From: Octopus sinensis
Taxonomy: Eukaryota
NCBI RefSeq assembly: GCF_006345805.1
Contig: NC_042999.1
Location: 141,794,001 to 141,858,000, forward strand
Direction of reading: 5' to 3'
DNA length: 64,000 bases
A program made the translations under genes and the position numbers. Under the pieces are notes generated by a model, which made no database searches, was not told the DNA's origin, and was given only the letters and a program-made list of their open reading frames with translations. Positions 1-64,000 of this stretch are shown piece after piece (the first letter of the stretch is position 1; every line of letters starts with the position of its first letter).

Positions 1-545
1 CATGAATTGTGGTTTGCTGCAAAGGAATATACATACACTAATGCAGTACATTAAAAAAAAAGCAAAATATTTTGACATTTTCTGATTCATTGGAAACCTT
101 GCATCTCACCCACAAGCCATTGCATTAGTTATTAGCAACAGCTCCAGTACTGTCAAAAAAATTTTTTTAGCTATAATAGCATAAATGCTCCCAATACCTA
201 TGACAAATGTAAAAAGGTTTTGTCTTTAAATTAAGGAGTCAGTGCATGTTTGCATTTTTTCAAGTTCATCTTACATTCAGAATAGGAAGTATCTGGGTAG
301 AGCTAATGTTCAGCTTGGGTTTCTACTATTTAGTAGGGATAAATTCTAAAGCAGAATATTTAGATGAAAGGTGTAAGAGATTAAACAAAAGGGGATTGAA
401 GGGAAGAGAAGAGATGCATGCATCAAGAGGTAACAGTGTGATTACACAGATGGATGTAAGCTGAGGTCCTTGTCCCTGGTCCCTATTGACATTCTTTATA
501 GTGAGGCTATATTCAAATAATCTTTGAAAAGCATTTCAACTTTGA

Positions 546-665
<120 letters not shown>

Positions 666-701
666 TAAATTTCATTGTTAATTTGTTTTTTTCCTTTTCA
701 G

Positions 702-786
702 AGGACTCCTACAGAAAACAGGTTGTCATAGATGGGGATACTTGTCTGTTGGATATTCTGGACACAGCAGGTCAAGAAGAATACAG
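702..786 (+). CDS. Ras: Ras GTPase, alternative exon 2B ([29 protein letters not shown])
   Basis: Acceptor ttccttttcag, donor AG|gttggt, 85 nt, same phases as 2A. Canonical Ras effector/interswitch/switch II sequence except E49D. Confidence 0.95.
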
Positions 787-2779
787 GTTGGTTGCTGGGT
801 TAACACACACTCCTGCCCCGACATTCTTTAGCTTTTCAGCACCTAGCAGGCATGGTTGTTTTGTTTTTGTTTTTTCTTTCCCTCCCTCTACACATCATTT
901 CACCTTATTTTAACCACCCTTGTCCTCCTCACCTGTAAGCTATCATCTGTAAGTTTCTGGAACATTCAGTATTGTTCTTTATATTTTGTTGTTATCTGTA
1001 ACTTAATTGAAAATAACCCTCACTCCTATTCTCCTTTTTCACATTCAATCTATAAATCTGTTGTCTTCTACATCTTTGCTTTAACATTCAGTTTAACATC
1101 TCTTACTCATGCACACACACACACACACACACCCATGTACACACTTTGTTCTGTTATGATTTCATGTGTGCAATTTAACACTGAAGATTGTAAAGGTTGA
1201 TATCTTGCACCTTTTTTTTCTTGGTTTCATTGCTTTCTTAAAAACACCGTTTCAAAATATTGGTTTGCCATTTTACAAAAATAATTGTGTATTTTGGCTT
1301 TATACTTTGATATTACTTTTAATAGGTTTTGCTTTGTGTTTTATCATTTTTTTCATTGTCTGTTATATTTTCCTTCTTTTCATCCTTGTCATAGCTTATA
1401 TATTTTCCTTCTCATTTCCTCAATCCTATCACTTGCTTTTAATTTTGTATTGGTTTCTTGTAATTGACTTTGTTACTTTTTTTTTATATAAATCTTATTC
1501 TGCTATGTCTCCTAGTCAATCCTGCATATAGCACATTTAATCTAAAACGATTCAGGTAGGATTAAAATCTTTCACCTTAATTAGGTCAATGTTCCATTCC
1601 ATTTCTTTTCAAACATTATTTGAAGATAAAGAAGCTTTTTAAAATCAATCTTAAAAATTCAAACAAAATTTGATTTTTTTTTTTCCTTTTTAACTCCATG
1701 TTCTGTATTGAATATTGGTATTTTATTGATTCAATGATAAAAATCTTTTATTCTTTTTCTTATGACTTAGTGAGGTTTTTATTTTATTTTGTTGGAAATT
1801 CTTTTTTTTTTTTGCTGGATTTTAAAAACACTAACATTTTTACTTTTAATTAAATATGTACTATTATTATCATTGATTTTTTTTTTACACTTAATTTAAA
1901 AACTGAACAAACTTGCAATCTTCAAAACATGTACACATGCAGGCACACACAATGTGTGTATACATATAAAATGACTGATACAGTTGACATTCAGCAGCCA
2001 TCTGATAAAAATAACCAATCAACAAAACAATTGTTTTTAATTGAATCTTTGACTTTCTAACAATTGCCAGTTGCATAATGTTTAGATTTTGATTACTTCC
2101 TGTTAAGGTAGGAACTTTACCTGCCCTGACTAGGATAAATAGTAATTTTAACACAAGTTCTTTCCAGATAAGTTGATGAAATAATTTTAGTTTTTTAGAC
2201 ATAGATGTGTACATATTTTAATACTACACTGCTCTTTTTTTTAATGTTTCATCTCCTGACCCTATATTTTCTACTTCTTCCCACAAGAACCTTATGTCTT
2301 GCTGAAAAAACAAAACCTGTAATGCTGGGTAATTGATGAAAGTTAACAGGGAAACTTGTTTTTTATGTTGACAGCATCCTTGACTAAGATTTTGAACTAA
2401 ACAGTAATGTAAGGAAAGTTAACCAGATAACCATTTCAGAGCTTAAATCAATAGTTTTACTTTAAGTCATTTTATGTTGACATATATCTAAAAGGCTATT
2501 GATTTACTCTTTCTTGAAAATATATTCAGCAAACAATTCCTATGCTTTGTTAAATCCATATGTATAAATCCAAAGGAGCTTTATTGAATGTATATTTTAT
2601 AGATTGTGTTGTTTTCTTATTGCATTAAAGGGTCACCTTTGAAATCAGGTTTGGATTTTATTTTGTACTTTCTATGTTAGTAACTTGTGGTTAAATGCAA
2701 GCTGCTAATATTTGAATTGAATTTGGACATAAATGATAATTTTAGGTACCTTGGGCAAGTATCTTTTATAACCCTAGGC

Positions 2780-3060
2780 TGAATAATCCCTTATGAGTGA
2801 ATTTGGCAGACAGAAGCTGTGGAAGCCCGTCATGTATGTGTGTGTGTCTTTGTGTTTATGTTAGTTGATCACCACCATTTAACAACAGGTGTTGGTTTGT
2901 TTAAAACCTCCTTAACATAGCAATTCAGCAAATAGGTTAATACATTAAGTACCAGACTTAAAAGTAAGTACTAGGGTTGACTGCTTTGACTAAAGCCCTT
3001 CAAGGCAGTGTCCCAGCATGACCACAGCTCAGTGACTGAAGAAAGTGAAAGAAGATATTT
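2780..3060 (+). mobile_element. Degenerate SINE (57398 family), 3' part
   Basis: gtgaatttggcagac...ggcagtgtcccagcatgaccacagctcagtgactgaag. Confidence 0.65.
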
Positions 3061-4071
3061 GGTAGGATATGTAGACATATTAATAGTTGCAGACTTTAAA
3101 CAATTAATATAATAAAGGCAACATTCACAGCACAATTTAGTTTTAAATTTCTTTCAAAATAGAGATTAATATATAAATGACTTTTTTTTTAAGAGAGCAT
3201 GTTCTCACTTTTTTGGCATTAAATTGTGCACCAAACCAAGTACTCTGAATAGTGAATAAAATTTAAAATACATTTCTGTGGTTAAATAAATTACAATGGG
3301 CACAATTAATTTTATATACTAAGCTATAAGTAGAAAAGAATGCTGTTAAATTATTCAACGTAGCCAAGCTACTAACCAATTATCTCTCAACTAGCTTCTC
3401 ATCTTCGAAATGGAGAAGTTATATTTCAGATCAAAATCTTAGATTTAGCTGTTATATTAAGTCTGAGCAATTTATTTATAATGCTTTGTTGCTCAAAATT
3501 TTGATTTTTGTGCTTTTTTATTGCTGTTTTAATATATGGGACTGTTTTATAAAACTAGTCTCACATAGCAAGTGTTTGCTGGAAATAACACTGACATGAA
3601 ACAAGTATAAATTAGCTTTTTGGCAATCATTTTCAGTATTATGTGTATTTTATTTTTCTGAAGGGCTAGCCATTGAGGTTTAGATAAGAATATTACAGTT
3701 GAGTAGCACTTAGCTCTACTTTAGTAAAGCTATGACATAGAAGTATCCAATCAGATGCTGGATAGTAACCTATAAGTCTAAATACTGATATGTTTGGCAT
3801 GTTATTTTAGGATCAAACTTCAACATTTGAATAGATGACCTCTTGTGCCATCCTAAAATGTACAACTTGACTTTTCTAATACCCACCCACTTGTATTATA
3901 TTTTATTATAATCTCAATCCAAATTTCATTACATGGAAGGTCAGTCAGTTAATCAACATTCATGTAATATATAAATATAAAAAGTTACTAAAGCTCCAAA
4001 GTCTTGATTGTATTGAAAATTAAAATACGTAGGCAATCTACTTGTTAGAAACAAAGTTACAGAATGATTAA

Positions 4072-4268
4072 TGCTTTAGCATTTAAACTGGCTACATCCA
4101 GCCCAAATATTCTACCTGATTTATGGTGAAACTGACCTCTCACACCTATTTTACTATGTAATTTTTAAAATAAACAATCAGATCATTGAAATCTCAAAGC
4201 TACTAGATTAAACAATTTGATTCAATTTATATTACATTTGACAGAATAATCTGAATGCTACAGGTTTA
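4072..4268. mobile_element. piggyBac-type MITE, family 1, degenerate
   Basis: tttagcatttaaactggc...ctgaatgcta internal similarity to the 15867 copy. Confidence 0.6.
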
Positions 4269-5681
4269 CATGTATTTCTTGCTTTAAAGATGGTAAGGAA
4301 TTTGTTGAAATTTGTTCCAAATAGAACAATTATGTATCTAGAAGCGACATCACTTAGTCATTGTTGTATTAATTGTATCATGTGACAGTAAGTTCTCAGT
4401 GAATGGAAACCATGTCATGGTTTCAACTTGCACTTAAACAATTTGTGTTTGCTGAAGGTTTCAATGTTACAGCTTCCTGGCTTTCTTGTAACTAGGTTTT
4501 CAAATCATAAGTTTGGGGTTTTTTTTCCATTTTTGAATATATCCATTTAAATCTCTTGGATCTTGATTTTTTTTTTTTTTCTTTTAAAAAATTTTTTATT
4601 TGAATTTTGTTTTATTTGTGTAAATAGTTAATAGCTTAATAGTTTGAGCAAAGTCAAAGCTATTTTAAGAAATATCAAATTATCTTAATTAGCTGCCATG
4701 TTGAAATATCAGTTGACAACAATCATTAACATATTAGTCATTGTTCGGTAACTATTGATGAGTCACAAACCAATTAGTACCCATCATATTATTGTAGCTA
4801 TAACATATATTTCAGTTGCCATATCATATTAGAAATTCTCTATTAGGCTAAAATTCTTAAACTGGTCACTTTCATGTGATGTCTATCAATCAGTCTTTAT
4901 ATCCTTTAACCTAATTATTCTATTTTTCCTAATCAGTTTACTATCCATTTCTGTAAGCCATTCTCTTGCCTTTGCTGATTATGAATCTGCTTCTATCCTG
5001 CTTTTTTATATAACTATTTCTATCTTATCTGCATTACTTTCTTACATAAAAGTCAATTATTGACCCTCTGTTTTCATTTGCCATTTTGTTTCAAGAAAGT
5101 TTTGGTTTCTTCTTCAAAACCTTTCTACACACAGTTATCAGTCAGTCTATTGCAACAATATTAAACTTATAATATATATTTATATTAGAATGAATTTTTT
5201 TTGTGTATGTGTGTTTGGAATAGTTTGTAATAACTATGACATATCCCTTGAATGGGTGCAATACACCAAAGTCTAGCCAAGTAATATACAGTCCCTCCCA
5301 CCATGGACAAAAAGGAATATGAAAAAAAAGTAATTTACAAAAATAAATACTATATCTTCAAAAGCAGGAGTATAAAGTGCAGTCATCAAGCAAATCATGC
5401 TGTTACATTATGACATATAAAGCAATCCCATTTTTATATAAGTTGTGTAGCAAAGAAGGAAAACTGAAGTTAATTTAGAGATCTTTTGTCATTAGCATTA
5501 GATACTCAAAGAATGTAATGTAGTGGTATGCTATTTTGAGATAAAATATCAGACATTTTAAAAATTACCTCCCTACCTTCTTTTATTTGCCAATTAAAGG
5601 TTCAGCCTGCATTGTCAGACATTACACTTCAAGCTTCACAAACATAACTTGCTAACTTACTGATACAAAATCTTACTAATA

Positions 5682-5712
<31 letters not shown>

Positions 5713-5728
5713 CACACACACATATATA

Positions 5729-5765
<37 letters not shown>
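5682..5765. repeat. Compound (CT)/(TA)/(CA) microsatellite
   Basis: Visible dinucleotide runs. Confidence 0.9.
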
Positions 5766-5768
<3 letters not shown>

Positions 5769-5975
5769 CATTAGGTGAATAGTTAAACCATTATTTCAAA
5801 ATAGTGAAAACAGTAATATTGATTTAATATGAAGATTTAAATGTTAGAGATTTTGGATGTTATAAAACCGAAAAGAAAAAATAGACCAAGCCTCGATATG
5901 CTAAGTATGGCTATATGCTGAACCTGAAATGTGTGTGCTATTCACCATATTGTAATAATTTCACTACATTATTGA

Positions 5976-6400
5976 GGTAGAGGTGGCAAGCTAGTAGAAT
6001 TGTTACCATATCTGACAAAATGCTTAGCAGAATATATTTTTCCCAGTTCTTTTCATTGAGTTCAAATTCTGTCAAGGTTAGTGATACCGTTCATCCTTTT
6101 GGGATCATTAATATTGAGTACTATTTAAGTTTTGGGGTGAATTTAATCAACTAACCCCAACACCTAAAATTGTTGGCCTTGTGCCAAAATTTGAAACCAT
6201 TATTTTTATGAAACCAGTGAGCCAGCAGAATTGTTAGCACAAGAGACAGAATCTGGCATTTGTTCTGCCTCTTTATGTTCTGAGTTCAAATACTGCCTAA
6301 GTCAACTTTGCTTTTCATCCTTTCAGTGTTGATAAAATAAAGTACCAGTCTAGTACTAAGGGTGATGTAATTCACTTAGCATCTCCCCATATTTCATAAA
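5976..6400 (+). mobile_element. Two adjacent degenerate SINEs (56514 family)
   Basis: gagttcaaattctgtcaagg and gagttcaaatactgcctaagtcaactttg modules. Confidence 0.65.
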
Positions 6401-6417
6401 TGTAAAAGAACTTTGTA

Positions 6418-6605
6418 TCATCATCATCACCATTTAACATCCATATTCTATGCTGGCATGGATTGGATAGGTTGACAGAATCTATTGTATCCAGGACTGT
6501 ATTGTCCTCAAGTGTCTGCTTTGGCATGGTTTCCATGGTTGGATGCCCTTCCTAATGCCAACCATTTTACACTGTAGACTGAATGCTTTTTTTCATGCCA
6601 CCTGC
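6418..6605 (-). mobile_element. RTE 3'-end fragment
   Basis: (TCA)n plus reverse-complement family tail (ggatgcccttcctaatgcca). Confidence 0.75.
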
Positions 6606-8595
6606 ACTATTGAGCTCACCCTACAATTCACAAGACTGTGAGGCAAGGAGGCAATTTTGCAGTTTCACGTTAGGGGATGGGAGGATCACTATGAACAGGT
6701 GGGAGGTGCAGAGCAGGTTCTTGTAGAGAAATCTGCATGGTTATTCACATCCCATAGGGGGAAAGGGGAGAGAGAAGGATCAGTAGGTGCTGTAAAGGAT
6801 TGATAATGGTGTGTGTGTGTGTGTGTATTTTTGCTCAGAATGTTTTGCTCTGCAGAAGAGAAATATTTATAGTTTTCAGTTTTTCCCATAGTTTGGTGGA
6901 GAAGGGAGTCCTCCTCCATCCCCTTTTCCCCATATTGGTACATATAGATAAGCCAAGTTGGTGTACTTAATGTCCCATTAAAATCATATAAAATTATTTG
7001 CTGAAAAGAAAACATAGGTGGAAAAGAATTTTCAGTAAAATTCTGTTCTGAGAAATGTTTTGTACACATTTCAGGAGTGCTGAATGAGTTTTAATGCTAC
7101 TTTTTTAAAACTCTAGATCAGCTCTGGTCTAGCCTGTGATCAGATATGTTCCAGTCATGACCATTCCATCTTTTTTTTGTACATGTATCTAGGCTTACAT
7201 TATTCACTGTATTCTTTGGTTTTTATGAAGATAGGGTGTATGATTTGAAAATTTGAGTGCTATTTCAAACGAGTTGGCTTATGAGTTGAGAAATATTTAG
7301 GTGAAGGGTGGAGCAATTAGTAGTATTTGGCCAACAAGTTTAGATGAGCAGCTGCTCCATCTGCAGGCATGAGAGCAGTATCCTGGTAGAGGTAGATTAA
7401 CTCTAACTGTGATTAGTTTAGTTTTGTTTCTTTAATTAGAAACCAATGATTTGAAATACTAAAATGTTGAATTCTTTATTGAACATGTGAAATTTTGTTT
7501 GTTTTAAATCTCCAGCCATAATGACTAATTAAATACTCTTCAAAGCATCTCCTTTATTTTAGATGACCTATTTATTTCTGATCTTAAGAGTTAATATTAT
7601 TTTCTCCTTTTTGTTTTATATATCAATTACATGTCTGTTTTCCATATATTTTTATGTCTTGTTATGAAGATGTATTTATGAGAATAACTGAGCATGGTAA
7701 TCAATCAAATCATATAGTAAACAGTGAGTCATGTCCAGAATAAGTGATTGTTTTTAGCATATCTTCTAAATGCATTTTGATCAGTAACTGCTGCAACTGG
7801 ACACTTGAAACAATTCTAATTTGATTGGCTATATTGTTCACTGTAATAGATCCTGTGTGAAGATATAAAGTATAGTTCTCCTTTATAAGGGCGGAGAATA
7901 TTAAAAGTTTGTTTTTCTTTCCAAACTTCTTATATCTTCATTTGTCTTTTGATGAAGGTCTCTTCTTGAAATGTGACTTCTCACAGTATGGTGAATATTG
8001 GTGGCTTTAACTTGCAATACTGTACTAAATCTTCTTGAGAATTTTGAGGAAAGAACAATATTATTGTACTTGTTCTTTTAAGTCATCAATGGGAAACAAA
8101 ATCTTCATTTTTACCCCAAAACTTCTGGTAATGGGGCGTGGATTGTTTTCATAACACTTCTATATATCATTTTTTTAAAATATTTTTTTTTAAATGAACA
8201 ACTCCATTGTAATTGATCCATCACTTGTTAGCCATTGTGCACCAATATTTTATTCCCCTCTTTCTTAAATTGCTTTTAACTAAAATAGCCATTTGTGTGT
8301 CATACTTAATGTATATATACCCTTGACAGGCAAAATACTTTGGTTTTTGTCCAAGATAAAATCTATGGATGTGCTGTTTTAAAATACACATATTTGAAGA
8401 GAGATGAAAAATCATCGTGGCAGAGATTGCAAGAATGTCAAATGCATTTCAGCCTTGTTGGGCCATAAGAGATTTTATCTAGGATCAAACCACAGTAACT
8501 TGCCTGTCATTGATGTATATATATTAAGTATGATACACAAATGGTTATTTTAATACTACTTCAACTGTATACACTGGATTATGCTTTTCAGTTAA

Positions 8596-8814
8596 CCTCT
8601 TAGCATTCAGATTATCCCGTCTAATGTAATGCTTATTTATTTGCATTGTTTTGAATTACCCATGGATTATCTCATAGCTTTGAGATTTCAATAATATACT
8701 TGTTTATTTTAGAATGACATTGTAGGGTAGGTGTGAGAGGCTGAATATAGCTAGCCTCAACATAAAACAGGCAGAATATTTGGGCCAGATATGGCCTGTT
8801 TAAATGCTAAAAAG
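8596..8814. mobile_element. piggyBac-type MITE, family 1, opposite orientation to the 15867 copy
   Basis: TTAA|cctcttagcattcag ... tttaaatgctaaaaag|TTAA. Confidence 0.7.
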
Positions 8815-10700
8815 TTAATTTTTATCCACAACACATTTTCACTTTTCTTTTTCTACTTTTCTCTTTTGTACTTAGCACTTTGTAATTCACCAAGTGTCTT
8901 TGATAAATGACTGAATGGAATAAGATAGCCAATCTTGATTAAATATTTTCAAAGAATTATATTCTAGGGATGTGAATCCTAAATTAACACCTTAAGAATT
9001 TTTCTATGTAAATGCTAATTTGATAGTGAGGCCAAGAAAAATCTACTGTTGGGATTTCAATCATATATCCATTTATTACTGAGTGACTGTATTACAATTT
9101 ACACTATGGTTAAATGCAAAGGTTAAATCTCTTCAGATATTTCAAATCAAAATGGAGTTAGAAATCTGACTCTGCATTGAACTAAATGCTAATAAAACTA
9201 AACCAATACTGGTGAAACATCTTCATACTTTTTGACAAATTACTCAGGAGACGGAAGAGTAGCATTCATGATCTCTGTAGGCTGTCCCAGACATATGAGA
9301 TTCATGCAGTTGACAGCCAGTCAGTACATCTGTAGAAAAAAATGTGGGTGAATACATGCAAATAGGTAAACTTTGCTAAAGGCAACTGAGTAGCAGTGTT
9401 AAATCAGACAGCATGTTAATCCTACAATTCATGATTTCTTGAAATAATGTGACTTTAAAGTAGACATCTTGAAAGTTTTGTTTATAAATTTCAACCTGAG
9501 TATTCTTAGGCAACTTTCAGTTTCCTGTTCTGTAACTATGCTGAAGTTTCAACAAGGATGGAATTTGCAACCAGTAAAAACATTGCTTGCTTTTCAGTGT
9601 TTGTTTACTTTTACAACAAATTAGTCAACAAGGTAGCTTCTAGTTGGCAGTATAATTGGCACATAATATATTTAAAACTAAAAATTTACTAACTGTCATT
9701 TATAAAGCAGTTAAGTTATTATACTCCAGATGCTAGTACAAGAATTGCTATATATGTAGGAAATCTTTTCTATAATAAACCTAGTTACTGAAGCATATCA
9801 CCATCACTATATGAGTAGCCTATAGGCTGCTGCTAGAAAGTGTCCTACTGACCTATTTGTCAAATTGAGATGGGTTACTTAAAAACTTACCTGTTGATGA
9901 AGCTGCTGAATAACTGGTAGAACATAGCAAACTATAGTGTATAAAGAGGAATACATTGATAGTTCAAATCATCTTTAGTGTTTACTGTTGTATTTATCTT
10001 TTGAGAAGATATTCTTTGCTTTTGACTCTTTGCTCCTATTGTCCTTCTTTTACATCATAACATGAAACATGAAAAAAAACTAATGTTTGCTACTAACCAC
10101 CAAATAGTATGTTTTAGTTTTCTGTCTTCCTTTTTCTCCTATTTCAAATACCAAAGCAACAGAGTCCAGTCATTTAACCTTTCCAAATGTTCACTGGAGT
10201 TAAATGCAGTTTCACTACCAGGATAACTAAATTGTTGGCTGTATAGAGATTCCACTTTCATAAAAAGTTTCCAGACAGAATATAGAGAAATCGTGATGAT
10301 ACAATTCTTTTAAAGAACTCTTGCTTACATATGTCTAATCAAAGAGTGCTTGTCTTTTTTTTTTAATTTTATAATTCTTTAGATTGTTGTTAAGCCAATC
10401 AATTGGCAAAATTAAGTGATGGACAAATACCTTGTGGTATGTGTTTACATTCTAAGTTCAAATCTTACTATGGTCAACTTTGTTTTCATCCCTCTGAGGT
10501 TGATAAAATACAGTATCAGTCAAGTTCTTGGTATGATGTAATTGTCTAACCCCTTTCTCCTCAAACCTGCTGGCTCAATACTTAGATTAGAAAGTTATTC
10601 TTTATGGCCAGTAATGAAAGCAGAATCTGTAATCCTGACAAGCTCTTCTAGAGGAAGTTGCTAAAACAGTTCTTTCAGCAATTTATTATTATTTATAGCA

Positions 10701-11648
10701 GCTAGAATAAGAATAGCCTGGGCAAAGTTCAGGGAGCTCCTACCTCTGCTGGCAACTAAGGGCCTCTTGCTCAGAGTAAAAAGTAGACTGTATGATGCAT
10801 GTGTGCGAACTGCTATGCTACACAGCAGTGAAACATGGGCCATGACTGCTGAGGATGTGTAGGCTTGAAAGAAATGAAGCTAGTATGATCTGCTGGATGT
10901 GTAATGTTAGTGTGCATACACAATAGAGTGTAAGCACTCTAAGGGAAAAGCAGGGTAGAAGAAGCATCAGATGTGGTGTGCAAGAGAGACAACTGCACTG
11001 GTATAGTCATGTGTTACATGTGGATGAGGACAGCTGTGTGAGGAAGTGCTGTGAAAGGAGTAGACCCAAGAAGACATGGGATGAGGTGATGAAGCATGAC
11101 CTTCGAACATTGCGCCTCACAGGCAATGACAGGAGACCAAGACATATGGAGATATGTTGTAATTGAGAAGACCTGGCAACTAAAGTGAGATCGCAGCCAT
11201 GCATGTCCAGCCCAGTTAAGAGTACTCTTAATGCGTCAGGCGATATGATATGCTTGAGAAGACCTGTTGAGTCAAGTAAAACCAATACTGTATCTGTGGC
11301 CAGTGCCCCCTGATTGGCTTCTGTGCCGGTGGCACGTAAAAGGCACCATATCCGAGCATGGCTTATGCCAGTATCTCATGACTGGCCCCTGTGCCTGTGA
11401 AATGTAAAAAGCACTATCCGAACTTGATTGATGCCAGGCCCACCTGACTGGCTCCTGTGTTGGTGGCATGTAAAAAGCACCCACTATACTCTGAGTAGTT
11501 GGAGTTAGGAAGGGCATCTAGCTGTAGAAACATCACCAGATCATATTGGAGCCTGGTGCAGCCACTGGCTCTCCAGACCTCAGTCAAACTGTCCAACCCA
11601 TGCCAGAATGGAAAACGGACGTTAAACGATGACGACGACAATGATGAT
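10701..11648 (+). mobile_element. Degenerate RTE LINE 3' fragment
   Basis: RIAWAKFRELL-like start, SETW, RPKKTWDEVMKHDLRTL, family 3' tail. Confidence 0.9.
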
Positions 11649-11744
11649 TACTTATTAAACTCACCAATATTAATAGTTGTCTGTCATATAACATTGGTGA
11701 CCATCAAATGTAGAGCTGGTTTACAAAAATTGCAGAAGTCTACC

Positions 11745-11746
<2 letters not shown>

Positions 11747-11783
<37 letters not shown>

Positions 11784-11793
11784 ATATATATAT

Positions 11794-11824
<31 letters not shown>

Positions 11825-11832
11825 AGTGTGTG
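11747..11832. repeat. (TA)n microsatellite
   Basis: Visible run. Confidence 0.9.
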
Positions 11833-13029
11833 TGCCAGTGTAAAAATACTTTGTGATACTTAGATTCCTAAAGGAACATAACTTATAAGTAAACTTAGCT
11901 ATTAAATAATAGGCTATGGTCAGTATAATTTAAAATTCCTTGAAGCTGGTGCTCAACATGGCTGCAGTCAAGTGACAGAAACCAGTAAAGCAAAGGATGA
12001 GTGAAAGCTGATACATCTTTGAAGCATAAGTTCCTACCATTTCACTTCATTTGTTTTCAGGTGGGTGGGGGAGAATGGAATTACTAACTACAATTATCAT
12101 CTTTACAGCTTTTATAGTTACATCCTTGGCAAAATTAATTCCAACATCCTACTATGTACTATTGCATTTCTCTTGCTCATAATTTCCTTGCCTCATAAAA
12201 ATTCATTAATTGGTCCTTTCACATTTATTAATTTGAACAGCCATTAGCATACATATTTCTTTCGAGATCCTATAAAACAACTCACCAGAGATTTTACATG
12301 ATCCAACTTGGAATTGCTCATAATATTTATGTTGAGATCTTCACTAAATCTCATTACAACACAAGATATTCTAATTGATAAAAGTTCTATTATAGTTCTA
12401 TGTAAGAAACTTATATTTAATTATAATCTAAACAGCAGCATAATATAGCATTAAATTTACTAATTTTCTTGATCTTAAAAATTAATTGAAAACACAGGCA
12501 GTTTGATTTTGTTAAGGACATATCTTCGTATATATGTGAGGTCAAGATACATGGAGAGCTGATGTATTGCAGTTTTATCCAATACATGACCAGAATAGAT
12601 AGACATTAAAATGCTGATCATGTTAATCAAGAGTATCTTAACTATTATCTATATGACTTCAATTACAGAAAATTAATCTTGGTTGATTAGTGAAGAACAA
12701 CAACAACAATCAACATTTCTTACAAGCCTGTATAATATATAGTTAAAGTGACATTTGCTACCGCTCTCAATAACTTACTTTTTCATGCATCCAATGTTTT
12801 GTATACAGTTAATTTGACATCATGAAGATGCATAGCCTAGCAGTCAGGGTATTGGACTAATGGTCAGGAGTCATGGGTTTTATTCCTGGGTCCACAATTC
12901 AAGGTAACATGAACAAGACACTTCATTTCATGTTATTTCAGTCTATCCAGCTGAAATGAATGTTAGCCAGCTGATGGTGTAGCTTTCTCTCCTTCCAACT
13001 GACATGGCCTAAGTGACTAAAACAATTAG

Positions 13030-13952
13030 TGAAAGTATAGTAAAGTCCCTTGCTCTATCTTATTAAAACACTATCAAAGACAATAATGCAATAACTTTTG
13101 AAGCAATACAGTATATTTTAAATTTAGAATTGATTTTTAATATAATTTATTTACCTAAGTTTTGACATCATCATCTTTGAAAGAGTCACTTTGCACAGCA
13201 ATACACCAGTCCCAGCATTCCTGCCACTTTTGGAATCTGGCCTGGAAGTCATTTTCCATAAGCAAGTCGAGGACCTTCTGTGATTCACATTAAATCCTGA
13301 CAATGGTGTTAAAACAGCAACCTTTCAGCTGCATTTTCATCTTAAGGAAGAGATGGAAGCCCACAGGTACTAAATTTAGTGAATAGGACAGGTGTGGAAG
13401 TGATACCATGTTGTTTTTGGTGAGAAACTCACGAGTGAAGAGAATTCAATGACAGAGTGCATTGTCCTCAGGAAGAATCCAATTCTTCATGCTCTACAGA
13501 TCCAGTCGCTTTCACTGAACATCCTCCCTCAAATGCTTCCGCACATCGTTGGTTATCTTTCGATGATCCTCATGCACAAACTGATGAATTTTCTCTACAT
13601 TAACAGGGGTGATGCTCGTGGCAGGTCTTCCATATTGCTCATGACCCATTGCCTTGTCACCATAAGCTTGCCAAAGTGTGCTCAATGTTTCTGAAGCAGA
13701 CTTCCCAAGTTTAATGCAAAATTTCCTGTTTGCTCTTTGTTCCAGCATTGTGTCCATGACGAAATCTGTAGACTACTGCATATACATGATCACAAAGATA
13801 CAAATTTCACAACTTAGGAAGTAAACAGAAAGATGTTACTCGGCACACTGCCTCATGATGGTCACTGCTAGCTCTGACTGCATCCACAACCGTGTGCTAC
13901 CATCTGTTGGTATGCTACAGAACTAGTCCAGGAACTTTCTGATACCACCTTG
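13030..13952 (-). mobile_element. Internally deleted mariner
   Basis: EQRANRKFCIKLGKSASET and GRPATS motifs; TIR caaggtggtatcagaaagttcctggact with flanking TA at 13953. Left end approximate. Confidence 0.8.
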
Positions 13953-14271
13953 TACATCAGTATGATCCAGTTCCTTTGTACTGCACTTTTAGACTATTAT
14001 TGCCGCCTAGCTTTTCCAGTCGCAGCCATGTTAGCAATATTATTACTCAAGAATCGTTGACAGAATCATTAGCACATCTAAGTACTTTGCTGTAGTTTAT
14101 TCCCTTTACTTTTCAACCACCTGAAGTCATTAAGATAAGATAATAGGGTCTATGTAATCTACTATATTCCAAATTTGTTTTTTGTACCTGTACTAGAAAT
14201 AAATATGTATTTTATATTGGTAATTTTTCTTTTAATTTGTTCTGCTAGACAGAATTTCTTACCTTTTACTT

Positions 14272-14316
<45 letters not shown>

Positions 14317-14412
14317 ATATGTGTATGTATGTGTATGTATGTATGTATGTGTATGTATGTGTATGTATGTGTATGTATGTGTATGTATGTATGTATGTGT
14401 GTGTGTGTGTGT
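14272..14412. repeat. Compound (TA)/(TATG)/(TG) microsatellite
   Basis: Visible run. Confidence 0.9.
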
Positions 14413-15866
14413 GAATCAAATGTGCTTCTATTCAGTTTATATTTAACTTTACTTCTACCGAGATTAAATAAGTTTTCAGTGATTGTTTTAGAAATGTCTT
14501 CACTGAAGTTATAATATTAATGTGCTGTATAGAATTGAATAGATACTTATCAATTCTTAGTTCCATTTTAAGCTTTACTTTTCATATATGTAAACTACTG
14601 AATATTAAGTGTTATTCAATGTATCGGAATTTATAGTTAGTATTTATGCTTAGTATCATAGCAAGTTGCTATGGTTTCTTTAGATAGAACTCTTATTTAT
14701 TTGTATATTTCCCAGACAAAACTATCAGTAACAATTTGACATCGTCTTTCATTAAATTCACTGATAAAATATTAAATCAGGAAATGTAAAAGGAATGAGC
14801 TCAGTACAAAGCTCATAAAAATAATATACCAGAATTATATTTTTGTTTAAAAGTTTTAGCTAAAATTTCAAAGTTATTCAGTTATATTATAATTAGATTA
14901 CTGGCTTATTTTAATACAATGAAATCCAAGATTCCAACAATAGTTTCAACTTCTTATCAGTAGTTGGTTAAAGTTTGGAATATTTTCTGCAAATTTCTAC
15001 TAATTTAGGATTAAAATAAAATGTTTGCTTTTGGCACTTTGTAGTTTTCTAATTTACTAACACAAACATAATTATAACAGATTTTTGTTATAGCGTTGCC
15101 ATAAATTATCTTTTTCACAGATTTAATCTCTCTTCACTATAAAGCTTGCAAATCTGTTGCTGCAGCTTCCTTGTTCTTTACCATCTGCATTCAGTGTTCT
15201 GCTCTCAGTTATCATTAAATTTTAGAAACACTTTACATCATTTCTAAAGGACTGAAATTCTTGATATTCATGCATGCTTCAAATGTATATTTTCTAGATA
15301 TGAACCTTTTTTTCTTTTTTTTTTTTTATTCTGCATGGTTCCCCCCCCTCTCTCTCTCTCTCTTTCTGTCTATCTCTCTCTCTCTCTCTCTCTCTCTATT
15401 CCTAATTAAACCTATGATATTGAAATTAAAATTTTCATGTGGAACAAAAGAGCTGTTTGACTGATTGGTAAAGAATCCCTTACTACTTGTTTCACTCATC
15501 TATACACTTCTCACTTGCAATACTCTGGACTAAGTACTTTAGCAGCTCCTTTGGAATTCTCTTCTTAACCAATTTTTATCCTACTAGATTCAGTTTGTAA
15601 AATTTAAAACGAACATTAGCTGCATTGCCACTTAAGCAGAGCTAAAGCTTTGTGGTAACTACTTCTATAAATGCATAAGTTTTGTGTGTGTATGTGTGCA
15701 CATCCCTATACATATCTGTATGTATATTTAAGCAGTATCCTTTTATATGGCTATTTGTTTGCTGGTTTATTAGAAGCCTTGTCTTTTTTTAATTCCAAAA
15801 TTTGTTGGATGTTTGATCAATCAGTTGTTTTTCCCAAAAGACAGTTCCAGTAAGTATAAAGTTTAA

Positions 15867-16087
15867 CCTTTTAGCATTTAAACCAGCCATATCCAACCCA
15901 CATACTCTACCTGTCTTGTGTTTGAACTGGCCAGATCTGGCCTCTCACATCTAACCTACAATGACATTCTAAAAATAAACAATCACATCATAGCAATGTC
16001 AAGCTATGAGATGGTACATGATTGATTTCAAAACAATGTGAATAAATAAACATTACATTAGACAGAGTAATCTGAATGCTAAAAGGG
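15867..16087. mobile_element. piggyBac-type MITE, family 1
   Basis: TTAA|cctttagcatt ... aatgctaaaaggg|TTAA; related copies near 4072-4268 and 8596-8814. Confidence 0.75.
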
Positions 16088-18339
16088 TTAAAGAAATATG
16101 TTTATATTTTGTATTAATGAGAATAAGAAAATATGATGATTGTATGCCTGCTCAGATTTAGTGAATTTGCTGTCTTATCTTCAATTTGGACTTTGTAGGG
16201 AGTAGCAAAGTATCTCCTCTATAGTAAAGCACCTGTCTCTATCCTTCTGTTACACTTTAACAGCTCAGCCAGCACAAAGCTACGTCCCTCAGTTCCACTC
16301 CCTCTCCCAGCCAAGTGGTCTTTGTTTTGCAAATTACTTGACTATCTATCTGGTGTTGGTGTCATAAAACACACACCAGTGCTGGTGCCACATAAAAAAA
16401 CACCCAGTACACTCTGTAAAGTGATTGATGTTGCATTCACTTGTTCACTGAAAATATTTGTGACAAATATTTATCTTTAGTGTATAGAGTGTGTGTGAGG
16501 TGGGGGTGTCTTAGCCAAGAGCAAGCTAGCAGTCATTGACCTGCAGAAGACCTTTGGTAGGGTATAATTCCACCCCATATTAAACACAATGTAAAGATAA
16601 GCTACCACTGCATGCAAAACATGTCCTTTGTCATTAAGAGTCACAATGTGAACAAAAGAAGCTGACATGCTATTGTTTAAAATATGGAAGTCTTCTTCCT
16701 GAAAGGTAATTGTTTCAGAAAAATCATTCTATAGAATACTGATACCTCTACTAACACCACCCTAGTCAACAATAATACACTATAGTTCAATAGTTGTCTG
16801 TACCTGCACCCACAGCACATATCAATGACACTATGGAAAAATATCAGCTCTTCCTAAATATAATTTCCCAGAAAAACACTTGTAAATAGATACAGCAAAG
16901 AAATAGCGTTTCAATAAACTACTCTCTGCCTCAATGATAGCTCTGCAACCACAGAAGCAGTTGCATTCTAGAGCAAAGTGATTCTATCCATGCCCACAGA
17001 AGCAACTCCCAAGTCCCTGGCATCAAAGAGCTGTCCCTTCCTCCCATACTTGAACCTTTGATGCAACATTCCAAGGGATCACATGGTCACATTCATCTCT
17101 GAAGTTTTGCTTAGCATGAACTGTTGGTTAGAGTTTGTCATCTGGTTATCTAGAGCTGTTTGACACTGGCCTTCATTGATCCTCCAGTATTATTGTTGAT
17201 ATCTTAACTACCAAAGATGTTTTTCTCTTGGTCATGGCTGACACATCTCCTACCAGAGGCCTCCAACCCTTTTCTATTCCTCAACAAGAAGGACCTGACC
17301 TTATTCAAGAAGACCATACACAATAATCGGCAGTTAATGGCACTAGCATAGCATGCCATTTTTCTTTCTTGTATCATAATGGAAACTGCTATGTTTGATA
17401 CTGTTGGTATGTCTGAGAACCGAAAAAGTTACAATTTGGTGCATGTTGCATAACATTTTTAGGTCATCTATTTATGACCCACTAAAATTTGTTCACCCTG
17501 TATATATTATACACACATGTGTGTTTGTAAATGGTTATGTAACCAAGAGATTAGTGTATAGTCTTGTGATTAGGTTGTTAAGCTCTTGATTGTAAGGTTG
17601 TGGCTTTGATTCCTAAATCAAGTAGTGCATTATATCCTTGACTAAGGCACTTTATTTCATACTGTAGTGGTTCATTATCCTTCCAGCTATCAAATCCTTT
17701 AATGTTTCGCTAGGTCAATGGTGGAAGTTTCAAGATGCAGTCCATGTCTGCTCACAACTATAAGGACACCTAAAACAATCATCAAAAACATGGCACAAGC
17801 TATCTTGACCATAAGCATGACTAAGATGTTAAGAACTTCTAAATTCCACTGTACTGTATTCTAAGCTGTAGTTTTCTTGCTTAGCCTCAGATATTGTTTT
17901 CTCTCCACTTACATTTATTTCCTGCAGATGTTAAAATTGGGCATTGGCTACATTAATGCTCTCAGTCTGGGTACCTTGTAAAAAGGTTACGTACTGTGTT
18001 CTTGCCTCGCAATGTATCGTCTATTTCCTGTCTCTAACAATCTCTCACTCTTCCATACACCCTTGCGACCTCTAACCACCTACACTTCCTGTTCTCTCTC
18101 CATTCATCGCATCTCGAAAGTCCACTCTGACACCTCATCACTATTTTTATCTCTTTCCAGCCCCACTCTGGTTATTCCCTTTCTTCCATAATATGAGTAA
18201 CCATTTAGCTCTTTTACTCCTCTACAGAAGGAGCCAGTTCTGTTCTGGTCCTTTCTTCCACACTTTAATTCCTCTCTCCTGTCTATAAAGCTGTATTGTA
18301 GCCCCCACTTGGATCTTAGTTTTGCAGACTGCATGCCAA

Positions 18340-18540
18340 CCTCACTAATGCTGGTGCCATGAAAATAGCAACCAATAAGCACTGTAAAATGGTTGGCATT
18401 AAGAAGGGCATTTGACCATAAAAACCATGATAAAACAGGCATTGGGGCATGCATAGTCTTCAGACCCATCAGATCCTGTGAAACTGTCCAACCCATGTCA
18501 GCACAATACAGATATTAAATGGTAATGATGGGATGGTAAT
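18340..18540 (+). mobile_element. Degenerate RTE-type 3'-end fragment
   Basis: ggttggcattaagaagggcat...ctgtccaacccatgtcagca. Confidence 0.6.
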
Positions 18541-19402
18541 GTTGTTTATTTCATTTTACATTTATTTTTCCATGCTTGCATGTGTGTGATGAGTTTTCTT
18601 CAGCACAGTGTCTTGCTGTTTATCCATTATCATCTTTATGAGGTTTATCCTCCTCTGCTCAGTCTTAATCACTTCTCATATCATCTTGTTCCACAGAGTC
18701 CTATTTGGATTGAGATTCTTTATTTGACTATCATCTTTCATATGCATCTATACAGAAACAGTTTCTTGAAAACTGCAGTTGATTATACTCAGTTCATTTT
18801 GCTCCAACTTTCATATGCACTAATATTACATATCCTGCAGAGCCTGTTCACTTCATCTGGTCTTTCTTTTGCACATCAAGGACCATGTTTCTCCCCCATG
18901 CATTATTGTACTTTGTACACGAACATCATACAATCTATTCTTCACAAAAATTAGTACAATCAACATCTGCACTCCTTAAGATTCAGGATTGGGTAAATTC
19001 AATGTTTTATGCAGAAGCTTAGATAACAAGGGTATGACTGCTTGACTATTAACTGAGAATATTCTTATCAGAATAACTGCATATTTTGAAACAGCTAGAG
19101 AAAAATCAAGGAGTAAACTCCCTTGCTAATGAAAAGTTAGCCGAGTTGTCCCCCTTACATTCTAGCAGTGATTTTAGGGCATCAACTTCAAACAATTTCT
19201 ATATGACTACTTTATCAGTGGGAAGGTGCCTTATTAACAACTGACCTTTTGAAATCACATGCAGGTAAAACTTCATTCAAGGCGGACAACTGAATAATTA
19301 CATGTCTTTTCATGTTTAATAAACTTCAAGTAATGGACATTTGAGTGAACATTAGCTCACATACAAACTTAGGCTATACAATGTATTGAGTGGTCTCTTG
19401 AT

Positions 19403-19415
19403 TGTGTGTGTGTGT

Positions 19416-19467
<52 letters not shown>

Positions 19468-19480
19468 TGCATGCATGCAT
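19403..19480. repeat. Compound (TG)/(TA)/(TGCA) microsatellite
   Basis: Visible run. Confidence 0.85.
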
Positions 19481-21362
19481 GACAGGCTTCTTTCAGTTTC
19501 TGCTAACAGAGCTGCTCAAAAGAGACCACCTGAAACCAAATAATTGGGGAAGTTTTCATTTTTAATTAAAGAGTCATAATATTCATTTTTACTGTTCATT
19601 GCAAGTTGAGAAAATGGTTCAAAAAGGCCACCTAAAAACCTGACGACAGGACATGTGTATGCACACACACTATCACTCATTCTGTCTCCTCTCTGGTGTG
19701 ATATACTGGAATAAAATGCACGACATTTCTTTTTGAAAGAATTCCTTGTAGCTCAGGATATGTAAACATGTGCTTCAATAAGTTTAGAACACTATATGTT
19801 AAAAGAAACAGCAGATAAGGATATAGACAGGGTTAACAATTGGAATGTGGTTAACAATTGTAAGTATTCAATAAATTAGCTAGAAATTTTTGTAACTGGT
19901 AGAATTAAATACTAATTTCTGTGAATGTACCTCTGAAATGATGAATGACTTGAATTGTAAGGTACCATCAGTCAAATTTTTCTTCCAGAAATTTTGATCC
20001 CATTATTATCTGTAATGTTTCTTAATCATTTCAGTAACTATTGTTGTTAGAAGGCTTAGTATCTACTTTATAAGGAAAAGTTGAATGAATTAATCAGTTG
20101 TGTAATTCATATCAGTTGAGCATTTTACCAGATTTATTATGTTAAGCTCTCACCCAATTTGCTCAAATAAATCATACCTAACACAGAAACAGCTACTGAT
20201 TGAACCCAACATTCAGCTGTAACCGTTCTCTCTTTACTGTTGTCCATTTTGAAGTTAGTAGCTGCATTATCTGAATAATTATGAAAATATCTCCTTGTTG
20301 ACTCAATGTGTGTGTGTTTCTTGCTTTGAATTAGCTTAAGCTATTTTTATTGTGCTTTGCTAAAATGTTAGACTTCAGTGAATGAAGTTCATATATTTTA
20401 AGATTGACTTATTTTAATGGAACTCAAATAACCATCCATTGAAAATGGCTTGGAACATATCTCTTAATTATGGGCAGTACCTTAGTAAATTTCATATCTG
20501 AATACAGATTCTTAATGAATAAAATTTAGAATTTAAAAATAGAGTTTTCTTTATTATTGCAATTTCACCTTTATTGAGATGTATGTCAAATTCAGTAAAA
20601 TGCATGATCCATTCTCTCTCTATTATATCAATTAATTAGAAATGTTCTGTGTGTGTAGTGTCAATAAGTACAGTAATTTATTCTGTTATCAAACACATCC
20701 CCTCGGTTTAGCCTAAAATATTTAAACAGCTTGAGTGCATGTTTTCCTCATTATGTTTGGTTGAATGCTATCTTTTTGTTGATTAAATCTAAAATTTTAA
20801 TGGGCAAGAATACCCAGTAATTATGATTGAAATGGAAGTCTCTTTATAAAGTCTTGACTGTAAGTATGAGTGTACCTTTTAGCAAGTCTGTAATCAATCA
20901 AACATCTCTTCATTTTCCCTTGTTTTCCTACATTAAAATGGGTTTTTTTTTGTTAAGTCCAAAGATTTGATGGGCCAAAAATACAGAATAACTATGATTT
21001 GGCTTTAGGGGATAATAAAAGTATTAAGACATTCTAAACGGAGTATGTACTTAATATATTGTGATATAGGGGCTAAAATTTCATAGTATGCTTGATTTCA
21101 TCACATTTTAAATATTTTTTTAAGAATTCTTCTGGAACCTGGAGTTCAAAAATTTTTTTTAATTAGTAAATTGATGTTATCTGAGCAAACCATTCTTTCA
21201 TGCTAAAGTATACTATTAATGGAAAGATTTAATGTTCCCAGATATTTTGCTTTGATACTTGATGCAATTTAATGTTGTGACTTTATCATGTTAGTCTTTG
21301 TAATTTTGTTGCTTTCTGCTAACAGACAAGCTTTTTTTATATCTTATTTTTTCATGATTTAG

Positions 21363-21626
<264 letters not shown>

Positions 21627-22863
21627 TGACTCTACAACTTACCACCATCTTTTAAAAAAATATTAGGTTACTTCTCATTCTTCATGCAAAGCATTCACTT
21701 CTAGAATTTTTTTCTCTAAAATTATCTGTCTATTTTCTTAATCCACCATCATTCACATAACTAGCATGTTAACTAAACTCTTTTTCAACGTGTTGCTCTC
21801 TAAATTTATTTCATTTCTAAACTTAATTACTATTGAATTGTTAGATCTGTGCCCATAGTATTTTCTGATGTTGGTACCATATCTTACATTCAATCAAAAT
21901 TTCCCAAAGAATTGCATCTCAGACTCTGCTTATTCACCATAGTAGCATGTGTACTTTATTCTAAACTCATTTAAGCAAAGTAGAACCCTTCCTTTTTTTA
22001 ATTTTTAGTTTATCCAATGAAGTGGAGTCCTGTGTTTGCCATTACAGCCTCTCCTTGATTAATAGACAGAAATAAGTGTTGTAAATATAAAAGGCAATAG
22101 AAGTAGAAATAAAATTTAAGATAATTTCACTAAACATCTCTGATTTTAACTTTTTCTCGGATTATTGAATCTTATCTAAACTGTCAACCATGTTCTAATA
22201 TCTCATCAGATGTCTATACCATTATAGTCTTCTCTCTTACATACATTCATTTCCAGTCACTTCATCCATTTTCTGTTACTACAAATCATTCTTCCATCTT
22301 CTAAATGCTACATATTTTCTCTTTTCACTTCATTTCATATTCCATTGTTTCACCCTAATTCATCATCTTTGCTTTAATTTTTTGTTTTTCCCTCAATTAT
22401 GTGTTGATGGAGTTTACTGTTCCTAATCTCTCTCTCTTCATTAAATTCACATCAGTTATTCTTTCAGGGGTTTTCCTTCAGCTGTAAATTAATTCAAGTT
22501 TTTGTTTTTCACTCAGCATGCATCATCCATTCTTATTAGATATCCTAATTACATAGTTTCTTCTCTTGCACATTTCTGTCACTGTTTTTATTAAAAGAAT
22601 TTCTTTTCAGTTGTACCATATTACATACATTATTACTTAATTACATCACAGTTGTAGTTATTACCAATCAGATCAATCACTTATGTAACAAAATTTCCAT
22701 ATTTTATGAAGTGATCAAAGCTTTGCATAGACAGCTTTAAATTGTTATTCTATATAACACCAGTCTTGGACTATTTTAGCTCTTCTCTAACTTTATTCTA
22801 ATGCCCCATTCTTAAACCAATTTGTTGTTCTATTATTATTTCTAATTGTTTTCCCCATCATAG

Positions 22864-22903
22864 ATAAAACGAGTGAAAGATGCTGATGAAGTCCCTATGG
22901 TGT
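22864..22903 (+). CDS. Ras: Ras exon 4 (IKRVKDADEVPMV-L, residues 100-113)
   Basis: ccccatcatag acceptor, T|gtaagt donor, 40 nt. Not in the ORF track, but a clear Ras motif with matching phases. Confidence 0.95.
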
Positions 22904-22948
22904 GTAAGTACCATTTTAATTTTTTTCTAATAGAAAATATTTAATGTA

Positions 22949-23090
22949 TTGGCGTTAGGAAGGATATCCAGCTGTAGAAACACTGCCAAATCAGACTGGG
23001 CCTGGCGCAGCCTACTGGCTCCCCAGACCCCAGTTGAACCGTCCAACCCATGCTAGCATGGAAAACGAACATTAAACAATGATGATGATG
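22949..23090 (+). mobile_element. Short RTE 3'-end insertion about 45 nt downstream of Ras exon 4
   Basis: ttggcgttaggaagg...ccatgctagcatggaaaacg...gatgatgatg. Confidence 0.85.
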
Positions 23091-23712
23091 TAGCAATTCA
23101 GAATTTCAGAACTATTAGCTTTTTTGCCCAGCAAGTAATTACATATTAATATATTTGTTACAATTTTAATTAAAGCCCCTTTTCTAATGACAATGACATC
23201 TAGACAATGCAACTTGTATGTGCTTACTGTATCTACAGAAAAGTCTATTAATTGACTTTATTATCATGAACTTGCTTCCACACACGTGTATGTGTCAAAT
23301 TGAAGAACTATAAGTAATTTCCTTGTGTAAAAGTGGCACCTTCAGTGTAGAAGCATCAGTTAGATTTGTCTCAAAACTATTAGCCTACAAAGGTTCAAAC
23401 ACACTATCTGCACTTAACCCAGTGTTTATTGTGGCAATGGACTGTAAGGATTGAAAAGGGGCAGACAACTTGCCATATTTAATAAAATGAAGTTGAGATT
23501 TAACTTCCTAAATTTATCCAACACCATTGTGAAGAATGAATTATTAGGAGGTAAAGTTAACTTAACCCTATCTGCTAGTCTAAGAGAAATGCAGAAGCTA
23601 CTTATTCTACACCTTCCCTATTCACTAGCTTATTTAGAATCTGGCCAAAGATGATTTTTGTCTATGAAATACATGTTGCTGAATATTTTTTAAAGTAAAT
23701 GAATATATACCA

Positions 23713-25272
23713 ATAAGGGCTGTACAGGCCCTATACAGAGAGGCTGTTAGTAAGGTGAGGATTGGCAACGAGTATAGTGAAGAATTCCGGGTAGAAGTAG
23801 GGGTCCACCAAGGTTCAGCCCTTAGTCCCCTTCTATTCATCATAGTCCTCCAGGCAATAACAGAGGAATTCAAGACGGGTTGCCCCTGGGAGCTCCTCTA
23901 TCCTGATGACCTGGCCCTCATAGCAGAATCACTACCGGAACTAGAAAAGAAATTTTGGGTGTGGAAGCTAGGTTTATAATCAAAAAGCCTTAGAGTCAAT
24001 GTAGCAGAGACTAAAGTTATAGTAAGCAGAAAGGCGAACTTATCACACATCCCCTCAGGCAGGTGGCCCTGCTCAATCTGTAGAAAAGGTGTAGGTAGAA
24101 ACTCCCTAAGATGTACCCAGTGTAAGCTATGGATGCAGAAGAGGTGCAACAATATCAAAGGAAAATTAACCGAGAAGATAGCTTTCATGTGTGGCAGATG
24201 CACAGGGGCAATAGACACCACAGATACTCAGAAAACAGATTCCATCACACTCCAGGGGAAGAAACTAGAAGTAGTTGATAGTTTCTGCTACCTAGGTGAC
24301 CAAGTTAGTAGTGGAGGTGGATGCTCAGAGAGTGTCACCACAGAAAGCCCCTACCCCTACTGGTGACAAAGGGTCTCTCGCTCAGAGTGAGAGGTAGATT
24401 GTACAATGCATGTGTGCGAACTGCCATGCTTCACGGTAGTAACTGCAGAGGACATGCGTAGGCTTAAAAGAAATAAAGCTAGCATGATCCGCTGGATGTG
24501 TAATGTCAGTGTGCGCGTACGACAGTGTAAGCGCCCTAAGAGAAATGCTGGACATAAGAAGCATCAGATTTGGTGTGCAAGAGAGACGTTTGTGCTGGTA
24601 TGGTCATGTACTGTGGATGGATGAGGAGAGATGTGTGAAGAAGTGCCACTCCCAAACAGTTGAAGGTATCTGGGGGAGAGGTAGACCCAGGAAGACATGC
24701 AATGAGGTGGTCAAGCATGACCTTCGAACAGAGGCAATGACGAAAGACCGAGATCTGTGGAGATATGCTGTGACTGCAAAGACCCGACAAATAATGTGAG
24801 TTCATGGCTGCTTCCTGCACCAGTTTTGCATAGCCCCAGCCCATCCAAAGTACCTTGGATTGCAGAACGACCTGCTGTGCTTACCTTGGATCGTAGGGTG
24901 ACCTGCTGTGCTTGAGGAGACCTATTGAGTCAAGTACATCAACATCAAAATAAATATCAAATGGAAATTGTAGTTGTGATACCTGTGCCAGTGGCACATA
25001 AAAAGCACCATCTGAACGTGGCCGATGCCAGTGCCACCTTGACTGGCTTCTGTACCGGTGGCACGTAAAAAGCACCAACCGATCGTAGCTGCTGCCAGCC
25101 TACCCTGGCACATAAAAAGCACTCACGGAGCGGTTGGTATTAGGAAAGGCATCCAGCTGTAGAAACACTGCCAGATCAGACTGGAGCCTGGTGCAGCCTC
25201 CTGACTTCCCAAACCCCGGTCGAACCGTCCAACCCATGCTAGCACGGAAAACGGACGTTAAACAATGATGAT
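23713..25272 (+). mobile_element. Degenerate 5'-truncated RTE LINE (same family), frameshifted
   Basis: GVHQGSALSPLLF, LYPDD, Cys-rich finger remnant, family 3' end with GAT tail. Confidence 0.92.
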
Positions 25273-25559
25273 AAGACCTTAACAAAAGGGAACCTATACA
25301 GCTGGCAGAAATTGAACCACTGAGAGAAGTATGCTAGTGAGTCAGTCTTCTAAGCAACAATAAAACTATATACAGGCATACCTTGGCTTAAATCATTTCG
25401 ATTAAGTCGTTCTCGATTATACATTGGTTTTCAAAAATGATATATGGAAAATCAAAATCAAGTTGTCATTTTACTCAACTTTATATCTGTCCGCCACAAA
25501 TATTGGAATCGTAAAATCACTTGAAATCTGTTAAAAACACATAAAATCATGTTACTGTA

Positions 25560-25718
25560 CATCATCATTGTTTAATGTCCACTTTCCATGCTGGCATGGG
25601 TTTGGACGGTTTGACTGAGACCTGGCAAGCCAGAAGGCTGTACCAGGCTCCAATCTAATCTGGATCAATCATGATGCCATCAATCACACTTAAATGGTGC
25701 TTTTTACATGCCACTGTA
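25560..25718 (-). mobile_element. Short RTE 3'-end insertion, antisense
   Basis: catcatcattgtttaatgtccactttccatgctggcatggg, the reverse complement of the family tail. Confidence 0.85.
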
Positions 25719-26229
25719 CAATAAATAAGGATAAAAGCATATAAAATCATATTAAAATATGTACAGTAAATGTTATGATGCACACCATAAAGTAGTTTAG
25801 CTTAGTGAATGAAATCACGAAATCACCAAATTGTATGTACGTATTGGTAAATTTAAAATAATTAAGTTCTTTTTACTATTGTGAAATAATAATCACTGAA
25901 TTGGGGGTTTTTTAAGCTTAAAAGAGGCTTTTATTTTACCATGTCTTATTGCAAACCGCATTCATAAATAAAGCATCTGCGATATACAGTAAACACCACC
26001 AAATTGTATTCATTAATTTAGATTACTTTTTTTTTTCTGTACTGTATTAAACAATTAAAGTTATTTGTTTGTAAGCATAAAATAGGTATTTATTAACCAT
26101 GTATTATTAAAAATGCATTCCTAAATAAAGTGCAGAACTGGGAATGGTTATTATCAGTTTAGCCTAGAGACAAGTAAATTCGGCCTAGACTAGCCTAGAG
26201 ACAAGTTAATTTGACTTTAGTCGTGTCTC

Positions 26230-27080
26230 CTGGAACCAATTAACGACATAGGGTGAGGTGTACCTGTAGTTGGCTTGTCCCAACATCTTCACATGGGTGT
26301 TGTTGTTTTGCATGGTGTCTCATATCTCCAATCAAAATCTTATTGATGTTTGTTTCACCAGCTTCATGGATTGCTCCATATCCCTTCAGGATCAAGGTAT
26401 CCTTTGTCTTGTCAGAATAGCTAACATTCTGGGTATATATTGGAGGTGAAGGTCATGATATCTTCAATGCAGATTAGCTGCTGTCCTACCATGATCCAGT
26501 TTGTTTGCATATGTCAACTACTCTCTGCTTAGGTGATAGAATCCAGGCAGTAGTTCAGTGCAGTCACCAACAAAGTCCCCACCAAAGTGATAGGGACCTG
26601 GTTAGGTTCCCTTGATATTGAAGTTTTCTTTCACTGATTTATAATGGTTTTCTTAATTTTCATCTTGAAATGGTAGGTGTTGCAACAGTTATTTGTGTTC
26701 CTGATACAATGGTGCATTCACACTCAAAATCTAGAGTTTATAGTATCAGATATAATATGCATAGTTTCATGTAGTTAAGTGTTGATTTTATTTGTATAGG
26801 CACTGCATGTCCATACTGGATCACCTAATTCAGCTATACTTTAACATAAGACCAGTATAGATGTTCTTAGCACTGTTTGCAATGCTTCCCAATATGTTTC
26901 AGCTAACTTTATGATCAGTTTGTTTCTCTTTTGTAAATTTCTGCTGTTATCCAGATGTCTGAAAGTTAAGGTTCTGTCAAGTGCTCCTCCAAGGCATTTA
27001 AAGTATTTCACTGGATGGAGTTGTTTGTTATTGAGTTGTATTTGCAAGGCTTGGTTTGCTGACTACAGGCTGCTTCATCT
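26230..27080 (-). mobile_element. Degenerate I/Jockey-group LINE 3' RT remnant
   Basis: LGGALDRTLTF...RNKLIIKLAETYWEA...LRTSILVLC resembles the LGVTLDRTLTF...KLAGTxWGA...LRTS motif. Confidence 0.6.
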
Positions 27081-27448
27081 AAAATGTTTAGTGAACTAAT
27101 ATATTAAGCTATTGAAAGTTTTCAGAAATCTGACTATGAAAAACAAACTCGATGCCCATCAGCCCTTTAATATTAATAGCTTCATTATTTTCGTCAAAAT
27201 ATACAAATTCTAAATGTTTTCTGATATTTGAATTCATGTCAAACTAAATTACAACTTTATCATGTCTTTTTAGAGAATTATTATTGCTAAGATTTAAATG
27301 TTGATCTCTAAATGTATCATTTTTGTAACTTCCCTTTCATTAACACAAGTGATTACTCATTGAGAACTACTTCAGTTAAAACGAAGTTGTTGCCCTTGAC
27401 TTTGTTGGTGTAAGAATGTTCTAGCAAAGCAGTTGTATTATAGGTTCT

Positions 27449-28520
27449 GTAATAATAATAATAATAATAAACATTGTGTACAGTGCTCAGGTGTAGTTTC
27501 GACGGATTTCGGGAAGCATGAGGGCCTTAAAGGATGCAGTGTCATGGCAGTCAACAACTGACGCAGGCAGTCTATTCCACGCTTCAGCAACTCTGAGCGT
27601 GAAAAAATGTTTCCGAAAGTCATGGGAGCTGTGTTGTTTTCTGACTTTGTAGGCATGTCCACGTGTGTTAGACACATGGAGATCAAAAAGTGTTCAGTGT
27701 TGTTATTGGTGAGGTGGTTGACAACTTTGTGGGCGTTTACCAAGTCCGTCGCCAGACACCGGAGCTTCAGTGAATCCATGCCCAGGGAAACAAGGCGCTC
27801 AGAATATGGTAGGTGTCTGATGGAGGGTATGCGTTTGGTTGCACGTCTCTGAACAGATTCCAGGAGGTGAATGTTCTGAGCAAGATAGGGGTTCCAAACT
27901 GATGATGCGAATTCCAAGTGTGGTCATACCATAGCTGTATACAGTTTTAAATAGATGGCTGGAGAGCGGCTAACAAAAGTCTTGCTGAGTGATGCCAAGA
28001 CACCCTCGGCCTTCTTGACAATTTTAGAGATATGCTTTGTCCAACGCAAATCACTGCTGACAGTGATGCCTAGGTCACGCTCGCAAAAGGATTTCTTGAT
28101 ATCAGTGTTGTGGAGGGAGTATGTGGACGCAGGGTTTTTTCTCCCAAAATGCATGGTGGTACACTTGTCCACAGCCAGTTTCAGTTGCCAGTCTGTGATC
28201 CATTGCTGCATTGTGTCCAGGTCTGATTGCAGGAAAGAGCTGTAGACAACAGGATCTGTCCTCTTGATTTCAAGGTACAGCTTGATGTCGTCTGCATATT
28301 TTAATACTGTGGCATTCTTTAAATTTGCATCTATGTCATTAATGTATGCCACAAACAAGAGGGGACCAAGAACAGATCCCTGTGGTACACCCGATGACAT
28401 CTCATATGGTGTAGAATGCTGTCCTAGAACTGTGACTACCTCCTTTCGGTTGAGAATGAACGATTTCAACCAGTTAAAAAGGTCATCCCTCACACCCATT
28501 GCAGAGAGTTTCATACAAGT
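27449..28520 (-). mobile_element. 5'-truncated CR1/L2-group LINE with RT remnant and (TTA)n tail
   Basis: SGVPQGSVLGPLLF, KYADD, ERDLGI, WNPY, LESVQRRATK across two frames; (taa)n at about 27450-27470. Confidence 0.92.
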
Positions 28521-29639
28521 AACTTAAGTGGAAATTTTCTAACAGAAAGCTTCCTTGCAACAACGTGTTGATGAACTTAATTAATAGGGTTTTTTTTCCT
28601 TATAAAACCTGATAGTGTCACCATGATTCAGTCAACTTTTGCACAAACCTATCCTATTTGATGTCCACTTAAGTTATTTACACCAATAATGCTGGCCTTC
28701 ATTCCCCCTTTGTCGTCCATATGCAGCATAAACATTATCCACAAGGTCTGCATGTCTATCAAACTAACCAAAAGCTGGTCACTGCAATATGATTATTCAA
28801 TGGTACTAGACATTTAGGATTCATTCAATACAAAATATTTTTAGTTTTGCTCTACAATAATTTTGATTCTCCCTAAAGAGAGCATGACTCTAAAAACTGA
28901 ATGAACTAAAGTTTTTGCCCAGTCAGCTCTCATTGAATTATCTTATCAAAGAAAAATCCATATATTCTCTCTAGATTTTTCTTTATGTTGTCCTTTTAAT
29001 TTTCTTTTAGAATTCCATTCTGGTATGGTGGAGCATATAGTAAAGTACTAGTGATGAAAATTATCATTAAGAGTAGTAGTGGACAAAATACCTTGTATTC
29101 ATTTATGTTCAAATCACATCAAAGCTTCCTTTTCTTTTCATTCTTCCAGAGTCAAAAAAAATACCAGTCAAACATTGGAACTAGTGTGATTGAATATGTT
29201 TGCAGCCTTGATTCTGTTTTAGAAATAATTATAACTATTATTATTCACTTTTACATAGTTTCATGGACTGACTGAAAATTATTAAACACCAGTCGTGCAT
29301 GCTATATTGTAATCCCTGGGCATATAAAATTAAAATGAATTACTTGATCTTTGTGTGCTAACAGTTTTTCTCTGTGTATTCTTGTGCTAGGTTATATAGA
29401 AATGGTTATAATACCACACCTTCGTTAGCTAGGGAGCAAAAATAGTTTGTTTTTTTTTTCCTGTAAGGATAATCAGGAAGCAACAACTTCTCGAACGCCC
29501 CAATTATGTACCTGGCAGTAGGTGTAAAACAGAGTTAAATAAAGCAGATTCAACTCGGAAATTAAAATCAAGTCATGAAGTTTGTTTGCCAAAAACTTAC
29601 CACAGGACTAAATGTGCATGTACATGCACAACTCATGCA

Positions 29640-29692
<53 letters not shown>
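29640..29692. repeat. (TG)(TA)n microsatellite
   Basis: Visible run. Confidence 0.9.
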
Positions 29693-29693
<1 letters not shown>

Positions 29694-29995
29694 TTTTAAT
29701 TTGTTTCAGTTATTTGACTGTACCCATGCTAGAGCACCACTGTATCAACCAAACTGTCAGATGTTGTTATACACTGCTGAACACAATGTGCTCCCTTACA
29801 TTGTAACTTTGAATGATGCCATCGTGCTTGCTAGGTGGGCAGATCAACATTTCACCAGAACAGAATGCCAATCACAGGGTTACCTAATTGCAGTTGAATA
29901 GACTAGGCAACATGAAATCAAGTATTTTGCTCAAGACCACATTGCACTGCTGGTGTGGGAAAGATTGTGAATTCAACACCTTAACCACTAGGCCA
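29691..29995 (-). mobile_element. Degenerate tRNA-derived SINE
   Basis: Reverse strand begins ggcctagtggttaaggtgttg; its end matches the 57398-family tail. Confidence 0.55.
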
Positions 29996-30425
29996 AGCAC
30001 CTTTACTATGTTTGTGCGTTTGCATGCACAAGCATACCCATCTGGATAGAGGCATGGTGAAGTGATTAGAAGTTTACTCTGTATTCATAGCAACCCAATT
30101 TGGCAACATTGGCAAGTGCATTTTCCATAAGCTTTGGTCAGCATAAGCCTTGTGAGTGAAACTGGGTTCACAGAAACTTTGTGGAAGCCCACTGGATGGA
30201 TTGCATTTGTAATTCCAAAAGTCCAGACTTGCCACATTTTGTTTCCTACTGATTCTGCCTGAGAATTACACATTCATAGAATATTCAGTCACTTTATCTT
30301 GATTAAACCATTTATTTACACTTATGTAAAAAACAATGTATTCTGTTTGTGAATTAAAATTGGTTGCTCTGCTGTTGCATATTTATTGCATTCTTTCATT
30401 TAATTTATTCTTTCCTTTATTTCAG

Positions 30426-30586
30426 TGGTTGGTAATAAAGTGGATCTTTCTACTCGAACAGTAGACACAAAGCAGGCAAAGCAAATGGCTGAAAGTTATG
30501 GAATCCCTTATGTTGAGACCTCAGCCAAGACACGACAAGGTGTTGATGAAGCATTTTATACACTAGTTAGAGAAATAAGAAAATAT
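30426..30586 (+). CDS. Ras: Ras exon 5 (LVGNKVDL...[24 protein letters not shown], residues 113-166)
   Basis: ctttatttcag acceptor, TAT|gtaagt donor. NKxD (G4) and SAK (G5) motifs. Confidence 0.97.
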
Positions 30587-31354
30587 GTAAGTACTATTGT
30601 GGCTGATTTATTACTGTTTAGAATTACTGGGGTTGATGATGAACTAACCCCTTCCCTTTAAAATTTCAGTCTTTGTGTTTATGTTACAAACTGTTATTAA
30701 AGCAGTGGTTAAGATCAGAGGTAGTAATGGTTTATACAGGAGATAAATGCTTGGTGATTGTCATAGTCCTTAATCTTGACTTATGTTTCATCATCAAAAA
30801 CTTTTGCTCACAAGTGTTAGTTAAACCAAAGAAAACAAGGTATTTTTAAACAAAATCCTTTAGGTTTGGAATTTTTTCTTCACTGAAAGCAACATGAAAT
30901 TTCATGATCAGAATTAACTTTAAAAAACAAATCAGAATGCTGCATATCACTTTGAAGATAATTTGTTCAGTTTGAGGCTTGGCTGTAGTTTCATCAGCAA
31001 CAAACGTGGAGTTGATACCAAACTTAGTTCACTTTGTAACATTTTGGGACAATTCAGCATGATGATCCATTAACTTGAAATTGTAATTGCTTAACTTTTT
31101 CACTATAAAGTTTTAAAATGAATAAATTGCCCCTTTTCCCTTTCTCAGGAAAATGTAGTTAGTTCATAAATGCCTTTATGCTTTTAAACATGTCATATGT
31201 TAAGGTGTTTTTCCCTTGCAAGTTTGTGATCAAATTCATTGAAATGTGTGAGTAATTTGACGGCAAATACAAAATCTGATATCCAGTTTTTATTATACAG
31301 TTTTAGAAAGTTTTAAAAAAAATGTTTTATATCAATTTTCAAATTCCTTATTTA

Positions 31355-33470
31355 CAGAGGTATCAAGCTGTTGGATCAGGTGATGAAGGTTACGGAGAGG
31401 GTCATAGCCCAACTAATTAGAGAGAGAGTTAGTTTAGATGAGATGCAGTTTAGGTTTGTGCCAGGGAAAAGTACTACTGATGCTATATTCCTGGTAAGGC
31501 AGCTGCAGGAGAAATACCTAGCCAAAGATAAGCCCCTGTACCTGGCTTTTGTTGACATGGAGAAAGCCTTCGACAGGGTCCCCCGATCCCTTATCTGGTG
31601 GGCAATGAGGAAACTAGGGATAGATGAATGGTTAGTGAGAGCTGTGCGGGCCATGTATAGAGACGCTGCTAGTAGGGTGAGGGTTGGAAACGAGTACAGT
31701 GAAGAATTCCATGTAGAGGTAGGGGTCCACCAAGGCTCAGTACTCAGCCCCCTCCTATTTATCATAGTCCTCCAGGCAATAACGGAGGAATTCAAGACAG
31801 GATGCCCTTGGGAGCTCCTCTATGCTGATGACTTTGCTCTAATTGCTGAGTCGCTATCAGAACTGGAGAAGTTTCAGGTGTGGAAACAAGGATTAGAATC
31901 GAAGGGCCTCAGAGTCAATCTAGCTAAAACCAAAGTCGTAATCAGTAGGAAGGTAGACAAATCACAAACGCCTTCAGGTAGATGGCCCTGCTCGATCTGT
32001 AGAAAAGATGTAGGTAGAAACTCTATAAGATGCACCAAGTGTAAGCTATGGACACATAAGAGGTGCAGCAATGTCAAAGGAAGGCTAACTAGGAAGATGG
32101 TTTTTGTATGTGGCAGATGCTCAGGAACAATAAATACTGAAAATGCTCTGAGACCAACTTCCGTCACTTTCCAGGGAGAAAAACTAGAAATAGTTGATAG
32201 TTTCCGTTACCTAGGTGACCAAGTCAGTAGCGGGAGCAGGTGTGCTGAAAGTGTAACTGCTAGAGTAAGAATAGCTTGGGCAAAGTTCAGAGAGCTCTTA
32301 CCTCTGCTGGTGACAAAAGGCCTCTCGCACAGAGTGAAAGGCAGACTGTATGATGCGTGTGTACGAACAGCCATGCTACATGGCAGTGAAACATGGGCCG
32401 TGACTGCTGAGGATATGTGTAAGCTCGCAAGAAATGAAGCCAGTATGCTCCGATGGATGTGTAATGTCAGTGTTCATAATCGACAGAGTGTAAGTACCTT
32501 GAGAGAAAAGCTGAACCTAAGAAGCATCAGTTGTGGTGTGCAAGAGAGACGATTGCGCTGGTATGGTCAATTGGCGAGAATGGATGAAGATAGTTGTGTG
32601 AAAAAGTGCCACACCCTAGCGGTTGAGGGAACCTGTGGAAGAGGCAGACCCAGGAAAACCTGGGACGAGGTGGTGAAGCACGACCTTCGAACTTTAGGTC
32701 TCACTGAGGAAATGACTAGAGACCGAGTCCTCTGGAAGTGTGCTGTGCGCGAGAAGACCCGGCAGGACAAGTGAGTCCATAACCCGTGGCCTTCTACTTG
32801 GGATGGAGCCAGCCTACGTATGCATCCTTCCCTTCTTGGGACACAAAACTCTACTTGTGAAGACCTGTTGAGGCAAGTGAGGATCAGAATCGAAATCGAT
32901 CAATGGAAATTGCAGATGTGTTACCAGTGCCAGTGGCATGTCGAAACTCTACTTGTGAAGACCCGTTGAGGCAAGTGAGGATCAGAATGGAAATCGATCA
33001 ATGGAAATTGCAGATGTGTTACCAGTGCCGGTGGCATGTCGAAACTCTACTTGTGTAGACCCGTTGAGGCAAGTGAGGATCAGAATGGAAATCGATCAAT
33101 GGAAATTGCAGATGTGTTACCAGTGCCGGTGGCATGTAAGAGAACCTTCCGTTTCGCGACCGTTGCCAGCACCGCCCCGTTTCGTGTCCGTTGCCAGCCT
33201 CGCCTGGCCCTTGTGCCGGTGGCACATAAAAAGCACCATCCGTTCGTGGCCGTTTGCCAGCTCTGTCTGGCACCTGTGCGGGTGGCACGTAAAAAGCACC
33301 CACTACACTCACGGAGTGGTTGGCGTTAGGAAGGGCATCCAGCTGTAGAAACACTGCCAGATTTGACTGGGCCTGATGAAGCCTTCTGGCTTCACAGACC
33401 CCAGTAGAACCGTCCAACCCATGCTAGCATGGAAAACGGACGCTAAACGACGACGATGATGATGATGATG
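31355..33470 (+). mobile_element. 5'-truncated RTE-clade LINE in Ras intron 5, with an open 467-codon RT ORF (31371-32774) and (GAT)n tail
   Basis: YRGIKLL start, AFVDMEKAFDRVPR, GVHQGSVLSPLLF, LYADD, HGSETW, RGRPRKTW; 3' UTR ends ctaaacgacgacgatgatgatg. No endonuclease domain. Confidence 0.95.
32846..33137 (+). repeat. Three tandem near-identical 98-bp units in the RTE 3' UTR
   Basis: Units start at 32846, 32944 and 33042 (aaactctacttgtg...gtggcatgtcg); the third is 96 bp. Confidence 0.92.
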
Positions 33471-34132
33471 AATTGCAATCTTGATCTAAATGTAACCAGC
33501 ATACACTTGTGTTGTAGGAGACATCATTGTTCTACTTGCTGTTCTTACAAAATATTCACAAACTACTTATGATTTAAGCCATGCTCTCTAATGTAATTTA
33601 CAATACCTGTTACTGTGTCTCCTCCATGATTAAGCTTCAAAGTTTTTCTGCATTGGGGCTCTTGATGTATGAAGTAGTGCAAAAAGACGATCCCTTCAGT
33701 ATTAATTTCATTAACCTGATTTTGGATTCCTTTTGGTTGCTTTCTATTTGTCCCAGTAAGACTTGAGAATTCATCTGTTGTTACATTTATTAGTTTTTCC
33801 CATTTTAAGCCTCATTTGTTTACACACCGTTCAACTTCTCCAAGCAAGTCTTTTGCCATTGTTGTACTTCATTAAATAGATGCTCACTCTTAGAAGTAAA
33901 GACACATCATCACTTACAATCTTTCATTTAATTTTAAAATAATTATAAAAGCTACAATCATAATGTGCAATTCATTTAAATAATTAGTATACAAATCCCA
34001 AACAGCACATTGTAAAATTAGAAATGCTAAACCTGACAAGTCTGTGGATGAGAGTACACTTGGTTGGTTTCAGTGTTCCAAAGTGCAAAATGCTTTGATT
34101 TAACACAATCACTTATTTAATCTTCTCTACAG

Positions 34133-34165
34133 ACTATATATCAATTGGAAAGAAACAAAGAAAAG
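34133..34165 (+). CDS. Candidate in-frame cassette exon in the Ras hypervariable region (TIYQLERNKEK)
   Basis: Good acceptor ttaatcttctctacag. Donors AAG|gttgta (33 nt) or GTT|gtatgt (36 nt) both keep phase 0. No homology support. Confidence 0.3.
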
Positions 34166-34397
34166 GTTGTATGTGTGTGAAGATGTTGGAAGGGTATATC
34201 TATAAATATTAAAAATTCTTGGGTTCACCTTTGATTTGAAAGCTCCCTCACAGCAGTACCATCGCACATTAAATTGTATTAGGATCATTGATGCCTTTCA
34301 TTTCCATTTAAACAATTACCAGAAATTTGTAGATTTGTTTCGATTTAAGAAATTGGTGTAATTTATTTAACTAATTCTGTCTTCTTTAATCTTTCAG

Positions 34398-34457
34398 AAA
34401 GAGAAGAAAGGCAAGAACAAAAAGAAGCGACGCCGATTTCCCTGTGTCCTTTTGTGA
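34398..34457 (+). CDS. Ras: Ras terminal exon: polybasic hypervariable region plus CAAX (KEKKGKNKKKRRRFPCVLL*)
   Basis: ttaatctttcag acceptor, phase 0. Lys/Arg run, then CVLL-TGA. Gives a 185-aa protein if exon 1 encodes the usual 36 residues. Confidence 0.92.
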   Translation, partial: KEKKGKNKKKRRRFPCVLL

Positions 34458-34863
34458 GGTTTTTTTTTTCCCAGACATTTCAGTCAGTGACAGTTGACTT
34501 GGCAAACTTTACTGTTTCCTCTTTATCTTGATGGAGAAATTTACTTAAATTTTGGGGTCTTTCTTATTTTTGTACTCTATGGATCAATGTCCCATTGCAA
34601 TTTTGAAGAATGTAGTTAACACCCATGTCATGTCTTCTACAAATTGTTTTGAATTAGGTTAGCAATTAAGCTCCTTCAATTCTGTCATTTCATTAAACCC
34701 GTGATTATCTTTTCTTTTTTTTTTTTTTTATTACCAAGTGCTGTCCTAATTTTCATTGGGTTTAAATAATTTTTTTGTTGATTCAATTCTTATTAATTTG
34801 TTTTTCCTGTAAAGGTACACAAATGCTCTTTTGTTTTTATAGGGTTTAAATTTTGTCCTTATT

Positions 34864-35065
34864 TGTGTGTGTGTGTGTGTGTGTGTGCGTGTATATAATT
34901 ATATATATATACATGTATGTATGTCTATATATATGTATGTACATGTAAGCATATGTGTAAGAATATATATATGTATGTATGCATATATGTGTAAGAATAA
35001 ATATATAATATATATATGAATATATAATATATATATGAATATATATATATATATATGAATATATA

Positions 35066-35099
<34 letters not shown>

Positions 35100-35100
35100 T
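34864..35100. repeat. Compound (TG)/(TA) microsatellite, probably in the Ras 3' UTR
   Basis: Visible run downstream of the Ras stop codon. Confidence 0.85.
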
Positions 35101-38100
35101 ATGACTGTGGGAAGGAATGAAGTCAAGCTATATTGTTTTTATCATCAGATTCTTATTTTTCTCCTTTTTCAATAAATAGAGCAGTAAACAAGAATGCATA
35201 TAACAGACATTATATATAACATGCATTTGTTTGGTTTCAGTCTAACATCACACACACACACACACACACACATGCACATTTACTATTGCTCTCTCAGTTT
35301 GTAGTTTCTTCTACTCCTGTCTTTATTTCTAATTTATTCCTTGCTGGCCAACTTGTGTTGAATCTTCTGTCTCTTATGTGACTATGTTGTACTCTTTCTT
35401 TCTTTTTTTTTTTCATCAGTAAGTTGTATTTCTGTGTAAAAACAGTTATGTACGTGCACATGTCTCCCTTATAAATTCGTATGTTCCTGGCCAAATTGTG
35501 CAAAATAGAAAAAAAAAACAAAAAAACTTCTGTATTTTTCTTTCCTAAGATGTTCTCACATATATTTGCATGTTCAGCTTTTTTATAGCTTTCATTTAAT
35601 AAATTATTTTCCTAAGCAACCCCTTCCCCTTTTTTCATCTTTGCTATAAAAAAATTCTGAATAAATAAAAAAAAAAAAATATTTGAAAAGAAGGATTTAT
35701 AAACCTCTTAAATAACCTACTTTAAAGAGGAGACATTTTTCTCTTTGATATTTTCTGCTGCATTTGTTCAACTTGAACAAATTATTTTATGTGAAGAATT
35801 TCTGTTCTCTCTATCACTATCTACTGTACCTTTTAATGTTTTTTAGGGTGTTATTAGGCAGCTAAACAGCTGTGGTTTGATCCACAGGCAGCATCATTTG
35901 TCACTGGCCTCCCCATTCCACATCCCCAAATTGTTGGAGTTGTACAACTATATTGATGCCATAAAACTCGCTCATTTGAGTGAATGACTTGAGCTTTAGA
36001 TACCTCAAACTAAGGCTGGCACAAACCTACCATGAGACTTCCTAGGAAGAAATAGGATTGTCCTCATTTGATGAATGGAATTTCAAATTGAAATATAAAA
36101 TATACTTCAAAAAAACAAAAGTCATTAGGTAATTGTGAAACTATTGTAGCAGCTGTGCCACATGAATACACGCACATATAATTGATACTCAGGTGGTATG
36201 CAAAAACTTAACAATTTCTGAAGGCCGTGTACTCCAGACAGCTTTAGAGGGCTCTGAGATGAATGTTTCTTTTATTTCAATCTTTGTCTGTAGAATTGTA
36301 ATCAAAGCTGAAGTGGGTGGTTGAAATGTTTGCTGCTTAGAGAGTGGAGATCTGCAAATCACGGTTAAACAAATGGAAAGCAGGACAATTAGGAAACTTT
36401 TGAAACTAACAAAATTATATTTAATGGCTTGAAAATTTTTTTTCATTTTATGATAAATTTAGATATCTTTTATTCCTTTTCAACTAAATATTATATTGTT
36501 ATGCTTTCTTCCTTTTCGTAAATTCTATAAATTCTAATCCCTCTCACCTGCCACTCTCTTTATTTTTTCTTTTTCTCTTTTTTTTTTTTATTTTGTTTTT
36601 GGCTCTTTCCAGTTTCTGTTGGTCAAAAATTCCCACCTTTACCAGAGCCCTTTTTATGTTTGGAGTTTATTTTTAACCAATACTTTATTTTTAGATCGTG
36701 TTTTATATTAATGTGTGAGGGTGTTTTAGTGTACGCCTATATACACTTTCATTTGTATTTGAACACAATGTCCTGTAAACTTTGTCTTAGCCTACTTCCT
36801 TCAGTTTCTGCTGCTACTGCTTGCTTCCCAAATTTTGCTGCTGACAGAAGAATGAAGAAAGTTGTTGCTGATCTGTGGCAATTTCTAAAATAACCCCCCT
36901 CTAATGTACGTCCCATAAACTGTAATAAAGTATCTTGAAAAAAAAAGAAACAAAAATTTTTGTCACTTGTTATATTTTCCATTTTCAAAATATTTTATGC
37001 TAACATGAGATTTATTTTCATAGAATAATTTTATTGATAAAATTGCTGTAAGATTTAGATTGCCAAGATTTCCTGAGCACTCAGTCTGCATTAGAACCTC
37101 CTTTGGTAACTATAATGACTAAAAAGAAAGACATTTTTGAAGATTTACAATTGGATGTCTGAAAATTAGTAGCTGATCCAGTTGATGGTCCATTTCAAAA
37201 AACACTAGTTCTGCACTGCATCTCAAAGCTGCTCAACAATCCCTATGCTATTTAATTTAATTAGTCACCACACAGATTATGCACTGCCATAAGAAGCACA
37301 ACCACTGTATAATTGTGTTCACAAAGTGTGAAGTTTCCAATCTTTCTCTGAGTAAAACAACATCACTACTTTTTGCAAGGTAGTCAAAAGAAAAATAGTT
37401 GCAATGATTTTTTTTTTTAGTCCTCTCAGACTGATATAAAAAATGCAGTTACTGCTCAGAATTTTATAAAAAGAAAAAATCTGAGTGGGGGATTAAGTGT
37501 AGTAGTATAGTAGGAATGAAAAGTTAAAGATGGTGGCCCTGAGTTGAGAATGGTATACAGATTGCTAGTTATGAAAAATGGTCCATTGTAGTAGAAACAA
37601 AACAGCATTTTTTAGTGAGTTTTTGTTAGTCAGCCAAATTGGTTTTTTTAATATGGTCTTGGGTATTTTTGTATGTGTGTATTGCAGCATCCTCATATTG
37701 GATTTTTGAACAGTACTCTAGTGTGTTGCTTTGAGCCTTTTAAAAGATGAGTTCTCTGGAAAGTTTGTGACAGCATTAATGTAAAACATTCCTATGGAAC
37801 ATATTTCTGCTCATTAAAAGAAATAAATTGTTATGGAAAGGTAAAATAGTGGGTTTAACACTTTAGAAGCAAAGCCTACCAATGATTCTGCCCAAAAGAA
37901 TTTCGAACTATTTTTGCAAAATACAAAAAGAATGGGTTACTTAATATTCTGAAAGGTTGGCAGGTAGCACACTAAAAAACATTTTACATAATGCCTGGCA
38001 TGTTTAGTCCCTTCAAATTCTGAACTCAATTCTTGTCAAGTGTCAACTTTGCCAGTCATCTGTCTGTGGTTTAATTACAATTTCAATATTAGTGTTGATT

Positions 38101-38394
38101 TAAATCAGCCATCCCTACCCCCACAAAGATAAATAAGAATGAAAACATTGTCTTGTGTTGGAAATTTATATTTTTTCTTTATTTACAGAATTTTAACTCT
38201 ACAGGCATTATAAAGTATGTTCCTTAAGAGATTGTCTCTTCATTTTCACACGAAAAACATGCTGATATATTAGCTCAGTTGTTTTATAAATGTTAAGACC
38301 AATAAGGATAAGAGATGGCTTAAACATTGGAGAGCAGAGATGAATGAGGCTTTATAGTGTTTGGTTTGACACTTTGTTGGTTAAGTTTAACTCA

Positions 38395-38555
38395 TCATCA
38401 TCAATGTCCATTTTCCATGTTGGTAGAAGCTGGACAAGCTGGCAAGATCAGGGGCCACACTACGTTCCATAGTCTGTTTTGGCTTGGTTTCTACAGCCGG
38501 ATGTCCTTACTTTATAGAGTGTACTGGGTGCTTTTTATGTGGTGCCAGTGCCAAC
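38395..38555 (-). mobile_element. RTE 3'-end fragment
   Basis: tcatcatcatcaatgtccattttccatg plus reverse-complement tail motifs. Confidence 0.7.
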
Positions 38556-39516
38556 ACTAATGTTAAAGTTCACAAAATAAATCCCATTTCCTTGGATTAA
38601 ACCCAAAAAAGGAAAAGGTTGTTGCTGGACCAGAATTAGACATAAGTTACACCAAAATTTCTAGAACTTTTCTTTTATTACTTGTAATATAATTTAAGTA
38701 ATGATTTGACACTATTAGGAAAGGTGGCCATTATTTTCACAAAGATTTAGGATTCATTTGTTAGTTCATTTTATGTCCATGCTAGCATGTGTTGAACAAC
38801 TACATACTACTGAGGTGTTCTACAGCCAGATACCCTTCCTCTTGCTAACCTCACTTTTTTTTTCCTCCAAGTAAGGCATAAATTTGCTCTACTTATCTTT
38901 GAAGGTACAGGGCTAGAGAACAATTTATGTGTGTATAATATATACACGCACACATCATAACATATATAAATATGAAAAATGGAACACTGTCCTTTGCAAT
39001 CTTTCAAACAAGAAAAAAATTTGATAAGGAACAATTTGCTAAGAGAATGAAAGTTTGACAGCATTTTGTATACAAGTCTAGCACAATCTATCACTGAGGC
39101 ATATGAGAGGAGCCATGGAGGCTTTCCTTATGCTATCTAAGCCCTGGTGGATATTTTAAGTGAAATCTTCACTGAGAGGGGAGCATATGGCAGTTTATGT
39201 CATCTTTAAAACCGAGGTTGGAGCTAAACTACAAGCCTAAACTATATGATACATCTGTGCATAAGCTGGTTTTGACATTAATTGGAAAGAAAGAACTCCA
39301 AGGTTACCATCAGGTGACAATGTTGACCAGCTCTTGTTACCCAGCTTGTGGTGACTTTCTTGCTACAGTACAGGGAGGTACAGGTACAACTTAAATGTGT
39401 TTGGGTGAGATCATAGACATGACTGAGCAAAACTACCAGAACTAGATCCTATAGAAGGTGCTGAAAGGAAGACCTTAAAATTCAACATCCAATGTTGTCT
39501 AACACAGCTACTACTG

Positions 39517-39988
39517 ATCATCATCATCATCATCATTTAGTGTCCACTTTCTATGCTGGCATGGGTTAGATGGTTTGACTGGAACTGGAAAGCTGAAGTG
39601 CTGTACCTGGTGCTAGTCTGATTTTTGGCTATGTTTCTACAGCTGGATGCCCTTCCTAATGCCAATGACTCCAAGAGTGTAGTGGGTGCCTTTAACATGT
39701 GACTGACACAGGTGCTTTTATGTTCACCAACGGGTGCTTTTGCACATCACTGACACTGGCCACAACTACAATTTCACTTGACAAGTCTTCTCAAGCACAG
39801 AAAATCACCAAAGGTCTCGGTCACTTGTCATTGCCTCCATGAGACCCAACATTTGAAGATGGTGTTCCACCTTGTCCCATGTCTTCTTGGGTCTACCTCT
39901 TCCACAGGTTCCTTCCACAGTTAGAGATCAGCATTTCTTTATGCAGCTGTCCTTGTTCATGTGCATCACATGACCATACCAGTTTGGT
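39517..39988 (-). mobile_element. RTE LINE 3' fragment, antisense
   Basis: (ATC)n followed by the reverse complement of the family 3' end and RT C-terminus (gtcccatgtcttcttgggtctacctct). Confidence 0.85.
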
Positions 39989-41857
39989 CATCAAACAAAA
40001 TCTGCATAGAAAACCTGAAAGAACAAAAGTAACAAAAATAAATCATAGAGGTTGCTGGTTTTAAAGTGAAACTAGGTACCACTTGTGAATTGACAAATAA
40101 AATTACCTCATCCTCATTGTCAGGAGCAAATCATGAGACCCAAGAACCACCTTCCTCAGTTACAACCAGTAAAGACTAGGATGTCAGCCATAACTAAACT
40201 AAATGACCAGAGATTACTATTTCAACAGTACCAAGCAAAATTCTTCAAAAAAGTTTTTGAAATTAAGAGGCTATAAAAAAAGGATGAAGTAAGTATACAA
40301 CTGTGAAGAGGAGACATTTTACAATGAGGAAGAACTAACTCATGACCTATGAACAAGAATCAATATCCTGTCAGGAGAAGCCAGTCTTTCCTAGAGTGAA
40401 ATGAAATTGACAGTTCTTTGCAAGACAAACAGATCTCTAATAACACCTGCAATATACTCAAGGAATGCCTAGATGAAGTATAGCTCAAGAAAAAGAATTA
40501 CATCTTAATTAAACTTCTTATTCAGTCTCTGATGATCTTTCTTAGTGACCTTGTAACATAAATAAAGCTGCTCTGAATGCTTAGCCTTTCTCTTCAGCAT
40601 TGATCAATTGCTGACTCTTTACAAAGCTCAAATAAAACCTACAATAGATTACAACATGTACAATGTTGCTATTACACATATAAAAGTTCAAGATATAACA
40701 AAAAGATTATCTAACTGATTGGGCAACACACCACAACTTCTTACCCTCAGATGTTCTGTCTCTGGTCTACCTGTTGTATTAATACAATGGCCTCTGAAAC
40801 TCTCTCCTACCAAGGTTTCGGTTACAACCCATTTTCCTGACTAAGCCATAAAAAATCTATGCACCAGACTACTACTACTACCACCACTCAACTAAGGAAA
40901 GAAAATTATTGTGGTTCAGTGCCAAATTAACTCGGAAATTGTTAAGTGGTTTGCAGTACAAAGATTGAATTCTTTCACATGAGAATATAATTGTCTATTA
41001 TATTACAGCTTCTTCAAGAGTCACTACTGTATTGACATTTATTTGAGAAAACCACATTTAAATTTGCCCCATTATAATGTTAGCCATTCATACCACATTG
41101 TTTCAGTACCAACAGTTCACCACTGACAGTAAATGGTAGATAAAGTGAAAGAAAATAAATAAAACACTAATAAATAAGAGTGACCAAAGAAACACAGATA
41201 CAACTTTGCTGTAGAAAATTATAGAGCAGTGCACAGAGTATGAAATTAAACTCTAAAATTTATTTTAGATCGAGGCTAAATATACATATTTTTATATAGA
41301 ATTAACAATTTTGTAGATACGTATACTCAAAATGTTATCCAGTCAAAAGTTTCTCATAATATATCATGATTATGTAATACTGGGCATTATAAGCACTTAT
41401 TTGAGACTGCAAAATGATATAGATCCTCTGGCTAAATTCAAATAACAGTTAACAGTATAATGGTTGAGTTGGACTAAACACAAGATTTTTTATTTAAAAG
41501 GTAAAGTGAAATAGTCAATAACTGTTGTTCCAGTTGATAACTCATGTGCAAAATGCATACAATGGTGAGAATCTCTTAAATAACTGAATTTGCAAGCAAG
41601 TTCAATTCCTAGCTCAGCATTTTCATTTCATTTCCATGCACATGTAATTTCCATTTGTTAACACCATGTGGGTGAATGTGCTTTAGTTATTTGTTCCTGA
41701 CATTCTTCATGAAGATGAACTCTTTGTCAGTAGGTACAAGATGATTTTTCATTACAACTTATCTTATTGCTCCCAAAGAGTCTGAGATTTAAATTGGTTT
41801 ACCTTGAGATATTAAATATTAACTTCAATAAGCAATATGCTCACTGAAAGTGTCAGG

Positions 41858-42087
41858 AATCGTGCCGGTGGCACATAAAAAGCACCATCCGATCGCGGCG
41901 TTTGCCAGCCTTGTCTGGCACATAAAAAGCACTCACGGAGTGGTTGGCGTTAGGAAGGGCATCCAGCTGTAGAAACATTGCCAGATCAGGCTGGGCCTGG
42001 TGCAGCCTTCTGGCTTCCCAGACTACAGTTGAACCATCCAACCCATGCTAGCATGGAAAGCGGACGCTAAACGATGATGATGATGAG
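41858..42087 (+). mobile_element. RTE 3'-end fragment, little diverged
   Basis: gtgccggtggcacataaaaagcacc...ctaaacgatgatgatgatg. Confidence 0.85.
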
Positions 42088-42329
42088 TTCTTCAAAATAG
42101 TCCTTAAGACTATTTAGTCATTATATCTTCTGTTTTCTGAGAAAAGGCCATTAGTAGTTGCATTAACCGATTAAAATTCCTGAGAATAATTGTCAATGGC
42201 CATTTTATACCATATCTTGAACAAAGCATGTTAATGATTATTCTTTTCTCCCCAGTGGAACAATATTTTTTACTACATAGAGTGATTAGCTTTTCTATGG
42301 CATATTTTTATAGCAATGAGAGCTGGACT

Positions 42330-43309
42330 GTTGAGACTTAAATGGCTTTATGAAGGACAGCTTCATCAACATCAGTGATAACATTCAAACTGTCACCAAT
42401 CCCTTCAGTAGGTTGGCCAGCACCTAAAATTTAGACAATTCTAAATTTTGATCATATTCACTATATGGTGATGGATGACATGCAATTGAGTATGGATCAA
42501 ATAGACAATGCTATTAGTATACCCCATGAGAGAGTTGAGAGTATTCTGTACAATGAATTTGACATGAAGGTTTCTGTTCAGTGGTTACCATGTCTTCTGA
42601 CACCTGATCAAAAGTGCACCAGGCTAAACACATCACAGGAAAACCTGGCATTGTTTGAGGCAGATCCAGCTAGTTTCCTTGAATAATGTTTCCTAATCCA
42701 GGATGAGTGTTGGCTTCATCACATTGAATCAGAGACAAACAGACAATCTATACAGTGGAAACACTCTTCCTCACCACCTCCAAAAAAGGCCAAGGTCATT
42801 TCATCTGCAGGGAAGGTGATGGCCTCAGTTTTTTGGGATGCAAATAGCATTGGGTTTATTGACTATCCTCAAAAGGGCCACACCATCAATGGAGAGTACA
42901 ATGTCACTTGCTGAAGCAGTTTATCAAGATCATAAGCCCAGGAAAACTGACGAAAGGGTTCTTGTTTCATCAGGACAATGCTCCAGCACACAAGTCCTCA
43001 CTTTCAGTTGCTATTGTGCATATCTATGGCTTTAAACTAGTTGATCACCCTCCTTATTCTCCTGATTTGACTCCATCTATCACCTGTTCCCCAACATGGA
43101 AAGACACTTGGTTGGGAACCAGAATTGCAGTGAAAATGACATCATATATGCTGTACTTTTTTTACCAACGGATTGAAAGCTTCACCAATGGAACACTGAT
43201 GGAAGAAGTGTGTGGACCAACAGGAGGACTATGTTGAAAAATAAACCTCATTTGCTCACAATCTATGAGAGTGTCTTGGTCAGCCTATGAACTTTTCAGC
43301 CAATCCTTG
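42330..43309 (+). mobile_element. 5'-truncated degenerate mariner
   Basis: DECWLHH, SAGKVMASVFWD, HQDNAPAH, HPPYSPDL; right TIR ends ccttg|TA. Confidence 0.88.
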
Positions 43310-43959
43310 TATGTATTGTAACTGAGGGAATGATGTGTCTGTAGAAATTGTGAGCAAGGTTACTTGTCAGTTAATTTAAAGAAATTATGCCAATTTACAG
43401 CAAAATATACTTATTTATGACAAGTATGATAATCAAATAATCCAAGCCTATCCAAAATGAAGGAGTGAATCATAAATTGTTCTTTATCTTCTTGTTTTCT
43501 GGATGCTCATTCCCAGTATACAGAAGTTGTCAGATGGAACCAATGAAGTTCTAGCACAAGAACATTTAAATAACAATGGTCATTCCATGACTTTTATTGC
43601 ATATATGACACTCATATGTTCTTGTACTTACTTTTTATTTATTTATTTTACATCACAGTTGTTGATCAATAGAGTTACTGATTCAAGGACAATATTGAAA
43701 ATAGAAGTTTCTTAGTTGGGTTATTTTGCCAATACAATTCTCTTCAGGTTTTAAATTTGCAAAGAAAATTAATTTGTTGGCAGTCTTGCCCTCCAAATTT
43801 TAATGAAAGGTAGATGAGAGTTACCAGTAAGTAATATATATCTGGAATCTGGAATGTTGTCAGGCACTATAACCCTCTACCAGTTTGGCAATGCAGCTAG
43901 CTGAGCATTAACCCCTTAGCATAGTGTTTATAGTCAACTTCCAGAAATTCCTGGTTTGG

Positions 43960-44560
43960 CAGTGCTACTTCACTAGATTTGCTTGAGGTCAGATCCATTT
44001 AAATATTGCTCTGCTGCCTTTCTTTGGACTGAGAAGGTATGCAGTCTCCCTCTTTCTGGTAGCTATGGTAACAGAGGCAATGAAGTGGCTGGGATTGAAA
44101 TGACTGATGACAGTCTCTTTCCTCTTCAGTTTCTTCAATTACCCTATGGTAAGGAAGGTAAGGGTTAAGAGAAGTGCTGCCCTCCAATTTATTTGTTGAA
44201 AGGTGAGTGAGAGTGCCAAGTATGAATCTGTTCTCAATATGTGTCTGTAGGCCACAAAATGCCACTGGGAAATTATATTTGCCCCTATCAGAGAGGATAT
44301 CAGTGGAATTTCTCAAGTGACTCAAGTGGATTGTCTCCTCCACTCAAGGTGGCCTTTTTTTCCAGTTCTTCTTTTGTATTTATGTTATTTTTCATGCCTG
44401 TTTTTCTCATACTTGATTCCGTCAAATCCCCACCTTATTTATGATTTGCCCCTGTCATGTTCTCTCATCATGTTCCCATTGTCAGGATAGAGGATGATAA
44501 AATTGGTGGAATTTCAGACAAAATATCTTGCAGTTTTGAATCATGTTCTGATATATCCTA
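43960..44560 (-). mobile_element. Possible ancient LINE (RTE-like) remnant
   Basis: Raised GC and a frameshifted IP..KKG..SNY-like motif; weak. Confidence 0.3.
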
Positions 44561-44575
44561 TCAAGGCCCACTTAA

Positions 44576-44795
44576 CCCTTTCGTTACCAACCCGGCTAAA
44601 ACTGGCTCTGGCTCTGAGTACAAATGTCTTGTTTCCATAAGTTTTGAATTAAAATCTTCCTACAAACCTTAGTCACAATTTATGTTCCTAACACTAGCTT
44701 AATGATGACTAAGTTATTTTACTAAATTCTTTGTTATATTTAAAGTAATTGAAAGAAACACAGAGCATTTCAAAATGAATACAGTAATGAAAGGG
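44576..44795. mobile_element. piggyBac-type MITE, family 2
   Basis: TTAA|ccctttcgttac ... gtaatgaaaggg|TTAA; TIR 11/12. Confidence 0.8.
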
Positions 44796-45254
44796 TTAAC
44801 TTTCATCCTTCCAGTGTCAATAAAATAGTATCAGGTACATATTTGAGTTGATCTAATCAACTAGACAATCCATCACTGGCTAATCATGACACCAGCACCT
44901 GTTCTGGCACTGTTTTTCTATATATTGCTGGCAGAGAAATGTGTCACTGCTGTCTCTAGTGGTCAAACGTCCATTGTTGATAAGACTAAGGAAGGTCAAA
45001 AACACATGATCAAGTGGTTTCAGCACTGGAGGTGGTAGGGATTTATCTCCTATTGATATAAACAAGCTTGTATTTTGTACCAAAAGCCAATATGACAGCT
45101 TCTCTCATGGTATCTACTACAGTATAGTTTGTTCAAACAGAACATCCACATTTAAGTGAAGATACAAATTACCTCTGCTGCCTCTGTCACTAATATATAT
45201 TTGCATAACTTTGTGCCTATGTTAGAAATCATATATATATATATATATAAAATG

Positions 45255-46050
45255 TATACAGTGCTCAGGTGCACTACAACTCATCAGAAAAAGTAACCAA
45301 AACTGCATGAACAGTACATAGAATATGCACAGGAAGTGAACTGTGAATAAGTCTTAAAAAAGAGAAAAAAGCAAGAAGAAATGGGGTGGGGGACATCATG
45401 TATACTGTTGATGAATTTCAGGAAGCATGAAAGTTTTGAAGGATGTAGTGCCTTGATAGCTAATAACTGATGCAAGTAGTTTATTTCATGCTTCAGCAGT
45501 TCTGAGCATGAAAAAATGTTTCTGAAAGTCATGGGTGCCATGTTGTTTTTTGATGAGTGTTAGATGCATGGAATTCAAAAAAGTGCCCAAGATTGTTGTT
45601 AGAAAGATGGTAGGTAATCTTGTGGGTGTCTCGTACCTAGTCAGCTGCCAAATGTCAGATCTTTAATGTGTCCATGCCCAGGGAAGCAAGGCATTCGGAA
45701 TATGGTGCCTGATGGCAGGTATTCGTCTGGTTGGAAGTTTCTGAACAGCTTCCAGGAGATTGATATGCTTATAGGGGTTCCAGAGGGGTGATGCAAACTC
45801 TAGATGTGGACATACCATAGTCATATGCAATTTAAATAGATAGCTGGAGAGCACCTGACAATGGTCTTATTGAGTGATGCTAAGACATCCTTGGCCTTCT
45901 TGACCATCTTAGAGACATGGTTTGTTCAATACAGATCATTGTTAACAATAATACCCAGGTCACATTCACCAACAGACTTTTTAAGATTGGTGTTGTTGAG
46001 GGCGTATTTAAAGCTGGGTTTTTCATCCCAAAATGCATGATGTTGCATTT
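45255..46050 (-). mobile_element. Older copy of the same CR1/L2-group LINE, 3' fragment
   Basis: HLEFASPLWNPY, LLEAVQKLPTRRIP; shares tacagtgctcaggtg 3' end with the copy at 27449. Confidence 0.8.
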
Positions 46051-46522
46051 ATTCTCAAGTAGAATAAACGTATCAGTCATTTAAACTCATACATATATAC
46101 CATTACATTCATTTTTGTTTTATTTCTTAATTATACTGTATACTATAAAGTATCAAAAAGTTTTGATATACATCTGAGACATAAGATCACGCTATGATAA
46201 GGTTGCAGATGAGCACCAAAACTTGTTGACACTTCATTAAGAAATAAAACAAAAGTTATTGCAATGATATATGTGTGTGTGTGTGCATTTTAAATGGTTA
46301 AATGAGTCAGCTTTTCAGTTTCAACTCAAGTCTCAGATTAAATCATTTACAAAGCAAGTATGAACACAGAAAGTCTGTGTGGTTCGGAAATTCATCCCAT
46401 AACCATGTGGTTTCAAGTTCGATCCCACTGCTCAAAACTTTGAACAATATCTTTTTCCACAACTTCAGTTGATCAATGCTTTACAAGCAGTATTTGGAAG
46501 ATAGAAATTAAACACATATATA

Positions 46523-47813
46523 TTAGGTTGTCAAGTATGAAATTTGTAGAAAAGGAAAAAAAAGTTTGCTAATGTTTTATAAATACAAGGAATAGATTTA
46601 TTCATCAAGGTATGCATCCATATTGTCAATACACTTTTGCCATTTCAGTGGTAGCTTGTCCAGCCTGGAACTGTAAAAGCCTGGCAATCTAGGGTCAATA
46701 AAATTTTGGAAGGCCTGTTTTACAGCATCATCAGAATTTAATTTTTTTTTCCATCAAAAAGTTATCCAAATTCTGGAAGAAGTGGTAGTCAGTGGGGGCA
46801 AGATCAGGTGAGTATGGTGGATGATGGAGAACTTCCAACTCCAACTCGTGTAGCTTCGCCTATGCCATTTTTGCGATGTGTGATCTGGCATTGTCTTGCA
46901 ATAAAATAGAAGTGGATCTGTTGACTAATCTAGGCTGTTTTTTTTGGGGGAAGTTTCTGCATCATTTGGTCCAGTTGGCTGCAGTTTACTTCAGCTGTGA
47001 TTGATGAGCCAGGTTTAATGAAATCATAATGGATCACACCTGTGCCAGACCACCAAACCCACACAATCAGCTTCTTTTCATGAATTTTGCTTTTTGGACT
47101 GTATTTTGGTGGCTCATCTTTGTCTAACCATTGTGCTGAACATTTATGATTGTTGTTTTGGATCCATTTCTCATCATGTTACAGTTCAATTCAAAGATGA
47201 TTCATTTTTGTGACATGAAAGTAGCATAATGCAAGCTTCCGAACATTACTGTTTCTGATTTTCATTGAGGTCATGTGAAACCCACTTATCCAACTTTTTC
47301 ACTTTACCAATTTGAACTAGGTAAGTCAGTATTGTTTGCTTGCTAACACCAAACAACAACAATAATTCACAGGCACTTTGAGATGGATCTGACTTGACAG
47401 TGGCTTTCAGTTCATCATTATTCACCTTTGTTTCTGGCCGACCGCATTGCTCATTTGTGAGATCAAAATTACCAGAATGAAATTTTGCAAACCAATTTGA
47501 TACTGTCTGTGTAATAATAACATTAGAATGAAATACTCCATTAATATTCCAAGATGTCTGTGATGCTGCATTTCAAAGAAAGAACTCATATTTCAAAACT
47601 GTACGACTCTCCAGCTTATCCATCTCTAAACAAAAACAGCAAAAAACGATTTATAAATACTTTATAAAGCACAAAATGAGTTAGAATAAAGAAATAGATG
47701 TGTCAGCTTTCTAACAAAAAATAAAGATTGTCACCATATAATAATGGCTCAAAATGAGTAGCGGACAAAGTTTACCATATACCTTACTACAAATTTCATA
47801 CTTGACGACCTAA
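46523..47813 (-). mobile_element. Full-length (1291 bp) degenerate mariner
   Basis: 27-bp TIRs ttaggt(t/c)gtcaagtatgaaatttgtag, 26/27 identical, TA on the left. LQDNARSH and HPPYSPDLAPTDYHFF on the minus strand; no long ORF. Confidence 0.92.
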
Positions 47814-47849
47814 TGCATTATATACAAACGCATGTATATACCCAGACAC

Positions 47850-49400
47850 ATGTATATGTCTGGGTATATGTGATTTGTTGTAAATCGATGAAGGATATAA
47901 ATGTAAGGAAACCAAAAACAAAATGCTACTCTACGAAAGTTCCTAGCCATATTTGTTCTGCACCGAGTTACAGACACTCCTTGGTTGTTCTTACTATCAG
48001 AAATGAGATAAATCAGTGATTGGCCCGTTGAAAACCTGTAACCAACTAACGACGCTTTTGTTCACCATTTACGATAAATAAGTACAATCCCGACATTATC
48101 GTTGTTATTGAATTAATCTGCCAGTTAGCTGAATATGTGACCTAGTTCCGATTCCCGATTGCAGTCTATATATCATCCCTGCAATCTCATTTTCTCACTT
48201 TTTAAAACGTTGAATAAGAAAATAATGTAAAGAAATTTATAAGAAATCCTAGACAATAACGCTGTGAGTCAAACAAAATTATTTTCTACATTTATTCTAT
48301 GTTGTGAGTTCGAATTCCACGTCTGTCGACTTTCCCCTTCACTTCTCCTGTGTCAATAAAACAGGTACCAGTATTATATATTGGATTAATTTAACTGACT
48401 CAATCGATTAATCTTACGTCTAGACGAAAGAAGTGAGTGAAGCTATTCCTTCATTCTTACATTCGTTCATTCCCTTACTTAGTGTATTCTGTTATTCCAT
48501 TCGCCATTATTGCTATCTTTATCTCGTGAAGTCGTGACACGTTCTGCCGTGATCGTGAGACAAAATTCTTCGCAAGCTGCTTCATTGTTTGACTCCAGTA
48601 CATAATTTCCTTAGAAAATCACGTCTTAAATTGACTTTATTGTACGTTTAGATATCTAAGAAACAAAAGGAGAAAAAGATATACATAATAGAACAAAATC
48701 TGAATTATCAACTTGTTAAAACTTACGTGAGATACTTATGAAAAATCATAAATTATATTGCTGAAATTACATTCATGGAATAATTTGGATTATATATTTT
48801 ATATAACAAACAGAAAAGCGAAATATTATTCATGTGTGTATTTATCCACATTCCTATTTATATAATTATTTGTGCAGATAAGTATATTTTTTGATATTGT
48901 ATACTGGATTTCAGTTGTTACATTCTTCCCGCCATTGTTTCCAAGCATAGATATATCGACTCAGGAGTTGTTGTTTTTTAGCCCCATATCAACTCTGATC
49001 GAATAAGCCTATGATTAAACGCATTCCCGTATGCAGGAAACATTAAACAACCTTTGAGGGTGTCATTTGAAAGATTCGACTGCTATTTCTAGTAGGTTGA
49101 CTGACCACATTAGAGGCTCTTAGTCGTTGCTGAGTGGCGTGAAAATGACTCTGCAAGACAATAATACTATGAGAAAGTTATTTTCCAGGGTAAATCGGCA
49201 GATTTTTTTCGTCTGTAGATCTAGATCCAACTAAATGTCATGCAACTATTCGACCCAACTCTGATCTTTCTTCTATTCAACAACAACCAACCATCCGGAC
49301 CTCAACTGAGTTGAACCGTCACAGATGAAATTACTCTTTCTCTCTCTTCCTCTTTTTCTCTCTCTGAGGTCAGCTTTGATTGCTTTTATTTATATTTTAT
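47850..49400. promoter_or_regulatory. CpG-retaining region upstream of the CG-1-like exon, putative promoter / 5' exon region
   Basis: CpG dinucleotides are visibly more frequent than in the CpG-poor Ras introns (e.g. tcgtgaagtcgtgacacgttctgccgtgatcgtg). Qualitative only, not counted. Confidence 0.35.
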
Positions 49401-49722
49401 TATTTTTGATTTGTATAATTCCACTAAAAATCACGCCACAGAATATCAAGTTAGTAATATTAGACATTAAATCTCGACAGTATCTTACATAAACTAGGCA
49501 ACAATTACATTTCATGATTATGTTAACATACTACAAATAGAAAGTAATTTATTTTTCTCTATAAATAGTGCGATAGCGTAGAATTTGATATTGTGAATAT
49601 CGAAATTTATAGGGTTTAAAAAATTTTATCGTGAGATTTATTTGTTCATATATAACTTTCATATAAATTACTGTATTGGAGTTTTGATACCCGAACTTAA
49701 CGAAGGAAACAGGATCATAATA

Positions 49723-50235
49723 ATGGAGCCTTATACAAGAAGAAGATATACAAGACTTGAGACAATAGAAGCTATGAAGCTTTTATGTCTTCCAAGTTCG
49801 AACTTTGTATCAAAAATTCCAAATCGTCCTGCTGGGGGAGAAATCTATTTATTCCAACCTAGACTTCGTATGTATTTGGATAATTGGCGAACAGATGGCT
49901 ATCGTTGGTCGAACAGAGGTACATCGACTATGTCCCTCAACAGACGCCCAGCTTTACGGAAAAGTTTCTTCTATTTAATGACCAAAGAAGGACAGAAAAA
50001 CAATTTTCAAAAGCATGTCTACAGATTACTGGACAGTGATCAGAAAGTTGTTATTCATTATATCGGCGACGAAAAACTGTGTACGGATACGTCGGTTGCT
50101 CCCAGCAGAAAAAAAAGCCGACATTCTTCGCATTCAGTTCGATCCATCTTACCTTTGCCTGAACAACTTATTAGAAAGAAAGATTTATTTGAAAGGAATA
50201 ATGGACACGTTATGAAGAAAGCAGATATATTTGAG
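49723..50235 (+). CDS. Coding exon for a divergent CG-1 (CAMTA-like) DNA-binding domain protein, 171 codons to the donor
   Basis: ATG at 49723 inside the 211-codon ORF, donor GAG|gtaagt at 50236. Motifs RPAGGEIYLF, WRTDGYRW, NFQKHVYRLL and VVIHYIGD occur in the same order as CG-1 motifs. Basic RKKSR patch follows. Confidence 0.7.
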
Positions 50236-52199
50236 GTAAGTTTTATCTTAGACTTGGGTTACTTGTTTGAATTGTAAGAATTGAAAACTTATTTTGAAAG
50301 AATATACATAACGGAATGGAGAAGTAACCCGTACATCTTTATTACTGATAGGTAACAAAAACTTACACTAATCAATGTATAAAGTGTAATAAAAAGATAA
50401 TAAGTTAATTTGATTTTCTATTCGAGTGCAATATATTGCAGATATATTTTAGAAATAGCGTTTTATGTTTTTTAAATTTTTTTCGGGAGAACCGGGGAGA
50501 GGAATATGATAATTCTGTAACAGTTCAAAATTTTTTAAAGATCTTTCAAACGAAGGACCATGTAATATATGGAGTTAGGTTTAATATATAGTATAGTTTA
50601 GCGTGTTCCTCCTAACTGGGATAATAACTGGTCCTCGGTATTGAAAACAAGCGTATTTATAATAGAGAAACAACTGATCATCGATCTTGACTAAATTGTT
50701 TCTAAATGTAAATTTGTGCTCGAGCACAATATAATTGATATTTTACTTAAGAAATACATTATAGTCAGGAATGCAGTTATATATTGTAAGCAGGCTCATA
50801 GAGAGATATATAAAGTACTATTATAAACATCGCAGAGCTGTTTTCTGCTAATGTTGTGTCTGGCCTATATTCCTAATTGGTATGACTTTTTTGTACTGAT
50901 AGCGTTAATGCACTTTGGAAATGTATCAATACCACACGTTCCTATATTTTTATTCCATTTTTATCACTATGTGAGGTGAGTTCATGTTGAGGGAGAGGGA
51001 GAATAAATGCTCCGTGTTTAATAATAACTCATGGTTCTGAATTGTAGTTTTTTTGCCGGTTCCCTCCCTCCGAAACAGGAAGTGAACTCTTAGCAAAGTT
51101 GACACGCCCACTATTACAACTTGGTTTTTAATGCTTACCAAGCAATTAGAACTTTAGATAGTTTAATTTTATTTTTCAAACATTAAGAATGGCTGTATTT
51201 AATTTTTATTTATATGAAATCGCACGAAAAATATAAAAAAAAAATTGTAAGCTAAAAAATAAATGTATGCTTGACTGGATCTCTTTAGGTTGTTTCCAAC
51301 AGATCAATCTCCACCCTTTGTAAACTGTACGCTTGTAAAACAGGAGTTTATGAATTAAGTTGGCCCAAATGGCAAGGCATCTGACTCAATGCTTTACTTA
51401 CGAAAACAATTGTCAGTTATTTAGTTCCCTAACTGAAGTGGTGTCAATTTGTCCAAGATGCATAAAAAAAAGTCATTTCACATCAGCAGCGTAAAATTAT
51501 AATACCATTAACATTTACCTTGCTTTATTCTACACTTCTGTTCTCTACTCCGTTTTAACTCGTAAGTTACCAGGTCTGTATCAGAAGTCATACTTAGTCG
51601 TAGAACAAGTGTTCTCAGTCTAGCGATGGAAAGATATGTTTTAGTTATATTATGCCATTAGTGATTGGTTGTGAAAATTGTATATTCCTCTCAAGTACAC
51701 TGTTAAACATGCGATTTAAGAATGAATGCTTGTTTTTATAATCAGATTTTTCTCTGCTAATTAAAATACTAGTACTGATACTGCAAGATGTTCAGACTAA
51801 ATTTGATAGTTTGCATAAAAGGAAAAGGAAACATATCAACTAGATTATGCCTGGGAGATAACAGTTTACTTAAAGTAGCTGCTCTCAGGTTTCACCTCAG
51901 CCTCAAAAAAGGCTCCAGAACCTGACTCATGCATTCTTCAGTGTTCCTGTGAAGATCTTCAAACATCTCCTTAATCTTGGCCACCAGCTTAGCCTTGTGT
52001 TGCAGGCTTCACATAGCAGTCTGAATTGAGCCTGAAGATCTGTTCAAAGATGTGTGGATGAATTTCAGTGTGCAACCACAGTCAGAAAGCCTGCTGTGGC
52101 TCTTCCTACTAGCCATGACTCCATAGTCTCTGTTGCAGCTGTTCATGTCTCGTCTTACAACCCTTACAGTATTCAACAGGCATTGAGCAGTAGTCATGA

Positions 52200-52930
52200 T
52201 GTTAGCATTTTGATACTCAGTGCAAAGCATCATGATACTGGTAACTCTTTTCCAATATTCAGATTGCTTCCAGTCCTTTGTGTCAGCTAACTTTTTCTCA
52301 ACCACAACTTTAATCTTTATGCTTTCCAATGCTGTTGATTGTTAACCAATACATAAAGCTGTTCCTGAAAAAAAGAGACATAAAAAATTGTATATACCAT
52401 GTTTGTTTTCAATATTTTTTCATGATCTACTCTCAGTGGGTCTTGCAAGATTTTGTGCACATGAACCTTTCAGTGTCCTTTCTATCACTAAAGATCTTAG
52501 TTGTGTTTTATAAGAAAGAGACCTCATAAATATGTGTAAACTTTTATTACATTCTTTTATTATTGAGGTAAGCTTTAGTCCAAAATCAGTTTTTGAGTGA
52601 TGAGGACACTGAGCTATTTTCAGTTAGCTGAATCTATCTAGGTGTATATCATTAAGCTAGTATGAGTAGGGCATATTCCAATATTCCAAGAGGCTAATTG
52701 CTACTTCATCTCTGGAAGTATTGGATTTTATTTGCCATGTATTGACCCATGCTTCTAATGATGATAGATGAGACTTTGTTAAAAAGAATGAGAATCATTG
52801 TTAGTATTTTAGGTTTGTACATCAAGACATCATCTGCAAACCATTTTAATGGAGAGGATGGGTTTACTGAGGATGTCATTTACATATAACAAGAATAGCA
52901 AGGGACCTAAAGCAGAACTGTGGAATAGTT
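52200..52930 (-). mobile_element. Highly degenerate CR1/L2-like RT remnant
   Basis: Reverse strand reads PQ-SALGPLLFLLYVNDIL and FADDVLMY with frameshifts. Confidence 0.6.
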
Positions 52931-53079
52931 GATATAATCATGGTTACTATTAATTTAAGACCATTCAGTAACACCTGTACCATTCTCCTTACTCAGGCAT
53001 CTTATTGTTGTCTCACTCTGTAGTAATTGTGTATTCACTTACTAAAATACTGTCAGCTCTTGCAAGATCTCATCTTTGA

Positions 53080-53390
53080 TAGTGGTTAAGGGTATTCTGC
53101 TCACAATCGTAAGGCTGTAGTTCCAATTCTTGGTGGTGAGTTGTGTCCTTGAATAAAACCCTTCATTTCACATTGTTCCAGTCCACTCAGCTGGCAAAAA
53201 TGAATAGTTCCTATATTTGAAAGGGCAAGCCTTATATTCTGTATCATGCTGAATCTCACTGAAAACTATATTAAGGATACATGTGTCTGTGGAGTGCTCA
53301 GCCACTTGCACACTAATTTCATGACAAGGCTGTTCTGTTGATCAGACCAACTGGACCCCTCACCATTGTAACTAACAGAATACCAGTTAG
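53080..53390 (+). mobile_element. Degenerate SINE (third type; related pieces near 12830-13030 and 17555-17680)
   Basis: agtggttaagggt...gtgtccttgaataaaacccttcatttcacattgttccagtccactcagctg. Confidence 0.5.
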
Positions 53391-53409
53391 TATTTAATTA
53401 GTACATAGC

Positions 53410-53552
53410 ATTAGGAAGGACATCCAGCTGTAGAAACTTTGCCAGATCGGATTGGAGCCTGGTGCAGCCTTCTGGCTTGCCAGTCCTCAGTTAAACCATC
53501 CAGACCATGCCAGCATGGAAAATGGATGTTAAACGATAATGACGATGATGAC
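53410..53552 (+). mobile_element. RTE 3'-end fragment
   Basis: ttaggaaggacatccagctgtagaaac...gttaaacgataatgacgatgatg. Confidence 0.8.
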
Positions 53553-54736
53553 GCATTATTGATTTTGGAAAGATGGCAGTCTTTTGCAGAAAGATAATTT
53601 TAATTAATAATTTCCACACCTGATTAGTCACTTCTGTTGGGGTGTTTTCACTTATAGAAGATTTTAATACTATTATATATTTACCTAAGCTATATATGTC
53701 ATTCAGAAATCATTGGATTAAAGAACTGATGAAATCACCAATGACATTTGTTTCAAGATTATTGATAAATATAATGGAATTGATGCAATCGGAAAAAAAA
53801 AAAGTGGTAGTGAGATTTATTCATTACTTAGATTATTAGGTCTCAGTTGAAATTTCTGATATGTTAACTTGCAGATTGTTTTGTAGTTAACTGACAGTTT
53901 TCAGCATTTATTATTTGACTCATGCAATAGAACTTATTTATAGAATTATTTTCCTTGCAGCAATGCAGAAACAGACTTAAAGAAAATAATTCATATTTGT
54001 TAAGCTGTAAAACTACAGTGGAGGCGTGAAATGAGTAATTGCCATAAAAGAATTGTTTTATTGTTATTGAGTTTATACAGGGTTCAAGGTTTGAGATTAT
54101 TTGTCCAAAAGACATGGTTTGAAACTTTGTTACAAACCAAACATTTCATGCCACTAAACTCACTCCAATTATCTGTTATATGTGAAGTAGTCTGTATTGG
54201 TAAGATTTTGTTCAATAAAGTTTATGAATTAGAATAAGTTGGTGTAGCGGAAATGAATTATAACTATATGGACTAGGCTCCTTCATCTGTGAAGGAATTA
54301 TGAAAATTAAATGGCTATAAAATAGGATTGAAGCATAGAAATGGGGAAACAAACAGGCAATGAGAGGAAATGAGAAGAGTTAGTGGATGCCACTTTTTGG
54401 TAGTTCAGCTGCTGTTTAGTTTTCAATCAGCCTTAATTAAGCAGGTTTATGATCAAAAGTATCCTAGCTGTGAGAATCCCATTTTTTCTATAAGAAGTTA
54501 AAATCTGGATTCCATGGAAACTGATGGAAAAGTTTGATAAGTTCAATTGTTGTGAGGAGTGAAGAATTTAACATTTATGTCCATTGCTCTCTGCCTGAGA
54601 TTGAGAAATAGAAGAATTAGTCTTGTGGCAGCACCATTTTATCTCACTTCTTCATTTTCAGATGAAGGGCAAGAGCAAGAACCAGAAATATTAGATTCTC
54701 CACTTCTCACAATATTTTTAACATACAGAACTTTTC

Positions 54737-54921
54737 AATGCTGTTTTAGCGGTATTTCGTCTGTCTTTACATTCTGAGTCCAAATTCTGCCAAGGTCGAC
54801 TTTGCCTTTCATCCTTTCAGGGTTGATGAATTAAGTACCAGTTGCTTACTAGGGTTGATCTAATCAACTGGCCCCTTCCCCCAAAATTTTGGGCCTTGTG
54901 CCTAGAGTAGAAAAGAATATT
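54737..54921 (+). mobile_element. SINE (56514 family)
   Basis: gtccaaattctgccaaggtcgactttgcc...gggccttgtgcctagagtagaaaagaatattt. Confidence 0.8.
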
Positions 54922-56513
54922 TAATGCTGTCATCATCTGTTTGAGCTTGCTTGGATTTGCCTAACCTAATCACACCACTCATGATCTTGCATAGACACTC
55001 AAGAGGTTAGCTGGACAAAATCCTGTCCAAACAGAGCTGGACAATGGTTTGTACTGATTGGTTGACCTGAGTATATTTATATGGGGTGTGCGTAGGAGGG
55101 TATTACAGAATAAAATTTGCTTATTGTTGAGAGGGGGTGGTAAGGGAAAGACTATTATGGAAAGGGAAAAAGTAGTGTCAAGGGGAATAGTGAGTGACAT
55201 TTATAGTGATAGGATGATGGGGAGGGTTGAGTAGGAGAAAATGCAATGCTACTTCACCTTATACTCAAGTGAATAAAGTGGAGTGTAAAAGAAAGATAAG
55301 ATGGAAGGAGGTTATAAAAGAGAAGGAAAAGCAGTTCCAAGGTATTAATGAGAGAGTGATAAGTGTGATTGGGTGGGTTGAGTATGAGGTGATGCAGTGC
55401 TACCCCACATATGTAGGTGGGTGGTGTGTAGAAGAGATATGAAAAGTCAGTATATCCTCAAGGGAACATGTCCAAGAGAATGTGGTGATAGATTGAGGGA
55501 GGGGAGAGAGATTGCCCGCATGCTCTCCTATCAAGCATCATGATTTGGGAAGACATAGGAAGGTGAGGTTGCAGGATATAGGTGTCGGGCGGGAGAGATA
55601 TATTCTATATGCACAAACCGAGTATTTGCCTTCAATGAGAGGAAGGCTCGTATGATGGGTAGAAGAGATGAGTGCATAGAATAGGCATTTGTAAGGGGTG
55701 GGGATAAGAATGCTTACCCAATATAATAGGCAAGGTGAATTTTTACTATTACACTCGTCTCGTGGGACGAGTATAAACTTTGATTTATGGACTTTTGGAA
55801 TAACTATCTCTCCCTCATGGGGAAGGAAAAGTTTAAGGAAGTGTGTATGTGGGGGGGGGGGGCTTTTGTGAAAGCATTTGTCGTCCCAAAAAAAAATCAA
55901 TTTTTTTTTCACATTTTTATTTCTGTGCCTTTTCCCGGCAAACTTGTGAGACGGGTGTAACAGTAAAATAATATACCCTCTTTAATTACGTATACATTTA
56001 CATGTAGCAAGCAATTATTATTATTATTCACTGCAATACTATGCATTCTGTCCTGCTCGCAAGCGGAAACTTATGTAAATTGTTAAAACAGCTTCCATTA
56101 CCCATCTGTGACTCACGTATATGTTTGTCCATACTTTGTACTGATCCCAACTGACAGCATGTAATGTGCGGACAGGTGTGTATGTAATTATGCTGTTGAC
56201 AAGTTTCTTATCCTGGTTGCTAGCCTGGTCAAATAAATAACTTCACCCGCCTTAAAATAACCGATGTTCTTCTTACTTTCAAACGCCCCAGTCACCTTCT
56301 TTCTTGCCGTCCACTACTTTATCGCAACATCTAGGATGGGAGAGGTGGGTGGATATTGATTACTTGTTATATAATGACGAAACTTGTTGGTTTGACCCTC
56401 ATTTATTTAAAAATAAACACTAAAATCCGCCCCCGACCAAAGGGAAAAAACAACAGCTAGATTTTACCAACTTAACCCTGTGGTTTAAGGGAGAATAACT
56501 CACGTAAAATATT

Positions 56514-56905
56514 CTTTTCTACTCTAGGCACAAGGCCCGAAATTTTGGGGGAGCCAGTCGATCAGATCGACCTCAGCACGCAACTAGTATTTAATTTACC
56601 GACCCCGAAAGATGATAGGCAAAGTCGACCTCGGTGGAATTTGAACTCAGAAGTAAAGACAAACAAAATACCTATTTCTTTACTACCCACAAGGGTCTAA
56701 ACACAGAGGGGATAAACAAGGACAGACAAACGGATTAAGTCGATTACATCGACTCAGTGAGTAACTGGTACTTAATTTATCGACCCCGAAAGAATGAAAG
56801 GCAAAGTTGACCTCGGCGGAATTTGAACTCAGAACGTAACGGCAGACGAAATAGGACAACGCATTTCGCCCGGCGTGCTAACGTTTCTGCCAGCTCACTG
56901 CCTTA
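56514..56905 (-). mobile_element. Young tRNA-derived SINE with internal duplication
   Basis: 5' ggcagtgagctggcagaaacgttagc, B-box-like gagttcaaattcc twice; 17-bp TSD aactcacgtaaaatatt at 56497-56513 and 56906-56922; CpGs intact. Confidence 0.88.
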
Positions 56906-57239
56906 AACTCACGTAAAATATTGCCCATAACTTCGTGAAAATGTTTTCGTTTGGAAGATTAATTTAAATACAAGTTTTAAACATTACTGACAACAGTACA
57001 CATAGAAATATCACCAGTAGCAACGACAACAGACACAACCAAAGAGATAATAACCAGAGAAATGATAGGATAGAAAGTAGTACAACAGGTATGATACTAA
57101 CCCTTTTCATACCCTATTCATCAATCCACGTGATAAATCATACAATATGTGTTGTATTTATCCGACAACCCTACCCTTCAACAAAAGAGTTTGCATCCCT
57201 CAACAGACAAATGACGAAATAGAAAGGATGCTTTACCAT

Positions 57240-58550
57240 AGCCAGTGCTAAGCTAAAGACAAACTTTAGAACAATATGCTAGTAGACGGAGTGGTAGTGA
57301 GGCACAGTAACTCAACAAGAAGTTCGCAAGTAGCCTGTATAAGCTCATACAGTGCACAAAAATTAGGGAAGTAGAGTGCTTCCCCACGGACAAGACCGGT
57401 AGGAGTGGCTGTGTGGTAAGTAACTTGCCTACCAACAATATGGTTCTGGGTTCAGTCCCACTGCATGGAACTTTGGGCAAGTGTCTTCTACTATAGCTTG
57501 AGCTGATCAAAGCCTTGTGAGTGGATTTGGTAGACGGAAACTGAAAGAAGTCTGTCGTATATATATATATATATATATATGTATATGTTTCTGTGTCCAT
57601 CCCGCCAGCATCGCTTGACAATCGATGTTGGTATGTTTACGTCCCCGTAACTTAGCAGTTCGGCAAAAGAGACTGATAGAATAAGTACTAGGCTTAGAAA
57701 GAATAAGCCCTGGGGTTGATTCGTTCAACTAAAGGTGGTGCTCCAGCATAGCTGCAGTCAGATGACTGAAACAAATGAAAGAAAGAGTAAAAGAAAGACA
57801 TCCTGCTGAACTACATCCAAGCAACGCAACCCCACATCACCACAGAAGTATGAGGAGAGAGAGAAGATCCTCAATGCTCACAATAATGACATCCCCACAC
57901 TGTATGGGCTCTGCAAGGACCATAAGGCAACCACTGACCGAGTAACAGGACCACCAACAAGACCAGTCTGCAGAGCCAATGTTGTCAACAACTACCAGAT
58001 CTCCTACTTCCTCTCTGTGATCATATGCCTTCTGATCGAAATGTCCCCGGATGTGTGTGGCAGCACAGAGGACCTCCCCAGCAGAATCAATGACTGCAAC
58101 CATGCCTATAACCTGAAGGGATGCATAATATGCAGTATGGACGTAGTATCCTTATACCCATCCATTGATGTTGATTTTGTTGTGGAGAAATGTGTGGAGG
58201 TGATCAGTGAGAGTGATGTGGAGTTTCATGGTGTTGACACTGAGATTGACATGTGACAATGGTTACTTAGATACACTAGATCGGTAAGAGGTAGATCCAC
58301 CCCCTACTATAATTTCTATGGCCAGGAAGACACCTAGAGGGAGATGGATCTGGTGGACCAGAGCTATATAGACCCTCGAAAACGATGATCAGGTTAAAAA
58401 GACGGTCGCACATATGATGGGTGTGAGTACTAAGATCACAAGCATTTTATAGTTGGGATACCCAGCACTACCAAGAGGAAGGTATAGCCATCAGTGTCAG
58501 TATTGCTGGCGATGTGGCTAACCTATTTATGGTATTGTGGGATAGGAGAT
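57240..58550 (+). mobile_element. Penelope-like element RT remnant, interrupted by a SINE
   Basis: PTDK, PTLYGLCKDHK...PPTRPV, SMDVVSLYPSI and GIAI...ANLFM motifs with stops and frameshifts. Confidence 0.75.
57398..57797 (+). mobile_element. tRNA-derived SINE (second family) with internal (TA)n
   Basis: aggagtggctgtgtggtaag...gggttcagtcccactg...ggtggtgctccagcat...gactgaaaca. Confidence 0.85.
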
Positions 58551-58715
58551 TGTCGTTGTTGTTTAATGTCCACTTTCCATGCTGGCATGGGTTGGACGGT
58601 TTGACTGGGGGCTAGCGAGCCAGAAGGGCTTGTTATGCTGCAATGGCATAGGCCACAGTTACGGTCTCACTTGGTTTGCATATCACCAACTGTCTTGGTC
58701 ACTTGTCACAGCATT
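58551..58715 (-). mobile_element. RTE 3'-end fragment abutting the Penelope-like remnant
   Basis: gtttaatgtccactttccatgctggcatgggttggacgg. Confidence 0.7.
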
Positions 58716-59891
58716 ATTGGAACCCAATGTATGTAGAACTGCATTCCTAGCGAAAATAGTTCTCCAAACATTGACCAGTCATTAATCCTGATGACTTCTG
58801 GCCAACCAGAAAATGCATTAACAAATCAACATAAGTACATAACCATTTGTGTACACATGATCATTGCTTTTCTTCAATTGACCAAGTATGCTCAGTAACT
58901 TTTGGTATGGGTTAAATTTGACATTTAGAGCAGTTTCAAACAATTTTCAACATCATTACAATATCCAGAACACCAGGCTTCTAGCCACAGTCTACTTGTA
59001 GTAGTTATAGGCTCCACAATGATCATCTTTGTGTACAGCTTTTCTGAAAATTTGTCGCAACACCACAGGAACAATAGCCTTGTGTCTTCATCTAATCAAT
59101 TGATTTTGAATAGATGAAAGCCAAAATTTACCTGGTTCAATTTGTAATTAGGGTCCAGAAGGATACCAACTACTGTAAAATATTTTAGTTCAGATTCTTC
59201 CGTCTCCACTAATAGAAATATTAATTATTTATGTTAGTAAAAAAAGCTACAAATGAATCAACCAGGATATGACTAGTATGTATTTTATCAATCTCAGACA
59301 AATTCAGCAGAATTTGAATAGAGACATAACTAAATGCAGCAGTCTACTGTTTCTGCTACTCTAGCATTTTGGAATAAGAAGATATGCTCTTGGGATGAAG
59401 CATGAAAAAATCTTAGTTAATCCTAAATTAACATTAAAACAATTTCTGCAGCAAGAAGCAAATTTCATACTATCCAAGATTCAAAGCAAATAATTTTCTT
59501 AATACTTCATTAATTTCTTTGATAATTTACAAATAAAACTTTATCTTCAACTCTAATGGTATACGTGAAACTATTCTTTCCTTTTAGTGTATATAAAACT
59601 GTATTATTTGAAGTAAAATAATTAAATATTTCGTATTTGGATTTGGTTTGCATGATTCTTTATGTGAGTTCATGTGTTAAAGCATATTCTCTTGTGTCTG
59701 GAGAGAGAAGGTTGCAAGACATAACAAAAAGTTTTAGAAAAATAAATGAGTGGAAATTTTACTGGTGAGTGTGTTAAATTATAAGGCACTAAAAGAGAAT
59801 GACTCTTCCCAGACACAACAGAATTAACAATTAACTCTACTAATTTGCCGTTGTTATCATCATCATCGTAATTTGTCGTTTTATATTTTAG

Positions 59892-59961
59892 ATAAAAAAA
59901 GTCTGGGAAAAAGTGGTCCCATCCCAAGCTATATACAGCAACTACCTTCTGGATAGTCATC
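59892..59961 (+). other. Exon-like module (IKKVWEKVVPSQAIYSNYLLDSH), gene assignment uncertain
   Basis: tatattttag acceptor, C|gtaagt donor. Open only in phase 0, which matches the phase-0 donor at 50236. Confidence 0.35.
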
Positions 59962-60355
59962 GTAAGTATTATAAAATATTTATTTCATTCTATACATGTT
60001 ACACGTGCTCATTTTTATAGTTTGGCAATCTTTGTCACTTTATTCAAAGTAATAAAAAATAGAGACATAAGTGATTTTGATTAAAATTTTACTAACAACA
60101 AATTCATGAGCTTAAAATATTATATATCCATTGTATTATGTCCCAGGATTAGTTATATCACTAGAAGACTTTACTGAGCTGAAAACTAAATGGTATAGTT
60201 GTATGGTCAATGGTTGGAAAGCCATTGAAATAGTTGCATAAGTATTATTCAATATTTTTTGTTTCTAATACATACATTTTATAACAAGCTAGCAGTGTAA
60301 AGGTCTGTAAAGTAGTCTTTTACAATAATTGTGTTTTGCTACCTCTGTTTGTCAG

Positions 60356-60547
60356 ACTCATTATATCCATCCAACCAACTCACCAAAGGATACACTTTTT
60401 GTCACATATGTTTACATGGTTCATAGCTTTAAATATCCACTTCAGTGTATGCGAAATTAATGAAGCTGTGGGATTCAAATTTTGGGAGGGAGTAAAAATA
60501 ATTTTATTTTTAATTGCTTTTCTTTTACAATTTATTGGAGTATGCAG
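60356..60547 (+). other. Exon-like module; one frame is hydrophobic (two TM-like stretches), another is terminal (HSLYPSNQLTKGYTFCHICLHGS*)
   Basis: ctctgtttgtcag acceptor, CAG|gtaatc donor. Reading frame ambiguous. Confidence 0.25.
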
Positions 60548-60757
60548 GTAATCTGTCTTAAGCATGCTATGAACTACTTGTTTTAGGACAAACAAAAACA
60601 ATAGAAACACATTGGTACAGATATGGTTCATAGCAACATGATTTTTTCAGCTATAATACTTAATAGTATTTGAATACATTTGAAACTACTATTTAATGAA
60701 AAACTTTTTTGTTTTTATGTAACCTTTTGGTAATATTGAGTCAGATATTTCTTCCAG

Positions 60758-60772
60758 TTACAGAATGGAGGG
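60758..60772 (+). other. Candidate 15-nt microexon
   Basis: tttcttccag|ttacagaatggaggg|gtaagc: strong splice signals on both sides. Confidence 0.25.
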
Positions 60773-61760
60773 GTAAGCACGTTTCATTCTTCTGATCCAT
60801 ACCTATTATACTTCCATGTTCTCATTGAGAGCAGGATTTTTTTCACTTTGCTGTGAAAAAATATCAAATGAAAAGGACTTACAGAAACACTGATATCGGT
60901 ATTAAGTTGTCTAATATCTAATTAATGCAGTGAAATCCTATTCTAATGAGCTATAACTTATATACTAGATTCTTCCAATCATTAAATAGAAAGTGAAAGA
61001 AAAACTTATTTTTCTTTGTATCTATTGAGTGCTCTTCTCAATTCAATCTATTTTCTATGATCTTTTAAAATTGGGTAACACAAAGAACTTCACAGACTAT
61101 TGCTACAAGATATTTTCATGACTGCATAAGTAAATTAATGTGGCCAAAATTTGTAAGTGTAGAAAAAATTTGGGGGAATATTTAGATTGTAATAGGTCTT
61201 CCAGTCTTAACAGGTCACAAACTATAATGCATGAAGTTAGCAATTATGCAAATATCACTTTGAGAGGATTTAATTAATTTTATGTTGGGTGTGTAAGAAA
61301 AATCCAAAAGCTAGCTTGGTTATAGATGAGCTGAAAATATATATGAGAAAAAACAAACAGATTTGATATCTGAAGCATTAATCATCATTTTAGCTTCTAT
61401 TTAACATATTTTTTATGTCATCTCCGTGAGGTTTAACTTTTTCAAGTTCTTGCTTAGATTTTTCTTGGGTCGATACCTTCTACCATCAACTTATGGCACT
61501 TCAGATAAATTACATTGTTCAGATCATAAATCAACCTGAACTTTGGCCAGGGGACTATTTACCACCATTGTCAGCTACAATAACACTTGTATCATTACTG
61601 CCACCACCACCACCCTACTATCATTCATATTACCCCTGATCAAGAGAACCATTATCCAGTCACTCATCCTGCTAAAAATAGTTGTCATATCTCCCTCAAA
61701 TTGCACCTTATCATCTATAATAATAAAAGCAAACTCCTGTGTCCATCTTGGACCCCTGTA

Positions 61761-61814
61761 TCTACATTTGCTGTATGTACAGCAAATGTAGACCCTGCCT
61801 ACATTTGCTGTACA
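61761..61814. repeat. Perfect 15-bp palindrome with a third direct copy
   Basis: tctacatttgctgta-tg-tacagcaaatgtaga, then ctacatttgctgtaca at 61799-61814. Confidence 0.9.
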
Positions 61815-62198
61815 TACAAATATTATACCTTTTTGAGGTTAATGTTGACATTATTACCTGGAAACGAAATCGAAAAAAAAAATAATGCAATGGGTGTAAA
61901 AAAACAAAGATGTAGAAAACGAATATGGAAACAAAAATGCACGGAAAGCAACAAGGGGGTGGGGAGAGAACTTCAGAAAATTCACAAGATCTGAATTTTT
62001 CCCTCATAACTTTTAGGAAAATGGGTTTTTTTTAAAATGAAATTTTATATAAATACCTTTCAAACGGCAAAATGCAATTAACAATATGAACAAATTACCT
62101 TCAAGTCTATGATGCAATACCGCATAAAAATTCAATGCGCACGGTTTATGTCGCAGGGATACTCCAAGTAATTTATCATTAACAACAAGGTGAAACAT

Positions 62199-62923
62199 TT
62201 TCAGATCTTTTCGGTTTGAACGTCAGTTTTTTAAAATAATTTCTATGTAACTAAAAAATTTTAAACTTCGTATACTGGTAGAATGTGTTTATAAAACATC
62301 TTTTTCTCTTGGCTTTCTTGAGAAAATTCTATAGTTTGCAAGATATTTGGTCTTTAATTTCTTGCATTTCGGCAATTTCAACCAATCAATGACGTTTATT
62401 GAGGTGAAAACTATTTCTGTCGTAACATTTTATGGTAGCGTCATATGAAAATGTCCCTGTTTTTTATGAGAAAAAAAGATACCCTGTGGCCATGAACTGA
62501 AGAGTCACTCGTAAACAGAGCTGGATAACAAAACCGTTCCCTCTTTAGTGTCCACCCATAGTTATGACCCTAGTATCGATCTATTGCATTTCAATCTGTT
62601 TTAGGGTTAGGGGTGGGGGGAAGGATATCTATTTTTTTCTTCAGAAATGTAAATAAACCCAATCTGTTTCTTAAACGAGGGACATTTTCATATTTCACCG
62701 CCAGAACATTTTACGGCAGATGTTTTCACCTCAATAGACGTCATTGATTGGTTGAAATTACCAAAACTGAAGAAAATATCTTACAAATTACAGAATTTTC
62801 TCAAGAAAGCCAAGAGAAAAAGATATTTTATAAACACATTCTACCAGTATAAGAAGTTTAAAAGTGTTTAGTTACGTAGAAATTATTTTAAAAAAATACC
62901 GTTCAAACCGAAAAGATCCGGAA
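62199..62923. mobile_element. Foldback / long inverted-repeat element
   Basis: 62199-62411 is the reverse complement of 62722-62923; pairing continues inward (tatgaaaatgtccct 62444-62458 with 62678-62692). Confidence 0.85.
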
Positions 62924-63063
62924 TATCTTTTATCGGCGTAGATACAAAAATTCAATTCGAAAATAACTGCTCAGTAAAGTGGCAATCCAAGATAAAGCTC
63001 TGAAACTTGGGGTGCCTGGAAATGACAAACTTTTCAAAACAAGCATTTCATAGTTGGGATACC

Positions 63064-63423
63064 CAGCGCTGGATTAACCACGAAGCTTAGGGGGTACCAC
63101 AGAAATGGTAAATGGTTTACGGCACAAAAGAAATCACTTTAAACTTGCTGAAATAATATTCGGAATGCCTTTATCTCTAAGTATAGATGCTGATGTGTTA
63201 CCTAAGATTAATTTTGAGGATGTAGGAGAAAACTTTTCAAATATAAATAAAGTAAAACTATACAAAAATAAACATTTTCCCTCTTACTGTTTTATTTCGT
63301 TTCGAAAAATAAAAAATTATTTTATGGTTTGTTATTGTTTATATTTTGAATTACATAAGTTTTTATGAGGGCACCAAAATCTTTTAAGTGCTTAGGGCCT
63401 CGATAGGTCTTAATCCAGTTCTG
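63064..63423. mobile_element. hAT-type MITE, 360 bp
   Basis: TIRs cagcgctggattaa / ttaatccagttctg (12/14); perfect 8-bp TSD GGGATACC at 63056-63063 and 63424-63431. Confidence 0.88.
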
Positions 63424-64000
63424 GGGATACCTCGTTTCTTTTCTTTCTTCTAATGAAATTAAAATCTAAGGTGTTCGAGCATTTTAGGCAGAATAAAAAT
63501 ATTTATTATTTTCAAATTAAGGGTGAGGAAAATGTACGAGTGCAAAAGAATACCTTCCATAACTTATTAAGCAACACAAGAAAATTCACATTTTCTTTTA
63601 CAAAACACCAGACTTCTTGGTGTTTTAATTATGTATTATTACTTTAGAATTACAATGAATTTTAAACAGTTGGCATTCCGAAAATGTTTGTGCAAATGAT
63701 TTGGCTTCTATGAATAGCTTTTCAATAAGAAATTATAGGCCCTCATGTTGAGTCGTACAGAAAAGAGAAGTAGGTTCAATATCGAAACTCGAACCCCGTA
63801 TCTAACACTTGTCAGACAGCCGTGTGTAACCTATTCATCAACAGAATGCCTGTAATGCAATCGATAACGCGGTTGGGTTAATTCCTGGTTTTTGCCTCAA
63901 TTTTGTTTCTTCTATCTCATATCATTTTGCGTTATACATCTTAGCAGGTAAATTTTCGAAGATTAAAAATGACAATTGTAAACTTCAGAGCTCTTTTTTC

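Follow-up and report, generated by a model that had tools for sequence, protein, structure and literature searches.

In the Octopus sinensis window examined here (the whole stretch of DNA analysed, 64 kb in length), coding exons 1 and 2 of a host gene conserved among octopods can probably be recognised. In the explanation that we favour, and to which this probability applies as a whole, the gene joins the domesticated DNA-binding domain of a Mutator-like (MULE) transposase to a BTB domain, and its product would be a regulator that binds specific DNA sequences as a dimer. CG-1, the type to which this DNA-binding domain belongs, has hitherto been regarded as the hallmark of a single ancient family, CAMTA.

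An octopod gene and its Argonauta orthologue

Exon 1 starts at the first ATG within an open frame of 211 codons, contains the entire DNA-binding domain as well as a basic, serine-rich linker, and ends in ATA TTT GAG, immediately followed by the donor GTAAGT (Table 1). These exon limits and the donor had been given in an earlier note on this DNA, together with the motifs RPAGGEIYLF, WRTDGYRW, NFQKHVYRLL and VVIHY and a basic, NLS-like patch; all of them were found again, the motifs in the same order and the patch as SRKKSRHSS. The placement of the domain at the N-terminus, within one exon closed by a canonical donor, likewise agrees with both the open frame and the Argonauta alignment. The basic patch that follows the domain is a candidate nuclear localisation signal; it is kept in Argonauta (ARKKSRHSSH) and not in more distant homologues.

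The ATG of exon 1 is the putative start codon. The Argonauta gene model begins in a 21-nt upstream mini-exon, the acceptor of which corresponds to AC in the window, and the ACG of Argonauta is replaced in the window by an in-frame ATG. The mini-exon itself was not found in a search across the window. Upstream of the ATG, TATAAATA might tentatively be assigned as a core-promoter element, and its region aligns only loosely with Argonauta. A scan of the locus for bacterial-type promoters and terminators, with models that are not apt for a eukaryotic locus, returned nothing. Transposon debris, such as RT ORFs and mariner-like pieces, is abundant in the window.

The position of the donor is common to the window, Argonauta and two more distant homologues (P0001 and P0002), which are 61–66% identical and have the same exon end. 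These two are ORFs called on one metagenome contig and one read-run assembly contig, and the prokaryote-style calls run past the donor into 'VSF...'. They were the only ORF fragments returned by a word-indexed homologue search, and a repeat of this search with a 35-sequence alignment of the family yielded the same two. Exon 2 was located by means of the Argonauta exons and is identical to its Argonauta counterpart in length and in both splice sites; its frame is open (IKKVWEKVVPSQAIYSNYLLDSH) and encodes a poorly conserved linker. Searches for THAP and BTB exons across the 64-kb window found none. The remaining exons, those of the BTB domain among them, presumably lie past position 64000, where the window ends 13.8 kb downstream of exon 1.

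Table 1. Features of the locus, numbered from the first nucleotide of the window
Feature	Position	Strand	Remarks
Possible core-promoter element TATAAATA	49560..49567	+	156 bp upstream of the ATG; read from sequence
Coding exon 1 of the CG-1-like/BTB gene	49723..50235	+	171 sense codons; ORF, Pfam and Argonauta alignment
First ATG of exon 1	49723..49725	+	Putative start codon
CG-1-like DNA-binding domain	49750..50076	+	Residues ~10-118; AlphaFold2 model, PDB matches and MULE-linked profile
DGYRW (D58-W62), DxxxW motif	49894..49908	+	Start of the predicted DNA-recognition strand/loop
Basic patch PSRKKSRHSS	50098..50127	+	Candidate nuclear localisation signal; alignments; putative function
Final codon of exon 1, GAG	50233..50235	+	
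Intron 1 splice donor GTAAGT	50236..50241	+	Phase 0
Intron 1	50236..59891	+	9.66 kb, vs ~2.1 kb in Argonauta
Coding exon 2	59892..59961	+	70 nt; acceptor ttttag, donor gtaagt
Block collinear with Argonauta	35289..36946		Aligns with L003 87-1713
Block collinear with Argonauta	48444..48518		Aligns with L003 8933-9001
Block collinear with Argonauta	49682..50268		Aligns with L003 10553-11132, 81% identity
Block collinear with Argonauta	51080..51186		Aligns with L003 11892-12000

The best full-length relative (P0003) is GAB1599697.1, a protein of 722 aa entered as 'uncharacterized protein LOC115209547 [Argonauta hians]'. The exon 1 protein is 82% identical to its residues 8-184, with a DNA identity of 81%. 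In a Pfam scan, GAB1599697.1 contains CG-1 (33.5 bits) and a C-terminal BTB/POZ domain (30 bits, vs a cut-off of 20.5) and nothing else; TIG, ankyrin and IQ domains are absent from it, and it has no MULE match. The BTB domain attributed to the window gene is carried over from the architecture of this orthologue. The Argonauta locus (L003, a 17-kb gene) is collinear with the window through the blocks listed in Table 1, between which most of the DNA is unalignable. As regards expression, another contig (L004) carries an intronless ORF of 901 codons that unites regions which are separate exons in Argonauta. L004 is therefore a spliced mRNA, and at least one member of the family is expressed.

Purifying selection on the domain is strong (dN/dS 0.04). 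By the Nei-Gojobori method, the comparison between the window and Argonauta gave a dN of 0.022, a dS of 0.57 and an omega of 0.038 for the domain, and that between P0001 and P0002 an omega of 0.07; the linker evolves faster than the domain (omega 0.15-0.5). Synteny and dN/dS had both been suggested beforehand as checks, and both came out in favour of a conserved gene.

These data also bear on whether exon 1 belongs to a host gene at all, or is instead an inert MULE fragment or a part of an active element. The nearest non-cephalopod relatives of the domain are MULE transposases, and the window is rich in transposon debris, both of which would fit a MULE copy. An omega of 0.04 over a dS of 0.57, together with synteny in two octopod genera and conservation of the donor and of exon 2, makes such a copy highly improbable. 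No inverted repeats bracket exon 1 within positions 44000-56000 of the window (12 kb), and no transposase core, DDE or SWIM sequence was detected near it, none of 175 retrieved family proteins matching the window outside the exon; the earlier note had likewise recognised neither a transposase domain nor TIRs nearby. The domain is present in one copy in the window. On the grounds of selection, synteny, splice conservation and the lack of a core or TIRs, the reading as a transposon, dead or active, was rejected. What is found at the locus is the set of marks of a domesticated DNA-binding domain, namely nearest relatives that are transposase-borne, purifying selection and synteny with Argonauta.

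The CG-1-type domain and its predicted fold

CG-1 (PF03859) is the sole significant Pfam family in exon 1 (E 2.1e-9, 37.6 bits vs a gathering cut-off of 23.5), and exon 1 is the only family match anywhere in the 64-kb window. The match covers exon residues 23-114, which correspond to profile positions 21-114 of 116. A CG-1-like domain had been proposed earlier from its motifs, and this HMM comparison excludes a chance resemblance.

In the 35-sequence alignment of the family, the only conserved columns are P36, G39, D58, W62, G66, K80, F95, H112, Y113 and G115, with D58 invariant and W62 nearly so. These last two residues delimit the DGYRW motif, which would contact DNA in the exon 1 domain. 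In folds of the CG-1/WRKY/GCM1 type, the DxxxW motif stabilises the DNA-recognition loop (PMC9252788). No zinc-ligand set of Cys and His residues (C-C-H-H/C) is conserved in the same alignment, and the domain is therefore zinc-independent, unlike the classical WRKY-GCM1 fingers.

For comparison with CAMTA, we used an N-terminal sequence that we take to be that of Arabidopsis CAMTA3. Its residue numbers fit the six that are given in a mutational study of this protein, in which changes of W26, W75 (as W75A), H88, YY102/103 or Y132 abolish DNA binding (PMC10417383). Relative to the assumed CAMTA3 sequence, W75 is kept in exon 1 as W62, YY102/103 as F82 F83 and Y132 as Y113. W26 is replaced by R11, and H88 falls within a missing hairpin: after the DGxxW strand, the hairpin is ~8 residues shorter in exon 1 than in this CAMTA3 CG-1 sequence. 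The replaced middle segment to which the earlier note had drawn attention corresponds to the absence of this ~8-residue CAMTA3 insertion. The exon 1 domain thus resembles CAMTA CG-1 (PF03859) in sequence homology above the gathering score, in its alpha-beta5 class, in DxxxW, in the aromatic pair of strand 3 and in the C-terminal HY. It differs in the shorter hairpin, in the non-conservation of W26 and H88, in being contained in a single N-terminal exon, in the lack of TIG, ankyrin and IQ domains from its Argonauta orthologue, and in standing far nearer to transposase-borne domains (114.8 vs 37.6 bits, see below).

To our knowledge, no experimental structure exists for any CG-1 domain. A search of PDB sequences found none, and its only match was a borderline one to the NAC domain of ANAC019 (E 0.01). 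An AlphaFold2 model of the domain, with the 35-sequence family alignment as input, reached a pLDDT of 94.2 and a pTM of 0.87. The model consists of one helix (14-21), one short strand (41-44) and four long strands in antiparallel arrangement (62-72, 75-87, 90-102 and 105-115). When the model was compared with the PDB by Foldseek, the top matches were the NAC domains of ANAC019 and ORE1 (E 1.5e-3 to 1e-2, probability ~1.0), followed by the WRKY domains of AtWRKY18, AtWRKY11 and RRS1-R (TM up to 0.60, normalised on the target) and then by unrelated folds of low probability; WOPR and Ssr4 structures were absent from the top 50 matches. The fold check by AlphaFold against NAC and WRKY structures that had been proposed beforehand was therefore positive.

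According to its model, the domain has the alpha-beta5 topology of a zinc-less CG-1 domain of the WRKY/GCM1 clan. AlphaFold models have already placed CG-1 in this clan, within a tighter alpha-beta5 subgroup that also contains NAM, Gti1/Pac2 and Ssr4-N (Holm 2022, PMC9252788), and the NAC and WRKY matches of our model agree with this placement. The likeness to NAC (NAM) and WRKY consists of these best structural matches and of the weak ANAC019 sequence match, and that to Gti1/Pac2 (WOPR), of the same sub-clan as CG-1 and NAM, comes from the literature only (PMC9252788). Unlike the NAC and WRKY domains, to which its identity is 14-23%, the exon 1 domain has no WRKYGQK motif, zinc site or NAC dimerisation subdomain.

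Instead of a transcription factor, the protein could be a substrate adaptor of Cul3 ubiquitin ligase or a chromatin scaffold, with a CG-1-like domain that no longer binds DNA. Cul3 is often bound by BTB domains, and W26 and H88, both required in CAMTA3, are not conserved here. Functional shifts have also been noted within the superfamily, where loss of DNA binding has been proposed for Ssr4-N and At3g16750 (PMC9252788). We nevertheless consider a product of this kind quite improbable: DxxxW, the aromatic pair F82 F83 (Y102 Y103 in CAMTA3) and Y113 (Y132) are retained, the closest relatives are the DNA-binding heads of transposases, a basic patch follows the domain, and related isoforms add further DNA-binding domains of the THAP and ZSWIM3_N/FAR1 types.

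Relatives among Mutator-like transposases

When 1.84 billion representative proteins were searched exhaustively with a profile, 401 relatives came to light. Most of the long ones are either metazoan MULE transposases with an N-terminal CG-1-like domain or fusions with BTB, C2H2, THAP or FLYWCH domains. Three groups can be distinguished: (i) uninterrupted ORFs in which the CG-1-like domain lies N-terminal to a MULE core, often with SWIM, Ulp1 protease or PHD domains, (ii) fusions with other domains, and (iii) proteins, Capitella teleta R7TPW2 among them, in which the CG-1-like domain is repeated 2-6 times in tandem, with a transposase linker (PHGN.K...RT.PSV) retained after the last repeat and no DDE core. 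The first group includes proteins of Ptychodera flava (XP_070546015.1), Clytia hemisphaerica (XP_066919406.1, with SWIM), Trinorchestia (KAF2360161.1) and Leptotrombidium (RWS22943.1, with Ulp1). Both CG-1 and MULE exceed the curated Pfam cut-offs in P0028 (28.2 and 33.9 bits, respectively), P0042 (28.5 and 30.7 bits), P0108 (36.5 and 30.8 bits) and P0145 (31.6 and 29.5 bits), and 44 of the 164 retrieved proteins are matched by an HMM built locally from the MULE core region. In the second group, BTB fusions occur in the fish Pholidichthys, in the annelid Owenia and in P0064, the BTB domain being N-terminal in the fish and in Owenia; fusions with C2H2 arrays occur in Pholidichthys and in the bivalve Potamilus, and one with FLYWCH in P0023. 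This group also contains P0006, which combines THAP, CG-1 and BTB, and P0157, which combines a ZSWIM3_N/FAR1-type domain with CG-1 and BTB.

A profile was built from 28 MULE-linked domains, with no cephalopod sequence among them. It scores exon 1 at 114.8 bits, approximately three times the Pfam CG-1 score of 37.6 bits, and the CG-1 sequence that we take to be that of Arabidopsis CAMTA3 at 54.5 bits. These scores indicate that the three groups are homologous and that the cephalopod domain sits with the transposase-borne branch.

The same comparison weighs on the idea that exon 1 encodes the DNA-binding domain of a true but highly divergent CAMTA, whose TIG, ankyrin and IQ exons lie far off in large introns. 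Introns of this kind are typical of cephalopod genes, CG-1 is the sole significant Pfam family, and the window stops 13.8 kb downstream of the exon, with the gene's own 3' exons out of view; TIG, ankyrin and IQ exons were not found in the 64 kb. A CAMTA of this form is, however, extremely improbable. The collinear orthologue is a complete model of 722 aa that ends in BTB without TIG, ankyrin or IQ, related spliced transcripts likewise end in BTB, and the score on Pfam CG-1 is 37.6 bits against 114.8 on the MULE-linked profile. TIG and IQ are absent from all 44 of the long relatives scanned; among these relatives, only Haliotis P0100 has ankyrin repeats, and it combines them with a Ulp1 protease domain. 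The CAMTA-orthologue reading was rejected, as it is contradicted by both the architecture of the orthologue and the profile scores. Judged by domain content, the exon 1 gene is not a CAMTA, as the earlier note had held: its orthologue P0003 and its relatives P0006 and P0157 carry BTB instead.

A distance-based neighbour-joining tree of 79 domains, rooted on the single assumed CAMTA3 sequence, places the window, Argonauta, P0001, P0002, P0006/P0157 and P0007 in one cephalopod group. This group is monophyletic in 100 of 100 bootstraps and, again in 100 of 100, nested inside the remaining domains; the closest clade around it includes a MULE-linked member in 74 of 100. The MULE-linked versions come from a cnidarian, a hemichordate, arthropods, annelids, molluscs and fishes. 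Taxonomic breadth and the distance tree together suggest that the transfer went from transposon to host. A Mutator-like origin, which the earlier note had raised as a possibility, is now the best-supported reading, with the MULE relatives, the MULE-only profile and the nesting in the tree all pointing to it.

The direction could also have been the reverse, with a host CG-1-type domain captured by MULEs early in animal evolution and the cephalopod gene being of host descent. Two papers are compatible with such a capture, one describing the CAMTA CG-1 domain as ancient and widespread (PMC8591267) and the other the capture of host sequences by MULEs (PMC9168764). In addition, the cephalopod proteins are without a transposase core, and no remnant of the transposase linker (PHGN..RTxPSV) was found in them. 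We regard this history as unlikely, given that the MULE-linked versions are taxonomically wide while the BTB fusion clusters with sequences of Argonauta and cephalopod-like ones only, and that the cephalopod clade is nested in the MULE-linked radiation in 100 of 100 bootstraps. Moreover, the varied fusions (N-terminal BTB, C2H2 arrays and linker-bearing multi-CG-1 proteins) resemble repeated, independent captures from a mobile pool.

A relationship between MULEs and the WRKY-GCM1 superfamily has already been described (PMC1702500), in a survey that makes no mention of CG-1 or CAMTA. The MULE DNA-binding domains of WRKY-GCM1 type and their descendants (FAR1/FHY3, ZSWIM3-N and FLYWCH) are similar to the present family in several respects: in the relatives, an N-terminal DNA-binding domain precedes a MULE DDE core and SWIM, the superfamily is the same (PMC1702500, PMC9252788), and a transposase DNA-binding domain is reused as a transcription factor. 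The classical MULE domains differ in being zinc-chelating and of C2H2 type, whereas the exon 1 family has no conserved Cys/His set; FHY3 differs in retaining the transposase core, whereas the exon 1 gene retains the DNA-binding domain only. A search for TIRs and TSDs in contigs of related MULEs (L005 and L006) found one internal inverted duplication of 282 nt and one imperfect pair of 29 nt without a clear TSD.

Proposed origin, function and significance

The sequence relationships suggest that the DNA-binding domain derives from the N-terminal module of a metazoan MULE transposase. In the course of domestication, this head would have become part of a host gene that has a BTB domain, and the transposase linker and DDE core would have been lost. 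In the resulting protein, a long low-complexity linker would follow the domain and lead to a C-terminal BTB/POZ domain, an arrangement seen in the orthologue and presumed here. The sheet that starts at DGYRW may recognise a particular DNA sequence through the major groove, in the manner of WOPR, CG-1, NAC and WRKY domains, and the BTB domain may form dimers or oligomers and engage partners such as co-repressors, chromatin factors or architectural factors. The product would thus be a nuclear, sequence-specific regulator. Among DNA-binding proteins with BTB domains, repressor or architectural roles are the commonest. Element ends are the recognition targets of transposase DNA-binding heads, and ready binding sites could therefore have come from scattered relics of the ancestral element. 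It is a matter of speculation that present binding sites may derive from such relics of transposon ends.

Comparable combinations are found in Drosophila mod(mdg4) and pipsqueak, which we take to be BTB+FLYWCH and BTB+HTH_psq proteins, respectively. Like these two and the octopus THAP-BTB and CENPB-BTB proteins, the present gene would associate a BTB oligomerisation domain with a transposase-derived DNA-binding domain; unlike in them, the order is reversed, with the DNA-binding domain N-terminal and BTB C-terminal. The gene fits a trend in octopuses, where most THAP and CENPB factors have BTB as a partner (PMC10027918); the CG-1-like domain lies outside the six families catalogued in that study.

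Several elements of this picture are already known, namely the CG-1 family, its clan placement (PMC9252788), the link between MULEs and WRKY-GCM1 (PMC1702500), fusions of BTB with transposon-derived DNA-binding domains (PMC10027918) and the gene itself, as an automatic 'uncharacterized protein' prediction. The literature searched, which took in only a minority of the subscription journals, contained no statement that CG-1-type domains serve as MULE DNA-binding heads, no description of a CG-1/BTB gene family and no paper combining CG-1 or CAMTA with WRKY-GCM1. The earlier note did not have in view the BTB partner outside the window, exon 2 or the link between CG-1 and WRKY/NAC published in 2022 (PMC9252788).

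More generally, it may be hypothesized that CG-1-type domains form a large, zinc-less class of metazoan MULE DNA-binding heads, distributed from cnidarians to fishes and repeatedly recruited by hosts, although we would put the chances of this slightly below even. The CAMTA DNA-binding domain would then be tied to the exchange between transposons and transcription factors that has already been proposed for WRKY, GCM1, FLYWCH and FAR1. The recruits under this wider reading would be the cephalopod genes that combine a THAP or FAR1-type domain with CG-1 and BTB, the BTB and C2H2 fusions of fishes, annelids and bivalves, and the multi-CG-1 coiled-coil proteins.

The locus represents a second, non-CAMTA use of the CG-1 domain, in a conserved cephalopod gene, and many animal MULE transposases carry the same domain as their DNA-binding head. 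Cephalopods are known for expansions of BTB-linked, transposon-derived factors. If the proposed origin is correct, it would add a new type of DNA-binding domain to the catalogue of transposon-derived transcription factors and would provide a concrete, lineage-specific cephalopod regulator, single-copy as far as the window shows. The homologues on transposases, for which genome sequences reveal the binding sites (the element ends), would then inform how CG-1 domains recognise DNA.

The CG-1/BTB locus in two octopod genera

Between the window and the collinear locus of the Argonauta hians orthologue (L003), the coding region of the CG-1/BTB gene begins differently (window 49700-49725 versus L003 10560-10600). 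In Argonauta, a 21-nt mini-exon (MSFSLAE) is joined to the acceptor cttag/GAAG, which corresponds to cttaac in the window, and the ATG of the window aligns with an ACG. The predicted coding start of this gene has turned over between the two genera.

Upstream of the gene, and collinear with it in the same comparison, a 1.66-kb block (window 35289-36946) aligns at 80% identity with L003 87-1713. The alignment contains numerous small indels and no reading-frame preference. The block is a conserved non-coding element. It may be the 3' UTR belonging to the Ras gene upstream, or else have a regulatory or lncRNA role.

Neighboring features of the window

The Ras-family coding sequence includes an exon, spanning codons 37-64 approximately, that is present in two tandem versions. 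Both carry a cag/AGGA acceptor and a CAG/gttgg donor, and the effector-loop residue Y40 is replaced by H between them. Because their length of 85 nt is not divisible by 3, the two look like mutually exclusive alternative exons.

Among transposon-like sequences, an element bounded by inverted repeats (ATTAGGTTGTCAAGT...) resembles an insertion of the mariner or MITE kind. It lies 1.9 kb upstream of the CG-1-like exon and does not bracket it. The debris found at four other stretches includes LINE-type reverse-transcriptase ORFs, two related copies of which have a ...RRLRWYGH...GRGRPRKTW tail in common, as well as a mariner-type transposase fragment (HQDNAPAHKS...DHPPYSPDL).

Coordinates of features in the window and in contig L005
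Feature	Sequence	Position	Strand	Description
Ras-family exon, version one	window	562-646	+	85 nt, 28-residue translation
Ras-family exon, version two	window	702-786	+	85 nt, 28-residue translation
Other Ras exon	window	21489-21599
Other Ras exon	window	about 22864-22902
Other Ras exon	window	30425-30607
Transposon debris	window	24503-24799
Transposon debris	window	27438-28514	-
Transposon debris	window	31371-32774	+
Transposon debris	window	42908-43237
Inverted-repeat element	window	46522-47814		1.3 kb; 31-nt terminal inverted repeats, 94% complementary
Ulp1 protease (Peptidase_C48) + PHD ORF	L005	2453-3409

Relatives of the CG-1-like domain

In the metagenome contig L005, an ORF encoding a CG-1-like/MULE transposase is directly followed by a Ulp1 protease and PHD ORF. 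This second ORF is the accessory gene characteristic of certain MULE lineages. Within the same contig, 1-282 and 1742-2023 form an internal inverted duplication of 282 nt.

Five other relatives, P0004 (Capitella teleta R7TPW2), P0005, P0008, P0010, and P0011, contain two to six tandem CG-1-like repeats. The final repeat is followed by a retained transposase linker motif, PHGN(R)K..RTCPSV..PR..KQ, the DDE core is absent from all five, and at least four (P0005, P0008, P0010, and P0011) end in a C-terminal coiled coil. These proteins look like a separate domesticated family.

Finally, L004 (a Logan SRR8281692 contig) and the proteins P0006 / P0157 represent two transcript forms of one related gene. 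Both forms contain the CG-1-like and BTB domains and they differ at their 5' ends: one opens with a THAP domain, the other with a WRKY-GCM1 domain of the ZSWIM3_N/FAR1 type (60 bits). A single gene therefore appears to carry up to three distinct DNA-binding modules of transposon origin, by way of alternative first exons.
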